From: an uncultured virus (IMG/VR IMGVR_UViG_3300021958_000055)
Taxonomy: Duplodnaviria; Heunggongvirae; Uroviricota; Caudoviricetes
Length of the DNA stretch: 64,000 bases
Reading direction: 5' to 3' (one strand)
IMG/VR virus record: IMGVR_UViG_3300021958_000055
In this document: piece by piece, positions 1-64,000 of the stretch
Position numbering within the stretch: the stretch's first letter is position 1
Layout: every line of letters starts with the position of its first letter
Position numbers and translations under genes: made by a program
Notes under the pieces: model-generated
Told to the model about the DNA's origin: nothing
Seen by the model: only the letters and a program-made list of their open reading frames with translations
Database searches by the model: none

Positions 1-53
1 AGACCTCCTGCTTACAAGGTTGAAATTAAAGAACTATATCCTATAAGTGATTT

Positions 54-734
54 ATGACAGATAAAATAAATTATAAATTATTTAAGCCGTTTGGTTCTAC
101 TTTGGCTAAAGCTGAACTACCTTTAGAATTAGTTAAAGATTTTAAACAAGATTTAAAAAACATTAGGTCCGATGAGAAGAAAAAAAAGGAGCACCAATGG
201 GGTGATAAATTAGTTGGTCATGTACATGAAGAATATCTTATATCGCCTGAAGTAATGCTAAAATGGAAAAGAGCCTTTTTTGATCCGATTATAGCTTCTT
301 ATACTAATGCTCATTATAAATCTGAAAAGGTCCAAAAAATTTTAATTAATAGTGCTTGGTTTGTTGTATCTAAACCTGGAGATTTTAACCCTTGCCATAG
401 ACATACTGAATATGTGAGAGGTAATTATCATTTATCGGCTGCAGGTTGGTTGCAGATCCCTAGTTCAATTAATCCTACTAAGAATGCTAAACCTTTTAAT
501 GACTTTTCCGGTGAAACAGAATTTATTGAAGGTTCGGAAGGGATGTTTACAGATACTAATTACAGGATTTCACCTAAAGACATGGAGAGAACTTTTGTGC
601 TCTTTCCTAATAACTTAACGCATACTGTATATCCTTTTGATTCACCTAATAAAGATGATGAAAGAATTAGTTTTTCTTTTAATGCAACTATTATGTTTGA
701 TTTAGGTAATAAACAAGAGAAACCAACTCAATAA
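54..734 (+). CDS. putative 2OG-Fe(II) oxygenase
   Basis: DFNPCHRH ... FPNNLTHTVYPF ... ERISFSFN: metal-binding His residues and RxS motif of marine-phage 2OG-Fe(II) oxygenases. Confidence 0.8.
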   Translation: MTDKINYKLFKPFGSTLAKAELPLELVKDFKQDLKNIRSDEKKKKEHQWGDKLVGHVHEEYLISPEVMLKWKRAFFDPIIASYTNAHYKSEKVQKILINSAWFVVSKPGDFNPCHRHTEYVRGNYHLSAAGWLQIPSSINPTKNAKPFNDFSGETEFIEGSEGMFTDTNYRISPKDMERTFVLFPNNLTHTVYPFDSPNKDDERISFSFNATIMFDLGNKQEKPTQ

Positions 735-749
735 CAATAAATAATTCTA

Positions 750-935
750 TCAATTTCTAAAATTTCCTTTCCTTCTTTGTATAGCTATTGCCATTCTGCC
801 TATAGCTATATTTTTTGCTGTTTCAATAAATCTTTTAACATTTGGGTCATTACAATAGTCGCCATAACTAATCTTCTCTTTTACTTCATTTGGCAAACTA
901 TCGTACTCTGCTCTTAATGTGGTTGTCAGTTTCAT
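750..935 (-). CDS. hypothetical protein (likely start MKLTT)
   Basis: ORF track 750..974; the internal ATG is the more plausible start. Confidence 0.45.
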   Translation of the reverse strand: MKLTTTLRAEYDSLPNEVKEKISYGDYCNDPNVKRFIETAKNIAIGRMAIAIQRRKGNFRN

Positions 936-1008
936 ATAGCTAAAATAACATAAGTTAAGTAACCCAAGACACAAACAATAAGCATTATATCAAATAATAT
1001 ATCTTCGT

Positions 1009-1254
1009 TCATATTTTTCTTTCTGTTATTGTTAAATCTAATGAATCTACAATAAAAGTTCCGTAAGTTTTATGTTTAAACTCCCAAAACTCTAAATCTA
1101 TTTGTTCATCATAGAAATCTTCAGACAAGTGTTTATTATATAAAGTTAAAGTTTTAGGTGCTTTAATATTATCAGAAAAAAGTTTGCCATTAACTTCCTT
1201 TACTCTTGATAGATTTGCACCTTTTTTAATTTTATAAATGGTTTGATTTATCAT
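1009..1254 (-). CDS. hypothetical early protein
   Basis: ORF abutting its neighbour in a minus-strand run. Confidence 0.6.
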   Translation of the reverse strand: MINQTIYKIKKGANLSRVKEVNGKLFSDNIKAPKTLTLYNKHLSEDFYDEQIDLEFWEFKHKTYGTFIVDSLDLTITERKI

Positions 1255-1539
1255 TTAATACTCCCTTATTATTTTCCTTTCTTTTTTGTTTTCACTTAAA
1301 TATTCTTTATGATCTTTCATAAAGCTATTATCTTTATCTGTATATTCAGCATTAATTTGAATACTAGCACCATTTAAGCAAATTGGATTTTCTTTACTTA
1401 ATTCAGCAGTTAAACAAAACTTAGCTTTTGGTAATATTCCATAATAAATGTGAATATGGTCTTTAAAAATATAAAGTAATTGCTCCATATTTTCTAAAGT
1501 TAGTTTTTTTGCTACTTTTATAACTTCATTTCTTTTCAT
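1255..1539 (-). CDS. hypothetical early protein
   Basis: ORF with GGGGGAG SD, overlapping the upstream stop. Confidence 0.6.
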   Translation of the reverse strand: MKRNEVIKVAKKLTLENMEQLLYIFKDHIHIYYGILPKAKFCLTAELSKENPICLNGASIQINAEYTDKDNSFMKDHKEYLSENKKERKIIREY

Positions 1540-1727
1540 ATTGCTCCCCCTTTTATTTTTTTTATAATATCAACATCTACATTATGTATTTCTGCTAATC
1601 TTTCATAATTATCATTATTACTATTGTAGATTGCTTTTATGATTTTACCACTTAATGAAATTTTATTTTTAGCATCAAAATATATAATTTCATTTAGATT
1701 TATATTTTTTGGTTTCGCTGTAATCAT
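1536..1727 (-). CDS. hypothetical early protein (likely start MITAK)
   Basis: SD GAAAGGGGGAG precedes an internal ATG of ORF 1536..1820. Confidence 0.5.
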   Translation of the reverse strand: MITAKPKNINLNEIIYFDAKNKISLSGKIIKAIYNSNNDNYERLAEIHNVDVDIIKKIKGGAI

Positions 1728-1838
1728 ATTACTCCCCCTTTCATTTCTATTATTAGTTGCTCTATTTGTGGTGCATATTGCAACACACAAAATAGAAAGT
1801 ACATAATCATTATAAGACAAGCAAAGTTTAATAGTTCT

Positions 1839-2069
1839 TTAATTGTTTGCATCTTTATTACCTCCTCTAAAACCAAATGTTTTTTCTTCATTTTTTTCTA
1901 GTTTTTTAATAAAGCTATCAATTTTTTTTTGGTCTAATGTAATGTCATATTTAGAGTAACTATTAACCCTATCAATTACAACTTCACTACAAGGATTTGA
2001 TTTATACTTTTGAGATAGCATAGTAACCATTTCGCTTATAATAGCTAAATCATATTTATTTATTTTCAT
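1839..2069 (-). CDS. hypothetical early protein
   Basis: ORF with SD AGGGGGAATA. Confidence 0.6.
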   Translation of the reverse strand: MKINKYDLAIISEMVTMLSQKYKSNPCSEVVIDRVNSYSKYDITLDQKKIDSFIKKLEKNEEKTFGFRGGNKDANN

Positions 2070-2077
2070 TATTCCCC

Positions 2078-2431
2078 CTATTTATAATATATTTCTAAAT
2101 TAACATTATTATTATTATCATCAGCAGTAACAACTTTTACTTTATTTAAAGTAAATTTTTTAATCCAATTAATAAAATTACTAATATCTTTTGTATTAGC
2201 TTTTTCATTAAATTGGACATTTTGTTGATACTTCATATTTTTATAATAATATCCGTCTAATGGTTGTAGTGTAGCTTTTCCATTAATTTCATTATCAATA
2301 TATTGATTAATAAATTCATAACAAAATTCGGCATCTTTAAGTTTCTTATAAGTTTTTTTATTAGACTCATAAGACATACTTAGACTAATCATATCTTTTA
2401 CAGACATATTAGGATGATTAATTATTTTCAT
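2078..2431 (-). CDS. hypothetical early protein downstream of the hammerhead ribozyme
   Basis: ORF with SD GAAAGGAAG. Confidence 0.65.
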   Translation of the reverse strand: MKIINHPNMSVKDMISLSMSYESNKKTYKKLKDAEFCYEFINQYIDNEINGKATLQPLDGYYYKNMKYQQNVQFNEKANTKDISNFINWIKKFTLNKVKVVTADDNNNNVNLEIYYK

Positions 2432-2454
2432 TGTCTTCCTTTCGTTTTGTTTCT

Positions 2455-2508
2455 GACCTCATCAGCGTTGTAATTAACAACGGACACCCTAAAAAGGGTG
2501 TTTCGGTC
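2455..2508 (-). ncRNA. type II hammerhead ribozyme
   Basis: Minus strand GACC-GAAA-CACCCT-TTTT-AGGGTG-TC-CGTTGT-TAATT-ACAACG-CTGATGA-GGTC: intact CUGAUGA and GAAA core, three closing stems, GUC cleavage triplet; intergenic. Confidence 0.92.
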
Positions 2509-2509
2509 T

Positions 2510-2995
2510 TTAAGCAACCTTTTTTTCTTGTTGTTCTTGGTATAATTCCCAATTAACCAAAGATACATAATCAAGGTTTGCAAGATATTTTATATCCTCA
2601 TCAAGCCAAGCCTTTCTAATTTTATCGCCATAATTCTCAACGATTGCTTGAGCATATAAACAAGATTTTCTAATATTTAATAAATCTTTTATTTTCCATT
2701 TTTCTATAGTTAAAAGATTTTGTGCAATATGTTTAACTGTAAACATTTTGGCACAATCATTAATTGATGCTGAATCTTTGTGATATTCAGACCAATCCCC
2801 AACCCTATGCTGTTTTTCATCTTTTCTATTCATTTTAAATAAATCATCTCTATATGGTGTCCAAGTGATATTGCTTAAAACATATAATTTAGAAAATGCT
2901 TTATTTATTCTTTTTACTATTTCTTTTTGCTCTTTGTTCATTGTCTCCCTTTTGTTTATATTAACTTGATTTGCTTTCATACTTATCTTGTACAC
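2510..2995 (-). CDS. hypothetical early protein (start probably MNKEQ near 2941)
   Basis: 161-aa ORF; SD AAAGGGAG precedes the internal ATG. Confidence 0.65.
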   Translation of the reverse strand: MYKISMKANQVNINKRETMNKEQKEIVKRINKAFSKLYVLSNITWTPYRDDLFKMNRKDEKQHRVGDWSEYHKDSASINDCAKMFTVKHIAQNLLTIEKWKIKDLLNIRKSCLYAQAIVENYGDKIRKAWLDEDIKYLANLDYVSLVNWELYQEQQEKKVA

Positions 2996-3043
2996 TATTT
3001 GTATTGTATTGCAAGAAATATTATTATTTTTATTAAGGTATTT

Positions 3044-3058
3044 GTTCTGCTTTTGTTC
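3044..3058. promoter_or_regulatory. alphaproteobacterial-type LexA (SOS) box GTTC-N7-GTTC
   Basis: GTTCTGCTTTTGTTC in the divergent control region. Confidence 0.55.
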
Positions 3059-3079
3059 CAGGTAAATTAGGGGGTTGAT

Positions 3080-3475
3080 TACCCAAAATTTGTGTATATA
3101 AGGTCAATCAGGGATATGAAGAAAAAGGGTTTTACAATAATACCTAATCAAGTCATTTGGGATGATGATTTATGTAATGATAGTAAACATCTATTTACTT
3201 ACATAAAATCATTATCTGAGAAATATAGAACATTAAGAAATACAACCTTGATGGCTAAACTAAATATCTCTATTAATACACTTCAGAAATGTAAAAGAGA
3301 ATTAGTAAAAAATGGCTATCTTGTTATCCACAGAAGAACCTCTGCTAATCTCTATGAGCTAAGACTACCCAAAAAAAGGGTAACCCCCCTATCAAATTCT
3401 ACGCAACTGACTAACCAAAATTTGGGTAGTATTAAGAAGAGTAATACTAACTTATATAATACTAATATATATAAG
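3080..3475. other. candidate replication origin: three 17-bp palindromic sites followed by an AT-rich tract
   Basis: TACCCAAAATTTGTGTA 3080-3096, TACCCAAAAAAAGGGTA 3366-3382, TAACCAAAATTTGGGTA 3412-3428, then an AT-rich run. Confidence 0.55.
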
Positions 3476-3511
3476 AAAGGTTTTAAGGGTTTAAAAAAAT
3501 TTGATGAATAA
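3116..3511 (+). CDS. helix-turn-helix replication initiator-like protein
   Basis: GFTIIPN ... L..KL.IS.NT..K...ELV..GYL, typical of phage replisome-organiser N-termini; ATG at 3116 follows AGGGA. Confidence 0.6.
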   Translation: MKKKGFTIIPNQVIWDDDLCNDSKHLFTYIKSLSEKYRTLRNTTLMAKLNISINTLQKCKRELVKNGYLVIHRRTSANLYELRLPKKRVTPLSNSTQLTNQNLGSIKKSNTNLYNTNIYKKGFKGLKKFDE

Positions 3512-3809
3512 GTTAAATTCAACTCCCCCCTTGCCTTACACTTATAAAGGTAAACCATTACAAAAGATAAGAGGTAACAATTACACAAAAGAGGAAAAGA
3601 TTGAATTGATACAGCAGTTATGGAATGATTATTATGGGGGAATGATTAAGGCACAAGTTCTAACTAACATTGTATTAGACAACTTATATCCCTCATATAC
3701 TGCTCAGCTTATTTTAAATGATATGATGGAGAAAGGGATCTTAAAAAAAAATCCATTCACATTAACAGACAAACCTATTTTCAAGAAAAAGGGTCTTTTT
3801 GATTGGTAA
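3501..3809 (+). CDS. hypothetical protein
   Basis: ORF overlapping the initiator gene end. Confidence 0.55.
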   Translation: MMNKLNSTPPLPYTYKGKPLQKIRGNNYTKEEKIELIQQLWNDYYGGMIKAQVLTNIVLDNLYPSYTAQLILNDMMEKGILKKNPFTLTDKPIFKKKGLFDW

Positions 3810-3878
3810 ACTACATATAGTATGATATAGGAAATTATGCACTATAAACCCTTTATAGGCATTTTATGTTGCAACATC

Positions 3879-3917
3879 GGTGTAGGCGCTACTTATTCCC
3901 TTTCTTAGCGCCTCACC
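3879..3917. ncRNA. GC-rich hairpin with an anti-SD-like loop (candidate sRNA or leader element)
   Basis: GGTGtAGGCGCTA / TAGCGCCTCACC stem, loop CTTATTCCCTTTCT. Confidence 0.45.
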
Positions 3918-3961
3918 AACTATCTATGACAGTTTAAAGGGTACTTTTGAAAGGATTTGAT

Positions 3962-4387
3962 ATGGCTGGAAGACCTAGAAAACTTACAAAGAAATTAACG
4001 GATCTAATTATAGATTATTTAAGTGATGGTTTAACCATTCGCCAGGTATTTGAAAAACCTGAAATAGATTACACTTGGACTTCATTTAGAAAAGAATTAG
4101 TGGCAGACTCAGACTTGATGGATCGTTATCAGAAAGCAAAAGAATTAGCGATTGATCTAGAGCTCTCAAACTTGAAAGATAAAAGATTAGAACTAGAGGC
4201 AAAGATTGAGTCAGGAGACATAGACGGCAAAGCCGGACAGAATTTAGTAAACCTTTACAAGATTATAGTGGCATCTAGTCAATGGTCTGCTAGTAAATTG
4301 TCATCAAAACGATACGGAAAAGCTGCAGAACTGACAATAAAAGGCGATAAGGAACAACCATTGTCAATTTCTTGGCAGACAGAATAA
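3962..4387 (+). CDS. terS: terminase small subunit (Sf6/P22-like HTH type), phage A
   Basis: MAGRPRKL ... G.TIRQ ... L.DRYQKAKE ... W.ASKL..KRYG pattern; upstream of TerL. Confidence 0.75.
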   Translation: MAGRPRKLTKKLTDLIIDYLSDGLTIRQVFEKPEIDYTWTSFRKELVADSDLMDRYQKAKELAIDLELSNLKDKRLELEAKIESGDIDGKAGQNLVNLYKIIVASSQWSASKLSSKRYGKAAELTIKGDKEQPLSISWQTE

Positions 4388-4660
4388 GCTAGAAGTGTTG
4401 ATTTTATTAGATGTGTTGCATTTCTTGCACAGATAAAACACAAAAGTTATATGTGATTAGAACAAAACAGCAACAAAACTATTAGTAGTGATAACATTTA
4501 TTATCATTAATGAAATTTCCTATAACGTTAAGTTATCGGAACTATTGTTTTAGTGGTTTTCCAGGAGTTAAACACAAGATATGGGGGTTTTGTTTTGGGG
4601 TACACCCATTTTTTGTTGTTGTCGTTAGATAAATATTGATACAAGGTATAAACAAACAAA

Positions 4661-4846
4661 ATGGATAATTACATATTGAAAACAATCATATTTATTACGA
4701 AAGACAAAAGAACTAATAAACCTGTTGTCATTACACAATGGAATGGTTTTGAAACTGAACAAGAAGCTCTTGACTTTTCAAACTATTTAAAAGAAATGAC
4801 ATTAGATGAGATGCTTGAAGAAAATCCAAAAGACACAATTCATTAA
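4661..4846 (+). CDS. hypothetical protein
   Basis: 61-aa ORF in the packaging operon. Confidence 0.55.
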   Translation: MDNYILKTIIFITKDKRTNKPVVITQWNGFETEQEALDFSNYLKEMTLDEMLEENPKDTIH

Positions 4847-5615
4847 GGGGGGTTTTGTTTGTCAAAAAATAAATTGATAATGGGAGATTGCTTAGACGAA
4901 CTTCCTAAAATTTTTGATAAAAATATTGATTTAGTCCTGACCGATCCACCTTATGGAACGACACAATGTAAGTGGGATAGTATAATTCCATTTGAGCCAA
5001 TGTGGAAAGAACTTAAAAGAATTATTAAAGATAATGGCTGTATAGCTTTGTTTGGTAGCGAACCTTTTAGTAGTAATCTTAGAATTTCTAATATTAAAAA
5101 TTATAAATATGATTGGATATGGCAAAAAGATAATGGAACAGGATTTGCTAATGCAAAAAAACAACCATTAAGAAAATATGAAAATATATCTATCTTTTAC
5201 AACAAAAGATCAATTTATAATCCACAAATGCGAATTGGTAAACCTTATAAAATTAAAAGTGGTAAAAGAAACAAAGGTACAGAAACTTTATCAGGAAAAA
5301 AATTACAAAAAAACAATAAATCAAATATAGCTTCTTATTATAGATCAGAAAATTATAACAATGGTACAAGATACCCAATAAATATAATAGATTTTAAAAG
5401 AGAAAGAGGATTACACCCAACTCAAAAACCAGTAGCTTTACTTGAATATCTAATAAAAACCTATACTAATGAAAATGATACTGTATTAGATTTTACAATG
5501 GGTTCAGGTTCTACTGGTGTTGCTTGTAAAAACCTTAATAGAAAGTTCATAGGTATTGAAAAAGATGAGAAATATTTTGATATTGCCAAACAAAGAATTG
5601 AGGGGGGTTTTGTTT
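4846..5615 (+). repeat. 15-bp direct repeat AGGGGGGTTTTGTTT flanking the methyltransferase
   Basis: copies at 4846-4860 and 5601-5615; partial third copy at 4583-4596. Confidence 0.85.
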
Positions 5616-5623
5616 TAAAATGA
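4859..5623 (+). CDS. N6-adenine/N4-cytosine DNA methyltransferase (beta class), orphan
   Basis: TDPPY catalytic motif, HPTQKP, and DFTMGSGSTG SAM-binding motif in beta order. Confidence 0.92.
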   Translation: MSKNKLIMGDCLDELPKIFDKNIDLVLTDPPYGTTQCKWDSIIPFEPMWKELKRIIKDNGCIALFGSEPFSSNLRISNIKNYKYDWIWQKDNGTGFANAKKQPLRKYENISIFYNKRSIYNPQMRIGKPYKIKSGKRNKGTETLSGKKLQKNNKSNIASYYRSENYNNGTRYPINIIDFKRERGLHPTQKPVALLEYLIKTYTNENDTVLDFTMGSGSTGVACKNLNRKFIGIEKDEKYFDIAKQRIEGGFVLK

Positions 5624-6888
5624 AACAAATCGTCATTCCTTACAAACCAAGAGAAATCCAAAAATTTTTGCACAAAAAATGCGATGTGAACCGGTTCAAT
5701 GTAATCATTGTTCACAGGAGAGGAGGCAAAACAGTCTTTGCTATCAACCATTTAATTAAAGCTGCACTTACCAATAAAAGACCTTATCCTAGATACGCCT
5801 TTATTTCGCCATACCGACTACAAGGTAAATCTACGGCATGGGATTATATGAAACAATTTTCTGCTGCTGTACCAGGAACTAAATTTAACGAATCAGAACT
5901 AAGGGTAGATTTCTCTGTGAATAATTCCAGAATACAAATCATAGGTGCTGAGAATAGTTCGGCAATAAGAGGTCAATACTTTGATGGAATTATTGTAGAT
6001 GAAACCCAAAACATAGCTCCTGATATGTTTGATACCATCTTAAGACCCTGTCTGTCAGATAGAAAAGGTTTCGCAATCTTCATCGGTACGCCAATGGGTC
6101 GTAATTGGTTTTTTGATTTACATCAAAGAGCTAAAGAAACAAAAGATTGGTTTACTTGTCAGTTTAAAGCTAGTGAAACCAAGATCATACCTCAAGAAGA
6201 ATTAGATGCTGCCAAAGCCACAATGTCCGTAGATGCTTATGAACAAGAGTTTGAATGTTCATTTCAAGCTGGAGTGTCCGGCAGTTATTATGGCAGTATT
6301 ATGGAAGATTTAGAGAAGAAAAATAAGGTGAGAGATTTTGAAATAGACCTTAATTTGGAAGTAGAAACTTGGTGGGATTTAGGAATGAATGACAGCACAG
6401 TAATTACTTTTGCACAAAGAAGAGATAATGAGATTAGAATTATAGATTGTTATGAGAACTCAAGTGAGGGATTAGAGCATTATGCTAATGTGCTAGATGA
6501 GAAACCTTATACTTATTCAAAACATATCGCACCCCATGATATTAGGGTTAGAGAGATTGGCACTAATAAATCTAGGTGGGAGACGGCAAAAGAACTAGGT
6601 ATAGAATTTGAAGTTGCTCCTAAGTTGAGTATTGAAGACGGCATAGAACAATCAAGACGATTGCTGCCAAAATGCTATTTCCATAAAAGTAATTGCAAAA
6701 TGCTTGTAGAAGCGTTAAAAAGCTATTGTAAGCGTTGGGATAGTAAAAATAACTGTTTCAGAAATAAACCTATTCATAACTGGGCATCCCACTTTTGTGA
6801 TAGCTTTAGATACGGAGCTGTAGTAGAACCTATAGAAAGAAGTGATTGGAAAAAACCAATTAGCGTTAATACAAATTACATAGTTTAA
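5620..6888 (+). CDS. terL: terminase large subunit, phage A
   Basis: Walker A HRRGGKT, Walker B IIVDE, GTPMG, nuclease WDLG and H..DSFRY. Confidence 0.95.
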   Translation: MKQIVIPYKPREIQKFLHKKCDVNRFNVIIVHRRGGKTVFAINHLIKAALTNKRPYPRYAFISPYRLQGKSTAWDYMKQFSAAVPGTKFNESELRVDFSVNNSRIQIIGAENSSAIRGQYFDGIIVDETQNIAPDMFDTILRPCLSDRKGFAIFIGTPMGRNWFFDLHQRAKETKDWFTCQFKASETKIIPQEELDAAKATMSVDAYEQEFECSFQAGVSGSYYGSIMEDLEKKNKVRDFEIDLNLEVETWWDLGMNDSTVITFAQRRDNEIRIIDCYENSSEGLEHYANVLDEKPYTYSKHIAPHDIRVREIGTNKSRWETAKELGIEFEVAPKLSIEDGIEQSRRLLPKCYFHKSNCKMLVEALKSYCKRWDSKNNCFRNKPIHNWASHFCDSFRYGAVVEPIERSDWKKPISVNTNYIV

Positions 6889-6889
6889 T

Positions 6890-9124
6890 ATGGCAAAGAA
6901 AAAAATCATAGAAATTTCAGATCCTAAACTTAGAAGTATTCTAAGTGGTCAAATTAGTAATGCTCTTGGTTATTTAGGTGGAGAGTTATCTGACTCAAGA
7001 AGAAAATCTTTAGAATATTATTTAGGCGATAAACTTGGCACAGAGATTGACGGCAGATCACAAGTGGTGTCAACAGATGTTGCCGATACTATTGAATCCC
7101 TTTTGCCGAACCTACTTAGAGTTTTTACAGCGTCTGACAAAGTGGTAAGATGCGAACCGGTAACAGGCGAAGATGTTCAATTAGCCGATCAAGCCACAGC
7201 ATATTTAAATCATGTTTTCTACAAAGAAAATCCAGGCTTTCAATTATTATATAATTTTTTTAAAGATGCCTTAATTGAAAAAAATGGTTTCTTAAAAGTT
7301 TATTTTGATGAGCTAGAAAGAGTAGAACATGAAACTTATAAAAATTTAACTCAAGCTGAGAAAGAAGCTCTACTAGATACTAAAGATGATATTGAAGTTG
7401 TAGAAGAAGAAGAGATTGAAGATACAGTAGCAGCCGAACAAATTGAAATGGCGAAAGAACAAGCTGAAGATCAAGGCTTAGATATATCACAAGTAGAATT
7501 TCCAAAACCTATTTTATATAATTGTAAAATTAAAAGAATATCTAAAACAGGAAAAGTTAAAATTGAATCCATACCACCTGAAGAATTTTTAATTAATCGT
7601 ACAGCAAAAACGATTGATGATGCAGATTTTGTTTCTCATAAAGTTTTAATGACAAGATCGCAAATAGTTGAAATGGGTTTTCCACAAGATGAAGTAGATA
7701 GCTTACCAGCGTCTAGCATAGATATTTACAATGATGAAAAAATTGTAAGAACAAAAAATATTGATGACTATCAAATGAATACACCAACAGATAAGTCAAC
7801 AGAGAAAGTTTTAATTTATGAATCTTATATTAAATATGATTACGATGGTGATGGCATAGCAGAGTTAAGAAAGATTATATCAGCAGGTGATGATGGTTAT
7901 GCTGTGTTATCAAATGAACCCTGTGATAATATTCCATTTGTTTCTATTACGCCTATTCCAATGCCACATAGATTTTATGGCAGATCCATTTCTGAATTAG
8001 TTGAAGATATTCAATTAATGAAATCTACTGTGATGAGACAGTTATTAGATAATATGTATCTTACAAATAATAATAGAGTTGCCATTATGGATGGAATGGT
8101 AAACATGGATGATTTATTAACGACAAGACCTGGTGGTGTTGTCAGAACTAAACAACCTCCAAGTCAAGTGATGCAGCCGTTACAAGCTCAACCGATTTCA
8201 CAACAAGCGTTTCCATTATTATCTTATTTAGATTCAGTTAGAGAAGTAAGAAGTGGAGTTTCAAAACAAGCACAAGGTTTAGATCCTAATACTTTAAATG
8301 CAAAAACAGCTACAGGCGTAAATGCTTTAATGACACAAACGCAAATGCGTTCAGAATTAATTGCAAGAATATTTGCAGAAACAGGTGTTAAAGATTTATT
8401 TAATAAAGTTTTTGAACTTATGGTTAAATACCAAGACAAAGAACAAATTATAAAATTAAATAATAAATATATTCCAGTTAAACCTACAGAGTGGAAAGAT
8501 AAATTTAATATTACGATTACAGTTGGTCTAGGAACAGGTACAAAAGAACAACAAGCAGTAATGTTAAACGGAATTTTAGAAAGACAAATCCAAGCATTTC
8601 AACTTCAAGGCGGTAGAGAACTACCAATGGTTAATTTAAAAAATATTTACAACACATTATCTAAAATTGTGGAGAATACAGGTCTTAAAAATGTTGATGC
8701 GTACTTTGTAAATCCTGATATGGGTAAACAAATGATGACACCACCACCTCCTCCACCATTAACACCAATAGAAAAAATAGAATTTACTAGAATTGCAAGT
8801 GAAGAGAAAAGAAAAATTGCAGATTTAGAACTTCAAAGCAGAGAATTACAACAAAAACAACAAGAAATGTTATTAGACTTTGAAGCGAAGCTAAAAGAAA
8901 TATCATTAAAATACAATACACAGTTAGATACGGCAAAAATTAAAGCTGATGCTGATTTAGACAAAGTTATGATGGCAGGAAATAGCAAGATACTTGAACA
9001 AGCACAAAAATCTGCTAATATGCTTAACCAACAGGTACAAGGATTAAATGGAAACCAAAGACCAGGCGAAGAGATCCCTAGAAATAGGCAGATCCAACCA
9101 GGCGAAACAGATTTTACAGAGTAA
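6890..9124 (+). CDS. portal protein, phage A
   Basis: 744 aa directly after TerL; paralogous to 45520..47670. Confidence 0.88.
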   Translation: MAKKKIIEISDPKLRSILSGQISNALGYLGGELSDSRRKSLEYYLGDKLGTEIDGRSQVVSTDVADTIESLLPNLLRVFTASDKVVRCEPVTGEDVQLADQATAYLNHVFYKENPGFQLLYNFFKDALIEKNGFLKVYFDELERVEHETYKNLTQAEKEALLDTKDDIEVVEEEEIEDTVAAEQIEMAKEQAEDQGLDISQVEFPKPILYNCKIKRISKTGKVKIESIPPEEFLINRTAKTIDDADFVSHKVLMTRSQIVEMGFPQDEVDSLPASSIDIYNDEKIVRTKNIDDYQMNTPTDKSTEKVLIYESYIKYDYDGDGIAELRKIISAGDDGYAVLSNEPCDNIPFVSITPIPMPHRFYGRSISELVEDIQLMKSTVMRQLLDNMYLTNNNRVAIMDGMVNMDDLLTTRPGGVVRTKQPPSQVMQPLQAQPISQQAFPLLSYLDSVREVRSGVSKQAQGLDPNTLNAKTATGVNALMTQTQMRSELIARIFAETGVKDLFNKVFELMVKYQDKEQIIKLNNKYIPVKPTEWKDKFNITITVGLGTGTKEQQAVMLNGILERQIQAFQLQGGRELPMVNLKNIYNTLSKIVENTGLKNVDAYFVNPDMGKQMMTPPPPPPLTPIEKIEFTRIASEEKRKIADLELQSRELQQKQQEMLLDFEAKLKEISLKYNTQLDTAKIKADADLDKVMMAGNSKILEQAQKSANMLNQQVQGLNGNQRPGEEIPRNRQIQPGETDFTE

Positions 9125-9344
9125 AATTTTTCAAGAGTCCATAGAAACTCTTAAAAAAATTTATTCTGAAGCACTTTTAGAAAAAACAGGTGCTAAAGAG
9201 AGTGATACCAGAGAAAAACTTTGGATTGCTTATAATGTTGTAGGAAAAGTTGAACAACATTTACAAAGTATTCTTGAAACAGGAAAATTAGCTGAAAAAC
9301 AATTAGAAATTTTCCGAAAACAACAACAAGAAAAAAAATTCTAA
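9048..9344 (+). CDS. conserved small protein between portal and scaffold
   Basis: homologous to 47585..47854 (LW.AYN.V.K...HL.S....GKLA). Confidence 0.75.
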   Translation: METKDQAKRSLEIGRSNQAKQILQSKIFQESIETLKKIYSEALLEKTGAKESDTREKLWIAYNVVGKVEQHLQSILETGKLAEKQLEIFRKQQQEKKF

Positions 9345-9356
9345 CGTCAGTTAGAA

Positions 9357-9382
9357 TAAGCCAAGTCAATTAAGACAGCTTA
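9357..9382 (+). promoter_or_regulatory. conserved RNA hairpin in the scaffold 5' UTR, phage A
   Basis: TAAGC-CAA-GTC-AATTAA-GAC-A-GCTTA; same fold with covariation at 47868-47891. Confidence 0.7.
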
Positions 9383-9398
9383 ACAACAGGAGGACTTA

Positions 9399-10403
9399 AT
9401 GTCTGACAAAAACCCATTACTGAATAGTAATTCAGTACAAGGTGCAGCAAGTTCGATTGAGGGATTAATAGACCCAAAGACGGCAACTATCAAACCTCAA
9501 GAGAAAGCAGCACCAGTTGAACAGAAAGAACCAGAAGAAGCGAAAGCAACTGAAGATAATCAAGAAGTTCAACAACAACCTGAAGAAAATCTTGAAAATA
9601 AAATTCAAGAAACTTTAGATGAAGAAGAAGCATCAGAAGACAATGCTGAAAGACAACAAACAACCGATTACCACCAAGTTAAAGTTAATGGTGAAGTAAT
9701 TGAAGTTGACCTTGAAGAATTAAAAGCAGGTTATCAGAAGGATGCAGACTATAGACGGAAAACAGAAGAAGTAGCTTTAGAGAAAAGAGAGTTATTAACT
9801 GAAAAAGACCGGCTAGCTAAGCAATATTCAACTAAGCTGGATGATTTAAATTCGCTTGTGTTGACTTTGAACGCTGAAGTAAACAACGATGTAAATGCCA
9901 AAGAACTAGATAGACTTTGGGATGAAGATCCAACTGAAGCTGCTAAGATTGATCGTAAAATCAGAAGAAGGAGAGAAACACTTTCTCAAGCTCAGAAGAA
10001 ATTAAGAGATCATCAACAAGCACAGTTTCAGGAAGTTCTAAAAGAGGAGCAAAAAAAGGTAACTATGAAGTTCCCTGAATTGCAAGATCCTGTAAAAGGA
10101 AACTCTCTAAGAACAGGCATGGTGAATTATTTATTGAAAAAAGGATTCTCTGAAAAAGATGTGTCCTCAGTTTATGATTCAAGAATGTTTGATGTGATCG
10201 TAGATGGAATGAAATATCAAGATAACAAAAAGTTGAAACCAACTTTAGTTAATAAGAAAGTCAAACCATCAAGAGTTGTTAGATCAGGTGTCAAAACAAC
10301 AAAAGCAGATGAGAATAGTCAGAATAGGTTGAATAGAATCAAAACGCTGAAGAAGTCAGGAAATCCAAAAGATGCAACTGATTTATTGATGCGTTATTTA
10401 TAA
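9399..10403 (+). CDS. capsid scaffolding protein, phage A
   Basis: acidic N-terminus, VKVNGE..EV.LEEL..GY....DY.RKT, coiled coil; precedes the capsid gene. Confidence 0.85.
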   Translation: MSDKNPLLNSNSVQGAASSIEGLIDPKTATIKPQEKAAPVEQKEPEEAKATEDNQEVQQQPEENLENKIQETLDEEEASEDNAERQQTTDYHQVKVNGEVIEVDLEELKAGYQKDADYRRKTEEVALEKRELLTEKDRLAKQYSTKLDDLNSLVLTLNAEVNNDVNAKELDRLWDEDPTEAAKIDRKIRRRRETLSQAQKKLRDHQQAQFQEVLKEEQKKVTMKFPELQDPVKGNSLRTGMVNYLLKKGFSEKDVSSVYDSRMFDVIVDGMKYQDNKKLKPTLVNKKVKPSRVVRSGVKTTKADENSQNRLNRIKTLKKSGNPKDATDLLMRYL

Positions 10404-10428
10404 ACTAATAACCTAACGGAGAAATACA

Positions 10429-11379
10429 ATGGCTGTATATCAAACATACCAAACAGTCGGAATAAGAGAAGACCTAGCGGACATTATTTATTCAATAAGT
10501 CCAACAGAAACTCCTTTTATGTCTGGCGTAGCTAAAACAAAAGCTACAAATACATCTCACCAATGGCAAACAGATGCTTTGGCTGATGTAGCAGCAAATG
10601 CTGCAGTAGAAGGTGCTGCAATAAGTTACCCATCTTTATCAGCAACAACTAAACTAACTAACTACACTCAAATATCTACAAAAGCGGTGCAAGTTTCAGG
10701 AACTAACGAAGCTGTAACTTCTGCTGGTAGAGCAAATGAGTTAGCTTACCAAGTAGCAAAATCTGCGAAAGAATTAAAAAGAGATATGGAAACAGCTCTT
10801 TTATCTAACGTAGCTGCTGCGGCTGGAGACGCTACAACTGCAAGAAAATTAGGCGGAGTTCAAACATGGATTTCATCTAACGTAGATGCAGGTTCTGGCG
10901 GATCTGGTGCTGGTGCTGGAGCTATCAGAACAGATGGAACGCAAAGAGCTTTCACAGAAGACCAATTAAAAGGTGTTCTAAGAAGCTGTTTTAACGAAGG
11001 CGGAAATCCAAACATGATTATGGTTGGTGCTTTCAATAAACAAAAACTATCTGGCTTCACAGGCGGATCAACTAGATTTGACCAAGCTGAAGACAGAAGA
11101 TTAGTTACTTCTATTGATGTATATGAAAGTGACTTCGGAACTTTATCCGTAGCACCTAATAGATTCATTAGAGGAGCTAACGCAACTGCTGCAAAAGTAG
11201 GTCAAGATGCTCTAGTATTAGAGATGGATATGTTTGCAGTATCTTTCTTAAGAGATTTCTCTCTACAGAATCCTGCTCAGACTGCTGATGCAGACCAAAG
11301 ATTCTTAGTAGCTGAATATACTCTTGAGTCAAGAAACGAACAAGCAAGTGGTGCTGTTTACGATTTAACAACATCATAA
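10429..11379 (+). CDS. major capsid protein, phage A
   Basis: G.REDL.D.IY.ISPTETPF ... HQWQTD ... N.TQI ... ELKRD.E pattern; position after scaffold. Confidence 0.92.
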   Translation: MAVYQTYQTVGIREDLADIIYSISPTETPFMSGVAKTKATNTSHQWQTDALADVAANAAVEGAAISYPSLSATTKLTNYTQISTKAVQVSGTNEAVTSAGRANELAYQVAKSAKELKRDMETALLSNVAAAAGDATTARKLGGVQTWISSNVDAGSGGSGAGAGAIRTDGTQRAFTEDQLKGVLRSCFNEGGNPNMIMVGAFNKQKLSGFTGGSTRFDQAEDRRLVTSIDVYESDFGTLSVAPNRFIRGANATAAKVGQDALVLEMDMFAVSFLRDFSLQNPAQTADADQRFLVAEYTLESRNEQASGAVYDLTTS

Positions 11380-11386
11380 TCTAATT

Positions 11387-11470
11387 GTGATTGGGGATGT
11401 AACCCTTAAAAACTACATCCCCATCACTTAACCCATGTTGAAGTCTTAGTAAGGTTATAGACGGAACGAC
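11387..11470 (+). ncRNA. two-hairpin kissing-loop RNA downstream of the capsid gene, phage A
   Basis: P1 11387-11427, P2 11437-11470, loop-loop CCTTA/TAAGG; covaries with 49869-49954. Confidence 0.75.
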
Positions 11471-11485
11471 AAACGGAGAAAAAAA

Positions 11486-11833
11486 ATGAGAACATTAAAC
11501 GATTATTTTATAACTGCTGAAATTGAAGATATTAGTACAGCTTCATCTACATTTGTTGCAGTACCTGATGGCGGAAAAGTAATAAAAATTATTACTGCTT
11601 TACAAGGTGCAATAACAGGTGATGATGCTGCATTAACTTTTGAAATCGGTGGAACTGCTATGACTAATGGCGGAATAACAGTTGCTTATGATGGTTCAGC
11701 TGCTGGAGATGTAGATACATCTGCACCGACTGCTGCTAACAGAGTAGAAGAAAATGGCACAATAGAGATGATTACCGATGGTGGATCTACTGGTGCTAAT
11801 AAATTACTTGTGACATTTGTTATAAGAAGATAA
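11486..11833 (+). CDS. putative minor capsid/decoration protein
   Basis: 115 aa, beta-rich, follows the capsid gene; paralog at 49968. Confidence 0.6.
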   Translation: MRTLNDYFITAEIEDISTASSTFVAVPDGGKVIKIITALQGAITGDDAALTFEIGGTAMTNGGITVAYDGSAAGDVDTSAPTAANRVEENGTIEMITDGGSTGANKLLVTFVIRR

Positions 11834-11840
11834 ATATAAA

Positions 11841-11872
11841 TTGGGGGTTCAGCCTAGCGGAAGTTCCCCCAA
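11841..11872 (+). terminator. GC-rich hairpin (terminator/attenuator-like)
   Basis: TTGGGGG...CCCCCAA; equivalent GGGGGTG-GCAA-CACCCCC hairpin at ~50323-50340; no U-tract. Confidence 0.4.
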
Positions 11873-11891
11873 AACTAAATAGGAGAATAAT

Positions 11892-12167
11892 ATGAGTTTT
11901 AATTATGGATTAAGACCTGGAACAACACAAAAAGTATCACCATCTGGTTCATCTGCTGCAACAGCAACAGCTTTCGGTTCACAAACTGAATACGTTAGAG
12001 TAGCTGCTGATGCTGATGTACATATTGTCTTTGGTGGATCACCAACTGCAACAGCTAACGATATATTTTTACCAGTAGATCAACCTGAAATATTTAAGGT
12101 ATCACCTGGTGAGAAAATGGCTGCTATTGGTACAGCAAATGTTTCAGTTACTGAAATGAGTGCATAG
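11892..12167 (+). CDS. putative virion structural protein
   Basis: paralog at 50358..50624. Confidence 0.65.
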   Translation: MSFNYGLRPGTTQKVSPSGSSAATATAFGSQTEYVRVAADADVHIVFGGSPTATANDIFLPVDQPEIFKVSPGEKMAAIGTANVSVTEMSA

Positions 12168-12298
12168 TGGCTAAGAAAAAAGGTTTATTTGGAGTTAATA
12201 ATTACGTTAAAGCCAAGCCTAGAAAAAGACCTGGTCGTCATGCTAAAAGTTACAGTAAAAGAATACCAGGTAGAAAAAAAAATAGAGGTCAAGGATGA
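12167..12298 (+). CDS. 43-aa highly basic peptide (not in the ORF track)
   Basis: GTG start; KPRKRPGRHAKSYSKRIP..K..RGQG, homologous to 42570..42704. Confidence 0.75.
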   Translation: MAKKKGLFGVNNYVKAKPRKRPGRHAKSYSKRIPGRKKNRGQG

Positions 12299-12630
12299 AA
12301 GATATTCAGTTAGACGGCTTAAAAAAAACAACTTTTTCAACTGACGAAAAAGAAAAAAAGATTGTTATAAAGCATGAAGTAAATATAGACCCACATTTAA
12401 AACACAATAAAAGACTTTTAAATGATGGAGATGGTTATTCAAAATCAAGAGATTTGAAAAGAGTAGCTTCTATTCCAACAATAGCTTTAGAAGTCTGGGC
12501 AAAAGAATATGACCCACATAGCGATGGTAATTGGTTTGCTTTACCAAAAGAAGTACAAAGTAAAATATTAAAACTCAAATTGAACAGTAATGAGTTTAAG
12601 TATTTTAGAACAGCAGAAGGAAGAATTTAA
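12295..12630 (+). CDS. conserved hypothetical protein (RVASIP family)
   Basis: paralog at 50624..50950. Confidence 0.75.
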   Translation: MKDIQLDGLKKTTFSTDEKEKKIVIKHEVNIDPHLKHNKRLLNDGDGYSKSRDLKRVASIPTIALEVWAKEYDPHSDGNWFALPKEVQSKILKLKLNSNEFKYFRTAEGRI

Positions 12631-13307
12631 TGGCATTATCAAATTATTCAGAATTACAATCATCAGTAGCTAATTGGTTAAACCGATCTGATTTAACAAC
12701 TGAGATTACAGGAGATTTTATTGTTTTAACTGAAAAAGATTTCAATTCTAAATTAAGAATTAGAAAAATGGTTGAATCTGATAGTTCATTTTCAATTAAT
12801 GCAGAAACAGTTGCTCTACCTTCAGGATTTTTACAAGTTAGAGATTTGTTTATTTTAAGTGGCGGAACTAAATATGCTTTGACATATATGACACCACCAC
12901 AAATGGATCAGATTAAAGGTTCTTCTACAAGTGGTATGCCAGTAGCTTATACTATTATAGGAGATAATTTTAGATTTGCTCCTACACCTGATACAACATA
13001 CACAGGTACATTAAATTATTACAAATCATTTGATGCTTTATCAGATTCAAATACAACAAATTATATTTTAACTAATCATCCTGCTATATATTTATATGGT
13101 TCACTATATCATGCTGCTAATTTTTTAGGTGGTGTTGAACCTGCAAGATTACAACAATGGCAAGGTATGTACACAACAGCTCTTGAAAGATTAGAAAGAA
13201 ACGATAGAGAAGATCAATTTAGTGGTTCTCCATTACAAATTAGATCAGATGTAACTGTAGCTAGTTCTTTTCAAGATACAACTAAAGTAACAAATAATAA
13301 TACATAG
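12630..13307 (+). CDS. head-tail adaptor / tail tubular protein A-like
   Basis: MALSNYSELQ.SVA.WLNR.DL ... YLYGSL; synteny; paralog at 50950. Confidence 0.7.
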   Translation: MALSNYSELQSSVANWLNRSDLTTEITGDFIVLTEKDFNSKLRIRKMVESDSSFSINAETVALPSGFLQVRDLFILSGGTKYALTYMTPPQMDQIKGSSTSGMPVAYTIIGDNFRFAPTPDTTYTGTLNYYKSFDALSDSNTTNYILTNHPAIYLYGSLYHAANFLGGVEPARLQQWQGMYTTALERLERNDREDQFSGSPLQIRSDVTVASSFQDTTKVTNNNT

Positions 13308-13314
13308 GAAAAAA

Positions 13315-14781
13315 ATGCAATTACCTTTTGGCGAATGGCTACCGGATCAACCTGAATATTTAAATCCTGGTGCTACTACAGCAAACAATGTTTATTATGC
13401 ACAAAATTCTTATAAAAGATTTCCTTCATTAGTAAATTATTCTACAAACAATATTGCTGCAGATAGCAGAGGTGCTGGTTCATTTAGAGATAATTCAGGT
13501 AATGTATTTAACTTTGTTGCAAAAAACACAGACATTTATCAATTAGATGGCGGAACATTTACCTCAAGAAAAGGATCTCTTACAGGCACAAATACAGACT
13601 ACTGGACATTCACACAATTTGGTAATTACATCATAGCAAGTAATGGTGTTGATGCACCTCAATATTATTTAATGGGTACATCAACTAATTTTGCTAATCT
13701 TTCAGCAATAGCAACATCAGGAAGTGTACCAACATTTAGAGTTTCAGGTGTGGTTAGAGATTTTTTAATAACAGGTAATCAACCTACAAATCAAAATAGA
13801 ATACAATGGTCAGGTATTAATGATATTGCTACTTGGGAATCAGGAACTAAACAAGCTGATCAACAAGATCTTCCAGGATCAGGTGGTGAAATTGTTCACA
13901 TAACTTCAGGTGAGATTGGTTATGTATTTAGACAAAATCAAATCATTCGTATGGACTATGTGGGTGGTGCAACAATATTTAGACTGTCAGTTATATCTCC
14001 AAACAGAGGTGCTGTTTATGGAAGAACAGTTTGCCAAGATAATAGAAGAGTATTTTTCTATGCTGATGATGGTTTCTTTGAAATCAATGGTGATAATGTT
14101 ATTGCGATAGGTGCTGAGAAAATAAACAGATTCTTTGATGTAGATTTAAACAAAGCCTTTTCTGATAGAATATGTGCTGCTGTAGATCCATTTAACCAAT
14201 TAGCTTTATGGTTATATCCTTCAGCATCTAATACATCTAATACTACAGGTATTTGCGATAAAATATTAATCTATAATTATGCTACACAAAAATGGTCAAC
14301 GGCTGATGCTAGTGCTAGTACCATATTTTCACAGTTCGTAGGTGCATATACTGTAGAACTTATGGATATTATCTCAGAAAATTTAGACCAAATAAATATA
14401 GCTTTAGACACAGATTTTTGGAGTGGAGGTCAAAGATATTTAGGAGCTATAGATAATAATTATAAAGCGGCTATATTTTCAGGAACAGAAAATGAAGGAA
14501 CTATAGAAACTAGAGAATTAGAGTTGTTTCCAGGACATAGAAGTAGTATAACGAATATAAGACCAATAGTTGATGCTACTGCAACTGTAATAATTAAAAG
14601 TAAAGAAAAACTATCTGATACTGAAACAGTTTCAACATCTTCAAGCATGGTAACAAGTGGTGATAATCCAGTAAGACAATCTGGTAGGTATTTTAGAATA
14701 CAAGTTACTACACCAAGCGGAACAGCTTGGACTCATGCACAAGGAGTTGATTTAAAAGCATCAAGAATAGGTTTAAGATGA
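13315..14781 (+). CDS. tail nozzle / DNA stabilisation protein (P22 gp10-like position)
   Basis: 488 aa, beta-rich, after the adaptor; paralog at 51615. Confidence 0.65.
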   Translation: MQLPFGEWLPDQPEYLNPGATTANNVYYAQNSYKRFPSLVNYSTNNIAADSRGAGSFRDNSGNVFNFVAKNTDIYQLDGGTFTSRKGSLTGTNTDYWTFTQFGNYIIASNGVDAPQYYLMGTSTNFANLSAIATSGSVPTFRVSGVVRDFLITGNQPTNQNRIQWSGINDIATWESGTKQADQQDLPGSGGEIVHITSGEIGYVFRQNQIIRMDYVGGATIFRLSVISPNRGAVYGRTVCQDNRRVFFYADDGFFEINGDNVIAIGAEKINRFFDVDLNKAFSDRICAAVDPFNQLALWLYPSASNTSNTTGICDKILIYNYATQKWSTADASASTIFSQFVGAYTVELMDIISENLDQINIALDTDFWSGGQRYLGAIDNNYKAAIFSGTENEGTIETRELELFPGHRSSITNIRPIVDATATVIIKSKEKLSDTETVSTSSSMVTSGDNPVRQSGRYFRIQVTTPSGTAWTHAQGVDLKASRIGLR

Positions 14782-14927
14782 CGGACAAAACTGATATAGA
14801 TAATGTTAGATATAGTTTTGAAACTCAAGAGTTTTTTCAAAGACAAATTGAAGAAGCAATAAACACATTAATTAACGAAAAGAACAAAGAAAATAATAAA
14901 GTCTTTGCATGGTTTATAGGAGATTAA
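14778..14927 (+). CDS. 49-aa conserved protein (not in the ORF track)
   Basis: MTDKTDIDNVRYSFETQEFFQRQIEEAIN..., homologous to 53160..53309. Confidence 0.75.
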   Translation: MTDKTDIDNVRYSFETQEFFQRQIEEAINTLINEKNKENNKVFAWFIGD

Positions 14928-16559
14928 ATGCCAACTAATATTAAAGATTATTCAACAACCCAAGCAAGCAACACATCACTAAATAGTATTTCAGTAGCAG
15001 AAGGAATGTTACCTTCTAATCTTAACAATGCCATTAGAGCATTGATGAAGAACACTAGAGATTGGTTCAATGATGCACAATGGATTGAGTATGGAGATGG
15101 TGATGCTACATACACAGCAGCTTATGTAAGTGGAACTTCATTTACAATTAATGGTGCAGATGTTACTTCAATTTATCATGCAGGTAGAAGAATTAAAATT
15201 ACAGATACAGCTGCAACACTTTACGGAACTATTGCTAGTTCATCATTTTCTACAAACACAACAGTTACTGTAACTTGGGATGCAGGTTCTTTAACATCAG
15301 GTGCATTAAATAATGTTTACATTGGTGCATTATCAAAAACAAATGATTCTATTCCGACAGGAATATCTGCTGAAAAAATTGCAAACGGAACTATATCAGA
15401 TACAGAGTTTCAATATTTAAATGGAGTAACATCAGCAATACAAACTCAATTAGATGCAAAAGCAGGAGCTATAACTGGTGGTGCATCAACAATAGCTACA
15501 TCAGACTTAACTGCATCAAGAGCTTTAGTTTCAAATTCATCAGGCAAAGTTGCAGTATCATCTGTAACATCAACTGAACTTGGTTATGTTTCAGGTGTTT
15601 CTTCTGCAATACAAACACAGTTAGATGCAAAAAATGTAAAAGCAAATAACTTAAGTGATGTTGCTTCAGCTTCAACAGCAAGAACAAACTTAGGTTTAGC
15701 TATAGGAAGTGATGTTCAAGCATATGATGCACAGTTAGCTGATATTGCAGGATTAACTCCAACAGACAGTAATTTTATTGTAGGAGATGGATCTAATTTT
15801 ACAACAGAAACTGGAGCAACTGCTAGAACTTCTTTAGGACTTGGAACGATTGCAACTCAAGATGCTAATAGTGTTGCTATAACAGGTGGATCAGTAACAG
15901 GTATGTCTGCACCTTCATCAGCATCAGATGTAACAACAAAAAGTTATGTAGATGATTTAGTTGCAGGACTTAAAACTAGAATTATTACAAGAGTAGCAAC
16001 AACAGCAAACGTAAACTTATCAAATGCTTTAGAAAATGGTGATACTTTAGATGGAATTTCACTAGCAACAGGTAATAAAGTTTTAGTTAAAAATCAAACA
16101 GATGCTACAGAAAATGGTATTTATTTAGTTCCAGCAAGTGGTGCAGCAAGTAGAGATCCAGATTTTAATACAGTAGATGAATTAGCTGGTCAGCTTGTTA
16201 TCATACAAGAAGGAACAACAAACGAAGATACAATATTTTTATGTACAACAGATACTGGTGGTAGCATTGGTAGTGTAAATATTACATTTACACAAGTACA
16301 ACCTCAGTTTACTGGAACAGTAAGTTCAGTAGCTGTAGCAGACGCAGGATCATCAGAATTTACAGTAACAGGTTCTCCAATAACTACATCAGGAACAATT
16401 AATTTAGCAGTTAATAGTATATCAGCAGCTAAAATTGGTAATGGAGACGTAGATAATACAGAATTAAGTTATGTAAATGGAGTAACTTCAGCAATACAAA
16501 CACAAATAGATAATAAAGCTGGAGCAGGATTTGCGATTGCAATGGCGATAGCATTATAA
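14928..16559 (+). CDS. tail fibre protein
   Basis: T/S/A/G-rich; three TE..Y..GV.SAIQTQ.D.K repeats; ARTNLGL motifs. Confidence 0.75.
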   Translation: MPTNIKDYSTTQASNTSLNSISVAEGMLPSNLNNAIRALMKNTRDWFNDAQWIEYGDGDATYTAAYVSGTSFTINGADVTSIYHAGRRIKITDTAATLYGTIASSSFSTNTTVTVTWDAGSLTSGALNNVYIGALSKTNDSIPTGISAEKIANGTISDTEFQYLNGVTSAIQTQLDAKAGAITGGASTIATSDLTASRALVSNSSGKVAVSSVTSTELGYVSGVSSAIQTQLDAKNVKANNLSDVASASTARTNLGLAIGSDVQAYDAQLADIAGLTPTDSNFIVGDGSNFTTETGATARTSLGLGTIATQDANSVAITGGSVTGMSAPSSASDVTTKSYVDDLVAGLKTRIITRVATTANVNLSNALENGDTLDGISLATGNKVLVKNQTDATENGIYLVPASGAASRDPDFNTVDELAGQLVIIQEGTTNEDTIFLCTTDTGGSIGSVNITFTQVQPQFTGTVSSVAVADAGSSEFTVTGSPITTSGTINLAVNSISAAKIGNGDVDNTELSYVNGVTSAIQTQIDNKAGAGFAIAMAIAL

Positions 16560-16572
16560 TAAAAGGAGTAAT

Positions 16573-16899
16573 ATGGCACAAAACTTTAGACGATACACAA
16601 GCAATGATGTAGGAGCATCAGCTGCAACATTATTCACAGCAAACAGTTATGATACTGTTGTTGGAATATCTGTAGCAAATGTAACAGCATCAGCAGTGAA
16701 CGCATCTGTTTACATTAATGATGCATCAAATGATATTTATCTTATCAAAGATGCACCTATACCTGCTGGTTCAGCTTTACAAGTATTAGATGGTGGAGCT
16801 AAATTTGTAGTTCAATCAGGTGATGCTTTAAAAGTTGTTTCTGATACAGCATCTTCATTAGATGTTTGGGTATCAACAGTAGACGATATTAGTTCATAA
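16573..16899 (+). CDS. tail-associated structural protein
   Basis: 108 aa, identical to 54956..55282. Confidence 0.7.
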   Translation: MAQNFRRYTSNDVGASAATLFTANSYDTVVGISVANVTASAVNASVYINDASNDIYLIKDAPIPAGSALQVLDGGAKFVVQSGDALKVVSDTASSLDVWVSTVDDISS

Positions 16900-16911
16900 G
16901 GAGAATAACAA

Positions 16912-17643
16912 ATGGGATATGTAGGTAAAAAACCAACAGCAGCACCTTTAACTTCAAGTGATGTTACAGATGGAATTATATCTAATGCAAAATTAGCACA
17001 AGATATTATTTCTGCTGAAACTGCTTTAACTTCTGAACCAGCTGATACAGATGAGTTTATTTTATCTGATGCTGGAACTTTAAAAAGAATTGATTACAGT
17101 TTAATTAAAGGTGGTGGAGGATTAGTTCCTTTATCACACACAACTATTTCAAGTTCTACAGCCAGTGCTGCATTTACTTCAGGCATTGATAGCACTTATG
17201 ATGCTTATAAATTTGTTCTTTCAGGTGTAAGACCTGTAACAGATGACGTAGATTTTCATTTATTATTTTCGGTTGATGGTGGATCAAGTTATCTTAGTAG
17301 TAGTTATAAGTATTCAGTAACATCAAGAGATTCAGGTACAAATGTAGAAGATGGAAGCAGTGATACTGCTAGTTTTATATTACTTACAGGTGATGATGTT
17401 GGAAGTGAATCTGATGAAAGTTTTAATGCAGAAATGGTTTTATATCATCCATCAAATACTACTTTTCATAAGCAAATAGCTTTTCAAGGTGTTTATTACG
17501 ATCATGCTGCTTTACCTAATTACTTTTTAGGAATGGGAGCAAATTCAGGTTCTGTTGCGGCAGTAAATGGTATTAAATTTCAATTTGCTAGTGGCAATAT
17601 AGCAGAAGGTAGTTTTACAATGTACGGAATAGCAAAAGCATAG
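16912..17643 (+). CDS. tail fibre tip/adhesin family paralog 1
   Basis: C-terminal FTSGIDSTY..Y.F ... AV.GI.F....GNI..G...MYG domain shared with the next four genes. Confidence 0.65.
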   Translation: MGYVGKKPTAAPLTSSDVTDGIISNAKLAQDIISAETALTSEPADTDEFILSDAGTLKRIDYSLIKGGGGLVPLSHTTISSSTASAAFTSGIDSTYDAYKFVLSGVRPVTDDVDFHLLFSVDGGSSYLSSSYKYSVTSRDSGTNVEDGSSDTASFILLTGDDVGSESDESFNAEMVLYHPSNTTFHKQIAFQGVYYDHAALPNYFLGMGANSGSVAAVNGIKFQFASGNIAEGSFTMYGIAKA

Positions 17644-17653
17644 GAGATAAATT

Positions 17654-18634
17654 ATGGCATATATAGGTAGAGAACCAACAATAGGAAACTTTCAAGTCTG
17701 CGATGCTATTAGTGTAGTTAATGGTCAAGCTGCATATACGATGCAAGTATCATCTGTAAATGTAGTACCTGAAACAGCTAACCACATGATCGTATCTTTA
17801 AATGGTGTTATTCAAGCACCTGGTAGTTCTTATACTGTATCAGGTTCAACGATTACATTTGCATCGAACCTTGTAACAGGTGATGTTATAGACTTTATTC
17901 ATATACTAGGATCAGTTCTTGATCTTGGTGTACCAAGCGATGACACAGTAACAGCAGCTAAAATATCTTCTAATGCTGTGACAGGTGCTAAATTAAATAC
18001 AGATGTTATATCAGCTCAAACTGCTTTGGCTACTGCACCTGATGATACTGATGAGTTTTTAGTTAGTGATGCTGGGGTTTTAAAAAGAATTGACTATTCA
18101 CTTATTAAAGGTGGTGGACAATGGGAATTTATTTCTGAACTAACAGGTTCTTCATCAACTTCGACACTAGATTTTACAACCTTATCTACTGACTATAAAG
18201 ATTTTTGTTTTTCAATGCAAAATCTGCATCCTGAAAGTGATAATGTAAGAGTATATATGAGAGTATTTACTGGTACTGGTGGATCACAGGCAATTGATAG
18301 TGGTGGTAATTACGGATATGCTGGAATAGTAAGATTTGATAGCACAACCACAGGTAATGGTGAATCACAAAATCAAATATATATTACTGACCTAGTAGGA
18401 AATGCCGATACGGAAAATGCTGCAGGAGAAGTTTTTTTATACAATCCACATGAAACAACATTTCATAAACTTATAAAATCACATTCTGTTACTATGAGAA
18501 ATGATAGTGTTGTTGGTATTGGTAATTACGCTGGTAAATATAGTAATACTGGAGCAGTTACTGGTGTAAGATTTTATTTTTCTGCTGGTGAAATAAGTGG
18601 CAAAATAGCAATGTACGGCAGAAAACGATCATAG
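17654..18634 (+). CDS. tail fibre tip/adhesin family paralog 2
   Basis: LNGVIQ.P...YTVSGSTITF module, DTDEF..SDAG.LKRIDYSLIKGGG linker, shared C-terminal domain. Confidence 0.65.
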   Translation: MAYIGREPTIGNFQVCDAISVVNGQAAYTMQVSSVNVVPETANHMIVSLNGVIQAPGSSYTVSGSTITFASNLVTGDVIDFIHILGSVLDLGVPSDDTVTAAKISSNAVTGAKLNTDVISAQTALATAPDDTDEFLVSDAGVLKRIDYSLIKGGGQWEFISELTGSSSTSTLDFTTLSTDYKDFCFSMQNLHPESDNVRVYMRVFTGTGGSQAIDSGGNYGYAGIVRFDSTTTGNGESQNQIYITDLVGNADTENAAGEVFLYNPHETTFHKLIKSHSVTMRNDSVVGIGNYAGKYSNTGAVTGVRFYFSAGEISGKIAMYGRKRS

Positions 18635-18644
18635 GAGATAAATT

Positions 18645-19250
18645 ATGGCTCTTAACTTTGCTAACAACAATTCCTTATCTTCAATTACAGAAATACCATC
18701 AGGTATTAGTGGTGGTGGATTAAATTTAATATCTACACAGACAGCTAGTAGTAGTTCAACAATAGATTTTACTAGCGGTATAGATAGCACTTATAAAGAA
18801 TATATTTTTAAGTTTTATAATGTTCATCCTGATGGCGGAACTGGTAGACACTTTAGTTTTCAAGGTAGCACAGATGGTGGAAGTTCTTATGGAGTAAATA
18901 TTACTTCAACATTCTTTCAAGCAGATCATAATGAAGCAGATACAACAGCAAATTTAACTTATGAAGGTGGTAAAGATTTAGCACAATCAACTAGCTTTCA
19001 AAGAGTTTTAAGTAGTATTACAGCAAACGCTGATGATAGTGGTAGCGGAACTTTACACATCTTTGAACCATCTAGCGACACTTTTGTGAAGCACTTTATT
19101 GCTACAGGAACTTTAGTTGCTGATGCTTATGTTAATGCAAATTATGTTGCTGGTTATTTTAATACAACAAGTGCTATTGATGCCATACAATTTAAGTTTG
19201 ATTCAGGAAATATTGAAAGTGGAGTTATAAAATTATATGGCGTTAGTTAA
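18645..19250 (+). CDS. tail fibre tip/adhesin family paralog 3
   Basis: shared domain; positional homolog at 57027. Confidence 0.65.
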   Translation: MALNFANNNSLSSITEIPSGISGGGLNLISTQTASSSSTIDFTSGIDSTYKEYIFKFYNVHPDGGTGRHFSFQGSTDGGSSYGVNITSTFFQADHNEADTTANLTYEGGKDLAQSTSFQRVLSSITANADDSGSGTLHIFEPSSDTFVKHFIATGTLVADAYVNANYVAGYFNTTSAIDAIQFKFDSGNIESGVIKLYGVS

Positions 19251-19854
19251 ATACAATAACAATTCAATTTCAAGTGTAACTGCTTTAGATAGCTTACCAG
19301 CTGGTGGTTTGAATTTACTTGCCACAAACAATATTACATCAGGAGTAGCTTCATCTTCTTTTACTTCTAATATTGATAGCACATACGATACTTATATTTT
19401 TAAGTTTATTAATATGCACCCAGCGACACAGGCTGCTGAGTTTCAATTTCAGGTAAATGCAAGTGGTCAAACTGGCTTTAACGAAACAATGACAACTACT
19501 CTTTTTCAAACATATCATTATGAAGATAGTTCATATACTTCTTTAAACTATAGAACTTCACACGATCAAGCACAAGGAACAGCATATCAATCTATTAGTG
19601 ATGATATTACAAATGATAATGATGGTTCTTGTTCAGGTTATTTATATTTATTTTCGCCAAGTTCGACAACTTTTGTGAAACATTTTATATCAAGAGTTAA
19701 TACTCATGGACATGACACAACAAGATTTACAGATACTAAATTTTGTGCTGGATATATAAATACTACGTCTGCTATTGATGAAATAAGTTATCAAATGTCT
19801 ACAGGAAACATAGATAATGGTATCATCAAAATGTATGGATTGAGTAAATCATGA
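19237..19854 (+). CDS. tail fibre tip/adhesin family paralog 4
   Basis: shared domain; positional homolog at 57613. Confidence 0.65.
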   Translation: MALVKYNNNSISSVTALDSLPAGGLNLLATNNITSGVASSSFTSNIDSTYDTYIFKFINMHPATQAAEFQFQVNASGQTGFNETMTTTLFQTYHYEDSSYTSLNYRTSHDQAQGTAYQSISDDITNDNDGSCSGYLYLFSPSSTTFVKHFISRVNTHGHDTTRFTDTKFCAGYINTTSAIDEISYQMSTGNIDNGIIKMYGLSKS

Positions 19855-20453
19855 GTATAATTAAATTAAATAATAGAGCAGTAAAAGATGCAACAGCAGT
19901 AGGTAGCATAACAGGACTTGGTAATTTAGTTTTTATATCAAGATCAACTGCTAGTTCATCAGCAAGTTTAAGCATAACATCAGGTATTGATAGTACTTAC
20001 AAAGAATATATATTTGTTTTTAATAATATTCACCCAGCTACTACTGCTAATTTTACATTTCAAGTAAATGCTTCAGGACAAACAGGATTTAATGAAACTA
20101 TGACAACTACAGCATTTAGAGCAACACATTTTGAAAGTGGTGCTAGTGCAAGTCTTGATTATAAAACTAATATAGACCAAGCACAAGGCACATCATATCA
20201 AGTTATGGCAGAACAAATAAGCACTGGAAATGATGAAAGTTGTTCAGGAACACTTCATTTATTTGAACCATCTAGCGACACGTTCGTGAAACATTTTATG
20301 ACAAATTTGAGTGCATATATGGATTCAACAACATCACACAATTATTTTACTGCTGGTTATATAAACACTACATCAGCAATTACAGAAATAGACTTTAAAA
20401 TGAGTACAGGAAATATAGATTCAGGTACAATAGATATGTATGGAGTTAAATAA
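19851..20453 (+). CDS. tail fibre tip/adhesin family paralog 5
   Basis: shared domain; positional homolog at 58229. Confidence 0.65.
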   Translation: MSIIKLNNRAVKDATAVGSITGLGNLVFISRSTASSSASLSITSGIDSTYKEYIFVFNNIHPATTANFTFQVNASGQTGFNETMTTTAFRATHFESGASASLDYKTNIDQAQGTSYQVMAEQISTGNDESCSGTLHLFEPSSDTFVKHFMTNLSAYMDSTTSHNYFTAGYINTTSAITEIDFKMSTGNIDSGTIDMYGVK

Positions 20454-20490
20454 AAAATTATGATACTAACACAAACACAAGGAGAAAAAT

Positions 20491-20787
20491 ATGGCAAGAT
20501 ATAAAATGGTAAATGGAGAAAGAATCCAATTTACAGCAGAAGAAGAAGCAGCTAGAGACGCAGAAGAAGCGGCTTGGACAGCTGGTGCTAAAGATAGATC
20601 AATAGCAAATCTTAGAGCAAAAAGAAATAATTTGCTTAAAGAAACAGATCATTATGGTTTATCTGATATAACTATGTCTGCTGACATGGCAACATACAGA
20701 CAAAATCTTAGAGATTTGCCTGGTACTGTTACTGATGAGAATACTGCTGCTGAAGTTGATGCTATCACATTTCCAACAAAACCTTAA
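20491..20787 (+). CDS. tail fibre assembly chaperone
   Basis: LR.KRN.LL.ETD ... YRQ.LRDLP ... FPTKP motif. Confidence 0.8.
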   Translation: MARYKMVNGERIQFTAEEEAARDAEEAAWTAGAKDRSIANLRAKRNNLLKETDHYGLSDITMSADMATYRQNLRDLPGTVTDENTAAEVDAITFPTKP

Positions 20788-21128
20788 TGGCTAATATATA
20801 TAAAAATGCAATGTTTGATCTTACAACGACAGATAAAACAACTGTATATACCTGTCCTGCTAATAGAACAGCTTTAATAAAAGCAATACAAGTTACTAAT
20901 ATTCATACAGGTTCTGTTGAATTAGAAGCATTTGCTACAGACTCATCTGATTCTGATGCTGAACATGAAATAAGTCACATATTACTTGCATCAAAAACTG
21001 TAGAAAACTTAGTTAAAGGAATAATGGTTTTAGAAGCTGGAGATTCTTTAAAATTAGAAGCTGCATCTGCTAATAATATAGCTGGTATTGTTAGTTATTT
21101 AGAAATATTTGACGAAAAGTCTGCATGA
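20787..21128 (+). CDS. putative structural protein
   Basis: paralog at 59164. Confidence 0.65.
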   Translation: MANIYKNAMFDLTTTDKTTVYTCPANRTALIKAIQVTNIHTGSVELEAFATDSSDSDAEHEISHILLASKTVENLVKGIMVLEAGDSLKLEAASANNIAGIVSYLEIFDEKSA

Positions 21129-21559
21129 TTGAATTGGTATATATACCTGAAGATATGGTCGATGATGCGTGGAAACATGTTGAAAAAGACGTTGCTGATG
21201 CGTTAGCAAGATCTAATGGTTATGCTTTATCCAGTAGTATTAAACAATGGATAAAAGAAAAGAAAATGCAGCTATGGATGCTTTGGGATAAAGACAATAA
21301 AGAAGCTCCATATTATGGTGTTGTAGTTACTGAGATATTACAAAGACCATTAAAGAGATGTTTGAACATTAGAATAATGACAGGACATCATAGAGAAAAG
21401 TGGCAACACTTAATTAAGAATATAGAAAAATTTGCTTGGGATAATAAATGTGATTCTATGGAACTCATTGCTAGACCAGGTTGGCAAAAAGTATTAAGTA
21501 GATTTGGGTACAATAGAACTCATGTCTTACTAGAAAAAAACAATAAGGAGAAAAAATAA
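21125..21559 (+). CDS. GNAT-like protein preceding the ejection genes
   Basis: C..MELIARPGW.KVL..FGY motif; paralog at 59530. Confidence 0.5.
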   Translation: MIELVYIPEDMVDDAWKHVEKDVADALARSNGYALSSSIKQWIKEKKMQLWMLWDKDNKEAPYYGVVVTEILQRPLKRCLNIRIMTGHHREKWQHLIKNIEKFAWDNKCDSMELIARPGWQKVLSRFGYNRTHVLLEKNNKEKK

Positions 21560-21560
21560 T

Positions 21561-22280
21561 ATGTCATTTGGAGGAGGATCATCATCAGGAGGTGGTGGAA
21601 CTACAATACAAAGTGCTGAACCATATGCACCAGCTCAACCAGCATTAAATCAGATTATATCTGATGCTAGTGCTATTTATGGTCAAGGGCCACAATATGT
21701 AGATCCAACAACACAACAGTTACAAGGTTTAGCTGCACAAGAAAATATTGCTAATTTAGCAAATACTCAAATAGCTAATACAATATCAGGACAGTATTCT
21801 AATCCTTTTTTATCTCCTTTAATTGCAGATGTAGCATCTAGTGCTTATACTAATGTTGCACAACAATTTAGTGGAGCTGGTAGAACACCAGGCAGTCCTA
21901 TGTCTCAACAACAAGTTGTAAGCCAGTTAGGAAAACAAGCATTACCGCTAGCTTTTCAATCATATGAAGCTGAAAGAAACAGACAACTACAGACTGCAAG
22001 AGCAGTACCTAGTTTAACAGCTGTTGGTCAAGAATTAAGAGGATTACAACAAGAACAAAATTTAGCTCCATATCAAAACTTACAAAGATTTGCTAATGTA
22101 GTTACACCTATCGCATCAGGATTCCCTGTATCACAAGGAACACAATCATTTGAAGCTAATCCAGTAGGAATGGCAGCAGGTGGTGCTTTAACAGGTGCTG
22201 CTTTAGGATCTATGTTTGATAGAACAGGTATGGGAGCTGCGATAGGTGGAGGCTTTGGATTACTAGGAGGATTGTTATAA
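21561..22280 (+). CDS. DNA ejection / internal virion protein
   Basis: MSFGGGSS.GG start, Q/A-rich body, Gly-rich hydrophobic C-terminus; paralog at 59970. Confidence 0.6.
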   Translation: MSFGGGSSSGGGGTTIQSAEPYAPAQPALNQIISDASAIYGQGPQYVDPTTQQLQGLAAQENIANLANTQIANTISGQYSNPFLSPLIADVASSAYTNVAQQFSGAGRTPGSPMSQQQVVSQLGKQALPLAFQSYEAERNRQLQTARAVPSLTAVGQELRGLQQEQNLAPYQNLQRFANVVTPIASGFPVSQGTQSFEANPVGMAAGGALTGAALGSMFDRTGMGAAIGGGFGLLGGLL

Positions 22281-23173
22281 TGTCTAGTGGTGGTGATTCA
22301 TCAAGTTCAGGTAACGATTCAGTTTCAGCAGATGTTGAAGCAGGATTAGCTACTGAATCTATGTCAGATTATTCTGTATCAGAAGGTGGTACAGGATTTG
22401 AAGGATCACCTGAAATAGGTGGCAGTAGAACAAGTAACACAACTACCACAACTACCACAGATTCTGATGGCGATGATATTGATTCACAATATGTTACTGG
22501 TAAAGAATTTAATGTAACACCTGTAAATCAACCTAGTGTAATTGATTATGCTAAAGATGAATTTAGAAAACAAAATTTATTTAAAAAAGGCACTACTGTT
22601 AAAGGTTTATTAAATTTTAATACATTAGAGCCAGTTACTACAACTATTGGTTTACTTTATTCAGGAGCAAAAGCTAAAAGAGAAGCTGAAAAAAAAACTG
22701 AACCAACTCTTGCTACAGGTGAAGATGGTATCGGAGAAGGTGATTATCAATCAACTGTTGCAGATTGGGCAGAGTCTAGAGGCTTAACTGATGATTATTC
22801 ATCAGAAGATTTAGAAACTCAACGTAGTATAGATCAACAAGCATTTGATGCAGGATTTAGAACACAAGAAGCTAAAGATATGAATTTAACAGGAGGTGAT
22901 AATAATAATCCACCTACTGTAACAACTGGTGATAACGACTATGCAGTTGCTCCTAGTCCTTTTAAAATAGTAAATACACAAGGAACAGGATTACCTGATC
23001 CATCTAATTTTATATATAATTATGTAGGATCAAAACAAAATATTCTAGACTTATATGATAATGTACAGAATGTTTTATATAAACCACAAACAAATAATGG
23101 ATTACTTGCAGTAAGCGATAGTCCTTATTATGATTTTTTAAAAGCAAGTAACCTAAATAGGAGAATATTATAA
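22280..23173 (+). CDS. putative internal virion protein (acidic, S/T-rich)
   Basis: paralog at 60798 shares GFEGSPE.GG and TGEDG.GEGDY. Confidence 0.55.
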   Translation: MSSGGDSSSSGNDSVSADVEAGLATESMSDYSVSEGGTGFEGSPEIGGSRTSNTTTTTTTDSDGDDIDSQYVTGKEFNVTPVNQPSVIDYAKDEFRKQNLFKKGTTVKGLLNFNTLEPVTTTIGLLYSGAKAKREAEKKTEPTLATGEDGIGEGDYQSTVADWAESRGLTDDYSSEDLETQRSIDQQAFDAGFRTQEAKDMNLTGGDNNNPPTVTTGDNDYAVAPSPFKIVNTQGTGLPDPSNFIYNYVGSKQNILDLYDNVQNVLYKPQTNNGLLAVSDSPYYDFLKASNLNRRIL

Positions 23174-24246
23174 TGTCAGACAAAAGTTTTTTAGACAAAT
23201 TAAGAGAAAGGTCTACAGGTATATTAGGCGATGCAGGAGATCCTATGGGAGAAGCTGCTATGAACGTAGAGTATGATAGAAATCAAACCTTTACCTCAGC
23301 TAATTTTGGTCAAAATATTAGAAATCCATATTCAGGATTGAAAGAATTTAAATCTGTACCTTATAGAATAGATGCAAGTGGTAGAAAAGTAGCTGCTGAT
23401 GGATCTACAGCTGGAATAAAAGGTAGACAAGCAGCATCACCTAGAGCTATGGGAGCTGAAGGTCTTGGTATAAATGATGATCAAGCTAGAAGAATTTTTG
23501 GTATGGATCTAGCTGGTATACAATCACAATGGAAAGACAAAGGTGGTTTTGAAGGTCTTATGGCTAATCCTATGTTTACATTAGGTTTAGGACTTATGAA
23601 ATCATCAGCTACAGGACAACCTATGTCACAATCATTATTAAATAATGCAGTTACAGCTGGTGCAATATCAGGTGAATATGCAGATAGAATTAAAGAAAGA
23701 TCAGAAGTATTAGCTCCTGTTAGTGAAGAACAAAGAGATGAAGTAGCAGCAGTTCTTGCAGAAGATAATTATTATAAACCTAATGTTTTGGATAAATTAA
23801 AAACAGGTAATCAATCAGCTAAATATAGAGAAGCTCTTGATGATATTTATGATAGAGCAGAAAAGATTGCTAAAAAAGAATCTAAAAGTGGTAAGTCTGT
23901 AAGATTTGGTAGAGTACATATTAGAAAAGCTATTAAACAATTAGAAGCAAGTGGTAAGCTTAAGAAAAGAGATCCATCATTTTTTGGTATTATTGGTGGT
24001 ACTGTTGAATCTACAAGTAAGATTGATGGTGCTAGAGAAATGGGTGGGCCAGTTACACAAGGCAAAAACTATTTAGTTGGTGAAGCTGGGCCTGAAATCT
24101 TTACACCTAAAACAACTGGTAAAGTAGTAAGCAATGATGACAGTAATGTTGTTGCTATGCTATTAGAAGCTAACCCACAACTTAAAAACGTATCTCTAGA
24201 TAGAGCTACTAAAATATTAAAAAACAGGTTCCCTGATTACTTTTAA
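23173..24246 (+). CDS. putative internal virion protein
   Basis: long ORF in the ejection cluster; C-terminal GGPV...YLVGEAGPEIF.P motif. Confidence 0.55.
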   Translation: MSDKSFLDKLRERSTGILGDAGDPMGEAAMNVEYDRNQTFTSANFGQNIRNPYSGLKEFKSVPYRIDASGRKVAADGSTAGIKGRQAASPRAMGAEGLGINDDQARRIFGMDLAGIQSQWKDKGGFEGLMANPMFTLGLGLMKSSATGQPMSQSLLNNAVTAGAISGEYADRIKERSEVLAPVSEEQRDEVAAVLAEDNYYKPNVLDKLKTGNQSAKYREALDDIYDRAEKIAKKESKSGKSVRFGRVHIRKAIKQLEASGKLKKRDPSFFGIIGGTVESTSKIDGAREMGGPVTQGKNYLVGEAGPEIFTPKTTGKVVSNDDSNVVAMLLEANPQLKNVSLDRATKILKNRFPDYF

Positions 24247-24255
24247 GGAGACAAT

Positions 24256-25095
24256 ATGAAATTTGTAAAATTAGACATATTTGGTTTTGTAGACAAACCA
24301 ATGAGAAGAAAAGATCAAACTTCTGCTTTAAAGAAGTTTCCAAAAAGCAAAAAATTTAAAATTACTAAAGTATCTGCACAAAAATCACCTGATAGGTTTT
24401 CATCTTTAAGAGCAAGAGATGTAGCTGAAAAAGCAGCACGTGATAGATTTGGTGATGCTCCTGAATATATGGGTATGAGTCAGAAATCTATGCTTGATAT
24501 GGCATCAGAAAGCTATGCTCAAAAAGCATCTGATAGAGTATTTGTTAAAACTATAAAAAAAGAAATGAGTGCTAGTAGATTAAGAACTGCTGCTGGTATT
24601 AAAGGTAGAAAATTAAAAGTTAAAACACCTACAGCTCCTACATTTAAACAACAAAAAGCTGGTATATTGAAGGGATCAGGATTACCTAAATCTAAACCTG
24701 CACTAAAAATGGCTAAAGCAGAAGGTGCTAAAGAATCTTTAAAAACTGCAACAAAGAAAAGTGATGCTGCATTTGAAAAGATTACAGAAAGATTTACTGC
24801 TAGAGTTAAAGCAAGTCCATTTAAAACTAGAAGTATTAGTATTCAAAAACCATTTACTGGCACAAGAGCAGAAAACTTAAGAGAAAAGAAAGCAACAAGA
24901 GATGCTTTCAAAGCTATGGGTATTGATGATAGAGTAGAGTCAAATTTTAGAAGTAGATATTATACAAAACGTACAAAAGGTGGAAAAGTATTATCAGATA
25001 CTTTTACTAAACAAGTAACAGATTCTCAAGACAGAGTTTTAACAGGTAAGAAAAAAAGACAAGCTTTACTATTTGATAAACTTTTTAAAGACTAA
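24256..25095 (+). CDS. Lys/Arg-rich basic protein
   Basis: 279 aa, strongly K/R/A/S biased; SD AAGGAG. Confidence 0.7.
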   Translation: MKFVKLDIFGFVDKPMRRKDQTSALKKFPKSKKFKITKVSAQKSPDRFSSLRARDVAEKAARDRFGDAPEYMGMSQKSMLDMASESYAQKASDRVFVKTIKKEMSASRLRTAAGIKGRKLKVKTPTAPTFKQQKAGILKGSGLPKSKPALKMAKAEGAKESLKTATKKSDAAFEKITERFTARVKASPFKTRSISIQKPFTGTRAENLREKKATRDAFKAMGIDDRVESNFRSRYYTKRTKGGKVLSDTFTKQVTDSQDRVLTGKKKRQALLFDKLFKD

Positions 25096-28000
25096 TGGCA
25101 AATGGATTCAAACTAGATGATGTAAATCTCAAGGATCCAGTTGTTGGTATTAGAGATCCTTTGGTAGATCCTCTACAATCTAATATACAAAAACCTCCTG
25201 GATTTTTTTCATCATTAAGAAATCCTTTAGAGCTAATCTTTGAAGAATCTTTACCTGCATCTTTATATCAATGGCTTACTGGAAATACTAAAAAGAAACA
25301 AGCAGCAGATGCTAAGAGGTATCTTGCAAGATTTCCAAACCTAGTAGGCACAGCAAACTATAAAGAAGCAGAACGAATTTATAATAAGTTTGGTTATCTA
25401 TTAGAAGATGGAGACCAAAACTATGACTTTGGTGAAGTTGTAAAATTAGCTAAGAAACATCCTGGCATTATGGGTGCAGAACTAGTGAACATGATAGTAG
25501 CCGATCCATACTTATTAGCTATACCTAGTACATTTTTTACAAGACTAGGTAGAGGTGTAGTCAATGCTACAAGAGCTAAGTACTCTAAACGATTTAAGTA
25601 TGTAACTGACGATTTTAAAAAACAATATAAAAGTGATATTAGATATGGTGCAGCTGCAGCACTCTTTACACCCTTAGCGTTTTCAACAGGATTACAGCTA
25701 GGTGAAAAAGGCGAGATAGCTTTAGGTAGAACGACTACTGAAACTACTATAGGTGCTACTGCTGGACTTGTTTTAAGCACAGCACTTGGTGCTATACCAG
25801 CTATGGCAGCAAAACAATTAGATATACCTATTGATAAAGTAAGACAAGCTGCTGAAAAAGCAAACAAAAATATTAGTCCTGCAAAATATTTAGAACTTAC
25901 AGAAGATGGATCAAGAGTATCAACTAGTAATTTAATTAAAGAATTAAAAAAAACATATAGTGGTATTAGTGAAGGTGAGTTTCAAAGATTAAACAATATA
26001 ATTACAACTAGTTTTAATGAACCTATAGAAAAAGGTTTAGATATGGCAAAATCCACTGCATTAAAAGCAGCAGGGTTTGGAGCTATAGGAGCTACTGCAC
26101 AATTTCTTACAGAACCTAAAGATAAATTAGAAGAATCAGCTATAGGTTTTGGAGCTGGTGCTGGTATATATTTAGCATCGAAAGGTTTATTTGCTTTACT
26201 TAGAAGAAAAGAAGCTCCTGAAATTACAAAAACAATAACAACTTTAGAAAATGGTTTAGATACTGCACATTCATATAATGCTAAACTTAGCAGTGCTGTA
26301 GTTCCTATGATCACAAGAATCAAAGACTTCTTGCCTGATGATAAACAAAGAATAAAGTTATTCCATTATATACAAGGAACAAAAGTAAATAAAAGATTAG
26401 AACCTGATCTTAACGGATCTCCTATTCTTAGATCACAATTAAGTAGGAGAGAACGTATAGCAGAAGTATCTATTAGAAGAATACTTGATGATTTATATAA
26501 AGTAACTGATGATTTAGCACAACAAGCTGGTGGATCAACTGTTATTAATGCATATAGAACAAACTATCTTCCATTGATATGGAGTCAATTTAAAAAAGAA
26601 CCTTTACTTTTTACAAAAGATTTTAACGAAAAAGTAACTGGCATGTCAGGAAGATTTAAGTTTGGTAGAAAAAGACAATTTGCAGATATTAATGAAGGTT
26701 ATGCAGCAGGTTATGATGTAAAACCTGAAATGATGGATCCTGCTAGATTATTAGAAGTATATACTAAAGCACTTAGCAGAGCATTAGTTACAAGAGAGCT
26801 AGTAAAACATTTAAAAAATTCAGATATAAGTCCTATGATTGTACCAGTAGGAAAAGGATTTACTAGAAAATTACCAATATTAATAAACTCAGAAAAACAA
26901 GCTAGTATGTTAGGTAGTTATATTGGATCTCATTATACAAAATTTAATCATCCTTTCTTAGGAGCAAAAGACGTTTATATTATACGTGGCACAGAAAAAG
27001 CTATGCGTATGGTATTTGATGCTACAACAGAAGGTGAACTTATGTCAGGTATTTTCACAACTAATATGGTTATGAAAAGACTAGCTGTAGGTTTCTCATT
27101 CTTTCATGCTGGAGCATTAGTAGAAAGTATGATCTTTGCTGGTGTACCTTTAAAAGTTATAGGTAAATTTACTAAACAAGCTTTTACTAAAGGTAAAACA
27201 GAAATAGAAGAACTTATAGATAATCCAGGAAAATATTTAAAAGAATTTCCACACGCTAAGAAAGCTATCATAGATTCAGAATTTAATGATGCAGTTAGAT
27301 TTGCACAAAGTGCTAGATTAGTTATATCAACACCTGAAGATGCTGGGATAGATAGATTCTATGGTGTATTCAGATCTATAGATAAAAAATTAAAAAGTGA
27401 TTTTGGAATAAAGACTACTGAAAAAGTAGAAAAAGTATTTAAGTTTTTTGATAAAGTTACATGGGATCGTATCTTTACACACGCAAAGCTCTATACATTT
27501 TTAACAAAATACAACAAAATGTTAGATCCTGCTGTAGACAAAACATTAGCTCAATTAGATCGTAAAGCTAGAATAGCAGCTAAGTTTACAAATGATGCCT
27601 TTGGTGGTCAAGATTGGTTTGCATTAACTAGAAGTATACAGAATCCAATATATAAAAAACTAGCACAAACTACATTCCAACCAGGATCTAGAGGTTATAT
27701 GCAACTTCTTATGTTTGCTCCTGATTGGACAATATCTAACTTACGTATTATTGGTAAATCATTACCACAGTTTGAACGTAATAGTGATGCTAGAAGATTA
27801 TATGGTTATTATTTTACTAGAGCTGCAATAATGTATGCAGTATTTGGTAGTGCATTAAATTATTATTTCTCAGGCAAATCAATATTAGAAAACAAAGATC
27901 CTACTAGAATAGATCTAGGTGATGGAGATGTACTTACATTTTCTAAACAACTTATGGAGCCGTTCCATTGGATTACAGATCCACAAAAAACAGCTCTTAA

Positions 28001-28346
28001 GAAGATAGGATCTTTACCTAGAACTGTTACTGAGATTGCAACTAATAAACAATATTTAACTACAGGCTATTCGCCTAATATTACAGTTAAAGATGATACT
28101 GCTATTGAAAAAGCTATGAAAATAGGCGGTCAAGCAGGTCAAAGGTTCTTACCTATATGGCTACAAAGTAGTGTAAGATCTATAAAAGAACAGCTAGAAG
28201 CTGGTAATGTACCAAGCGATATAGCTGCTGATGTAGCATTAGATTTTGTGTTAGGTCAATCAGGTCATCCAAGATACAAAGGGCCAAGATATACACAATA
28301 TAAACTAGGAGGGCTTGTGAGAAATCCTTACGAGACATTATTTTAA
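25095..28346 (+). CDS. large internal virion / ejection protein
   Basis: 1083 aa at the end of the structural module, with Gly/Ala hydrophobic stretches. Confidence 0.65.
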   Translation: MANGFKLDDVNLKDPVVGIRDPLVDPLQSNIQKPPGFFSSLRNPLELIFEESLPASLYQWLTGNTKKKQAADAKRYLARFPNLVGTANYKEAERIYNKFGYLLEDGDQNYDFGEVVKLAKKHPGIMGAELVNMIVADPYLLAIPSTFFTRLGRGVVNATRAKYSKRFKYVTDDFKKQYKSDIRYGAAAALFTPLAFSTGLQLGEKGEIALGRTTTETTIGATAGLVLSTALGAIPAMAAKQLDIPIDKVRQAAEKANKNISPAKYLELTEDGSRVSTSNLIKELKKTYSGISEGEFQRLNNIITTSFNEPIEKGLDMAKSTALKAAGFGAIGATAQFLTEPKDKLEESAIGFGAGAGIYLASKGLFALLRRKEAPEITKTITTLENGLDTAHSYNAKLSSAVVPMITRIKDFLPDDKQRIKLFHYIQGTKVNKRLEPDLNGSPILRSQLSRRERIAEVSIRRILDDLYKVTDDLAQQAGGSTVINAYRTNYLPLIWSQFKKEPLLFTKDFNEKVTGMSGRFKFGRKRQFADINEGYAAGYDVKPEMMDPARLLEVYTKALSRALVTRELVKHLKNSDISPMIVPVGKGFTRKLPILINSEKQASMLGSYIGSHYTKFNHPFLGAKDVYIIRGTEKAMRMVFDATTEGELMSGIFTTNMVMKRLAVGFSFFHAGALVESMIFAGVPLKVIGKFTKQAFTKGKTEIEELIDNPGKYLKEFPHAKKAIIDSEFNDAVRFAQSARLVISTPEDAGIDRFYGVFRSIDKKLKSDFGIKTTEKVEKVFKFFDKVTWDRIFTHAKLYTFLTKYNKMLDPAVDKTLAQLDRKARIAAKFTNDAFGGQDWFALTRSIQNPIYKKLAQTTFQPGSRGYMQLLMFAPDWTISNLRIIGKSLPQFERNSDARRLYGYYFTRAAIMYAVFGSALNYYFSGKSILENKDPTRIDLGDGDVLTFSKQLMEPFHWITDPQKTALKKIGSLPRTVTEIATNKQYLTTGYSPNITVKDDTAIEKAMKIGGQAGQRFLPIWLQSSVRSIKEQLEAGNVPSDIAADVALDFVLGQSGHPRYKGPRYTQYKLGGLVRNPYETLF

Positions 28347-28552
28347 TGGAACAATATAAAGAAGATAGACAGAAGCTAGAGATAGCAGATGTTAAAGGTG
28401 ATATAAAAGTACTGTATACTAAAATAGATACAATAGAAAATAATCATCTAGCACACATCAAAAAAGATATAGATCGTATACTCTATATCCTTTCTGCTGT
28501 AGGTTTAGTAGTTCTTGGTGAACTATTCGTATTATTAAACAAGGTATTATAA
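28346..28552 (+). CDS. small coiled-coil membrane protein
   Basis: IENNHLAHI..DI plus a C-terminal hydrophobic segment. Confidence 0.6.
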   Translation: MEQYKEDRQKLEIADVKGDIKVLYTKIDTIENNHLAHIKKDIDRILYILSAVGLVVLGELFVLLNKVL

Positions 28553-28767
28553 TGGGATTATATCAACTAGCTATGGTGATATGCTCTATAGTACAACAAG
28601 AATGTTCTGATCCTCATATAATGCCTACAACTTATGAAACATTTAAACAATGTGTTCAAGCTGGGCATAAAGAAGCTTATGAAAAATTTGAACATTTAAA
28701 TGCAAGAGATGTAAATCGTAATATGGTTCATATTAAATTTTCTTGTATTAAATCATATAATTCATAG
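28552..28767 (+). CDS. hypothetical Cys-containing protein
   Basis: translationally coupled ORF. Confidence 0.55.
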   Translation: MGLYQLAMVICSIVQQECSDPHIMPTTYETFKQCVQAGHKEAYEKFEHLNARDVNRNMVHIKFSCIKSYNS

Positions 28768-28815
28768 TTTTACCTAACACTATACTTCTAGTAAAAATTG
28801 TAGTAAATATTTGAT

Positions 28816-29517
28816 ATGAACAAATCAATATTGATAATATCAGATACACATATACCATATCATCATCCTGATCTATTACCATTTTTAAAAGATCTTAAAA
28901 AGATTTATAACCCTGATAGGGTCATTCATATAGGAGATGAAGTAGATAAACACGCTATGTCATTTCATGATAGTGATCCTGATTTACCTAGTGCAGGTGA
29001 CGAATTAAAATTATCTTTACCCATCATTAAACAGATGGAGACTCTATTTCCTAAAATGGATCTATTAGATTCTAATCATGGAAGTTTAGTTTATCGTAGA
29101 GCATTAAAGCATGGCATTCCCAAAGCTTATCTTAGAGACTACAATGAGTTTTTAAAAGTAGGCAAAGGTTGGAAATGGCATGATGATCTAACTATACAGA
29201 CTTCTAATGGCCCAGTATATTTTTGTCATGGGAAGGTAGCTGATGTGCTTAAACTAGCTCAATCTATGGGGATGAGCTGCGTTCAAGGACATTATCACAG
29301 TTCCTATAATATAAAATATTATGGAAATTCATTAGGTTTGTATTACGGATTGCAGGTAGGTTGCCTTATAAATAAGGATGCTCTTGCTTTTCGGTATAAT
29401 AAAACACAACGAGCTAGACCGATCATAGGTTGTGCAGCTATAATCAATGGTTTGCCAAAGCTCTTACCAATGGTATTAAATAAACATGGACGATGGATCA
29501 AAAAAATCATTACCTAG
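28816..29517 (+). CDS. calcineurin-like metallophosphoesterase
   Basis: SDTH, GDEVD, SNH, CHG and GHYH motifs. Confidence 0.88.
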   Translation: MNKSILIISDTHIPYHHPDLLPFLKDLKKIYNPDRVIHIGDEVDKHAMSFHDSDPDLPSAGDELKLSLPIIKQMETLFPKMDLLDSNHGSLVYRRALKHGIPKAYLRDYNEFLKVGKGWKWHDDLTIQTSNGPVYFCHGKVADVLKLAQSMGMSCVQGHYHSSYNIKYYGNSLGLYYGLQVGCLINKDALAFRYNKTQRARPIIGCAAIINGLPKLLPMVLNKHGRWIKKIIT

Positions 29518-29923
29518 AGGTATAAGAAATCATAATCCAGGTAATATAAAATTAGGAACAGCATGGGATGGATTGTCAGATGAACAAAATGACGATGTAT
29601 TCTGTCAGTTTAAAGAACCAGTATGGGGCTTACGTGCATTAATGCGTATTCTTTTAACTTATAGATTTAACTACGACATTAAAACTATAGAAAAAATAAT
29701 AAATAGATGGGCGCCCCCTTCTGAAAACGATACAGAAAATTATATTAATTATGTTTGTGCAGCTACATCTAAAACTAAAGATGAAGAACTGGGCAACAAC
29801 ATTGAAGATTACTTGCCTTTAGTAAAAGCAATCATCAGAATGGAGAATGGTGATCAACCATATGAAGATGAAGTTATTATTGAAGGTATGTATAAAGCTT
29901 GGGAAGGTCACCCTACTTCATGA
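29486..29923 (+). CDS. lysozyme-like protein (RNNNPGNI/WAPP family), candidate endolysin
   Basis: PRGIRNHNPGNI ... RWAPPSENDT..Y ... AIIRMENG. Confidence 0.7.
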   Translation: MDDGSKKSLPRGIRNHNPGNIKLGTAWDGLSDEQNDDVFCQFKEPVWGLRALMRILLTYRFNYDIKTIEKIINRWAPPSENDTENYINYVCAATSKTKDEELGNNIEDYLPLVKAIIRMENGDQPYEDEVIIEGMYKAWEGHPTS

Positions 29924-30099
29924 AAAAGAAATCAACTGTAAATAAATCAGGTAACTATACTAAGCCTGGACTACGTAAAAGACTATTTCAAAGAATTAAA
30001 GCTGCTAACGTACAAGGTACTGGTGCAGGCAAATGGTCAGCTAGAAAAGCTCAACTACTTGCTAAAAGATATAAAGCAGCAGGTGGTGGCTATAAGTGA
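29920..30099 (+). CDS. small basic protein
   Basis: GNYTKPGLRKRLF..IKA ... G.WSARKAQLLA..YK..GGGY, a recurrent marine-phage family. Confidence 0.7.
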   Translation: MKKKSTVNKSGNYTKPGLRKRLFQRIKAANVQGTGAGKWSARKAQLLAKRYKAAGGGYK

Positions 30100-30290
30100 G
30101 AGAGATACTCATTGACGCTTTAGTAAAAAAATACAAAGCTGAAATAGTTGAAAATAAAGCAACTTTAAACATATACCTTACTAATCCAGTAGGGATTGGT
30201 GAACATCCTCAGCATATCGAAGAAATGGATAAACTCATTGCTAAAATAGCTGATGCAGAAGATAAACTAGAAACAATCAAAAATATATAA
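30096..30290 (+). CDS. hypothetical protein (NPVGIGEHP family)
   Basis: coupled ORF with a recognisable phage motif. Confidence 0.65.
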   Translation: MREILIDALVKKYKAEIVENKATLNIYLTNPVGIGEHPQHIEEMDKLIAKIADAEDKLETIKNI

Positions 30291-30535
30291 TGGCATTATC
30301 AAGACGACAACAAAGTTTAAAAGCTTGGGGTAAACAGAAATGGCGAACAAAATCTGGCAAAAAATCAAGTGTTACTGGAGAAAGATACTTGCCAACGCAA
30401 GCTATCAAGAATCTAAGTCCAGCAGAATATGCTGCTACTACAAAAGCAAAAAGAAAAGCAAAACGTAAAGGTAAACAGTTTAGTAAACAACCTAAACGTA
30501 TTGCCCAGAAGGTTAAAAGATATAGGAGTTTTTAA
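30290..30535 (+). CDS. small basic protein
   Basis: Q.SLK.W.KQKWRTKSGK.S..TGERYLP. Confidence 0.7.
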   Translation: MALSRRQQSLKAWGKQKWRTKSGKKSSVTGERYLPTQAIKNLSPAEYAATTKAKRKAKRKGKQFSKQPKRIAQKVKRYRSF

Positions 30536-30819
30536 TGGCTAGAAGACAAGACAATATGCCTAAAAGAAACAGACGTAATTTTAGACCTACTAAATCAGGT
30601 GCAGGTATGACGAGAGCAGGTGTTGCTGCATATCGTAGAAAGAATCCTGGATCTAAATTAAAAACTGCTGTTACAGGTAAAGTTAAACCAGGATCTAAAG
30701 ATGCTAAGAGACGTAAATCATTTTGTGCTAGAAGTGCAGGACAAATGAAAAAGTTTCCTAAAGCTGCTAGAGATCCTAATTCTAGACTAAGACAAGCTAG
30801 AAAAAGATGGAAGTGTTAA
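30535..30819 (+). CDS. small basic protein
   Basis: GAGMT.AGV.AYR..NPGSKLKTAV ... RRKSFCARS.G ... WKC. Confidence 0.7.
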   Translation: MARRQDNMPKRNRRNFRPTKSGAGMTRAGVAAYRRKNPGSKLKTAVTGKVKPGSKDAKRRKSFCARSAGQMKKFPKAARDPNSRLRQARKRWKC

Positions 30820-30820
30820 T

Positions 30821-31207
30821 ATGGCATGGTTAGGATTAGCCAAGATGGCTATACAAGCAGGATCTCACATCTATAAAAATAGACAACAGACTAAAATGCT
30901 TATGTCTGATGCAGAGAAAGTGCATGCTGAGAAGATGGCTCGTGGTGAATTAGAATATAAACAAGCTGTACTCAATGACAACAAACAAGGATGGAAAGAC
31001 GAGCTAGTTCTTATTATTGTTGTGCTGCCAATCGTGGTTCTCGCATGGTCAGTATTTAGTGGAGACCCACAAGCTAAAGAAAAGCTTGATATGTTTTTTG
31101 AATACTTCAATAACTTTCCTGAGTTCTACAAATGGTTAGTTCTTGGAATCTTTGGATCTATATATGGTTTAAAACCAGGTATGGATCTCTTTAAAAATAA
31201 GAAATAA
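30821..31207 (+). CDS. putative holin / membrane protein
   Basis: WKDE motif followed by two hydrophobic helices. Confidence 0.55.
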   Translation: MAWLGLAKMAIQAGSHIYKNRQQTKMLMSDAEKVHAEKMARGELEYKQAVLNDNKQGWKDELVLIIVVLPIVVLAWSVFSGDPQAKEKLDMFFEYFNNFPEFYKWLVLGIFGSIYGLKPGMDLFKNKK

Positions 31208-31210
31208 TGT

Positions 31211-31618
31211 ATGAAATTATCAGACAATACTTCGGTAGCTTTACCGATAAGAAATTTACTTGCGATTGTAGGTGCTGTAGCAGTAGGTGTATGGGCTTAT
31301 TTTGGCATTATTGAAAAGCTAAATAAACATAGTACTACTCTACAACTAATGGAATCTGATCTTGAGAAGAATACAGAGTTCAGAATAAAATGGCCTCGTG
31401 GATTAATGGGTTCATTGCCTGCGGACTCAGAACAATTCATGTTGATTGAGGATCTATATAAACAATTAGAAAAGATACAAGCTAATCAAGAGATGAACAT
31501 GACTAACAAAGTCAATATAGAATTTTTAAAAAAACAAATGGAAAAAGCATTATCAGATATTGAAGGCTTAAAAGATAAAAGCAGAGATATGTATTATAAA
31601 AATGGGAATGGAAAATGA
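31211..31618 (+). CDS. membrane-anchored coiled-coil protein
   Basis: N-terminal TM segment plus coiled coil. Confidence 0.6.
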   Translation: MKLSDNTSVALPIRNLLAIVGAVAVGVWAYFGIIEKLNKHSTTLQLMESDLEKNTEFRIKWPRGLMGSLPADSEQFMLIEDLYKQLEKIQANQEMNMTNKVNIEFLKKQMEKALSDIEGLKDKSRDMYYKNGNGK

Positions 31619-31824
31619 TTGAATCAGTTGTAGCTCTTTGTATGTTTGTAGCAGGTGAATTAAAAGAACATCGTATTCAAGCAGCTATGTCAGATTGTTT
31701 AAAAGGCAAACGTATTGCTGAAAGAGATATTAACAATAATATACAATACAAATGCGATACAGTTGAAGCAGAGCTTGAAACAAATATAGATGGTAGTAAG
31801 GCTATTAAAAAGATCATTAAATAA
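31615..31824 (+). CDS. hypothetical protein
   Basis: coupled ORF. Confidence 0.6.
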   Translation: MIESVVALCMFVAGELKEHRIQAAMSDCLKGKRIAERDINNNIQYKCDTVEAELETNIDGSKAIKKIIK

Positions 31825-31869
31825 TGGAACCTATTTGTTATATATTTTTAATACTATGGTTAATGGGAC

Positions 31870-32034
31870 ATGGATAGAATAAATAAAAAAGTAATTAAAT
31901 ATACCCAACAAAAGTGGGAAGATATTAAATTTATGAATATGTTTAAGATGCTTAGACAAGAAGTAGATATTAATGGAACTGGTACACACAAGTACAGAAT
32001 TAAACGAGGCCCTAACAAAGGCAAAGTTTTATAA
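31870..32034 (+). CDS. 54-aa hypothetical protein (not in the ORF track)
   Basis: MDRINKKV...EVDINGTGTHKYRIKRGPNKGKVL; its stop overlaps the next ATG. Confidence 0.5.
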   Translation: MDRINKKVIKYTQQKWEDIKFMNMFKMLRQEVDINGTGTHKYRIKRGPNKGKVL

Positions 32035-32121
32035 TGGAAATAATAATACCAGTAAATACTATCTTAGCTTTATTAGCTATTGCTGGAATAATAATTTGGA
32101 CTCTAAGACCATGATAAGCCT

Positions 32122-32298
32122 ATGTACAAAAAGAAAAAATATATCGCAAATCGTGTTGGCAAATGTAAACATTGCAAAAAAGAAGTTACGTCTAATATTA
32201 TTTACGTATCTTTTCCGAATCGTACAATAGCCTGTCAGAAGTGTTATCACCAGTCAGGAGCTTCTCTAATTTGGTTAAATAAACCACAAAGTCCATAG
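32122..32298 (+). CDS. 58-aa zinc-finger protein (not in the ORF track)
   Basis: CKHC ... CQKC. Confidence 0.45.
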   Translation: MYKKKKYIANRVGKCKHCKKEVTSNIIYVSFPNRTIACQKCYHQSGASLIWLNKPQSP

Positions 32299-32455
32299 CT
32301 TCTTCTTTAGCATCTTTTATCCATGCTACAACAGACTTGTGATTATCATCCATAGAGCCACCATATTTCTTTTGTCCAGCTTCGTGACGTTTAATATGGT
32401 CTATTAGTACTTGGCTAAGTATACTATCTGCTTTTTTCATTTTAGAAGTATTCAT
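32198..32455 (-). CDS. small all-alpha phage protein
   Basis: G.KKYG..MD ... W..DA.EE.MD..VYL.K motif. Confidence 0.6.
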   Translation of the reverse strand: MNTSKMKKADSILSQVLIDHIKRHEAGQKKYGGSMDDNHKSVVAWIKDAKEEAMDFVVYLTKLEKLLTGDNTSDRLLYDSEKIRK

Positions 32456-32804
32456 CCCGTACTCTTAACACAAACTTATCTTTTTTAATAGGTTTTTCTT
32501 CTCCATACAGAAATTTATATTGATATTCTGTATATGAAGTTAAACCTTTTTTTTGTGCCTTTTTAAAAGCATCTGATACGTACTCCCAATCATAGCTTGA
32601 TAAAGTACATATTAATTTAAAATCTTTGGTAGTATTTTGAAACCACTCTACAGCTTCTCTTTTATATTGAATAAGTTCTCTGTATGGGCCAGTATAGGTA
32701 GCATCCTGGAATGCTTGACTTATGACACTCATAAATAATCTTTCTTCGGGAGATTTATTATATTTATTTTCCTGAGTCTTTGTCAGACCTAGTGTAGACT
32801 TCAT
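32442..32804 (-). CDS. conserved phage protein
   Basis: PEERLF.SVI.QAF.DA ... A..WF ... DF..IC motif. Confidence 0.6.
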   Translation of the reverse strand: MKSTLGLTKTQENKYNKSPEERLFMSVISQAFQDATYTGPYRELIQYKREAVEWFQNTTKDFKLICTLSSYDWEYVSDAFKKAQKKGLTSYTEYQYKFLYGEEKPIKKDKFVLRVRDEYF

Positions 32805-32961
32805 ATGTTACTCTATCTCCCTTTAGAGGATTACTTTGCCACTCTATTTCATCTTGCTTAAAATTTTTTATTTTCTTTAAAGCTTCTTCATCACTATCTG
32901 CATCTATGACAACCTCTGAAAACAGAGGTCGCCATGCCCATACTTTGACTAAAAACTTCAT
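32764..32961 (-). CDS. hypothetical protein
   Basis: ORF in the operon; V.I.A.S.EEA..K pattern. Confidence 0.55.
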   Translation of the reverse strand: MKFLVKVWAWRPLFSEVVIDADSDEEALKKIKNFKQDEIEWQSNPLKGDRVTYEVYTRSDKDSGK

Positions 32962-33284
32962 ATTTTTGAGCTTCTTCTAGAGGCTTCTAGAGTACGCCAT
33001 ACATCAATAACTAAGTTCTCTTTAGCTCTATTGTTCTCTAACTTAGTTGCTTCTTCTACTAAAGCACGTTTTTCTTCTATGTGCTTTTTATAATGGTCAG
33101 AAGCGTACCAAGCATGTTCTTTCATTGCTACAGATTTTTGATCTTCGCAGCTAACAATAAACCTACCTTTAAGAGACTTAGCTAGATCTTTAATATAGTC
33201 TACACCAGCAGTTACTTTAGCATGTTGCTCATCAGTATCTGCTAGAAATGTTAAAGCTTTTTCTAATCTTTCTTGAGTAATCAT
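32958..33284 (-). CDS. helical protein, UvsY-like recombination mediator (tentative)
   Basis: coiled coil ending I.VWRT.EAS.R; next to the SSB-like and exonuclease genes. Confidence 0.45.
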   Translation of the reverse strand: MITQERLEKALTFLADTDEQHAKVTAGVDYIKDLAKSLKGRFIVSCEDQKSVAMKEHAWYASDHYKKHIEEKRALVEEATKLENNRAKENLVIDVWRTLEASRRSSKI

Positions 33285-33484
33285 GATGTTATGTTTCCTT
33301 TCTTTGTTTTACAATAATACATAAGTACTGGTTTACCTTTGTATAACATCTTGCTTTTATCTACATCTAGAATAACATGTTTCTTTACTGCTTCAGTGCA
33401 TAACATTTTAGGAACAGTAGCTGAGACAGATGCCTCAACTACAGATCCATTAACTAAATGCATTATAATAGCAACGATTTCCAT
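33281..33484 (-). CDS. hypothetical protein
   Basis: coupled ORF. Confidence 0.5.
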   Translation of the reverse strand: MEIVAIIMHLVNGSVVEASVSATVPKMLCTEAVKKHVILDVDKSKMLYKGKPVLMYYCKTKKGNITS

Positions 33485-33993
33485 TAAAATGGTGCCTCAT
33501 CACCATCATACTTAGCATCAAGTATCATACGTACGTATTTATCAATCTGATCAAAGTTTACTTCTTTGCCTGATTGTATACTTGCTGAAAGTAAATTACT
33601 CATAGTAAGTCTATACTTTTCTTTCCAAGCATCTTGTGAAGTCTTTACAGCTACAACTCCATTAGTTCTAGCAGCAGCATTTACTTCTGCTTGTGGTGGA
33701 GCTTCACCATCTACTTCGATTTTAGTACAGGTCTGATTATTGCTACCTGGTTTCTTGATTGGATAACCAGTTACAGTAACCTTTTGACCTTTCTGTATGT
33801 GTCTACAATTTTGATCTACATACAATCTTCTATCCATACCATTTTCCATTTCTACGGATAGCCAGTATTTAACTGGATTCTCATCGTCATGGATGTCTTT
33901 TACACCCTTGACCGTTGCTTGATATGTCTCTGTTTGAGTCATGATCTTCCTCTTTCTGTTGATGTGTTTTATTAATTTACCGATTTGTTGCAT
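33484..33993 (-). CDS. putative single-stranded DNA-binding protein
   Basis: OB-fold-like beta pattern and acidic C-terminal tail DGDEAPF. Confidence 0.55.
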   Translation of the reverse strand: MQQIGKLIKHINRKRKIMTQTETYQATVKGVKDIHDDENPVKYWLSVEMENGMDRRLYVDQNCRHIQKGQKVTVTGYPIKKPGSNNQTCTKIEVDGEAPPQAEVNAAARTNGVVAVKTSQDAWKEKYRLTMSNLLSASIQSGKEVNFDQIDKYVRMILDAKYDGDEAPF

Positions 33994-33994
33994 A

Positions 33995-34780
33995 CTACTT
34001 TATAGTATAATCAAAAGCCTTAATCCACAATTTTTTGGCAAACTCTTTGTATGGGGAATCAGGTTCTTTACCCCATCTGAAGTTCTCCATATTTAGTGGA
34101 AACATTCTGATTATATCTTCTTTAGTTTTGGCTATCGAAGTAATATGTTCAATAGTCTGCATAGCATGATAGATCTCTTTGAGCTTATGCTCATCTCTAT
34201 CTACCATATCCACAGCTTCTTGATCTGAGTGAGAAGCGTACAATAGCATTGTCGGCTTCTTACGAACATCTTTGTATAACAACTGCTGTCTTACATCAGC
34301 TGCTTTTGGATACCAATTTGGGTCAAGAGTACCTTTCTTGAGTCTTTTAAGATATGCTGTAGCTTTAGTGTCTACAATAACATCTTCAAACTCAAAGTCA
34401 GTTACAGTCTTGATTGGATATTTTAAGCCATCTTTTACTGTTATAGTCTCTTTTTGATAAGATACTACTTCACCAAACTCAGTAAGATTTTGTGCAAATC
34501 GCATGGCTATATCAACTGCCCATTCACGTTCAGATGATTCTTTAAACTCATTATTAGTAAGTTCATCAAACTTAGCTTCAGTAACCTTTTGAACTGCACT
34601 TTCGTCCATGTTCAGGTCACCCATAGCTTCGTTAGCTGCATGTTCTGCTGCACTACCCATAGTCATTCTAGCATTTACAGGGCCTTCGAAATCGTATAAT
34701 TTCGTAATTACCCAGTATGCAGGAGAATCTATGAAAGCATTAGCCGAACTAGCACTATGACAATAGTCTTTTTTAAGCAT
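33995..34780 (-). CDS. PD-(D/E)XK exonuclease (RecE/Cas4-like)
   Basis: HSASS...F...P..W, G.A.E, TDFEF...IVDTKAT, RQQ..Y. Confidence 0.75.
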   Translation of the reverse strand: MLKKDYCHSASSANAFIDSPAYWVITKLYDFEGPVNARMTMGSAAEHAANEAMGDLNMDESAVQKVTEAKFDELTNNEFKESSEREWAVDIAMRFAQNLTEFGEVVSYQKETITVKDGLKYPIKTVTDFEFEDVIVDTKATAYLKRLKKGTLDPNWYPKAADVRQQLLYKDVRKKPTMLLYASHSDQEAVDMVDRDEHKLKEIYHAMQTIEHITSIAKTKEDIIRMFPLNMENFRWGKEPDSPYKEFAKKLWIKAFDYTIK

Positions 34781-35089
34781 TTTAAGTCCTTTATGTTGAT
34801 TAATATTCATAACTTTTTAAATAGTAAGTACAATACTTCTATCAAAATATTGCAAGGTAAACAAACAATTAAAACTGAGAAAGATTATTTTGTATATAAT
34901 CTCTCAATTATAATGTCTTACCTTTTACAACCTACCAAAAGGTATGGGTGTAAAAGTAAAATCTTGTTTTATCATAATTGTAGATCTAGTAATCGTGTAG
35001 ATAGATTACTAAGTAAATACAATAAAGATGAGTTATTCAAATCACTCGTTGATAAATCTATTCAAACGTATATAAGTAAGTATGGATAA
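34757..35089 (+). CDS. hypothetical protein (start uncertain)
   Basis: ORF heading the plus-strand cluster. Confidence 0.4.
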   Translation: MTIVFFKHFKSFMLINIHNFLNSKYNTSIKILQGKQTIKTEKDYFVYNLSIIMSYLLQPTKRYGCKSKILFYHNCRSSNRVDRLLSKYNKDELFKSLVDKSIQTYISKYG

Positions 35090-35576
35090 ACTAGAATTAA
35101 TACCTAAACAGTTTGATAAAAAAACTGTAATGAAAAATGTAAGAGAGTCCAGATTGGACTACATGTTTCATAGACAATTAATTACAGAATCTGAATTTAT
35201 AGCAGGATCTAGGTATAGAAGATTATGTGAAATATCACAACTTGGTGGTAGAGCTTCTAGCTATGAACCTAAATTAGATTATGGATCAGAAGGGGTAATG
35301 GATTCTAAAATAGGAGCTTTCAGTATCCTAGCTAAAATCTCTGAAGAATTACTACCACAGTTTATAATCATTCTAAAGTACTTCTGTTATCAAAATTACT
35401 CTATAACTGAAATTAGCAAATGTATGAACCTTACTGAACGTAAGGCATCTAACCTGGTACACGATGCTTTGCGTAGTTTAGCAATATATTTTGGTTACGT
35501 TAAAGTTAGAAATACTATAAAAGGACAAGGTGTTAAAAAATTGGAAATCAAAAAAATACCTACAATGGGTAGCTAG
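35082..35576 (+). CDS. putative late transcription regulator (sigma region 4 / Q-like HTH)
   Basis: LD.M..R.LI...EF.AG..Y and C-terminal SITEI ... AL..LA.YFG. Confidence 0.5.
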   Translation: MDKLELIPKQFDKKTVMKNVRESRLDYMFHRQLITESEFIAGSRYRRLCEISQLGGRASSYEPKLDYGSEGVMDSKIGAFSILAKISEELLPQFIIILKYFCYQNYSITEISKCMNLTERKASNLVHDALRSLAIYFGYVKVRNTIKGQGVKKLEIKKIPTMGS

Positions 35577-35898
35577 TCAGCAATGCTTACTTTGTATGTA
35601 TCACGAATGCCAAGCTCATCATATTACTATTGCTGAGAAACGTGGAGTATCACAAAAAGTTAGTGATTGCTGGACAATACCACTTTGTTATGCTCATCAC
35701 TCTCAACTGCATCATACTGGTGAAAGACTATATTGGCAGAAATTAGGCATAGATCCTATGATTTATGCTACTTTATTCTACGAATTATGGGATAAAGACG
35801 ACAAAAATAACATAGAATACATACAAAATGAAATCTATGACAAAGTTTTACCATCTTGTAAAAACAATATTGACTTCCTAATGCAGGTCAAATATTAG
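35530..35898 (+). CDS. HNH-like Zn-binding nuclease (DUF968-like)
   Basis: KYL.WVA...C..C....AHH ... KV.D..TIPLC..HH...H. Confidence 0.7.
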   Translation: MLKNWKSKKYLQWVASQQCLLCMYHECQAHHITIAEKRGVSQKVSDCWTIPLCYAHHSQLHHTGERLYWQKLGIDPMIYATLFYELWDKDDKNNIEYIQNEIYDKVLPSCKNNIDFLMQVKY

Positions 35899-35921
35899 CT
35901 TTAGTTATCCTTGCGAGAGGT

Positions 35922-36218
35922 ATGCAAATTATGGCAATAATATACAAATTCACACCTAAAAAAAATAAGAATAAACCTTACTCTCAACACTTTATTGAGA
36001 AAGTAAGTGCTAAAAAAGTAACAAAATTTCTTATGGCACAAGATCCAGCATTACCACATAAAGTTGCTGAATCTATGTCATTAGCTATCATTACGTCTAC
36101 ACATTTACAATTACTGTTAGATGAACATGGTCTTGATGTACCAAGAACTGTAGATAATTCATTTGATGAATATCACAATCTAAATTATTTGGATCATGGC
36201 TCAGAGACGATACACTAA
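35922..36218 (+). CDS. hypothetical protein
   Basis: ORF with GAGG SD. Confidence 0.55.
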   Translation: MQIMAIIYKFTPKKNKNKPYSQHFIEKVSAKKVTKFLMAQDPALPHKVAESMSLAIITSTHLQLLLDEHGLDVPRTVDNSFDEYHNLNYLDHGSETIH

Positions 36219-36474
36219 AAAGAAAAAAGTTTCTAAAGACTTTCCATACAAAGCTATTAAAAAACATCTTACATGGTATGATGCACAATCAGAAACTGGT
36301 TGGATTAGTTTAGAAGATATGGATAATTTAAAACCTGCTGTTTCAAAAACTAAAGGTTGGATCTACAAAGAAACCGATGAATATATAATTACATTCGGTA
36401 CATACTCTACAGATATAAATGATAATATAATTGAATTTGGTGAAGTACTTTGTATTCCTAAAAACTGGATCTAA
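36196..36474 (+). CDS. conserved phage protein
   Basis: W.DA.S..GW ... T.GW...ET ... IP..WI motif. Confidence 0.65.
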   Translation: MAQRRYTKKKKVSKDFPYKAIKKHLTWYDAQSETGWISLEDMDNLKPAVSKTKGWIYKETDEYIITFGTYSTDINDNIIEFGEVLCIPKNWI

Positions 36475-36623
36475 CAGAGAATACAGGATTACATAGAACA
36501 GTTATCTATTGCCCAGTTTGCTCTCTGCTAGATTTAGCCACCCACCAACTCTCGCTGATGGGTGTATCTATATGTGAGATAACTTGTTTTTAATACGTAC
36601 GACATACTCACTCTACAGAATTT

Positions 36624-36743
36624 TTAAATAAGAACTCTATCTAGCTTATCTTTTAATCTTAACGCTAGATTAAATTTACCACGTTCTCTACACTTAAAAA
36701 TAAGAGATTTAATTCTGAATATTAATTTATCTTTTTCAGTCAT
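36624..36743 (-). CDS. 39-aa basic protein (not in the ORF track)
   Basis: MTEKDKLIFRIKSLIFKCRERGKFNLALRLK..., coupled to the upstream stop. Confidence 0.5.
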   Translation of the reverse strand: MTEKDKLIFRIKSLIFKCRERGKFNLALRLKDKLDRVLI

Positions 36744-37030
36744 TATATTCCTTTTTCAGTATATTGATTATTAATACTATCCTTTAATGGATCTGAGTGA
36801 AGTGACTCTTTTGTATAGTGTTGAGCCAAATCATTATTGTTTTCAGATATTAAATTTTTTAATTTATCCTTAAACAACTCTAACTCATTTACCAATGTAG
36901 GATGTGTTGCGTGTATGATACCATATAATGGTAAATCATTTATCGCAGTGATTAATCTTCTGAAGCCACGTCCACGTTTTTCTAAACGTGCAACCTTGTC
37001 ATCAGAACCTATTGTATATTCATCACTCAT
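36743..37030 (-). CDS. hypothetical early protein
   Basis: ORF with GGAG SD. Confidence 0.6.
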   Translation of the reverse strand: MSDEYTIGSDDKVARLEKRGRGFRRLITAINDLPLYGIIHATHPTLVNELELFKDKLKNLISENNNDLAQHYTKESLHSDPLKDSINNQYTEKGI

Positions 37031-37205
37031 CTTTTTTATCTCCTAATTCAGTTGGCCATGTATTTTCATCTTTTGGAATTATAGATTTCATTACATGGAT
37101 CTCCTTCTGAAGATTAGCATTTTCTTGCTTAAGCTTTTTATTCTCAGTTAACACTCTAAGATAATCAGCTTTCATTGCATTGTTCATATCAGTCATGTGT
37201 TGCAA
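37023..37205 (-). CDS. hypothetical coiled-coil protein
   Basis: ORF in the early operon. Confidence 0.5.
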   Translation of the reverse strand: MQHMTDMNNAMKADYLRVLTENKKLKQENANLQKEIHVMKSIIPKDENTWPTELGDKKDE

Positions 37206-37425
37206 CCTCCGTTATTTGTGCATTTAACAACTCTATGTCTAGAGTATACTCTTTTATCCAAGATTGCAACTCTAATGCATGTTTGTCATCAATAGCAGCT
37301 AATTCAATAATATTTGCCATCATATCAATAGATGTTTTTAAATTAGCAACTTGTTGTTCTGCTTCTTTTACAAGTTTACTTTTTTTACCTACTTTAAGCT
37401 GCACTCGATACCTCCGTATTTTCAT
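37189..37425 (-). CDS. hypothetical coiled-coil protein
   Basis: ORF in the early operon. Confidence 0.5.
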   Translation of the reverse strand: MKIRRYRVQLKVGKKSKLVKEAEQQVANLKTSIDMMANIIELAAIDDKHALELQSWIKEYTLDIELLNAQITEVATHD

Positions 37426-37753
37426 TGGGTTCAGTCACTTTCTTAAGTATTGCGATGTCACCATTAATAGTATCACCTGGTAAACATTGATGTCCAGTTC
37501 TCTTTTGCCATTCATACCAAGCTTTAGTAGCTCTTTGATTGACTGGTTTAGATCTTAGTTTTGCTTCTTCATCGCATAACATTTCAAAAGATCTATTAGA
37601 AACATCAACATTATAACCTTTTTGATACTCTATAATATCGCAATCAATTAATGGATATATATTGGCAAAGTCAGGTTTTTGAACAAATACTCTAAAAACC
37701 TCATCACCATTTGTTTTCCATATAATTACATTCCATACTGTTTTACGTTTCAT
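37394..37753 (-). CDS. DUF3846-like protein (tentative)
   Basis: IY.LI.C..IE ... M.CDEE.KL...P.N.RAT ... I.GD. Confidence 0.55.
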   Translation of the reverse strand: MKRKTVWNVIIWKTNGDEVFRVFVQKPDFANIYPLIDCDIIEYQKGYNVDVSNRSFEMLCDEEAKLRSKPVNQRATKAWYEWQKRTGHQCLPGDTINGDIAILKKVTEPNENTEVSSAA

Positions 37754-38049
37754 TCTATCTCCTCTGCTTCTACATAATCTTTAGGCATGACATCAATATT
37801 TACTAATATAGAATGATCAGTAACTAAAGTTATATCGTATGTTAAATTATTATCAGTAAGCAATTTTTCTATTGCTTTGATATTTATTTCTTTTTTTGGA
37901 TCAGGTGTAAACATTAGTTTAATGCCTCTCTGACATATTTCTTTACTAACTTACACCATTTAAAGAACTCTTGGATGTAGTCAGGTGGAGCTTCTCCACG
38001 CTGTTTATCTACATCTTTTAAAGCTCTTTTAGTAGCATTATTTAATATA

Positions 38050-38277
38050 CTAATCTGCTTTCTTGGATGCATCTTTTTCCTCATAAGTTATAGATATAAC
38101 TTTGAACTGCATTTTGCTTTGATCAATAGTTGCTATCTTTTTCATTAGATCTTGCTTTTGTACAGCATCTTCACGATTGCCATAAGTTGCAATAATACTT
38201 GGTCTTGGTTCATTAGTTGTCCAAGTCCAATCGATTTGTACAACGCAATAAACTATATTGTTATTTGCTTTTTCCAT
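38050..38277 (-). CDS. hypothetical early protein
   Basis: ORF with AAGGAG SD. Confidence 0.6.
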   Translation of the reverse strand: MEKANNNIVYCVVQIDWTWTTNEPRPSIIATYGNREDAVQKQDLMKKIATIDQSKMQFKVISITYEEKDASKKAD

Positions 38278-38278
38278 A

Positions 38279-38545
38279 TTACTCCTTTAGTTTTTCTTTT
38301 TCAAAATTAACTGCTGTTTTCTTAGCATCGTTAATCATATTATTTAATGTATGAACACAATGACCTTGCTCTAATAAATAATGCATACCTTCTGTAAGCA
38401 TTATATAAAATGGCATCTTTCTCAAATGATCATACTTTTCAGGTAACTTATATTTCATATACTTTCTAGACACTCTTTCTAAGTCTCTATAAGCAGAATC
38501 AACTATAAGATCATAATACCTTTTTTCTATCTTATTTGCTTTCAC
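38279..38545 (-). CDS. hypothetical early protein (GTG start)
   Basis: SD AGAAAGGAA before GTG at 38545; the ORF-track extension runs through a hairpin. Confidence 0.6.
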   Translation of the reverse strand: MKANKIEKRYYDLIVDSAYRDLERVSRKYMKYKLPEKYDHLRKMPFYIMLTEGMHYLLEQGHCVHTLNNMINDAKKTAVNFEKEKLKE

Positions 38546-38596
38546 AAATTCCTTTCTGTTAAGGTAGCCCCCACACAAAGATGGGGGCATACCGAT

Positions 38597-39199
38597 TTAC
38601 TTCTGAGATAACAATAACAAATTTTTAGCTACGTTATCAGCAATACCAGCTTGACCAAATACACTACTAATGTATTGTCTTACAGCTGACATAGATCCAC
38701 CAGAGTATAATGCATTCTCTGCTTCTTCTCTTTGTGCATCTAACTTTCTGATAGCTTCACCCTTTTTACTTCTATCATAAGCTTTAACAGTTTCTTCTTC
38801 ACAAACTGTTGCGATATACTTATCAATATCAGCTGGATCTATTGGATTATCACTAGAATAACCACCTACAAAATCGGGGTTTTTTACCCATCTTCTAACG
38901 GATTTCCATTTAGTAAGTTTATTCTCTAGTTTTCTACCAGCTTCAAACAAAGCTTTTTTCTTATTAGCTTTACGTGTTTCGTAATTATCTACAAAATCAG
39001 TATAATCTGAAGCTAACTTTGTTACTGATCTAATCATATCATTTAGTTTTAATTTATTTCTAAACTTAGAAAGATTTTGTTCTACTTGATTATCAACATC
39101 AATCTGTCTTTCAGATTCTAGATGTGATCTATGAGCATCAAACTTTCTATTGATATAATCTTTTAGATATAGTTGTTCGTCTTTACGTATTGGTTTCAT
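38597..39199 (-). CDS. hypothetical helical protein
   Basis: 200-aa ORF with SD AGAAAGGAA. Confidence 0.7.
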   Translation of the reverse strand: MKPIRKDEQLYLKDYINRKFDAHRSHLESERQIDVDNQVEQNLSKFRNKLKLNDMIRSVTKLASDYTDFVDNYETRKANKKKALFEAGRKLENKLTKWKSVRRWVKNPDFVGGYSSDNPIDPADIDKYIATVCEEETVKAYDRSKKGEAIRKLDAQREEAENALYSGGSMSAVRQYISSVFGQAGIADNVAKNLLLLSQK

Positions 39200-39303
39200 A
39201 TTTCCTTTCTGTTGTTAACCCCCTACGAAACGAGGGAAAAAATTCAAAACGCAGGGGGTATTGAGTAGCTAGGTTAAACACTTTATGTGTACAAAGCCTA
39301 GTC

Positions 39304-39576
39304 TTACGCAATCTTTTGATTAGAAAGCTCTCCGCTTACGTCCATAAGCTTCTCTGCTTTCGACTTAGTCTCGTCACTCTTGTCCATTCTTGCACAAGAT
39401 CTGATAAACAAAGTAGTCGCTGAAGTCTTTTGACCCATAGGATCTAACTTACTTAGCTTACTGTTCTTTGCTACAGCTTCATGACACAGACCTAATAACT
39501 CCGCATAGTATGATACCATAGCACCATACTTCTTAGTTACTTTCTCTTTTTGAGATACTTTAACTGTTTCTGTCAT
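39304..39576 (-). CDS. hypothetical early protein
   Basis: SD AAAGGAG. Confidence 0.65.
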   Translation of the reverse strand: MTETVKVSQKEKVTKKYGAMVSYYAELLGLCHEAVAKNSKLSKLDPMGQKTSATTLFIRSCARMDKSDETKSKAEKLMDVSGELSNQKIA

Positions 39577-39671
39577 TGTTCTCCTTTTGTTGTTTTTTCC
39601 TTAGTTCATAAGGAAACTCTATTTGTTCAGGCATTTCTTTCTGAACAGCTCTAATAATACCAACTGTAACT

Positions 39672-39902
39672 CTAGCAGGTATCGTCAGAATTTTTAGCAA
39701 TGTGCTTGATGCTTTTGCTATACGATTCATATTTTCTCCTTAGTCGTTTATATTTAATTTCTGTCTGTCTGTATTCCTGAGCAAACTCTTTTGTGCCTGG
39801 TACAGGATCTACATCTTCGGTTAGCCAGTTATAAGTCTTACGAATTACAACAGAGCCGACAGTAAAACCGATAAATTTAACAATATTAACAAGTCCATTC
39901 AT
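39672..39902 (-). CDS. hypothetical early protein
   Basis: SD AGAAAGGGAATA. Confidence 0.55.
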   Translation of the reverse strand: MNGLVNIVKFIGFTVGSVVIRKTYNWLTEDVDPVPGTKEFAQEYRQTEIKYKRLRRKYESYSKSIKHIAKNSDDTC

Positions 39903-40291
39903 TATTCCCTTTCTGCCAATGTGGTAGATGGCATTAGACTATCTAGCACTTGGAACTTTCTTTTCACAAATGCAATTTTTTCAGATAGCATAGTCTCACC
40001 TGCATACTCAGTTTGATTCAATGCTTCTTCATATGTGAACAATACATCTTCAGGTCTTGATGAAAATGTTTCTAGCTGCCACTTACCTCTGATACATAAC
40101 TCAAGCAGCTGTTCAGCATATATTCTGTTCGTTGCCTTTTCCCACTTCTGATATTGTTGGAAAGAAACACCGAGCATATCTGCACACTCTGTTTGTGTTA
40201 GACCAGATCTCACTCTATTCAGTAGTAAGTGCTTTGCTACATTCTTACGAAGCAAAGTAATACTACCTATATCTTTACGTCTTTTAGTCAT
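39902..40291 (-). CDS. XRE-family HTH transcriptional regulator
   Basis: R...GLTQ.E.A..LGVSFQQYQKWE...NRI. Confidence 0.85.
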   Translation of the reverse strand: MTKRRKDIGSITLLRKNVAKHLLLNRVRSGLTQTECADMLGVSFQQYQKWEKATNRIYAEQLLELCIRGKWQLETFSSRPEDVLFTYEEALNQTEYAGETMLSEKIAFVKRKFQVLDSLMPSTTLAERE

Positions 40292-40602
40292 TACAACTCC
40301 TTTCTAAATATTTTCTTAAGCACCTGTGGTTTGCGACTGCTAAAGCCACCGGTGGTAACTACTCTAATAGTATTTGGATCTTTACTCTCATAATTTAATC
40401 TCACAATCATTAGCATACCCTTGCTTGGATACTCTATTGGTAAGTACTTGATCCAGTCGATATAATTACGCCACCACCAAAATTTATCATTACGTATAAA
40501 TCCTGTGAATGGTAGCTTGTAGATAATCTCTAGTCCTTTCTTAAGGGAGATCTTTCTACCTCGTAACTTATCTTTGAATATCACTCTACTGTGTTGCATC
40601 AT
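40291..40602 (-). CDS. hypothetical protein
   Basis: coupled ORF. Confidence 0.55.
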   Translation of the reverse strand: MMQHSRVIFKDKLRGRKISLKKGLEIIYKLPFTGFIRNDKFWWWRNYIDWIKYLPIEYPSKGMLMIVRLNYESKDPNTIRVVTTGGFSSRKPQVLKKIFRKEL

Positions 40603-40758
40603 TTTTAGTTTCTACTTTCTCATTTAAAGCAGCATTACATTGAATAATGCAATTTAATAAATACATTTCTACACCAAAAGCTGGTAATGTTTTTTTCTTA
40701 CTGCTTCTAATTTCTGTGTGTGCATCACTCAACATCTTTTTAAGTTGTCTTAATTTTT

Positions 40759-40965
40759 TCATAAATCTCCTTGATTTTCATATTCTTTCCATATCCAATC
40801 TAGTTCTTTTTGATATTGTTCTACAGTTCCTTTCATAAAAATATCATACGTATGCTCATTTCTTGGTCTATTACCAAATACACTTTTATACGTATCAGAA
40901 TATTCTGAATATGCTTCTTCTCTAGCTTCTTGTGAATCTAATGGATTTTTCATAATATATTTCAT
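40759..40965 (-). CDS. hypothetical protein (YSD.YK...G.RPR family)
   Basis: motif plus SD AGAAAGGAA. Confidence 0.6.
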   Translation of the reverse strand: MKYIMKNPLDSQEAREEAYSEYSDTYKSVFGNRPRNEHTYDIFMKGTVEQYQKELDWIWKEYENQGDL

Positions 40966-40983
40966 AATTCCTTTCTAATTACC

Positions 40984-41147
40984 CTTCCTAGAACTCAGTT
41001 GCACTAGCGCTTTACAACCTTCTAGGAAGTACCGTACTGGCCTCATTGATGCATTTCAACGTGACTCGCTAGAGCGTAGCATTTGAAAACGCCAGTCGTA
41101 TTATTGTAATTCTTTGTGGGCAATCCCCACATGAGTGTGGGGGATTG
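40984..41147 (-). ncRNA. candidate structured RNA: three hairpins, possible loop-loop pairing
   Basis: stems CTTCCTAGAA/TTCTAGGAAG, ACTGGC/GCCAGT, CAATCCCCAC/GTGGGGGATTG; CTAGCG/CGCTAG complementarity between loops. Confidence 0.55.
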
Positions 41148-41157
41148 ACCTAACAAC

Positions 41158-41343
41158 TTACTTAGCTAATTTTTCTGCGATATTAGCCATCATTGTTTTT
41201 AATTCAGCAACTTCAGTCATAACTTCTTTATGATTCTGAATATGCTTAACTGGTATAAACGTACCATCAGCAATGTTTTGAGCATAAGTCTTACCATTGT
41301 TGTACAACTTTGGTGCTTTTGCTTTATCTGTCCCAGCTGTCAT
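41158..41343 (-). CDS. hypothetical early protein (start MTAGT)
   Basis: SD GAAAGGAG precedes an internal ATG of ORF 41158..41394. Confidence 0.6.
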   Translation of the reverse strand: MTAGTDKAKAPKLYNNGKTYAQNIADGTFIPVKHIQNHKEVMTEVAELKTMMANIAEKLAK

Positions 41344-41527
41344 CGTTACTCCTTTCTTGTTTGTATAATGGAATATACACGAGTAATATTCCAATTATGC
41401 CAAGTAGCATTCCCAACTCCATTGGAATGGAATCAGGATGCAACTCAACAGACACAACTACAAATAGTAAACCTATTGCAGGTAGTATCATATTCATTTG
41501 ATCTCCTATGTTATCATTATTAACCAT
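41324..41527 (-). CDS. small membrane protein
   Basis: two hydrophobic segments. Confidence 0.5.
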   Translation of the reverse strand: MVNNDNIGDQMNMILPAIGLLFVVVSVELHPDSIPMELGMLLGIIGILLVYIPLYKQERSNDDSWDR

Positions 41528-41690
41528 ATAATAACAACTGTGAATAGAATATATATACGCATATAATTATTCTTTGTCATTGTTATCATCTTTCACCAGC
41601 TTTTTTACGAAATAAAAGCCGATTAAACAGCTACCAATCATTATTGCTAAATAAATAGCTAACAACGTCAGTACCAATCCTGTTAGAAAA

Positions 41691-41873
41691 CTAATCATAT
41701 TTAACTCCTTTCATTCTGTTATAAGTATTATACCTACGGATATATCTCTTAAACATCTTATCTAGTGATAGCTTAGGAGGTGTAGGAATTATATCTAAAT
41801 GGCTTATTTTATAGTCATAAACCAGCTGATTTAGCCTCTTTCCATGTAGCTTATTCATTTCAGATTCCCTCAT
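41691..41873 (-). CDS. hypothetical first early gene of phage B
   Basis: 60-aa ORF. Confidence 0.45.
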   Translation of the reverse strand: MRESEMNKLHGKRLNQLVYDYKISHLDIIPTPPKLSLDKMFKRYIRRYNTYNRMKGVKYD

Positions 41874-41900
41874 TTGTTAGTGTTGATAAGTATAATAATC

Positions 41901-42180
41901 AAATCCCACAATCAATCTATCAATAGATTTAGCCTAGAGTAGGTCAATTGTAGGATTTCCATTATATATAACAAACCCAAGTTCTTGAGCTTGTTCACGC
42001 AGTGACAAGTCTCATGAACGTAACGCAACACATGAGTTAAAAACTCACAAGTTTTTTTTGGGCTGTGAAAGCAAGTTCAAAAAAAAATAAAACTTCTTAG
42101 AGCAACTCGTAACAACGAGTTTCAGTGTTCTAGAACAAAGGGTTTTAAAGTTACCCCAAGCAAGTTATGGTAATGTGTGA
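41901..42180 (+). other. densely self-complementary non-coding region between the divergent early and late units
   Basis: at least six nested or adjacent inverted repeats (see findings). Confidence 0.55.
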
Positions 42181-42267
42181 GAGTAAATATAGGGGGGTTT
42201 GTTACAGCTAGACCCAATGGGGGGGTTTACATTAGAATCATTATAAACAAAAATAGGAGAAACATAT

Positions 42268-42570
42268 ATGTACGCAAGTTTAGCAAGATTTGGCTATGGC
42301 ATCGCAAAAAGCCTTAGACCAAGTAAGTTAAAACGTGGCATGAGAATAGCAGGTGATAAAGTCGTGAAAAAAAGACTTGATCCTGCGAAAAGTCCAAAAC
42401 TATCAGCAGCCGAAGATAGTGGACTTAACTTCATGACATCAGCTGGAAGTAAAATCCAAAAGGGTTATACTAAAGCTTATAGAGCCACATTAGGCTCATC
42501 TACGAAACGAAAAGTTACTACTGGAGTAATCGGTGGTGGCATAGGCTTCGATATATTCGATGACGATTAA
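42268..42570 (+). CDS. basic protein
   Basis: SD AGGAG; K/R/G/S-rich. Confidence 0.65.
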   Translation: MYASLARFGYGIAKSLRPSKLKRGMRIAGDKVVKKRLDPAKSPKLSAAEDSGLNFMTSAGSKIQKGYTKAYRATLGSSTKRKVTTGVIGGGIGFDIFDDD

Positions 42571-42704
42571 TGGCTAAGAAAAAAGCCTCAATCGGAATTA
42601 TAACATGGGAACGTGAGAAGCCAAGAAAACGACCAGGCAAACACGCCAAATCGTATTCAAAACGGATCCCTCAACGCAAACGATATAAAGGACAAGGTAG
42701 GTAA
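42570..42704 (+). CDS. 44-aa highly basic peptide (not in the ORF track)
   Basis: KPRKRPGKHAKSYSKRIP.RKRYKGQGR, homologous to 12167..12298. Confidence 0.75.
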   Translation: MAKKKASIGIITWEREKPRKRPGKHAKSYSKRIPQRKRYKGQGR

Positions 42705-42706
42705 CA

Positions 42707-43114
42707 ATGTATCAAATAGGAAAATCAGCAGCTATATTCTTAAAGCATAGAATGGCAAAAGGTAAAGCTGCAGCTATGGCAGGAATGGCTAAAGCAAAGA
42801 CTGCTACGAAAGCAGGATTAGTTAAAGGTAAAGCTATTTCAGCTAAAGGTTTAGCAAAAGGTAAAGTTCTTGCTAAAAAAGCAGGAGACGCTGGTATTAT
42901 ACTAGGTGGTGGAGCAATGAGTTTAGCAAAACAATTGCCAAAAGATGCTGTAAAAGAATTTAGAGGTGTTAAAAGAGCTGTAAAAAGAACAGCTAAAAAA
43001 TTCCCTGATACTTTTATGAAATATCCATTAACAACAGGAGCTGTTGCTGGATTAGGTATTCAAGCAGCATTACCTAAAAAAGAAAAAAAGAAAAATAATA
43101 GAAACTATGGCTAA
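42707..43114 (+). CDS. Lys/Ala-rich basic protein
   Basis: repeated AKG(K/L) units. Confidence 0.65.
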   Translation: MYQIGKSAAIFLKHRMAKGKAAAMAGMAKAKTATKAGLVKGKAISAKGLAKGKVLAKKAGDAGIILGGGAMSLAKQLPKDAVKEFRGVKRAVKRTAKKFPDTFMKYPLTTGAVAGLGIQAALPKKEKKKNNRNYG

Positions 43115-43343
43115 TAAAATAGAGAAGTTAGCTGATGATTTAATGAATCTTACTAAAGATGAAGCTCAACAACTACAGCTTGTCATCAAAGCTAAGCTTA
43201 TGCCTGAAGTTGAGAGACAACGTGGTTTATTGAACGACCAAATGGCTCAGAATCCACAAATGGCTAATATGGGAAGGCAACAATCAATGGCACCTAGAGC
43301 TGCAACACAGCGAGATGTCAGAATGCAAGGACTATTACGATGA
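43107..43343 (+). CDS. hypothetical protein
   Basis: coupled ORF. Confidence 0.6.
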   Translation: MANKIEKLADDLMNLTKDEAQQLQLVIKAKLMPEVERQRGLLNDQMAQNPQMANMGRQQSMAPRAATQRDVRMQGLLR

Positions 43344-43419
43344 AGCTATTGAAAAAATACATTCAAAAGTGTAAGCATTACATTAAGAACATAATAAATA
43401 ACTTTAAAGGAGTATAATT

Positions 43420-43530
43420 ATGCCAATGGTAGGAAAGAAGAAGTTTTCATACACAGCAAAAGGCAAAAAAGCTGCTAAAGCTTATGCTAAAAAGACTGGT
43501 AAGAAAATGAAAAAGAAAAAAGGATACTAA
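43420..43530 (+). CDS. 36-aa Lys-rich peptide (not in the ORF track)
   Basis: MPMVGKKKFSYTAKGKKAAKAYAKKTGKKMKKKKGY with AAGGAG SD. Confidence 0.7.
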   Translation: MPMVGKKKFSYTAKGKKAAKAYAKKTGKKMKKKKGY

Positions 43531-43628
43531 TGTTAGTAGGAAAACAAAGCAGACTTCCTATGGCTTTACAAAAAAAGATCGTAAAAGCCAAAATGAAAAA
43601 GAAAAAAGCAAAAAAAGGTAAAAAATGA
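43530..43628 (+). CDS. 32-aa Lys-rich peptide (not in the ORF track)
   Basis: MLVGKQSRLPMALQKKIVKAKMKKKKAKKGKK; TAATG and ATGA coupling on both sides. Confidence 0.6.
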   Translation: MLVGKQSRLPMALQKKIVKAKMKKKKAKKGKK

Positions 43629-43972
43629 GTATAAAATTTGATAAAGGTGATTTTGAATTATACAGAAGTAAGTTTAAAAGCAAATTACTACCTGCTGTAG
43701 TTCCAGGAACATCAACTTTTACTAAAAAACAAGCAACAGGCATGCCAAGAAAAAAATTTAGCAAAGTTAAAAAGCCTGAAGCTGGTATTATTAAGAAAGG
43801 TTTAAAGGTAGCAAGTAGAGCTGCACTATCACCTTTATCATTAGGATTAACTGGAGCTTATGCATTAGGTGCTTCTTCTAGAAGATTTAAAAAAGCTCCA
43901 AAAGTAGGTGAAGGTAGAAGATTATCAAGTGAAGTTTTATCTAAACCTGATAAAAGAACTTATTATTTATAA
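43625..43972 (+). CDS. basic protein
   Basis: K/R-rich coupled ORF. Confidence 0.6.
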   Translation: MSIKFDKGDFELYRSKFKSKLLPAVVPGTSTFTKKQATGMPRKKFSKVKKPEAGIIKKGLKVASRAALSPLSLGLTGAYALGASSRRFKKAPKVGEGRRLSSEVLSKPDKRTYYL

Positions 43973-43974
43973 TT

Positions 43975-44253
43975 ATGACAACAAGAGGCGGAAAAAGAGC
44001 AGGAGCTGGTAGACCAAAAGGATCTACATGTGCAAAGAAATGGAAGATGCTTGACGAATTAGCAGTTAAGTATAACCATTCACCTTTGGACTACATGCTT
44101 GCTATACTTAATAATCCAATGTCATCTCCTGAAAGAAAGATGATGGCAGCAGAGAAAGCTGCACCTTACGTTCACGCAAAATTAGCTACGACTACGACAA
44201 AACTTGGATCTGATGGCCCAATCAAAATCAATATCAAATGGGGAGACGAGTAA
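43975..44253 (+). CDS. terS: terminase small subunit, phage B
   Basis: RGGKR.GAGRPKGS ... PLDYML ... AA..AAPYVH.KL; directly upstream of TerL. Confidence 0.7.
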   Translation: MTTRGGKRAGAGRPKGSTCAKKWKMLDELAVKYNHSPLDYMLAILNNPMSSPERKMMAAEKAAPYVHAKLATTTTKLGSDGPIKINIKWGDE

Positions 44254-45523
44254 AGAGGAAACTAAAGATATAGTTATTCCTTATACACCTCGTCCTTTAC
44301 AGAGAGAAGTACATAACAATCTTAAAAGATTTAATGTATTAGTTTGTCATCGTAGATTTGGTAAATCAGTATTATCGATTAACCAACTTATTAAAACAGC
44401 TATAGAAAAACCCATGCGTAAGTGTGCATTTATAGCACCAACATATAGACAAGGTAAATCTATTGCTTGGGAATATTTAAAAATTTATACAAAACCACTA
44501 ATGTATTTAGGTGGTAGTAAAAACGAAACAGAATTAAAAATAGAATTATTTAACGGATCTACGCTTCAAATATTTGGAGCTGACCACCCTGACTCATTAC
44601 GAGGTGTTGGGTTTCATGGAGTTGTGATGGACGAGTTTGCTATCATGGCACCTAGAACTTGGACTGAGATTATACGTCCAGCAGTTGCTGACACATTAGG
44701 ATGGGTAATGTTCATAGGAACTCCTATGGGACATAATCAGTTTTGGGAAGTTTATGATTTTGCACAACGAGGACAAAAGAACTGGTTTGCAAAAATGTAT
44801 CGAGCATCAGAAACAGGTGTAGTACCTGCTGAAGAATTAAAAGATGCTCAGTCTATAATGACTGAAGAACAATATAACCAAGAGTTTGAATGTTCTTTTA
44901 CAGCTGCTGTAAGTGGTAGTTATTATGGAAAACTAATAACCAAAGCTGATAACGAAAAAAGAATTGGGAGTATACCTGTTGAGGAACACGTTGGTGTTGA
45001 GACATGGTGGGATTTAGGGATCGGGGATTCGACAGCTATTTGGTTTATACAAAGAGTAGGTGAAGAAATTCACGTCATAGATTACTATGAAAACTCAGGT
45101 GAGTCTTTAGCTCATTATGCAGATGTCTTAGAAGATAAGAACTATGCTTATGAAAGACATATCGCACCTCATGATATTCAAGCAAGAGAGCTTGGAACTG
45201 GTAAATCTAGGTTAGAAGTATCTCAAGAACTAGGAATAGATTTTGAAGTAGCACCTAAATTAGAGGTTGATCATGGCATAGAATCTGTTAGGAATGCTTT
45301 ACCACATTGTTGGTTTGATAGAGAAAAATGTAAATTAGGTTTAGATGCATTAAGACAATATCGTAAACAATGGGATGAGAAGAACCAAGTTTTTAAAAAT
45401 AAACCTTTGCATGACTGGTGTTCACATGCAGCTGATGCGTTTAGATACGGATGCGTACATGATCCTATAGATACATCAGACTGGCAAAGACCCATAAATG
45501 TAGATTATAAATATATCGTATGA
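44213..45523 (+). CDS. terL: terminase large subunit, phage B
   Basis: HRRFGKS, VVMDE, GTPMG, WDLG, H.ADAFRY; start uncertain (44204 TTG or 44213 ATG). Confidence 0.95.
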   Translation: MAQSKSISNGETSKEETKDIVIPYTPRPLQREVHNNLKRFNVLVCHRRFGKSVLSINQLIKTAIEKPMRKCAFIAPTYRQGKSIAWEYLKIYTKPLMYLGGSKNETELKIELFNGSTLQIFGADHPDSLRGVGFHGVVMDEFAIMAPRTWTEIIRPAVADTLGWVMFIGTPMGHNQFWEVYDFAQRGQKNWFAKMYRASETGVVPAEELKDAQSIMTEEQYNQEFECSFTAAVSGSYYGKLITKADNEKRIGSIPVEEHVGVETWWDLGIGDSTAIWFIQRVGEEIHVIDYYENSGESLAHYADVLEDKNYAYERHIAPHDIQARELGTGKSRLEVSQELGIDFEVAPKLEVDHGIESVRNALPHCWFDREKCKLGLDALRQYRKQWDEKNQVFKNKPLHDWCSHAADAFRYGCVHDPIDTSDWQRPINVDYKYIV

Positions 45524-47670
45524 CAGAAGATCAAATTATATCAATATTAAATAGAGAGCTTAGAGCATCATCAGGTTACATTGGTGGTGAGATAGTTACA
45601 CGTAGAAGAAAATCATTAGAATATTACTTAGGTAAACCTTTTGGTAATGAACAAGAAGGTAGATCTCAAGTCGTTAGTACTGATGTTTCTGATACTATAG
45701 AATCTTTAATGCCTTCTCTTATGAAAATTTTTACAGCAGGAGATAATATCTTTCATTGTGAACCTGCTGGGCCTGAAGATGAAAAGGTAGCTAAACAAGC
45801 TAGTGATTATATTAACCATGTTTTCTATAAAGAGAACAGAGGTTTTTCTGCTATTTATACAGCGTTCAAAGATGCACTTGTTCAGAAGAATGGTATTCTA
45901 AAAGTATACTGGGATGATTCTGAAAAAACTACAAGAGAAGAATATAAAAAATTAACTGATGATGAATACAATCTTCTTATTGCAGACAAAGAAGTTTCAG
46001 TAACAGAACATAAAGAATACGAAGAAGAATTTGAAGATGACAATGGTAAGGTAATAGATAAAATAAAATTCCATGATGTTGTTATTCATAAAACTAGAAT
46101 GTATGGTCAAGTTAAAATTGATCCAATCCCACCTGAAGAATTTTTAATTGAACGTAGAGCTAAATCAATAGAATCAGCTAACTTTGTTTGTCATAGAGTT
46201 AATATGACTAGAACTGAATTAGTTGAAATGGGTTATGATAGAGATTTAGTTTATAACTTACCTACTGGTGATGCAGAATATTATTTAGAAGATAGACAAG
46301 TAAGATACCAAGATACAGATTTTTCTGCACCACAAGATAGAGGTGATAATTCTACAGACGAAGTTTTAATTCATGAATGTTATGTAAGATTAGATCTAAA
46401 TGGTGATGGTAAATCAGAACTATTAAAAATTTGTCTTGCAGGTACAGGAGCATATAGAATATTAGGTATGGACGAAATTGATTCAATACCTTTTGTTTCA
46501 ATGACACCAATTATTATGCCTCACAGATTCTATGGTAGATCTGTTTCTGAACTAATCGAAGATATACAATTAATTAAATCTACTGTTATGAGACAGATGT
46601 TAGATAATATGTATCTAACGAATAATAACAGAATAGCTATTCAAGATGGTCAAGTAGCTATGGATGACCTATTAACAAATAGACCAGGTGGTATCGTAAG
46701 AACTAAACAACCACCTGCTAATGTTATGCAGGTTATGTCAGCTCAACCTATTACAGAACAAGCATCAGGATTATTAAACTATTTAGATTCAGTAAGAGAA
46801 GCAAGATCAGGTGTTACAAAATCTTCACAAGGATTACAATCTGATTCTTTAAACACAGATACAGCTACAGGAATGAATCAAGTATTAACTCAATCTCAAA
46901 TGAGAATGGAGTTGATTGCAAGAACATTTGCTGAAACTGGTGTTAAAGATCTAGGTATTAAGATATTCGAATTACTTTGCAAATATCAGCAAAAAGAAAA
47001 ATTAGTTAGAATTAGAGGTGAGTTTGTTCCTATGACTCCATATGAATGGAGAGATAGAGTTAATCTTTCTGTTAAAGTAGGATTAGGTACAGGTTCAAAA
47101 GAACAACAACTTATCCTTCTTAATGGTATTTTACAAAGACAACTACAAGCTATACAACTACAACAGAATGTATATGGCCCAGTTGTTAATCTTAAAAATA
47201 TTTATTCTACATTACAAAAACTTGTAGAGAATGCAGGTCTTGGAAGTGTAGAACCATTCTTTATGGATCCTGAAGTAGGTGCTGCACAAATGCCACCACT
47301 TCCTCCTAAACCACCAACTGAGTTTGAGAAGGTATCTCTAGCACAAGTACAGGGTGAAAACCAAAGAGCTATATTAGATTCTGAAGTACAAATGAAGAAA
47401 TTAGAATCTTCATTAAGACAGAAACTATTAGACTTTGAGCTTCAAGTAAAAGAAATGGAGCTTAAATATGGTACTAAAATAAATGAGCTTGAAATGCGTA
47501 ACAGATCTATGATAGAACAACAACAAGTTAGACAATCAGGTGATTTGTTTAAAGAGATAATGAAAGGTCAAAAACAATTCTTCGATGGCAAAGGATCTAA
47601 ACAAACAGATTTCACAAGGGACGAAAGCCCAGCATCTACTGGACGATCCCCTAATGAAAGAGGCGTTTGA
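45520..47670 (+). CDS. portal protein, phage B
   Basis: paralog of 6890..9124. Confidence 0.88.
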   Translation: MTEDQIISILNRELRASSGYIGGEIVTRRRKSLEYYLGKPFGNEQEGRSQVVSTDVSDTIESLMPSLMKIFTAGDNIFHCEPAGPEDEKVAKQASDYINHVFYKENRGFSAIYTAFKDALVQKNGILKVYWDDSEKTTREEYKKLTDDEYNLLIADKEVSVTEHKEYEEEFEDDNGKVIDKIKFHDVVIHKTRMYGQVKIDPIPPEEFLIERRAKSIESANFVCHRVNMTRTELVEMGYDRDLVYNLPTGDAEYYLEDRQVRYQDTDFSAPQDRGDNSTDEVLIHECYVRLDLNGDGKSELLKICLAGTGAYRILGMDEIDSIPFVSMTPIIMPHRFYGRSVSELIEDIQLIKSTVMRQMLDNMYLTNNNRIAIQDGQVAMDDLLTNRPGGIVRTKQPPANVMQVMSAQPITEQASGLLNYLDSVREARSGVTKSSQGLQSDSLNTDTATGMNQVLTQSQMRMELIARTFAETGVKDLGIKIFELLCKYQQKEKLVRIRGEFVPMTPYEWRDRVNLSVKVGLGTGSKEQQLILLNGILQRQLQAIQLQQNVYGPVVNLKNIYSTLQKLVENAGLGSVEPFFMDPEVGAAQMPPLPPKPPTEFEKVSLAQVQGENQRAILDSEVQMKKLESSLRQKLLDFELQVKEMELKYGTKINELEMRNRSMIEQQQVRQSGDLFKEIMKGQKQFFDGKGSKQTDFTRDESPASTGRSPNERGV

Positions 47671-47854
47671 TTATTTAAAAACTCGTTATAGAGAAGAAAT
47701 ATTCAACACGTCTTATAATGATCACGATCAAAGACAAGTTCTTTGGATGGCCTATAATATGGTCGAAAAAATCAAAGGACATCTTGAGTCTGTGATGAAT
47801 GAAGGCAAACTAGCTGCCAAAGAGCTAGATCAACTACAAGACTTAACTAAGTAA
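47585..47854 (+). CDS. conserved small protein between portal and scaffold
   Basis: paralog of 9048..9344. Confidence 0.75.
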   Translation: MAKDLNKQISQGTKAQHLLDDPLMKEAFDYLKTRYREEIFNTSYNDHDQRQVLWMAYNMVEKIKGHLESVMNEGKLAAKELDQLQDLTK

Positions 47855-47867
47855 TTAGAAGTCTATT

Positions 47868-47891
47868 TCGCCAATCCCATTAAGGAAGCGA
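47868..47891 (+). promoter_or_regulatory. conserved RNA hairpin in the scaffold 5' UTR, phage B
   Basis: TCGC-CAA-TCC-CATTAA-GGA-A-GCGA. Confidence 0.7.
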
Positions 47892-47911
47892 TCAACCTAA
47901 AAGGAGAATCT

Positions 47912-48904
47912 ATGCAAGTAGATAAAACAGTACAAGGTGCTGCTGACAAAATATCAGGATTACTGAATCCTCAAGAAGGACAATCAGAACCTGAAAAAAA
48001 ACAGACAGAACCACAAGAGCAAACACAGGAAAAACCAGTTCAAGAAACTGCACCTGATGTTGTTGAAGAAGTTAGCCAAACCGAGACTGAGGAAGCTAAA
48101 CCTGAAACTGAAAGCTCTGAAATAACTGAGACAGAACAAACTGAACAACAAGAAATACAAGAACCTTCACTCCACCGAGTCAAAGTACAAGGTCAAGAGT
48201 TAGAGGTCAGCTTGGACGAATTGAAATCAGGTTATTCAAGAGACTCAGATTATAGACAAAAGACTCATGCTTTAGCTGAGGAAAGAAAAATCCTTGACGA
48301 ACAAAAGACAAGTCTTAGTCAAACGTATGACAGTAAGCTAAAAGAATTGAATGATTTAATTGGTGTTGCCAATACATATATCAGTCAATCATCTGATGTT
48401 GATCTTCCAAAATTATATGAAGAAGATCCTACTGCTGCTGCTAAAATAGATTTTCAAATGCGTCAGCAAAGAGAATCTTTTAACAAGTTAAGGCAACAAG
48501 CTGAAACTGTTAAAGCACAACAGTATAACCAATATCTAGATGAACAAAAAAAGTTAGCTGCAACTAAAATTCCAGAATTTAGTGATCCACAAAAATCAGT
48601 ACCATTCAGAAATCAGATGAGATCAACTCTTGCTGATTATGGATTTAATGATCAAGAAATTGGTTCACTAGCAGATCATAGATTCCTTATGGTTCTAAAA
48701 GATGCTATGGAATTTAAAAACCTTAGAAGCAAACCTGTTACTGCTAAAAAAGTAACAACAGCTCCGAAGGTAGTTAAATCAGGAACTCCTAAAATGGACG
48801 ATTCTAGACGTGCTTCTGTTAAACAAAAAATTGGTAGATTGAGAAAGTCAGGTAAACTGAACGATGCTCATTCTGCTATTCTTGAAATAATCTCAAAAAA
48901 ATAG
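47912..48904 (+). CDS. capsid scaffolding protein, phage B
   Basis: paralog of 9399..10403. Confidence 0.85.
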   Translation: MQVDKTVQGAADKISGLLNPQEGQSEPEKKQTEPQEQTQEKPVQETAPDVVEEVSQTETEEAKPETESSEITETEQTEQQEIQEPSLHRVKVQGQELEVSLDELKSGYSRDSDYRQKTHALAEERKILDEQKTSLSQTYDSKLKELNDLIGVANTYISQSSDVDLPKLYEEDPTAAAKIDFQMRQQRESFNKLRQQAETVKAQQYNQYLDEQKKLAATKIPEFSDPQKSVPFRNQMRSTLADYGFNDQEIGSLADHRFLMVLKDAMEFKNLRSKPVTAKKVTTAPKVVKSGTPKMDDSRRASVKQKIGRLRKSGKLNDAHSAILEIISKK

Positions 48905-48913
48905 GAAAATAAC

Positions 48914-49861
48914 ATGGCACAACCAACAAACACATTTGATACGTACGATGCAGTAGGTATCAGAGAAGATCTACAGGATGTTATTTACTCAATTTCTCCA
49001 ACTGAAACTCCTTTCATGAGTGCAGCTGCGAGAGAGCAAGTAAAAAATACATTCCACGAGTGGCAAACAGATTCATTAGCGGCTGCTGCAACTAACAATG
49101 CAGTAATCGAAGGTGATGAAGCTACTCTTGATGCATCAACTGCTACTACAAGAATCGGTAACTACACACAGATTATGGATAAGACTGTTGTTATTACTGG
49201 TACACAAGAAGCAGTAGACAAAGCTGGTAGAGCAAGTGAGCTTGCATACCAAATCGCTAAAAAATCTAAAGAGTTAAAAAGAGACATCGAGTCTACTTTA
49301 TTAACTAACCAAGCAAGAGCAGCTGGTAACTCATCAACTGCTAGAACATTTGCTTCTATCGGTGCTTGGATTGCAACGAACGATGACTTCGGTGCTAGTG
49401 GATCATCTCCAACAGCATCCGATGGTTCTGACGCTAGAAATGACGGAACTCAAAGAGCTTTAACTGAAGCTCAATTGAAAGGCGTTATTAAAAACTGTTG
49501 GAACGCAGGTGGTAACCCATCTGTAATCATGGTAGGCCCATTCAACAAACAGAAAATCTCAGGATTTACTGGTGGATCTACTAGATTCGATGCATCTGAA
49601 GATAAGACTTTATACACTTCAATCGATGTGTATTCATCTGACTTCGGTGATTTAGAAGTAGTACCTAACAGATTCTCTAGAGAAAGAGATGCTTTAGTCC
49701 TAGATATGGACTACTGGTCTGTAGGGTTCTTAAGAGACTTCACAATGCATGAACTTTCAAAAACTGGTGACTCAGAGAAAAGACAACTACTTGTTGAGCT
49801 TACTATGATCTCTAGAAATGAAGGTGCTTCAGGTGGAGTATTCGACTTAACAACTTCATAA
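48914..49861 (+). CDS. major capsid protein, phage B
   Basis: paralog of 10429..11379. Confidence 0.92.
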   Translation: MAQPTNTFDTYDAVGIREDLQDVIYSISPTETPFMSAAAREQVKNTFHEWQTDSLAAAATNNAVIEGDEATLDASTATTRIGNYTQIMDKTVVITGTQEAVDKAGRASELAYQIAKKSKELKRDIESTLLTNQARAAGNSSTARTFASIGAWIATNDDFGASGSSPTASDGSDARNDGTQRALTEAQLKGVIKNCWNAGGNPSVIMVGPFNKQKISGFTGGSTRFDASEDKTLYTSIDVYSSDFGDLEVVPNRFSRERDALVLDMDYWSVGFLRDFTMHELSKTGDSEKRQLLVELTMISRNEGASGGVFDLTTS

Positions 49862-49868
49862 TATATAA

Positions 49869-49954
49869 ATACTTGGGGGGAGTAATCCCAATATATACTT
49901 CCCCCAGTATCAATCTTGACTATGAAGTCTTATGGGATTATAGACGGAACGTAG
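49869..49954 (+). ncRNA. two-hairpin kissing-loop RNA downstream of the capsid gene, phage B
   Basis: P1 49869-49910, P2 49920-49954, loop-loop ATCCCA/TGGGAT. Confidence 0.75.
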
Positions 49955-49967
49955 AAGGAGAATAAAA

Positions 49968-50315
49968 ATGAGAACATTAAACGACTATTTTTTAACAGCA
50001 AAAGTTACTGACATTAGTACAGCAGGATCTACATTCGTAGCTGTACCTGACGGTGGTAATATTGTTAAAATTATAACAACAATTAAGAATGCTATTACAA
50101 CAGCTGATGCTGCTATAACATTTGAAATTGGTGGAACTGCCGTTACTAATGGTGCAATCACAGTTACACAATCAGGCTCTGCTGCTGGCGATGTTGATAC
50201 ATCTGTACCAACTGCTGCAAACAGAGTAGAAGAAGATGGAACTATCGAAATTATTTCTGATGGATCATCTGCAACTGCTTGTGAAATGATTGTTACATTC
50301 GTAATAAGAAGATAA
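49968..50315 (+). CDS. putative minor capsid/decoration protein
   Basis: paralog of 11486. Confidence 0.6.
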   Translation: MRTLNDYFLTAKVTDISTAGSTFVAVPDGGNIVKIITTIKNAITTADAAITFEIGGTAVTNGAITVTQSGSAAGDVDTSVPTAANRVEEDGTIEIISDGSSATACEMIVTFVIRR

Positions 50316-50357
50316 TTAATTAGGGGGTGGCAACACCCCCAACTAAAGGAGAAATAA

Positions 50358-50624
50358 ATGCACATAGCAATGAGACCAACAACAACAGAAAAATTAACAT
50401 CTACAGGTACATCATCTCAGACAGCTGCTTTTGCTGATAATATAGAATACGTTAGAGTAGTATCTGATGCTGCTGTTCATATTGAGTTTGGTGTTAATCC
50501 AACAGCAACAGCATCTACAATTTATGTACCAGCTGATGATATTGAATACTTCAAAGTTTCAGCAGGTGAAAAACTAGCTGCTATTGGTTCAGCAAATGTT
50601 TACGTAACTCAATTAAGTGAATAA
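50358..50624 (+). CDS. putative virion structural protein
   Basis: paralog of 11892. Confidence 0.65.
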   Translation: MHIAMRPTTTEKLTSTGTSSQTAAFADNIEYVRVVSDAAVHIEFGVNPTATASTIYVPADDIEYFKVSAGEKLAAIGSANVYVTQLSE

Positions 50625-50950
50625 TGAGTATACTGAGAGATCAGGAATCTGACGGAACTAAATACTTCGTAGAAGCTGATGGAAAAATAACAGTTAAAAG
50701 ATCACAAGACGTTAATCCTATTCTTCAAAAGAATAAAAGATTATATAACCTTAATGATGGTTATTCTCAAACAAAAGATATTAAACGTGTAGCTAGTATT
50801 CCAACTATGGTTTTAGAACTATGGGCTAGAGAATATAATGGAACTAATAATTGGTGGAGAATACCAAAAGAAGAAAGAACAAAGATTTTAAAGTTAAAAT
50901 TAAACAGTAGCGAATATCGTTATTTTAGAACAGCATCAGGAAGAATGTAA
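50624..50950 (+). CDS. conserved hypothetical protein (RVASIP family)
   Basis: paralog of 12295. Confidence 0.75.
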   Translation: MSILRDQESDGTKYFVEADGKITVKRSQDVNPILQKNKRLYNLNDGYSQTKDIKRVASIPTMVLELWAREYNGTNNWWRIPKEERTKILKLKLNSSEYRYFRTASGRM

Positions 50951-51615
50951 TGGCATTATCAACATATACAGAACTTAAATCATCAATAGCAAATTTCTTA
51001 AATAGATCAGATTTAACAACTGAGATACAAGATGATTTTATAAAACTTACTGAAGCTGATTTTAATGCTAAGCTACGTATAAGACAAATGGAACAGAATG
51101 ATGATGTTACAATTAATGCTGAAACAGTTGCAGTACCATCAGGATTTATTGCTGTAAGATCATTTCATATATTATCAGCTGATACTAAGTATCATTTAGA
51201 ATATATAACACCAGGAAATTTATTTGAAATCAAAGGAGGATCTACATCAGGTATGCCAAGAACATACACGATAGAGTCTGATAATGGAACAGAAAGTTTT
51301 AGATTTGCCCCACAACCTGACACAAGCTATACAGGAAAGCTTCAATACTATAAAGCTTTTGATGCTTTATCTGATAGCAATACAACTAATTACATTTTAT
51401 CTAGCCATCCTTCTATTTACTTATATGGCTCATTGTATCACGCAAGTAATTTCATCGGTGGTATCGATCCTAACCAAACGCAACAATGGCTAGGTATGTA
51501 TTCAGCATCTCTTGAGAGATGTGAGAATAACGATAGACAAGATTCATATGGATCTGCACCTGTTGTTCAAAGAACAGACGTAAGTACAGATCTATCATTC
51601 TATAGGAGAAAATAA
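50950..51615 (+). CDS. head-tail adaptor / tail tubular protein A-like
   Basis: paralog of 12630. Confidence 0.7.
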   Translation: MALSTYTELKSSIANFLNRSDLTTEIQDDFIKLTEADFNAKLRIRQMEQNDDVTINAETVAVPSGFIAVRSFHILSADTKYHLEYITPGNLFEIKGGSTSGMPRTYTIESDNGTESFRFAPQPDTSYTGKLQYYKAFDALSDSNTTNYILSSHPSIYLYGSLYHASNFIGGIDPNQTQQWLGMYSASLERCENNDRQDSYGSAPVVQRTDVSTDLSFYRRK

Positions 51616-53081
51616 TGCAGATACCTTTTGGAGAGTGGCTACCTGATCAACCTAAACATTTGAATCCAGGTGCTAACGTAGCAACAAATGTATATTATGC
51701 ATTAAATTCTTATAAAAGATTTCCTTCATTGGTAAGCTATAGTTCTAATAATATTGGAGCTGATGCTAGAGGTGGTGGATCATTTAGAGATAATGCTGGT
51801 AATGTATATAACTTTGTTGCAAAGAATACAGACATCTATCAATTAGATGGTGGTACATTTACTTCTAGAAAAGGATCTCTTACAGGTACAAATACAGACT
51901 ACTGGACATTTACACAGTTTGGTAATTATGTGATAGCAAGTAATGGTGTTGATGCACCTCAATATTATTTAATGGGAACATCAACTAATTTTGCTAATCT
52001 TTCAGCAATAGCAACATCTGGAACTGTACCTACATTTAGAGTTTCAGGTGTAGTTAGAGATTTTTTAATAACAGGTAATCAACCTACAAATCAAAATAGA
52101 ATACAATGGTCAGGTATCAATGACATTACTACTTGGTTAGCAGGAACTAAACAAGCTGATCAACAAGATCTACCAGGTTCAGGTGGTGAGATTGTACATA
52201 TAACTTCAGGCGAATATGGATATGTTTTTAGACAAAATCAAATCATTCGTATGGACTATGTGGGTGGTGCAACAGTATTTAGATTATCAGTTATATCTCC
52301 TAATAGAGGAGCTGTTTATGGTAAGACTGTAGCACAAGATAATAGACGAGTTTTCTTCTATGCTGATGACGGATTTTTTGAAATACAAGGAGATAGTGTT
52401 ATCTCAATAGGAGCTGAGAAAGTTAATAGATTTTTTGACCTTGATTTAAACAAGGCATTTGCTGATAGAATATGTGCAGCTGTAGACCCATTTAATCAAT
52501 TAGTTATGTGGCTTTATCCATCAGCACAAAATACTAATAATACAACTGGTATTTGTGATAGAATTATCATATATAATTATGCTACTAAAAAGTGGTCTCT
52601 AGCAGAAGCTAATGCTAGTTTTATATTTAGCCAGTTTGTAGGAGCTTATACAGTAGAGCTTATGGATATTATCTCTCAAAACCTTGAGAATATTAATATA
52701 GCTTTAGATACTGATTTTTGGTCAGGTGGACAAAGGTTTTTAGGAGCTATAAATAACTCTTACGAAGCTGCAATTTTCAGTGGAACTTCTAATGAATCTG
52801 AGATAGAGACTTCAGAAGTTGAGATATTTCCTGGTCATAGATCTTCTATAACTGGTGTTAGACCAATAGTAGATGCTCAAGCAACTGTAACTATTAAAAC
52901 TAGAGATAGACTTGCAGATACAGAAACAGAATCTAGCTCAGCGACTATGACAAATAGTGGTATTAATCCTGTAAGACAATCAGGAAGATACTTTAGAGCA
53001 AATGTCAAAGTACCAAGTGGTACGATATTTAATCATGGTCAAGGGATAGATATAACATTTGTTAAAGCAGGTTTAAGATAA
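51615..53081 (+). CDS. tail nozzle / DNA stabilisation protein
   Basis: paralog of 13315. Confidence 0.65.
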   Translation: MQIPFGEWLPDQPKHLNPGANVATNVYYALNSYKRFPSLVSYSSNNIGADARGGGSFRDNAGNVYNFVAKNTDIYQLDGGTFTSRKGSLTGTNTDYWTFTQFGNYVIASNGVDAPQYYLMGTSTNFANLSAIATSGTVPTFRVSGVVRDFLITGNQPTNQNRIQWSGINDITTWLAGTKQADQQDLPGSGGEIVHITSGEYGYVFRQNQIIRMDYVGGATVFRLSVISPNRGAVYGKTVAQDNRRVFFYADDGFFEIQGDSVISIGAEKVNRFFDLDLNKAFADRICAAVDPFNQLVMWLYPSAQNTNNTTGICDRIIIYNYATKKWSLAEANASFIFSQFVGAYTVELMDIISQNLENINIALDTDFWSGGQRFLGAINNSYEAAIFSGTSNESEIETSEVEIFPGHRSSITGVRPIVDAQATVTIKTRDRLADTETESSSATMTNSGINPVRQSGRYFRANVKVPSGTIFNHGQGIDITFVKAGLR

Positions 53082-53170
53082 TGAAATTTATTTTAGGTTT
53101 AATAGAAAAATATTCATCTAAGTTAAATGTTTGGGCTTGGAATAAAAGATGGAATAAACGTGACAGATAG
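53081..53170 (+). CDS. 29-aa Trp-rich micro-protein (not in the ORF track)
   Basis: MKFILGLIEKYSSKLNVWAWNKRWNKRDR; TAATG-coupled; absent from the first module. Confidence 0.5.
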   Translation: MKFILGLIEKYSSKLNVWAWNKRWNKRDR

Positions 53171-53309
53171 AACAGATATAGATAACGTAAGATATAGTTT
53201 TGAGACACAAGAGTTTTTTCAAAGACAAATTGAAGAAGCTATTAACACATTAATTAACGAAAAAAATACAGAAAATAATAAAGCATATGCTTGGTTTATA
53301 GGAGAATAA
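53160..53309 (+). CDS. 49-aa conserved protein (GTG start)
   Basis: homolog of 14778..14927. Confidence 0.75.
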   Translation: MTDRTDIDNVRYSFETQEFFQRQIEEAINTLINEKNTENNKAYAWFIGE

Positions 53310-53310
53310 A

Positions 53311-54942
53311 ATGGCAGGTATAAAAGATTATAGTACAACAGCAGCAAGTAATACTTCAGTAGGAGGTGTTTCTATAGCTGAAGGTATGTTACCTTCAAAT
53401 ATTAATAATGCATTTAGAGCTATTACTGCTGATATTAGAGAATGGTTTAATGATTCACAATGGGTAGAATATGGTGATGGTGATGGAGCATTTACAGCTG
53501 CATACGCATCTTCAACTTCTTTTACAATTGCAGGAACTGATGTTACATCTTTCTATCATGCTGGTAGAAGAATTAAATTAACTGCAACAACTCCAGGTAC
53601 AATTTTTGGAACAATATCTAGTTCTTCATTTTCTACAAACACAACAGTAAATGTAACTTGGGATAGTGGATCTTTATCTAATGAAGCAATCTCAAATGTA
53701 TATGTAGGTATTTTATCTAAAACTAATGATGCTATTCCAACAGGTATTGGAGCAACAAAAATTGCTGATGGTTCAGTATCTGATACAGAGTTTCAACATC
53801 TTAATGGTGTTACTTCAGCTATTCAAACACAATTAAATGCTAAACAAGCAACTATTACTGGATCTGCTACAACAATAGATACAGAGTCTTTAACAGCTAA
53901 TAGAGCTGTAATATCTAACGGATCTCAAAAGATTGCAGTATCAGCTACAACAGATACTGAATTAGGATATTTATCAGGAACTACATCTGCTGTTCAAACT
54001 CAATTAGATGCAAAAAATGTAAAAGCAAATAATTTAAGTGATGTTGCTTCAGCTTCAACAGCAAGAACAAACTTAGGTTTAGCTATAGGAAGTGATGTTC
54101 AAGCATATGATGCACAGTTAGCTGATATTGCAGGATTAACTCCAACAGACAGTAATTTTATTGTAGGAGATGGATCTAATTTTACAACAGAAACTGGAGC
54201 AACTGCTAGAACTTCTTTAGGACTTGGAACGATTGCAACTCAAGATGCTAATAGTGTTGCTATAACAGGTGGATCAGTAACAGGTATGTCTGCACCTTCA
54301 TCAGCATCAGATGTAACAACAAAAAGTTATGTAGATGATTTAGTTGCAGGACTTAAAACTAGAATTATTACAAGAGTAGCAACAACAGCAAACGTAAACT
54401 TATCAAATGCTTTAGAAAATGGTGATACTTTAGATGGAATTTCACTAGCAACAGGTAATAAAGTTTTAGTTAAAAATCAAACAGATGCTACAGAAAATGG
54501 TATTTATTTAGTTCCAGCAAGTGGTGCAGCAAGTAGAGATCCAGATTTTAATACAGTAGATGAATTAGCTGGTCAGCTTGTTATCATACAAGAAGGAACA
54601 ACAAACGAAGATACAATATTTTTATGTACAACAGATACTGGTGGTAGCATTGGTAGTGTAAATATTACATTTACACAAGTACAACCTCAGTTTACTGGAA
54701 CAGTAAGTTCAGTAGCTGTAGCAGACGCAGGATCATCAGAATTTACAGTAACAGGTTCTCCAATAACTACATCAGGAACAATTAATTTAGCAGTTAATAG
54801 TATATCAGCAGCTAAAATTGGTAATGGAGACGTAGATAATACAGAATTAAGTTATGTAAATGGAGTAACTTCAGCAATACAAACACAAATAGATAATAAA
54901 GCTGGAGCAGGATTTGCGATTGCAATGGCGATAGCATTATAA
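53311..54942 (+). CDS. tail fibre protein
   Basis: N-terminal ~230 aa diverged from 14928..16559, remainder identical. Confidence 0.75.
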   Translation: MAGIKDYSTTAASNTSVGGVSIAEGMLPSNINNAFRAITADIREWFNDSQWVEYGDGDGAFTAAYASSTSFTIAGTDVTSFYHAGRRIKLTATTPGTIFGTISSSSFSTNTTVNVTWDSGSLSNEAISNVYVGILSKTNDAIPTGIGATKIADGSVSDTEFQHLNGVTSAIQTQLNAKQATITGSATTIDTESLTANRAVISNGSQKIAVSATTDTELGYLSGTTSAVQTQLDAKNVKANNLSDVASASTARTNLGLAIGSDVQAYDAQLADIAGLTPTDSNFIVGDGSNFTTETGATARTSLGLGTIATQDANSVAITGGSVTGMSAPSSASDVTTKSYVDDLVAGLKTRIITRVATTANVNLSNALENGDTLDGISLATGNKVLVKNQTDATENGIYLVPASGAASRDPDFNTVDELAGQLVIIQEGTTNEDTIFLCTTDTGGSIGSVNITFTQVQPQFTGTVSSVAVADAGSSEFTVTGSPITTSGTINLAVNSISAAKIGNGDVDNTELSYVNGVTSAIQTQIDNKAGAGFAIAMAIAL

Positions 54943-54955
54943 TAAAAGGAGTAAT

Positions 54956-55282
54956 ATGGCACAAAACTTTAGACGATACACAAGCAATGATGTAGGAGCA
55001 TCAGCTGCAACATTATTCACAGCAAACAGTTATGATACTGTTGTTGGAATATCTGTAGCAAATGTAACAGCATCAGCAGTGAACGCATCTGTTTACATTA
55101 ATGATGCATCAAATGATATTTATCTTATCAAAGATGCACCTATACCTGCTGGTTCAGCTTTACAAGTATTAGATGGTGGAGCTAAATTTGTAGTTCAATC
55201 AGGTGATGCTTTAAAAGTTGTTTCTGATACAGCATCTTCATTAGATGTTTGGGTATCAACAGTAGACGATATTAGTTCATAA
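54956..55282 (+). CDS. tail-associated structural protein
   Basis: identical to 16573..16899. Confidence 0.7.
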   Translation: MAQNFRRYTSNDVGASAATLFTANSYDTVVGISVANVTASAVNASVYINDASNDIYLIKDAPIPAGSALQVLDGGAKFVVQSGDALKVVSDTASSLDVWVSTVDDISS

Positions 55283-55294
55283 GGAGAATAACAA

Positions 55295-56026
55295 ATGGGA
55301 TATGTAGGTAAAAAACCAACAGCAGCACCTTTAACTTCAAGTGATGTTACAGATGGAATTATATCTAATGCAAAATTAGCACAAGATATTATTTCTGCTG
55401 AAACTGCTTTAACTTCTGAACCAGCTGATACAGATGAGTTTATTTTATCTGATGCTGGAACTTTAAAAAGAATTGATTACAGTTTAATTAAAGGTGGTGG
55501 AGGATTAGTTCCTTTATCACACACAACTATTTCAAGTTCTACAGCCAGTGCTGCATTTACTTCAGGCATTGATAGCACTTATGATGCTTATAAATTTGTT
55601 CTTTCAGGTGTAAGACCTGTAACAGATGACGTAGATTTTCATTTATTATTTTCGGTTGATGGTGGATCAAGTTATCTTAGTAGTAGTTATAAGTATTCAG
55701 TAACATCAAGAGATTCAGGTACAAATGTAGAAGATGGAAGCAGTGATACTGCTAGTTTTATATTACTTACAGGTGATGATGTTGGAAGTGAATCTGATGA
55801 AAGTTTTAATGCAGAAATGGTTTTATATCATCCATCAAATACTACTTTTCATAAGCAAATAGCTTTTCAAGGTGTTTATTACGATCATGCTGCTTTACCT
55901 AATTACTTTTTAGGAATGGGAGCAAATTCAGGTTCTGTTGCGGCAGTAAATGGTATTAAATTTCAATTTGCTAGTGGCAATATAGCAGAAGGTAGTTTTA
56001 CAATGTACGGAATAGCAAAAGCATAG
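55295..56026 (+). CDS. tail fibre tip/adhesin family paralog 1
   Basis: identical to 16912..17643. Confidence 0.65.
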   Translation: MGYVGKKPTAAPLTSSDVTDGIISNAKLAQDIISAETALTSEPADTDEFILSDAGTLKRIDYSLIKGGGGLVPLSHTTISSSTASAAFTSGIDSTYDAYKFVLSGVRPVTDDVDFHLLFSVDGGSSYLSSSYKYSVTSRDSGTNVEDGSSDTASFILLTGDDVGSESDESFNAEMVLYHPSNTTFHKQIAFQGVYYDHAALPNYFLGMGANSGSVAAVNGIKFQFASGNIAEGSFTMYGIAKA

Positions 56027-56036
56027 GAGATAAATT

Positions 56037-57017
56037 ATGGCATATATAGGTAGAGAACCAACAATAGGAAACTTTCAAGTCTGCGATGCTATTAGTGTAG
56101 TTAATGGTCAAGCTGCATATACGATGCAAGTATCATCTGTAAATGTAGTACCTGAAACAGCTAACCACATGATCGTATCTTTAAATGGTGTTATTCAAGC
56201 ACCTGGTAGTTCTTATACTGTATCAGGTTCAACGATTACATTTGCATCGAACCTTGTAACAGGTGATGTTATAGACTTTATTCATATACTAGGATCAGTT
56301 CTTGATCTTGGTGTACCAAGCGATGACACAGTAACAGCAGCTAAAATATCTTCTAATGCTGTGACAGGTGCTAAATTAAATACAGATGTTATATCAGCTC
56401 AAACTGCTTTGGCTACTGCACCTGATGATACTGATGAGTTTTTAGTTAGTGATGCTGGGGTTTTAAAAAGAATTGACTATTCACTTATTAAAGGTGGTGG
56501 ACAATGGGAATTTATTTCTGAACTAACAGGTTCTTCATCAACTTCGACACTAGATTTTACAACCTTATCTACTGACTATAAAGATTTTTGTTTTTCAATG
56601 CAAAATCTGCATCCTGAAAGTGATAATGTAAGAGTATATATGAGAGTATTTACTGGTACTGGTGGATCACAGGCAATTGATAGTGGTGGTAATTACGGAT
56701 ATGCTGGAATAGTAAGATTTGATAGCACAACCACAGGTAATGGTGAATCACAAAATCAAATATATATTACTGACCTAGTAGGAAATGCCGATACGGAAAA
56801 TGCTGCAGGAGAAGTTTTTTTATACAATCCACATGAAACAACATTTCATAAACTTATAAAATCACATTCTGTTACTATGAGAAATGATAGTGTTGTTGGT
56901 ATTGGTAATTACGCTGGTAAATATAATAGTACTGTAGCAGTTACTGGTGTTAGATTTTATTTTTCTGCTGGTGAAATAAGTGGCAAAATAGCAATGTACG
57001 GCAGAAAACGATCATAG
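56037..57017 (+). CDS. tail fibre tip/adhesin family paralog 2
   Basis: identical to 17654..18634 except KYNSTV vs KYSNTG. Confidence 0.65.
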   Translation: MAYIGREPTIGNFQVCDAISVVNGQAAYTMQVSSVNVVPETANHMIVSLNGVIQAPGSSYTVSGSTITFASNLVTGDVIDFIHILGSVLDLGVPSDDTVTAAKISSNAVTGAKLNTDVISAQTALATAPDDTDEFLVSDAGVLKRIDYSLIKGGGQWEFISELTGSSSTSTLDFTTLSTDYKDFCFSMQNLHPESDNVRVYMRVFTGTGGSQAIDSGGNYGYAGIVRFDSTTTGNGESQNQIYITDLVGNADTENAAGEVFLYNPHETTFHKLIKSHSVTMRNDSVVGIGNYAGKYNSTVAVTGVRFYFSAGEISGKIAMYGRKRS

Positions 57018-57026
57018 GAGTAATCA

Positions 57027-57626
57027 ATGGCTCTTAACTTTGCTAACAACAATTCCTTATCAGCAATCACAGCAATACCAGCTAGTATTAGTGGTGGTGG
57101 ATTAAATTTAATATCTACACAGACAGCTAGTAGTAGTGCTAATTTATCTTTTACAAGTGGAATAAACAGTACGTACAAGGAATATATTTTTAAGTTTTAT
57201 AATATTCACCCATCAGCAACTTCTAATTTAACTTTTCAAGGTAGCACAAATAATGGCAGTTCTTATGGAGTTACTATTACCTCATCATTCTTTCAAGCTG
57301 AACATTCTGAAGCTGGAACAAATCCAGCATTAGGTTATCAAACATCAAGCGATTTAGCACAATCAACTGCATTTCAAAGAATATTTAGTAGTGTAAGCAC
57401 AAATGCTGATGATAGCGGAAGTGGAACTTTACACTTGTTTGAACCATCAAGCGACACATTTGTGAAGCATTTTATATCAACATCAAGCAATGTTGCTAGT
57501 GCTTATGAACAAAATTCATATATGGCAGGATATTTTAATTCTACGTCTGCAATAAATGCCATTCAATTTAAAATGTCATCAGGCAATATAGATTCAGGAG
57601 TTATAAAATTATATGGCGTTAGTTAA
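57027..57626 (+). CDS. tail fibre tip/adhesin family paralog 3
   Basis: homolog of 18645. Confidence 0.65.
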   Translation: MALNFANNNSLSAITAIPASISGGGLNLISTQTASSSANLSFTSGINSTYKEYIFKFYNIHPSATSNLTFQGSTNNGSSYGVTITSSFFQAEHSEAGTNPALGYQTSSDLAQSTAFQRIFSSVSTNADDSGSGTLHLFEPSSDTFVKHFISTSSNVASAYEQNSYMAGYFNSTSAINAIQFKMSSGNIDSGVIKLYGVS

Positions 57627-58227
57627 ATACAATAACAATTCTATAAGTGCTATTACTGAAACAGGTTTAGCAACAGGTTCATTAGTTTTAATTAAAACTC
57701 AAACTGCATCAGGTGATACTGCTGTTGATTTTACTCATGGAACAAATGACGTAGTATTTGATGGAACATATAACACTTATGTTTTTAAATTTATTAATAT
57801 TCATCCATCTACTGAAAACATTGGTTTCAGTTATAATTTTAGTACAGATGGTCAAGCAACTGCAGCTGTTAAAACAACTGTTGCTTGGAGATCATTTCAT
57901 AATGAAAGTGGAAGTGGTGGAGTATTAGATTATCAATCTGCTAAAGATGTAGCAAATGCGGCTGGAGATCAACCTATTACTTGGGATATGGAAAGTGATG
58001 ATGATGCTTCTGTTTCAGGTGAACTTTTTGTTTTTTCACCTGCTTCAACTACGTTTGTTAAACATTTTATGCATCAATCAAATGGTATACATTCAAACCC
58101 AGCTTGTTTTACAAATTTTTCTGCTGGATATGTTAATGTTACGGCAGCAGTTAATTCTGTTAGATTTTTAACAACATCAAATACATTTGATGGAACAATT
58201 AAACTATATGGATTAAAAGAAAGTTAA
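57613..58227 (+). CDS. tail fibre tip/adhesin family paralog 4
   Basis: same N-terminus as 19237, divergent domain. Confidence 0.65.
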   Translation: MALVKYNNNSISAITETGLATGSLVLIKTQTASGDTAVDFTHGTNDVVFDGTYNTYVFKFINIHPSTENIGFSYNFSTDGQATAAVKTTVAWRSFHNESGSGGVLDYQSAKDVANAAGDQPITWDMESDDDASVSGELFVFSPASTTFVKHFMHQSNGIHSNPACFTNFSAGYVNVTAAVNSVRFLTTSNTFDGTIKLYGLKES

Positions 58228-58228
58228 G

Positions 58229-58834
58229 ATGGCAATAGTTAAATTAAATAACAGAGCAGTAAAAGATGCAACAGCTTTTGGTAGCATAACAGGATTAGGT
58301 AATTTAGTTTTTATATCTAAACAAACTGCCAGTTCATCTGCTAGTGTTAGCTTCACATCAGGTATTGATAGCACTTACAAAGAATACATATTTTTTTTTT
58401 ATAATATGCACCCAGCTACTGATGGAGCAAACGTAACTTTTAATTTATCAACCGATGGTGGTTCTAATTATAATGTTACAAAGACTACTACATCTTTTAA
58501 TGCTTATCATGGAGAAAGTGGTTCTCCAGCAGGTTTAGGTTATGATACAGGTGATGATCTTGCACAAAGCACAAATTATCAAACAATAGCTACAGCGATA
58601 GGAAGTGATGATGACCAAAATACCTCAGGTTATCTTCACCTTTTTGATCCATCAAACGACACATTTGTAAAACATTTTATAGCAAAATCAAATGTAAGTA
58701 ATTTAAATGATAGAAGTGTTAATTGTTTAACTGCTGGCTACGGAAATACTACGTCAGCAATTAATGCAGTAGATTTCAAGATGTCGTCAGGCAATATAGA
58801 TGCTGGCGAAATAACACTTTTCGGAGTAGCTTAA
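58229..58834 (+). CDS. tail fibre tip/adhesin family paralog 5
   Basis: same N-terminus as 19851. Confidence 0.65.
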   Translation: MAIVKLNNRAVKDATAFGSITGLGNLVFISKQTASSSASVSFTSGIDSTYKEYIFFFYNMHPATDGANVTFNLSTDGGSNYNVTKTTTSFNAYHGESGSPAGLGYDTGDDLAQSTNYQTIATAIGSDDDQNTSGYLHLFDPSNDTFVKHFIAKSNVSNLNDRSVNCLTAGYGNTTSAINAVDFKMSSGNIDAGEITLFGVA

Positions 58835-58867
58835 TTATGATAATAACAAACCAACAAGGAGAACAAT

Positions 58868-59164
58868 ATGCCTAGATATAAAATGGTAAATGGTGAACGT
58901 ATTCAGTTCACAGCAGAAGAAGAAGCAGCTAGAGATGCTGAAGAAGCAGCTTGGGCTGATGGTGCTAAAGATAGATCAATGGTTAATCTAAGAGCAAAAA
59001 GAAATAATTTGCTTAAAGAAACAGATCACTATGGTTTATCTGATGTAACTATGTCTGCTGATATGGCAACATACAGACAAAATCTTAGAGATTTGCCTGG
59101 TACTGTTACTGATGAAAATACTGCTGCTGAAGTTGATGCTATCACATTTCCAACAAAACCATAA
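58868..59164 (+). CDS. tail fibre assembly chaperone
   Basis: near-identical to 20491..20787. Confidence 0.8.
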   Translation: MPRYKMVNGERIQFTAEEEAARDAEEAAWADGAKDRSMVNLRAKRNNLLKETDHYGLSDVTMSADMATYRQNLRDLPGTVTDENTAAEVDAITFPTKP

Positions 59165-59505
59165 TGGCTAATATATACAAAAATGCAATGTTTGATCTTA
59201 CAACGACAGACAAAACAACTGTATATACTTGTCCTACAAATAGAACTGCATTAATTAAATCTATACAGATTACCAATATACATAGTGGTACTGTTGAAGT
59301 AGAAGCATTTACAACAGACGCATCTGATTCTGGTGCAGAGTATGAAGTAGCTCACATATCATTAGGATCAAAAACAGTAGAGAATTTAGTTAAAGGAACA
59401 ATGGTTTTAGAAGCTGGTGATGCCTTGAAGTTAGAAGCTGCATCTGCTAATCATATAGCTGGTATTGTTAGCTATTTAGAAATTTTTGACGAAAAAAGTC
59501 CTTAA
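59164..59505 (+). CDS. putative structural protein
   Basis: paralog of 20787. Confidence 0.65.
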   Translation: MANIYKNAMFDLTTTDKTTVYTCPTNRTALIKSIQITNIHSGTVEVEAFTTDASDSGAEYEVAHISLGSKTVENLVKGTMVLEAGDALKLEAASANHIAGIVSYLEIFDEKSP

Positions 59506-59529
59506 CAAAGATAAGATATTAGTGTATTT

Positions 59530-59973
59530 ATGGAATTAGTTAGAATACCTGTCAAAGAACTTGATAAGGTTTGGGCAATCGTAGAAAAAGATATTAAAAA
59601 TGCTCTAGCTTATTCAAGTCAACTTACTAGCTCAGATTTTGTTTTAAATAAAACCAAAGAAGGAAAGTTTCAAATTTGGGTTTTATGGGATAAAACAAAA
59701 CCTACATCAGTAGAAAAATATTTTGGTGTAGTCGTAACTGAGATTATAAAAAGACAGTTAGGAAAAGTTTGCCACATATATATTATGACCGGTAAACAAA
59801 GACACAAATGGCAACATTTAGTCAAAGACATTGAGCAGTTTGCAAAAGACGAAGAATGTCAAATGATGGAATTAATTGCTAGACCAGGTTGGAAAAAAGT
59901 TTTAAACAATTTTGGTTATAATATGACTCATGTTGTATTAGAAAAAAAAATTAAACAAGAGGAGAAAAAATGA
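59530..59973 (+). CDS. GNAT-like protein preceding the ejection genes
   Basis: paralog of 21125. Confidence 0.5.
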   Translation: MELVRIPVKELDKVWAIVEKDIKNALAYSSQLTSSDFVLNKTKEGKFQIWVLWDKTKPTSVEKYFGVVVTEIIKRQLGKVCHIYIMTGKQRHKWQHLVKDIEQFAKDEECQMMELIARPGWKKVLNNFGYNMTHVVLEKKIKQEEKK

Positions 59974-60677
59974 GTTTTGGAGGAGGATCATCAGGAGGTG
60001 GTCAAACAACTACACAATCAGTTCAACCTTACGCAGCAGCACAACCAGCATTAAATCAAATTATTTCAGAAGCAGGTCAACTTTATGCTCAAGGTCCACA
60101 AGCAGCAGGTTATGTTGCACCTACAACTCAAACTTTAACAGGTCTTGCACAACAAGAACAATTAGGAACAGCAGCACAACAACAATTAGCTGCAACTCTT
60201 GGCGGACAATATTTAAATCCTTTTCTTTCACCTTTAATACAAAAATCTGCTGGAGATATTTATACTAATGTAGCTCAACAATTTAGTGGAGCAGGTAGAA
60301 CACCTACATCACCATTAGCACAACAACAAGTAACTTCTCAAGTTGCTCAAGCTGCTTTACCTTTAGCTTTTCAACAATACGATGCTGAAAGAGCTAGACA
60401 ATTAGGTATTGCAACAAGAGCTCCTTCATTATTACAAACAGGTCAACAATTAGAACAAATACAAAGACAACAAAACTTAGCACCAGCTCAAGCCTTACAA
60501 CAATATGCTGGTTTAGTTTCACCTATTGCATCAGGCTTTCCTGTAACAGCAGGTCAAGTAGATACAAGAGCAAACCCATTAACAACTGCAGCAGGTGGAG
60601 CATTAATAGGTTCTGCTATTCCTGGTGTAGGACCATTAATAGGTGCTGGAGCAGGATTATTAGGAGGATTACTTTAA
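59970..60677 (+). CDS. DNA ejection / internal virion protein
   Basis: paralog of 21561. Confidence 0.6.
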   Translation: MSFGGGSSGGGQTTTQSVQPYAAAQPALNQIISEAGQLYAQGPQAAGYVAPTTQTLTGLAQQEQLGTAAQQQLAATLGGQYLNPFLSPLIQKSAGDIYTNVAQQFSGAGRTPTSPLAQQQVTSQVAQAALPLAFQQYDAERARQLGIATRAPSLLQTGQQLEQIQRQQNLAPAQALQQYAGLVSPIASGFPVTAGQVDTRANPLTTAAGGALIGSAIPGVGPLIGAGAGLLGGLL

Positions 60678-60796
60678 TGGATAAAATAAGAAAGATCATG
60701 TATGACTTTGACATTAAGATACAAAAAAATCCTAGCAAAGCCTTAATAGGAATGTTTATAGCTTTTTGTTTAGTTATTATAATTTTTGGAGGTTAA
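60677..60796 (+). CDS. 39-aa membrane micro-protein (not in the ORF track)
   Basis: MDKIRKIMYDFDIKIQKNPSKALIGMFIAFCLVIIIFGG; TAATG-coupled. Confidence 0.55.
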   Translation: MDKIRKIMYDFDIKIQKNPSKALIGMFIAFCLVIIIFGG

Positions 60797-60797
60797 T

Positions 60798-61688
60798 ATG
60801 AGTTCAGGTTCAGGATCTGATTCTGGAAGTTCAGGCGAAGTAACAGCAGATTACTATGGTCCAGATTCTTCATTAGTAGATGAAGTTGCTTTAACTGGTG
60901 GTTCAACTTATTCAACAGGTTTTGAAGGATCACCTGAATTAGGTGGTCAAGGAACTAGAACTGAAACAACGTATGGAGGTGGTGATGATAATTTTAGTAA
61001 TGGTGACGATATTGATGCTACTTACACAACAGGAACAGAGTTTAATGTAACACCAACTCAAGAACAAACATTTGGTGATAAAGTTACAGATTATATTACA
61101 AGTGGTGGTTTAATAGGTGCAGGTATTAGAACTGTATCAGATATTTTTGGAACACCTGAAAATCAATATGCTGGTATTACCGGTGAAGATGGATATGGAG
61201 AGGGTGATTATGTTTCTACCCTTGACGACTTTGCAGAATCAAGAGGTTTAGGAACATCTTATGCTGATTTAGATTTAGAGGGTCAAGCATTTATAGATCA
61301 AGAAGCATTTAATGCAGGTTACAGATCACCAGCTTTTCAAGACTTATATCAATCAGGAGATACTCAAAACATACAAAATTTAAATCAACCTGAGTCTGAC
61401 TTAGTGAAACAACTTATCCCCCAAGCACCTTTTGCTATAAGTGGTGGTCAAGCACCTAAATCTATGGTAAACGATTATTTTGCTAATATAGGTAATCAAT
61501 CAGGGCTTTCATCTCAGTTAGAAAGCGACTATAATGCTGCAAAAGCTAATGTAGCACAAACTATGGCTATTACCCCTTTAGCACAACAGTTTGGCTACTC
61601 TACGCAGCCGTATGGAGCTTTAACGGCACAAAATTTAGGTACGAACCCTTTTAACATTCCGTATCTACAAACAAGAGGATTAATATAA
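60798..61688 (+). CDS. putative internal virion protein
   Basis: paralog of 22280; GGAGG SD before ATG at 60798. Confidence 0.6.
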   Translation: MSSGSGSDSGSSGEVTADYYGPDSSLVDEVALTGGSTYSTGFEGSPELGGQGTRTETTYGGGDDNFSNGDDIDATYTTGTEFNVTPTQEQTFGDKVTDYITSGGLIGAGIRTVSDIFGTPENQYAGITGEDGYGEGDYVSTLDDFAESRGLGTSYADLDLEGQAFIDQEAFNAGYRSPAFQDLYQSGDTQNIQNLNQPESDLVKQLIPQAPFAISGGQAPKSMVNDYFANIGNQSGLSSQLESDYNAAKANVAQTMAITPLAQQFGYSTQPYGALTAQNLGTNPFNIPYLQTRGLI

Positions 61689-62665
61689 TGGCAATAGAAG
61701 ATAATAGATTTAGAAAAATGTTGATGATGGACTACGCAACCAAACAACAACAAAAAGGATTGTTAGATCAACCTCAAGTTGGAGGAGGTTTATTAAATAA
61801 TTTAGGAAATATAAATCCTAATATTTTAATTGGTGCAAGTATTGCTGGTCAAGGATTAAAAGGTCAAGATCCTTTTAGTTCTTTAATACCTGCTGTAACT
61901 CAAACTGCACAAATACAACAATTACTAAGACCTAAAAGTAGAGGAACTAAATCTGTATATAATCAAAAAACAGGTAAAACAGAATTTGCAACTGAACAAG
62001 ATATTGCACAAAACCCTAATTTAGTACCTGTACCTACAGGCACAGTAACAAGATTTAATACTGAAACTGGTCAAGTAGAAATTTTACCAGCAGGTTTAGC
62101 AGGACAACAAATTAAAGATCAAACAAAAGCAAAGGGTTTAGAAACTCAATACAATATTTTAACAGAATTTATTGGCGATATGAAAACAAGATTACCTAAA
62201 ACAAAAACAGGAGTTGTTGGTGTAGGTTACGCTGTAGCTGAAGGTTTTGCAGATCAAACTTCACAATTAGCTGAAAGTTTAGGTGTTAAAAATACATTAA
62301 TTATAGAAGATACAGAAGCTATTGATAAATATTTAAAATCAAAAGGTTTTACAGAAGGTGCAAAAAATTATGCAACAATGAAATCTTCAGTAACTAATTT
62401 AGGATATGCTTTAGCTAAAATTGCTGAACCTAATAATCCAAGATTATCTGAAGGGGATATTATAAGACAATTAAATAGAATAAATTTTGGTGGTTCAAGA
62501 GAAGTATTTTCTTCATCTTTAGATCAAATTTTAAAAGAAGAAGGTATAAGAGCTAAAGCAGAAATAAAATCATTAGGTGGAGATATTTCAATTTTTGAAC
62601 CTAAAAAGAAAAAGAAAAAAGAAGAAGGTAAACCAGAAGGTTACGATCCTTTAGGTATTTTATAA
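61688..62665 (+). CDS. putative internal virion protein
   Basis: 325-aa ORF in the ejection cluster; little similarity to 23173. Confidence 0.55.
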   Translation: MAIEDNRFRKMLMMDYATKQQQKGLLDQPQVGGGLLNNLGNINPNILIGASIAGQGLKGQDPFSSLIPAVTQTAQIQQLLRPKSRGTKSVYNQKTGKTEFATEQDIAQNPNLVPVPTGTVTRFNTETGQVEILPAGLAGQQIKDQTKAKGLETQYNILTEFIGDMKTRLPKTKTGVVGVGYAVAEGFADQTSQLAESLGVKNTLIIEDTEAIDKYLKSKGFTEGAKNYATMKSSVTNLGYALAKIAEPNNPRLSEGDIIRQLNRINFGGSREVFSSSLDQILKEEGIRAKAEIKSLGGDISIFEPKKKKKKEEGKPEGYDPLGIL

Positions 62666-62666
62666 T

Positions 62667-64000
62667 ATGTCATCTATAGCTGATTATAAAAAACAGCATC
62701 CTGAGTATGCAAATATACCTGATATAAAATTGGCTGAAACTTTGTATGAAAAAGCATACAAAGGAAAAATTGATGAAAGTGATTTTTATAAACAAGCATT
62801 TCCTAATATAGCTTCTAAAAGACTTAGTGAAGAAATTATATTTCCTGATGATGAATTTGGAAGTAATTTTGAATTTAAAGAAACAGAATCAAAATTTAAA
62901 CCTATAACATCTGAAATAGCTAAAGTTTCTGGTGTTGCTGTAAATGATCCTGCTTCAAGTAAAGCAAGATTTGGTGCTTCATTAGGTTATAATCAAGAAC
63001 AAAAAAAATTGGCAGTAAAAAATAGTTTATCAAAATTATATAATCAAGATGTAGATGTAAGAGTAGGTCCTAATACAGGAGAGTTAGAATATTATAATCC
63101 TAAAACTAAACAATATGCTTTAGTAGATGCACCAGGAGTTGATTTAGGTGATTTTGCAGATTTAGGAGGAGATGCTATGATTGTTATTCCAGATTTAGTT
63201 GCAACGATTGGTGTAGGAGCTGCAACAGGAGGTGCAGGAGGAATAGCGGCAGGTGCTTTAGCTGCAGGTGCAGGTGAATATGCAAGATTAAAATTAGGTC
63301 AAAAACTTTATAACATAAATGAAGATTTAACAGATCAAGAATTATTTAATGAAGCTCTTAAAACAGCAGGAATATCTCTTGCTGCTGGTACTGCTGGATT
63401 AGCAGTTGCTAATACTATTAAAGGTGTAAACAATTTAATCAAAGGAAGAATAGTTGGAGATGATGCTTTAAAAGTTTTAGATGATGTAAAAGAACCTGAT
63501 CAAATAGCTAAAACTATAAATGACACTTTAGATAAAGCTAACATAAACTCAAAAGTTAAATTTACTTTAGCACAAGCTATAGATGATGCTGATATGTTAT
63601 CAACTCAACAAGCATTTGAAAATGTAAAAAGACTTGGTTACATGAACGAATTTAGAGAATTTGGTAGAAATCAAGCAACAGCATTAAATGATTATTTTAC
63701 TGTTTTAAAATCTGGTTTTGGAACAGGTTCAGGAACTAAACCAATAAATACTTTTGATGCAGGTGTTTTAATTCAAGATGTTGTTAAAAAAAGACAAAAT
63801 CCTGTTATACAAAATATTATTAAAAAACAACAACAATCAGAAGAATTACTTACAAAATCTATATTTAGACTACCTGATGGAAGTTCAAAAGTAACTGGTG
63901 TTGAAGCTAGATCAATTATAAATGATTTAGGAAAAACTTATAAACAAAATGTAGATAAAGCAGGTAAAGCGTTAGATGCTGCAACAGGTCTTAAAATGAT
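62667..64000 (+). CDS. large internal virion / ejection protein, partial (runs off the window)
   Basis: MSSIADYKKQHPEYANIPDIKLAE..., frame appears open to the window end; Gly/Ala hydrophobic stretches. Confidence 0.65.
   Translation, partial: MSSIADYKKQHPEYANIPDIKLAETLYEKAYKGKIDESDFYKQAFPNIASKRLSEEIIFPDDEFGSNFEFKETESKFKPITSEIAKVSGVAVNDPASSKARFGASLGYNQEQKKLAVKNSLSKLYNQDVDVRVGPNTGELEYYNPKTKQYALVDAPGVDLGDFADLGGDAMIVIPDLVATIGVGAATGGAGGIAAGALAAGAGEYARLKLGQKLYNINEDLTDQELFNEALKTAGISLAAGTAGLAVANTIKGVNNLIKGRIVGDDALKVLDDVKEPDQIAKTINDTLDKANINSKVKFTLAQAIDDADMLSTQQAFENVKRLGYMNEFREFGRNQATALNDYFTVLKSGFGTGSGTKPINTFDAGVLIQDVVKKRQNPVIQNIIKKQQQSEELLTKSIFRLPDGSSKVTGVEARSIINDLGKTYKQNVDKAGKALDAATGLKM

What the first reader, a model, noticed from the sequence alone, without database searches (positions are those of the whole stretch)
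2455..2508. Type II hammerhead ribozyme inside a pelagiphage-like early operon
Seen: the minus strand reads GACC GAAA CACCCT-TTTT-AGGGTG U C CGTTGT-TAATT-ACAACG CUGAUGA GGTC. All core nucleotides are present, with the G10.1-C11.1 and A15.1-U16.1 pairs. It fills the gap between the stop at 2510 and the SD of gene 2078..2431, in the sense of the operon. Established: this is the hammerhead consensus, and it cleaves after GUC. Inference: self-cleavage between 2483 and 2482 splits the polycistronic mRNA and gives the downstream genes a 5'-OH leader of ~50 nt, i.e. protein-free mRNA processing. I saw no equivalent in phage B.
Basis: partly seen in the sequence, partly recalled or inferred. Interest (0 to 1): 0.85.

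Follow-up and report, generated by a model that had tools for sequence, protein, structure and literature searches.

The report
Hammerhead ribozyme between two phage genes
A 54-base self-cutting RNA (a type II hammerhead ribozyme) sits between two small genes of an uncultured ocean phage and probably cuts their shared messenger RNA in two; it is a new example of something already known from phages.

Summary
The minus strand of 2455-2508 reads as a complete type II hammerhead with every core nucleotide. It lies between the TAA stop at 2510-2512 and the ATG at 2431. Rfam's Hammerhead_II model matches below its threshold (29.5 bits against 37). A descriptor scan finds 0.01 such motifs per shuffled window.

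The element belongs to a large family in uncultured viral contigs. In 105 distinct sequences, 98.5% of stem cells pair and 15 of 17 pairs show changes on both sides.

The family forms a stereotyped cassette of stop codon, ribozyme, A-rich leader with ribosome-binding site, and start codon. Its neighbouring genes are very diverse and mostly of unknown function. Identical ribozymes sit between unrelated genes. The loop I to tail pseudoknot usual for type II is not detectable. Phage B has no copy.

Cleavage and its effect on the mRNA are inferred, not shown. That hammerheads flank genes in prophage operons has been in print since 2011 (PMC3088659). Verdict: a genuine hammerhead and a new member of a known kind.

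The parts
2510..2995 (-). Upstream gene, 161 aa from GTG 2995 (a public record starts it at residue 6). No known family. It ends in TAA at 2512-2510, one base before the ribozyme.
   Evidence: It is 63% identical to a hypothetical protein of Pelagibacter phage Skadi-11.
2509..2509 (-). A directly 5' of stem II. This position is invariant in the family although neither search pattern fixed it.
   Evidence: A in 105 of 105 distinct family sequences.
2505..2508 (-). Stem II, 5' strand GACC (C2505 = C11.1).
   Evidence: The family covaries as GAUC/GAUC, GACC/GGUC, GAGC/GCUC and GAAC/GUUC.
2501..2504 (-). Core G12 A13 A14 plus A15.1.
   Evidence: Aligned to the Rfam RF02276 core.
2484..2501 (-). 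Stem-loop III: A15.1, CACCCT, TTTT, AGGGTG, U16.1 (7 pairs). After cleavage it would be the 3'-terminal hairpin of the upstream RNA.
   Evidence: Six of 7 pairs show changes on both sides in the family.
2482..2483 (-). Predicted cleavage site: C17 (2483) | C1.1 (2482), after the GUC triplet.
   Evidence: Position follows from the hammerhead consensus (established knowledge). Cleavage was not tested here.
2466..2482 (-). Stem-loop I: 6 bp (CGTTGT/ACAACG) and a 5-nt loop TAATT. Loop position 1 (U2476) is invariant in the family.
   Evidence: Six of 6 pairs show changes on both sides. Loop position 1 is U in 105 of 105.
2459..2465 (-). Core C3 U4 G5 A6 U7 G8 A9 (CUGAUGA).
2455..2458 (-). Stem II, 3' strand GGUC (G2458 = G10.1).
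2432..2454 (-). 23-nt A-rich leader of the downstream gene. It starts with the tail AGAAAC (2454-2449) and holds the SD AAGGAAG (2441-2435).
   Evidence: The first tail base is A in 93 of 105. AGAAAC occurs in 27 of 102 sequences of the unbiased scan. The start codon lies 20-27 nt after the ribozyme in most family members.
2078..2431 (-). Downstream gene, 117 aa, no known family.
750..2069 (-). Five further small same-strand ORFs (76, 94, 94, 81 and 74 aa) without family matches. They form the rest of the presumed operon.
   Evidence: No terminator-like site between 600 and 3300.

Best explanation
Window 2455-2508 (minus strand) encodes a genuine type II hammerhead ribozyme. It lies inside a leftward operon of small genes in an uncultured pelagiphage-like phage. 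When the operon is transcribed, the 54-nt RNA folds into the three-way junction and cuts itself after C2483. The upstream RNA then ends, one base past the stem III hairpin, in a 2',3'-cyclic phosphate. The downstream RNA starts with a 5'-hydroxyl directly at the stem I hairpin, followed by a 23-nt A-rich leader with the SD and the 117-aa gene. The likely effect is to turn one polycistronic transcript into separate, hairpin-capped messages, so that stability and translation of each no longer depend on its neighbour. No host nuclease would be needed. Shown here: the motif, its non-chance nature, family-wide covariation, its sense orientation and its stereotyped placement. Inferred: cleavage in vivo, and all consequences for mRNA stability and translation.
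For: The core is complete and the fold matches. It is the best Rfam hit in the region (RF02276, E 2.3e-4). Shuffled windows give 0.01 loose-descriptor hits per window and 0 of 300 strict hits. Ten relatives of the upstream gene keep the gene's 3' end. Five carry a hammerhead right after it. Three are identical to the window's copy. Two differ by compensatory changes in all three stems and have GUA in place of GUC. In one of these relatives (L008) a second hammerhead precedes the gene, so the gene is flanked by two. On 105 distinct sequences, 98.5% of cells pair against 63.6% when shuffled. Fifteen of 17 pairs change on both sides. The covariation score is 0.839 against 0.165 shuffled (0 of 500 shuffles reach it) and 0.085-0.133 when partners are slid. 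Context was measured on 107 copies with at least 330 nt on both sides. Sense-strand frames are longer than antisense frames in 94 (upstream) and 88 (downstream) of the 107. The upstream stop codon ends between -6 and +1 of the ribozyme's first base in 84 of 101 cases. The window is the -1 type, which has 17 cases. The downstream start peaks 23-24 nt after the ribozyme, and the window's distance is 23. The predicted cleavage products carry terminal hairpins. Published support: type II hammerheads self-cleave in vitro and hammerheads flank genes in prophages (PMC3088659, passages). Three type II hammerheads cleave in vivo in Desulfovibrio vulgaris (PMC8782182, passages). Processing of polycistronic mRNA has been proposed as the role (PMC6765202, passages).
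Against: No cleavage data exist for this sequence. The Rfam score is below the gathering score, and both whole-window Rfam scans listed nothing. In a 121-nt context the hammerhead fold (-21.7 kcal/mol) is 2.3 kcal/mol less stable than a fold that replaces stem II with two small alternative helices, GGUU/GACC and CUGAU/GUCAG. The loop I to tail pseudoknot that gives most type II hammerheads fast cleavage at physiological Mg2+ is not detectable. No mutual information links loop and tail. Loop-tail complementarity of at least 4 bp occurs in 36 of 114 sequences, against 38.7 +/- 3.7 with permuted tails. Five of 10 relatives and the isolate Skadi-11 do without the element at this junction, so it is dispensable. 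Alignment A2 was fitted to the model, and the sequences were fished with patterns that fix the core, so core invariance in the family is partly by construction. My model R1 was seeded with a sequence identical to the window's, so its 75-bit score here is by construction.
Confidence: 0.8

Rival explanations
1. The element is mainly a mobile or recombination-linker cassette. An approximately 90-nt unit (stop codon, ribozyme, leader, start codon) spreads between phage genes or serves as shared homology for swapping genes. Its ribozyme activity is secondary or serves the cassette itself.
For: Forty-five pairs of loci carry a letter-identical hammerhead in distinct contexts. In 22 pairs both flanking genes are unrelated by tblastx. 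In 10 only the downstream gene is homologous, in 6 only the upstream gene, and in 7 both. The 117 contexts fall into 77 upstream and 79 downstream gene clusters. Some contigs carry 2-3 copies within 1-2 kb, partly identical. Around the window's own copy, L003 diverges exactly after the TAA. L004 keeps the ribozyme and leader and then diverges after ATGAAAATAA into another gene.
Against: A pure homology linker would not need an intact catalytic core or compensatory stem changes, yet both are maintained. Orientation is almost always sense, and spacing to the start codon is tight, which points to a role in expression. Five longer contigs (27-53 kb) hold one copy each, which is not the pattern of a proliferating element. 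This reading is compatible with the main one rather than exclusive of it.
Confidence: 0.12
2. The ribozyme is a translation-gated switch. The upstream stop codon abuts or overlaps stem II, so a terminating ribosome unfolds it. Cleavage then happens only on messages whose upstream gene is not being translated, which ties the fate of the downstream message to ribosome traffic.
For: The stop codon ends between -6 and +1 of the first stem II base in 84 of 101 cases. In 41 of these the G of UAG is the first base of stem II. An alternative fold that disrupts stem II lies within 2.3 kcal/mol.
Against: Tight gene packing is normal in phages and could explain the overlap by itself. The invariant A before stem II would favour UAG or UAA there for structural reasons. 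Hammerheads usually cleave during transcription, before a ribosome arrives. No data here address timing.
Confidence: 0.06
3. The sequence is a pair of hairpins with another role (host RNase site, protein binding site or transcription pause), and its likeness to a hammerhead is coincidental or vestigial. It would not cleave.
For: The Rfam score is below threshold. No pseudoknot is detectable. A competing fold exists. Relatives L006 and L007 carry a plain 10-bp hairpin at the same junction.
Against: Thirteen unpaired core nucleotides are exactly as required, which hairpins alone would not demand. The strict descriptor hits 0 of 300 shuffled windows. In the scan that did not fix it, the 5' strand of stem II covaries with the 3' strand. 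There is no T-run after either hairpin, and no terminator-like site was found.
Confidence: 0.02

Closest known systems
Type II hammerhead ribozymes of bacteria and prophages (Rfam RF02276; Perreault et al. 2011, PMC3088659)
   Same: The catalytic core is identical and the topology is the same permuted one, with stems I and III capped and stem II open. It lies between genes of phage origin, in the sense of transcription. Related contigs sometimes hold several copies that flank single genes.
   Different: It scores 29.5 bits against RF02276's gathering score of 37. Twenty loci of the family reach at most 33.4 bits. Stem II is a fixed 4 bp (GANC/GNUC), whereas the Rfam alignment marks 2 paired positions. 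Stem-loop I is a fixed 6 bp plus 5 nt. The loop I to 3'-tail pseudoknot, reported for most type II examples, is not detectable. Instead three positions outside the core are invariant or nearly so: A before stem II, U at loop I position 1, and A after stem II.
Loop-loop tertiary contacts of type I/III hammerheads (sTRSV, Schistosoma), including an A-U Hoogsteen pair between loop II and stem I (recalled from the literature, not checked here)
   Same: A conserved U in loop I and conserved A residues at the far end of a 4-bp stem II are what such a contact would need.
   Different: Here stem II has no loop. The A residues are the single-stranded flanks of an open helix. The contact is my inference and was not tested.
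RNase III processing sites between the early genes of coliphage T7 (established knowledge, recalled)
   Same: These are intercistronic structured RNAs that cut a phage polycistronic early transcript into separate messages ending in protective hairpins.
   Different: T7 depends on a host enzyme and on long hairpins. Here the RNA would cut itself and leave 5'-OH and 2',3'-cyclic-phosphate ends.
Synthetic ribozyme insulators such as RiboJ (an sTRSV hammerhead placed before a ribosome-binding site; recalled)
   Same: A hammerhead sits just upstream of the SD. It removes the upstream RNA context and leaves a 5' hairpin on the message.
   Different: RiboJ is engineered, is of another hammerhead type and carries an added hairpin. 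The element here is natural and abuts the preceding stop codon.

Membership tests
Hammerhead ribozyme class | Conserved core: C3 U4 G5 A6 N7 G8 A9, G12 A13 A14, N15.1-N16.1 (usually A-U), H17 at the cleavage site | tested here: met
   All positions are present, with the cleavage triplet GUC. They align to the Rfam core with posterior marks of 9 or *.
Hammerhead ribozyme class | Three helices around the core, supported by compensatory changes | tested here: met
   The MFE fold of the 54-mer is the three-way junction. In 105 distinct relatives, 15 of 17 pairs change on both sides and 98.5% of cells pair. The alignment was fitted to the model.
Hammerhead ribozyme class | Site-specific self-cleavage that gives 2',3'-cyclic phosphate and 5'-OH ends | not testable with these tools
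   Only assembled contigs of RNA runs were available, and these cannot show RNA ends.
Type II topology | Stems I and III closed by loops; stem II open, formed by the 5' and 3' ends of the motif | tested here: met
Rfam RF02276 Hammerhead_II | Score at or above the curated gathering score (37 bits) | tested here: not met
   The score is 29.5 bits. Both whole-window scans were empty. Twenty family loci reach at most 33.4 bits. I therefore file it under the hammerhead class, type II, and not as a threshold-passing RF02276 member.
Pseudoknotted type II hammerheads (Perreault 2011 consensus) | Pseudoknot of at least 4 bp between loop I and the bases just 3' of stem II | tested here: not met
   No mutual information above 0.25 bits links loop I and tail columns. 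Complementarity of at least 4 bp occurs in 36 of 114 sequences, against 38.7 +/- 3.7 with permuted tails. The paper reports the pseudoknot for a majority of type II examples, not for all.

The most novel reading that the evidence does not exclude
The element represents an undescribed sub-class of type II hammerhead that has no pseudoknot. It would be held in its active shape by an invariant A / U / A triad: the base before stem II, loop I position 1 and the base after stem II. It travels among marine phages as a roughly 90-nt plug-in cassette of stop codon, ribozyme, leader with SD, and start codon. Phages would use the cassette to insert or swap accessory genes in an operon while insulating each gene's message from its neighbours, a natural counterpart of synthetic ribozyme insulators.
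Probability: 0.3. Interest if true: 0.6.

Novelty: new member of a known kind. Interest (0 to 1): 0.4.

Why it matters
Hammerheads between phage genes have been known since 2011, but their purpose is still open (review PMC6765202, passages read). This family offers unusually clean material for that question. It supplies many natural variants with a fixed architecture. Placement relative to the stop and start codons is stereotyped. Close relatives exist with and without the cassette at the same junction. Three conserved positions outside the core could be mutated to test how a type II hammerhead without a pseudoknot reaches its active fold. The work also shows that Rfam's curated threshold misses this whole family (0 of 20 loci pass). 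Ribozymes in marine phage genomes are therefore probably under-annotated.

Tried and rejected
1. Expression evidence. Only Logan contigs of four metatranscriptome runs were served, each holding 0.05 of the sampled words. Contigs like the upstream gene (2592-2956) lie in three marine RNA runs from two studies. One 382-nt contig (run X2, depth 2.4) begins at window 2478, which is 4 nt 3' of the predicted cut, and runs on into unlike downstream sequence. Contigs cannot show RNA ends, and DNA can be present in RNA libraries, so I count none of this as evidence.

2. Whole genome: none is held for this window.

4. Function of the neighbouring genes. Neither the 161-aa nor the 117-aa protein matches PHROGs or Pfam. 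The 117-aa protein has no tblastn hit in isolate phages. The protein atlas gave only unnamed viral clusters at 0.75-0.76 for one protein and nothing for the other.

5. Promoters: the scan found 16 promoter-like sites against 20.4 expected, which is uninformative.

6. Isolate phages: blastn of the window's hammerhead and of the two commonest variants against 50,697 phage records found nothing at E<=0.01. Short, stem-variable queries make this a weak test.

7. Cellular genomes. The 17-mer CTGATGAGRTCAGAAAC hit at least 120 stretches in genome contigs, but 0 of the 120 has a hammerhead upstream. These are chance matches, and they serve as a control for the viral scan.

8. The hairpin at the same junction in L006: no Rfam family matched with E below 0.04.

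9. A first descriptor regex was faulty. I repeated the count with the function.

Full report
THE OBSERVATION

Read 5' to 3' on the minus strand, the window gives TAA (2512-2510), A (2509), GACC, GAAA, CACCCT-TTTT-AGGGTG, T, C, then CGTTGT-TAATT-ACAACG, CTGATGA and GGTC (2508-2455). The tail AGAAAC follows, then an SD-like AAGGAAG (2441-2435) and the ATG at 2431. Every nucleotide of the hammerhead core is in place: C3-A9 as CUGAUGA, G12 A13 A14, the A15.1-U16.1 pair, C17 and the G10.1-C11.1 pair. [quoted passage not shown] The predicted cut lies between 2483 and 2482.

The 54-mer alone folds into exactly this junction (-19.1 kcal/mol, z -3.6). ORFs on the minus strand flank it: 2510-2995 upstream, then 2078-2431 and five more small ORFs downstream.

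IS IT MORE THAN CHANCE?

Rfam's curated scan of the whole window found nothing, and a permissive whole-window scan also listed nothing. A scan of 2380-2600 gave Hammerhead_II (RF02276) at 29.5 bits. That is under the gathering score of 37, with E 2.3e-4 for that short stretch. Scaled to 64 kb, this result alone would be marginal.

A descriptor of my own required CUGAUGA, GAAA, UH and three stems. It hit the window once, at this site. It hit 3 times in 300 dinucleotide-shuffled windows. With the observed stem lengths it hit 0 times in 300.

RELATIVES

The upstream protein has one isolate relative, a hypothetical protein of Pelagibacter phage Skadi-11 (63% identity). Skadi-11 has only a short SD spacer after that gene and no ribozyme.

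In IMG/VR, 11 loci encode relatives of the protein, and 10 of them keep the gene's 3' end. Their downstream sequence falls into three groups:
- Three (L002, L004, L005) carry the window's hammerhead letter for letter.
- Two (L008, L011) carry a variant. Stem II is GAUC/GAUC instead of GACC/GGUC. Stem I is UUGAGG/CCUCAA instead of CGUUGU/ACAACG. Stem III is CACCCCC/GGGGGUG or CACCCUC/GAGGGUG, and the triplet is GUA. The core is untouched.
- Five (L003, L006, L007, L009, L010) have no hammerhead.

In L008 a second hammerhead also precedes the gene, so the gene is flanked by two.

A LARGE FAMILY

Several contigs hold 2-3 copies within 1-2 kb. The matches give 102 distinct 70-nt contexts. By my reading of the listing, all but four (L038, L072, L079, L106) show the full hammerhead architecture. 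A strict descriptor counted 122 instances and 66 distinct sequences.

A second scan left the tail, the variable stem II base and the 5' strand of stem II free (CGAAAC, gap, GTC, 17 nt, CTGATGAGNTC). It also hit its limit, at 123 stretches, and 102 distinct sequences passed the strict test. About ten more rows failed, mostly because of one mismatch in stem III.

In that set the unconstrained 5' strand of stem II matches the 3' strand. The counts are GAUC/GAUC 53, GACC/GGUC 21, GAGC/GCUC 16, GAAC/GUUC 2 and wobble forms 9. One sequence pairs at only 2 of the 4 positions. The AGAAAC tail occurs in 27 of 102, so it marks a subfamily.

I built a covariance model from 14 equal-length members, one of them identical to the window's copy. 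It found 119 matches in 100 loci. On the 105 distinct sequences:
- 98.5% of cells form standard pairs, against 63.6% when shuffled.
- 15 of 17 pairs change on both sides.
- The covariation score is 0.839, against 0.165 shuffled (0 of 500 shuffles reach it) and 0.085-0.133 with slid partners.

Two caveats apply. The alignment is fitted to the model, and the search patterns fixed the core.

The same 17-mer searched in cellular genomes gave at least 120 stretches. None of the 120 has a hammerhead upstream. This shows what chance matches look like.

Rfam misses the family at its threshold. In 20 family loci the best scores were 33.4, 33.0 and 32.4 bits.

ONLY ONE COPY HERE, NONE IN PHAGE B

With filters off, the model scores 75.4 bits at 2449-2509 and at most 12.1 bits elsewhere in the window. 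The window holds two related phage genomes. Their structural genes align at 66-86% nucleotide identity. Apart from the terminase large subunit, none of phage A's genes in 54-5623 has a homologue in phage B. Five longer family contigs (27-53 kb) hold one copy each.

ANATOMY OF THE CASSETTE

I measured context on 107 distinct copies with at least 330 nt on both sides.
- Sense-strand open frames are longer than antisense frames in 94 cases upstream and 88 downstream.
- The upstream stop codon ends between -6 and +1 of the first stem II base in 84 of 101 cases.
- In 41 cases the G of UAG is that first base. In 17 cases, the window among them, one A separates the stop codon from stem II.
- The downstream start codon peaks 23-24 nt after the ribozyme. 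The window's distance is 23.

Positions outside the core that neither pattern fixed are also conserved. The base before stem II is A in 105 of 105. Loop I position 1 is U in 105 of 105. The first tail base is A in 93 of 105.

The loop I to tail pseudoknot reported for most type II hammerheads (PMC3088659, passages read) is not seen. No mutual information links loop and tail. Complementarity shows no excess: 36 of 114 sequences have at least 4 bp, against 38.7 +/- 3.7 with permuted tails. I infer that the A/U/A triad makes a loop-loop-like tertiary contact instead. This rests on recalled structural literature and is untested.

MOSAIC CONTEXT

The 117 distinct contexts fall into 77 upstream and 79 downstream gene clusters. 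Forty-five pairs share a letter-identical ribozyme. In 22 pairs both flanking genes are unrelated by tblastx. In 10 only the downstream gene is homologous, in 6 only the upstream gene, and in 7 both.

Around the window's own copy, L003 (upstream protein 97% identical) diverges exactly after the TAA. L004 keeps the ribozyme, the leader and ATGAAAATAA and then continues into a different gene.

I tested 80 of the 146 distinct downstream ORFs against PHROGs. Sixty-two match no family at E<=1e-5. Fourteen match families of unknown function. Two match anti-restriction proteins, one an integrase and one a porphyrin-biosynthesis/ATPase family. An ardA anti-restriction gene next to hammerheads was noted in 2011.

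HOW IT MOST LIKELY WORKS

The RNA folds during transcription of the leftward operon and cuts itself after C2483. The upstream product would end in the 7-bp stem III hairpin plus one base with a cyclic phosphate. The downstream product would begin with a 5'-OH directly at the stem I hairpin and would carry an A-rich leader in which the SD is at most weakly paired.

By established knowledge of bacterial mRNA decay, 3' hairpins hinder 3' exonucleases. A 5'-OH and a 5' hairpin hinder 5'-end-dependent RNase E. The result would be separately stabilised messages, made without a host nuclease. This works like T7's RNase III sites and like synthetic ribozyme insulators.

Processing of polycistronic mRNA is the role proposed, but not proven, in the literature (PMC3088659; PMC6765202, passages read). 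In vivo cleavage of other type II hammerheads has been shown in Desulfovibrio vulgaris (PMC8782182, passages read).

EVIDENCE AGAINST, AND OPEN POINTS

- There are no cleavage data for this sequence.
- The RNA evidence available was contigs only and cannot show RNA ends.
- In a 121-nt context the hammerhead fold is 2.3 kcal/mol less stable than a fold that breaks stem II into GGUU/GACC and CUGAU/GUCAG helices. The energy model ignores tertiary contacts.
- The element is dispensable, because half of the close relatives lack it.
- 'Early operon' is an inference from small ORFan genes divergent from a DnaD-like replication gene at 3092-3511.

NOVELTY

I searched the paper library four times:
- 'type II hammerhead' + ribozyme + phage
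- 'hammerhead ribozyme' + pelagiphage
- 'hammerhead ribozyme' + bacteriophage + polycistronic
- hammerhead + self-cleaving ribozyme + marine virus + metatranscriptome

None of the papers listed reports hammerheads in pelagiphages or this cassette. The one paper that holds both 'hammerhead ribozyme' and 'pelagiphage' is a general perspective, seen only in the listing. The class, the type II topology, the phage intergenic context and the proposed role are all in print. I did not open the supplementary alignments of PMC3088659, and they may already list sequences of this subfamily.

Verdict: a genuine hammerhead and a new member of a known kind, with a possibly undescribed pseudoknot-less variant architecture. 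Interest 0.4.

Noticed in passing
window 1-32000 versus 32000-64000: The window holds two related phage genomes with SU10-like portal and capsid genes. Their structural modules align at 66-86% nucleotide identity (for example B 53161-59495 with A 14779-21118 at 86%). Their small-gene regions are unrelated.
   Followed up: partly
L006:3461-3488 and the same place in L007: At the junction where the window has the hammerhead, two relatives carry a plain 10-bp hairpin (GGACAATCCT ... AGGATTGTCC; -16.6 kcal/mol, z -3.2). It has no T-run and no Rfam match. It may be a nuclease site or another processing signal.
   Followed up: partly
window 2453-2465 (minus strand), and family-wide: CUGAU of the core can pair with (A/G)UCAG, formed by the last three bases of stem II plus the tail's AG, to give a 5-bp hairpin with a GAG loop. 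It appears in the MFE fold of the longer context and of the 3' product. The tail begins with AG in 50 of 105 distinct sequences. It could be an inactive conformer or a lock that forms after cleavage.
   Followed up: partly
L084 (viral contig locus): One family copy reads GACCAAAAC where the others read GACCGAAAC. That is A in place of the essential G12, so it is probably a dead copy.
   Followed up: no
L060:199-250, L241 and L260: Some copies have 3-4 extra bases (AUC or CAUC) between stem II and an AGAAA(C/A) tail, as if the stem II 3' strand were partly duplicated.
   Followed up: no
window 54-734 (+) and 4859-5623 (+): A 2OG-Fe(II) oxygenase-like gene sits at the left end. An N6/N4 DNA methylase gene lies between the small and large terminase subunit genes.
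   Followed up: no
window 2445-2478 (run X2, record 1): A 382-nt metatranscriptome contig of a relative starts 4 nt 3' of the predicted cleavage site and continues into a different downstream sequence. It is a single low-depth contig and no more than a hint.
   Followed up: no

Follow-up and report, generated by a model that had tools for sequence, protein, structure and literature searches.

What is the structured RNA between the major capsid gene and the following gene of these marine phages, and what does it do in the late message? The question is raised by a 64,000-nt stretch of DNA from an uncultured virus (IMG/VR record IMGVR_UViG_3300021958_000055), which is called the window below. It contains two syntenic phage structural modules (A and B), each with the gene order portal, scaffold, major capsid and a gene for a 115-aa protein. 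The spacer from the capsid gene to the 115-aa gene is 106 nt long in both modules and carries the same two-hairpin fold on the + strand. To our knowledge, almost nothing is known about the control of late gene expression in phages of this type (HTVC106P-type phages).

Layout of the element in the two modules

The two hairpins are designated P1 and P2, their loops are designated L1 and L2, and the coordinates are collected in Table 1. The first-pass annotation had described one fold for both modules with a single bulged T in P1, and both copies were recovered where it had placed them. In module A, the phrog_1328 major head gene has its stop codon 7 nt 5' of P1. With 14-15 bp and a G4-6/C4-6 block, P1 is a GC-rich hairpin in A as well as in B. 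It is located outside the outer stem of P2, from which a 9-nt linker separates it in both modules, and the predicted folds contained neither a three-way junction nor a helix closing around both hairpins. The element ends a few nucleotides before the Shine-Dalgarno (SD) sequence, as had been noted; the distance is 4 nt in A and zero in B. The SD of A was unpaired in the centroid fold, and the minimum free energy (MFE) fold paired its first two G with CC at 11433-34.

Table 1. Positions of the two elements, their parts and the flanking genes in the window (R2, P2-only covariance model)
Feature	Position	Strand	Basis or remark
Element A	11387-11470	+	between major capsid gene and 115-aa gene
Element B	49869-49954	+	between major capsid gene and 115-aa gene
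Major capsid gene, module A, 316 aa	10429..11379	+	ORF list; PHROG phrog_1328 major head protein, E 1e-98
P1 of A, 14 bp, GC-rich	11387-11401 / 11414-11427	+	sequence and MFE; bulged T 11392
L1 of A, 12 nt	11402-11413	+	sequence
L1 segment of A, L2 partner	11400..11408	+	anchored pair table; permutation test
Linker P1-P2 of A, 9 nt, single-stranded	11428..11436	+	sequence and fold
P2 of A	11437..11470	+	sequence; R2 47.7 bits
P2 outer stem of A, GTTG/CGAC	11437-11440 / 11467-11470	+	sequence
P2 internal loop of A, AA opposite GGAA	11441-42 / 11463-66	+	sequence
P2 inner stem of A	11443-48 / 11456-62	+	bulged T 11458
L2 of A	11449-55	+	sequence
SD GGAG, module A 115-aa gene	11475-78	+	start codon 11486-88; 4 nt 3' of P2
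115-aa gene, module A	11486..11833	+	predicted 8-stranded beta jelly-roll
Major capsid gene, module B, 315 aa	48914..49861	+	ORF list
P1 of B, 15 bp	49869-49884 / 49896-49910	+	sequence and MFE; bulged T 49874
L1 of B	49885-49895	+	sequence
L1 segment of B, L2 partner ATCCCA	49885-90 (extended 49883..49890)	+	anchored pair table
P2 of B	49920..49954	+	sequence and MFE; R2 49.6 bits
P2 outer stem of B, CTATG/CGTAG, and AA opposite GGAA	AA 49925-26 / GGAA 49946-49	+	sequence
P2 inner stem of B	49927-32 / 49939-45	+	L2 TGGGAT 49933-38
SD AAGGAG, module B	49955-60	+	0 nt 3' of P2
115-aa gene, module B	49968-50315	+	73% identity with module A protein

The two loops can pair with each other (the kiss), and in about half of the variants of the element it is the 5' portion of L1 that joins the 3' portion of L2. 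Two 5-bp registers are possible in element A because an extra C is present, namely CCTTA (11404-08) with TAAGG (11450-54) or TAACC (11400-04) with GGTTA (11453-57). The kiss of element B is formed by ATCCCA (49885-90) and TGGGAT (49933-38) and can be extended to an 8-bp Watson-Crick run, TAATCCCA/TGGGATTA, provided that P1 and the P2 inner stem each give up their top two pairs. The 5' strand of P1 runs on into the paired stretch of L1, and the remainder of L1 is A-rich. We infer from these positions an H-type pseudoknot, the third loop of which would hold half of P2.

Several other readings of the spacer were considered and rejected. A sigma-70 promoter inside P2 (TTGAAG ... TATAGA) would have a spacer of 12 nt, and no promoter-like site on the + strand was listed in 10178-11599. 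Coding or recoding was rejected because neither of the extensions in A (10 codons by read-through of the capsid stop codon and 19 in the +1 frame) is kept in B. For AA/GGAA, a K-turn, a loop E and a tetraloop receptor were considered from their consensus, and none of them fitted by inspection.

Assembled contigs of three RNA libraries bridge element A (X1, 11219-11474; X10, 11095-11610; X3, 11022-11491), so that the element was present in the RNA preparations as one piece unless DNA was carried over. These data are assembled contigs, in which depth (a higher word depth over the capsid gene), uncovered parts and contig ends are not interpretable. A joint at 11383-11481 ('skips 97') was rejected as a deletion, as it stems from B-type relatives with a different spacer.

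Conservation of the fold among relatives

Relatives of the element were collected by four routes. The exact A/B-type P2 core pattern gave 77 IMG/VR loci; a search with the 115-aa protein gave 293 relatives, the best 80 of which were used; a looser pattern (TGAAG, gap, CGGAAC, gap, gene start) gave at least 120 loci, from which 21 were dropped as chance matches in unrelated, mostly GC-rich contexts; and a search with the 115-aa protein gave three contigs in prokaryote genome bins. The final set consisted of 144 distinct elements from 246 locus instances, some contigs having been fetched more than once, and the element has about 85-100 positions. Since two of the retrieval routes use the motif itself, its invariance was checked on the protein-retrieved set alone.

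The variable outer stem and the AA/GGAA loop that had been reported for P2 are present in both copies, and the motif TGAAG...CGGAAC was exact in 77 of the 79 assessable loci (40 distinct spacers) from the best 80 of the 293 protein relatives. The two exceptions were one locus with CAGAAC and locus L149, which has a plain hairpin without P2; L149 keeps the gene, and P2 is therefore dispensable in at least one lineage. Common to all classes is P2, with the AA/GGAA loop closed by G-C on both sides, just 5' of the SD; measured from CGGAAC, the SD lies at a median of 0, 4 and 12 nt in the three groups, respectively. The P2 motif occurs once per phage module. When the pattern was run on IMG/VR without the downstream gene, at least 121 matches were obtained, and 3 of those listed passed the stem filter; these were two known family members and one GC-rich chance match, which are uninformative on P2 before other genes.

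The closest isolate is Pelagibacter phage HTVC106P (78.7% DNA identity over the element stretch, 91% identity between its head protein and the module A capsid protein, and 86% for the 115-aa protein), which is the only isolate with the 115-aa gene among 50,697 phage records. Judged by their sequences, the phages are HTVC106P-type and not HTVC010P-like, and the latter label of the first-pass annotation was dropped. In the available part of its description (10.1101/2019.12.14.876532), HTVC106P is presented as a separate, globally distributed phage group infecting SAR11, the most abundant marine bacteria, and its capsid module as distantly related to Bruynoghevirus; according to the same part of that text, neither replication genes nor a polymerase of its own were identified, and the phage is thought to rely on the host. 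The element was also found in an alphaproteobacterial single-cell genome (G001). By using the R2 model, no host counterpart of P2 was found beyond the phage copy in G001-G003, nor beyond that phage copy in 151 genomes of the order of G001. Two weak R2 matches among the 151 genomes (E 0.03 and 0.09) lie in contexts unlike the element, one of them in sequence that reads as a ribosomal-protein gene. The 154 genomes searched are a sample, the completeness of which is not reported, and the counterpart is to be taken as not found rather than absent.

Folding z-scores on the + strand were -3.1 (A) and -2.8 (B), and that of the opposite strand of A was -1.6. The P2 core pattern occurred exactly twice in the 64 kb, versus 0.11 occurrences expected. 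A covariance model of the whole element, built from the relatives, gave strong matches in the window only at the two copies (92.9 bits, E 2e-20, and 77.9 bits, E 9e-17); the short classes were matched weakly at the expected place (15-38 bits), and the terminator-only relatives were not matched. For the estimation of covariation, a long-loop alignment of 77 elements (75 distinct) from IMG/VR was used, with 26 annotated pairs and 1884 stem cells. The percentage of paired cells was 94.1%, versus 77.5 +/- 0.6% with the 3' partners shuffled (reached in 0 of 500 shuffles) and 41-50% with the partners slid by 1-3 columns. Among the 75 distinct relatives, double-sided changes were recorded in 17 of the 26 pairs (332 cells) and, for P1, in 10 of its 11 pairs; P1 pairs G13-C42 to G16-C39 were almost invariant in this alignment. 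For P2 across all classes (70 distinct sequences), 97.9% of the cells were paired, versus 73.5% when shuffled (0 of 500) and 32-43% when slid. The inner stem GTCT-TA/TA-t-AGAC had been regarded as invariant, which is correct among the nearest classes and incorrect across the family, where this stem covaries. The ratios of G-U to A-C were 99:7 and 65:4, and this excess assigns the structure to the + strand, which is the mRNA strand. That the element is a real, selected and conserved fold on the mRNA strand was confirmed.

To define the kiss register, L1 was anchored where the 5' strand of P1 ends, and L2 where the 3' strand of the P2 inner stem begins. In this register, L1 and L2 pair over 5-10 positions in many different sequences, including TAACCT../..AGGTTA, TAACCTAT/ATAGGTTA, TAACCTC/GGGGTTA, TAACCTTGTT/AATAAGGTTA, TAATCTTA/TAAGATTA, TAATCTAA/TTAGATTA, ACCTC/GAGGT, TCTCC/GGAGA and TCTCCTT/AAGGAGA, together with the extended run of element B. 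The fourth kiss position shows complete linkage of C-G and U-A, observed in three different stem backgrounds, and the sequence can be replaced completely with the pairing kept (TCTCC/GGAGA versus ATCCCA/TGGGAT versus AACCT/AGGTT); one variant, L047, has one broken pair. The complementarity and covariation of the loops, which had been proposed from CCTTA/TAAGG in A and ATCCCA/TGGGAT in B, were upheld by permutation. The mean best Watson-Crick run between L1 and L2 was 6.33 over 51 distinct loop haplotypes, versus 5.39 +/- 0.14 with permuted partners and 4.03 with shuffled L2 letters, and the observed value was reached in 0 of 2000 trials in either case. The linker (TAACC/TAATC in class 1) was rejected as an alternative partner of L2, its mean best run being 3.39 versus 6.33 for L1.

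Across further homologs, the loop complementarity claimed by the first-pass annotation is partly retained. It is kept by compensatory change in 77 of the 144 distinct elements and is absent in the other 67 (mean best L1-L2 run of 3.3), which form a group of 48 short-loop elements, HTVC106P included, and a group of 19 in which L2 is complementary to the linker instead. The 48 elements have a short P1, a tiny P2 hairpin and an outer stem lengthened with a 2-nt bulge, and the P1 loop in 36 of them is a GNRA-type tetraloop (GAAA, GCAA or GUAA) closed by A-U. All of the 19 elements have GUAUC in L2 and GAUAC in the linker; this pair never varies and is thus a case of conservation, not covariation, and the loop-linker pseudoknot replacing the kiss is a candidate pairing. 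The 115-aa proteins of carriers of the other RNA classes share 84-86% identity with the module A protein, so that the RNA periphery changes much faster than the gene or has been exchanged between lineages.

Common descent of a hairpin-rich spacer, with no selected function, might account for the similarity of A, B and the relatives, since the carriers are fairly close relatives (downstream proteins 70-93% identical) and related sequences can beat column shuffles without structure. This is extremely improbable: the slid-partner controls keep the relatedness yet drop to 32-50% paired, compensatory changes are spread over hundreds of cells (332), the kiss survives complete sequence replacement, and the RNA differs between classes far more than the flanking protein does.

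The post-capsid slot and known RNA families

In phages with related capsids (43-50% identity), and also in PhiCHU of Bruynoghevirus, a plain GC hairpin lies 3' of the capsid gene. It was recorded in PhiCHU, Venkman and three Manatee Spring phages, with a T-rich tail in 4 of the 5, and the gene that follows it differs in these phages. In L418 and L419, which are more distant carriers of the small gene, the capsid gene is followed by a GC hairpin with a T-run (a canonical terminator), the SD and the gene, without P2; in the close variant L252, a perfect hairpin as P1 is followed by TTTTAAT. From the terminator-like hairpins in the same slot of the relatives and from L252, P1 seems to have descended from a terminator 3' of the capsid gene. 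In the window, P1 is absent from the terminator-like list of the terminator scan, and no U-tract follows P1 or P2. The U-tract was defined as at least 5 T in the 8 nt directly 3' of the hairpin; the mean number of T in the 8 nt after P1 was 2.7 in the kissing class, 3.4 in the short class and 2.4 in class 5, and such a tract was present in single variants such as L252. Because P1 has no U-tract and was not listed by the scan, attenuation by P1 is without direct support. A second conserved GC hairpin lies 3' of the 115-aa gene, and each cistron is thus bracketed by hairpins.

P1 resembles an intrinsic terminator or a stabilising hairpin in being GC-rich, in the same slot and close behind the stop codon, with canonical versions of the hairpin in the Manatee Spring phages, PhiCHU and L418. 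It differs from them, in the window, in its 11-12-nt loop, its basal extension with a bulged U and its want of a U-tract, and also in being base-paired to a second conserved domain, P2. The T-phi hairpin of phage T7 and the intercistronic hairpins of Rhodobacter puf are functional parallels.

The slot being a terminator slot in the relatives, and the element being a two-hairpin RNA in a late operon, a control of transcription elongation has to be weighed, in which the RNA would act on RNA polymerase or a terminator/antiterminator pair would gate the passage beyond the capsid gene. The put RNAs of phage HK022 act on RNA polymerase in this way. The available part of the HTVC106P description, in which no polymerase is identified and the phage is taken to rely on its host (10.1101/2019.12.14.876532), is also in its favour. 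It is nevertheless unlikely, as P1 and P2 in the window lack a U-tract, no mutually exclusive pairings were identified (L2 pairs poorly with the linker), and the kiss forms only once the polymerase is beyond P1.

The comparison with Rfam suggested by the first-pass annotation gave no match, Mu-gpT-DE (RF03012) included. With Rfam 15, no match was obtained at the gathering score in the whole window; at E<=10, element A was matched only by mir-1545 and snR32, which are at chance level; and no match was obtained at E<=1 in 12 loci of all classes. No riboswitch or self-cleaving ribozyme model of Rfam 15 matches the element, the self-cleaving ribozyme families of Rfam being, as we take it, among the models scanned. 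The first-pass proposal of a selected, pseudoknotted cis-element without a known family therefore stands, with stems and kiss that covary on the mRNA strand.

The Mu-gpT-DE motif is located after a phage major head gene, and we know of no function for it. RF03012 has 53 positions and a gathering score of 49 bits; it matched neither element A at E<=10 nor any of the 12 loci of all classes at E<=1. Its sole match in the whole HTVC106P genome (15.6 bits) was on the hairpin 3' of the 115-aa gene, off the element, and 13 of 14 control genomes had matches at E<=10, so that weak RF03012 matches are common. The likeness is one of position only, the element being also a conserved RNA structure downstream of a major head gene. 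The differences are in length (a 53-position model versus about 85-100 for the element) and in the capsid, which is here of the phrog_1328 type, a head protein family presumably different from Mu gpT. The term gpT does not occur in the main text of PMC2864571 or in that of PMC5737381.

The element shares with the L2-L3 contact of the purine riboswitch and with the peripheral loops of the hammerhead ribozyme a pairing of two hairpin loops that covaries, and it also shares with aptamers and ribozymes a contact that is swappable in some lineages around a small conserved core. It differs from them in having no three-way junction, no helix enclosing both hairpins and no Rfam match. A riboswitch, in which the fold would bind a small molecule or ion and alter initiation at the adjacent ribosome-binding site, was considered because the kissing loops and the conserved internal loop beside the SD resemble small aptamers; riboswitches are also used by phages of streamlined marine hosts, according to the available part of PMC9004378. 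It is very unlikely in view of the lack of a matching Rfam riboswitch model, of an expression platform or SD-sequestering alternative in the predicted folds and of a copy in the 154 genomes searched, and the gene under control encodes a structural, not a metabolic, protein.

A new small self-cleaving ribozyme, which by its cut would separate the capsid gene from its downstream neighbour in the late polycistronic mRNA, was considered on the grounds of the short invariant internal loop between freely covarying helices, the peripheral tertiary contacts that differ by class and the phage-borne, intercistronic position. It is quite improbable, because no Rfam model matches, the RNA-library contigs (which cannot show ends) span the element intact and, as a candidate active site, an internal loop of 2 x 4 would be very small. 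The same low probability is given to a ribozyme or other RNA-only processing device in the wider sense, with AA/GGAA as a putative catalytic core and the interchangeable contacts (kiss, linker pseudoknot and GNRA-capped hairpin) as its scaffold.

No publication describing the element was found among the papers listed for pelagiphage RNA motifs, capsid-adjacent kissing loops and, judged by title, intercistronic stem-loops. As a family the RNA is new; its general kind is known, being that of structured elements between the cistrons of a phage mRNA, here in the post-capsid slot. It has an unusual architecture, and its tertiary contacts are interchangeable.

Possible roles in the late message

The protein encoded downstream belongs to no Pfam or PHROG family. 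Its own family is abundant (1556 clusters at 90% identity and 1342 representatives at 50%), and the same domain occurs in larger proteins, C-terminally or repeated. The structure was modelled as an eight-stranded beta jelly-roll with a pLDDT of 95.7 from a 45-sequence alignment (only 36 with a shallow alignment). A profile search of PDB sequences gave a best E of 1.9, and a language-model look-up gave the cement family as a weak lead (0.79). The protein is likely, though not proven, to be a capsid cement or decoration protein. No RNA-binding protein was among the listed structural matches of the model, which speaks against a reading of P2 as an operator.

Tentatively (with a probability of about 0.4), the element is read as a cis-acting post-transcriptional device that sets how strongly the cement-like gene is expressed in comparison with the capsid gene, with P1 as a stabiliser or attenuator, P2 as an operator and the contact locking both. 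The element would be a folded, cis-acting part of the late polycistronic mRNA of HTVC106P-type pelagiphages. P1, probably descended from an intrinsic terminator, would now act mainly as a 3' stabiliser or a weak attenuator of the abundant capsid message. P2 would be read through its invariant AA/GGAA loop by a trans-acting factor, most simply a phage structural protein (e.g. unassembled capsid or cement protein), which beside the ribosome-binding site would tune initiation. The loop-loop pairing, or its substitutes in the other classes, would lock the two helices into one compact domain, and the cement-to-capsid ratio would be set in this way.

The traits of P2 that resemble those of an operator are the near-invariant core with both flanking stems varying, the adjacency to the SD and the single occurrence per module, and P2 is a structured site adjacent to a ribosome-binding site. 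Phage translational operators include the T4 gene 32 pseudoknot, the T4 regA targets and the MS2 coat operator. Like them, the element is a structured part of a phage message, has a sequence-specific core and lies immediately 5' of a ribosome-binding site; unlike them, it has an internal loop as its core, not a hairpin loop or an unstructured tract, and it shows no sequence likeness to them. The SD was not substantially sequestered in any predicted fold, and repression would therefore have to be steric. Observations that tell against this reading of the element are that the kiss is absent in 67 of the 144 elements and that P2 is absent in L149. The invariance of AA/GGAA could equally be explained by an RNA-RNA tertiary contact or by catalysis.

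The main rival to the operator is a factor-free fold for RNA stability or processing, without a trans-acting regulator, the compact structure of which would block exonucleases and hide the gap from RNase E and Rho. P1 would end a long-lived capsid message, P2 would cap the 5' side of the downstream message, and AA/GGAA would form an intramolecular tertiary contact, e.g. by docking into the G-C block conserved in P1. The relatives generally carry a GC hairpin in this slot, the second GC hairpin after the 115-aa gene brackets each cistron, and P1 pairs G13-C42 to G16-C39 are almost invariant; moreover, the swapped contacts (kiss, candidate linker pairing and mostly GNRA-capped P1) suggest that the global fold is selected. 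We regard this rival as possible and on the doubtful side, because an 11-nt invariant motif is not needed by a stability hairpin, the fixed proximity of P2 to the SD is left unexplained, the docking of the loop into P1 is purely conjectural and the depth step in the RNA-library contigs is unusable.

As a new RNA family the element is well supported; its fold is pseudoknotted and its 11-nt core is near-invariant. A core that stays fixed while the contacts around it are swapped is typical of an RNA that functions through its three-dimensional shape, which makes structural and biochemical studies of the element attractive. An RNA acting by itself could be a new ribozyme or a fold that resists nucleases, and a ribozyme, if true, would mean a cut between the capsid and cement genes in the late mRNA of an abundant SAR11 phage group. 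If a protein reads the core, the element would be an assembly-feedback operator, placed exactly where the ratio of the capsid to a capsid-accessory protein could be set.

The RNA element and the 115-aa protein gene

The 115-aa proteins encoded beside RNA elements of different classes (kissing, GNRA-capped short and loop-linker) were compared between the related loci L078-L157 and the window, and were 84-86% identical to the module A protein. Because the proteins stay this similar across the RNA classes, the RNA periphery, as judged from sequence comparison, turns over, by replacement or exchange, far more quickly than the gene beside it. The protein is a member of an extensive, unnamed domain family (1342 representatives at 50% identity), in which larger proteins of up to 1113 aa carry the domain C-terminally or as two to three tandem copies, one of these multi-domain proteins adding pectate-lyase-like and E1_FCCH barrel domains. 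The predicted fold of the 115-aa protein is a jelly-roll that most resembles phage cement proteins.

Genomic settings of the element

Two syntenic HTVC106P-type structural modules, spaced by about 38.6 kb, were found within the single 64-kb record. Their ORF sizes agree gene by gene, and their 115-aa proteins are 73% identical. The pair may come from two genomes that were merged into a single record, or the modules may lie in tandem.

Coordinates of the features in the window
Feature	Module A	Module B	Strand
HTVC106P-type structural module	6890-28346	45520-63998	same
115-aa protein gene	11486-11833		
Second GC-rich hairpin, after the 115-aa gene and ahead of the following one	11841-11872	50323-50340	

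The element and the 115-aa gene were also found on the binned contigs L405, L406 and L407, from an uncultured alphaproteobacterial single-cell genome, a 'Rickettsiales' MAG and a Marinamargulisbacteria single-cell genome; the copies may derive from prophages, from phages infecting the cells or from carry-over during binning.

The second hairpin and natural variants of P2

In relatives, the second hairpin has two tiers, with a conserved C-UAG-CG apex and covarying upper-stem pairs; the module B version is simple, with a GCAA tetraloop. In HTVC106P, the closest isolate phage, a weak Mu-gpT-DE match (15.6 bits) is located on the hairpin after the 115-aa gene.

Among the 79 assessable loci from the best 80 of 293 relatives by protein homology, CAGAAC replaces CGGAAC in L145 (1402-1503), the sole variant altered in the invariant loop of the second helix (P2), and L149 is the sole close relative that lacks P2 altogether. 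These two loci are natural 'mutants' of P2.
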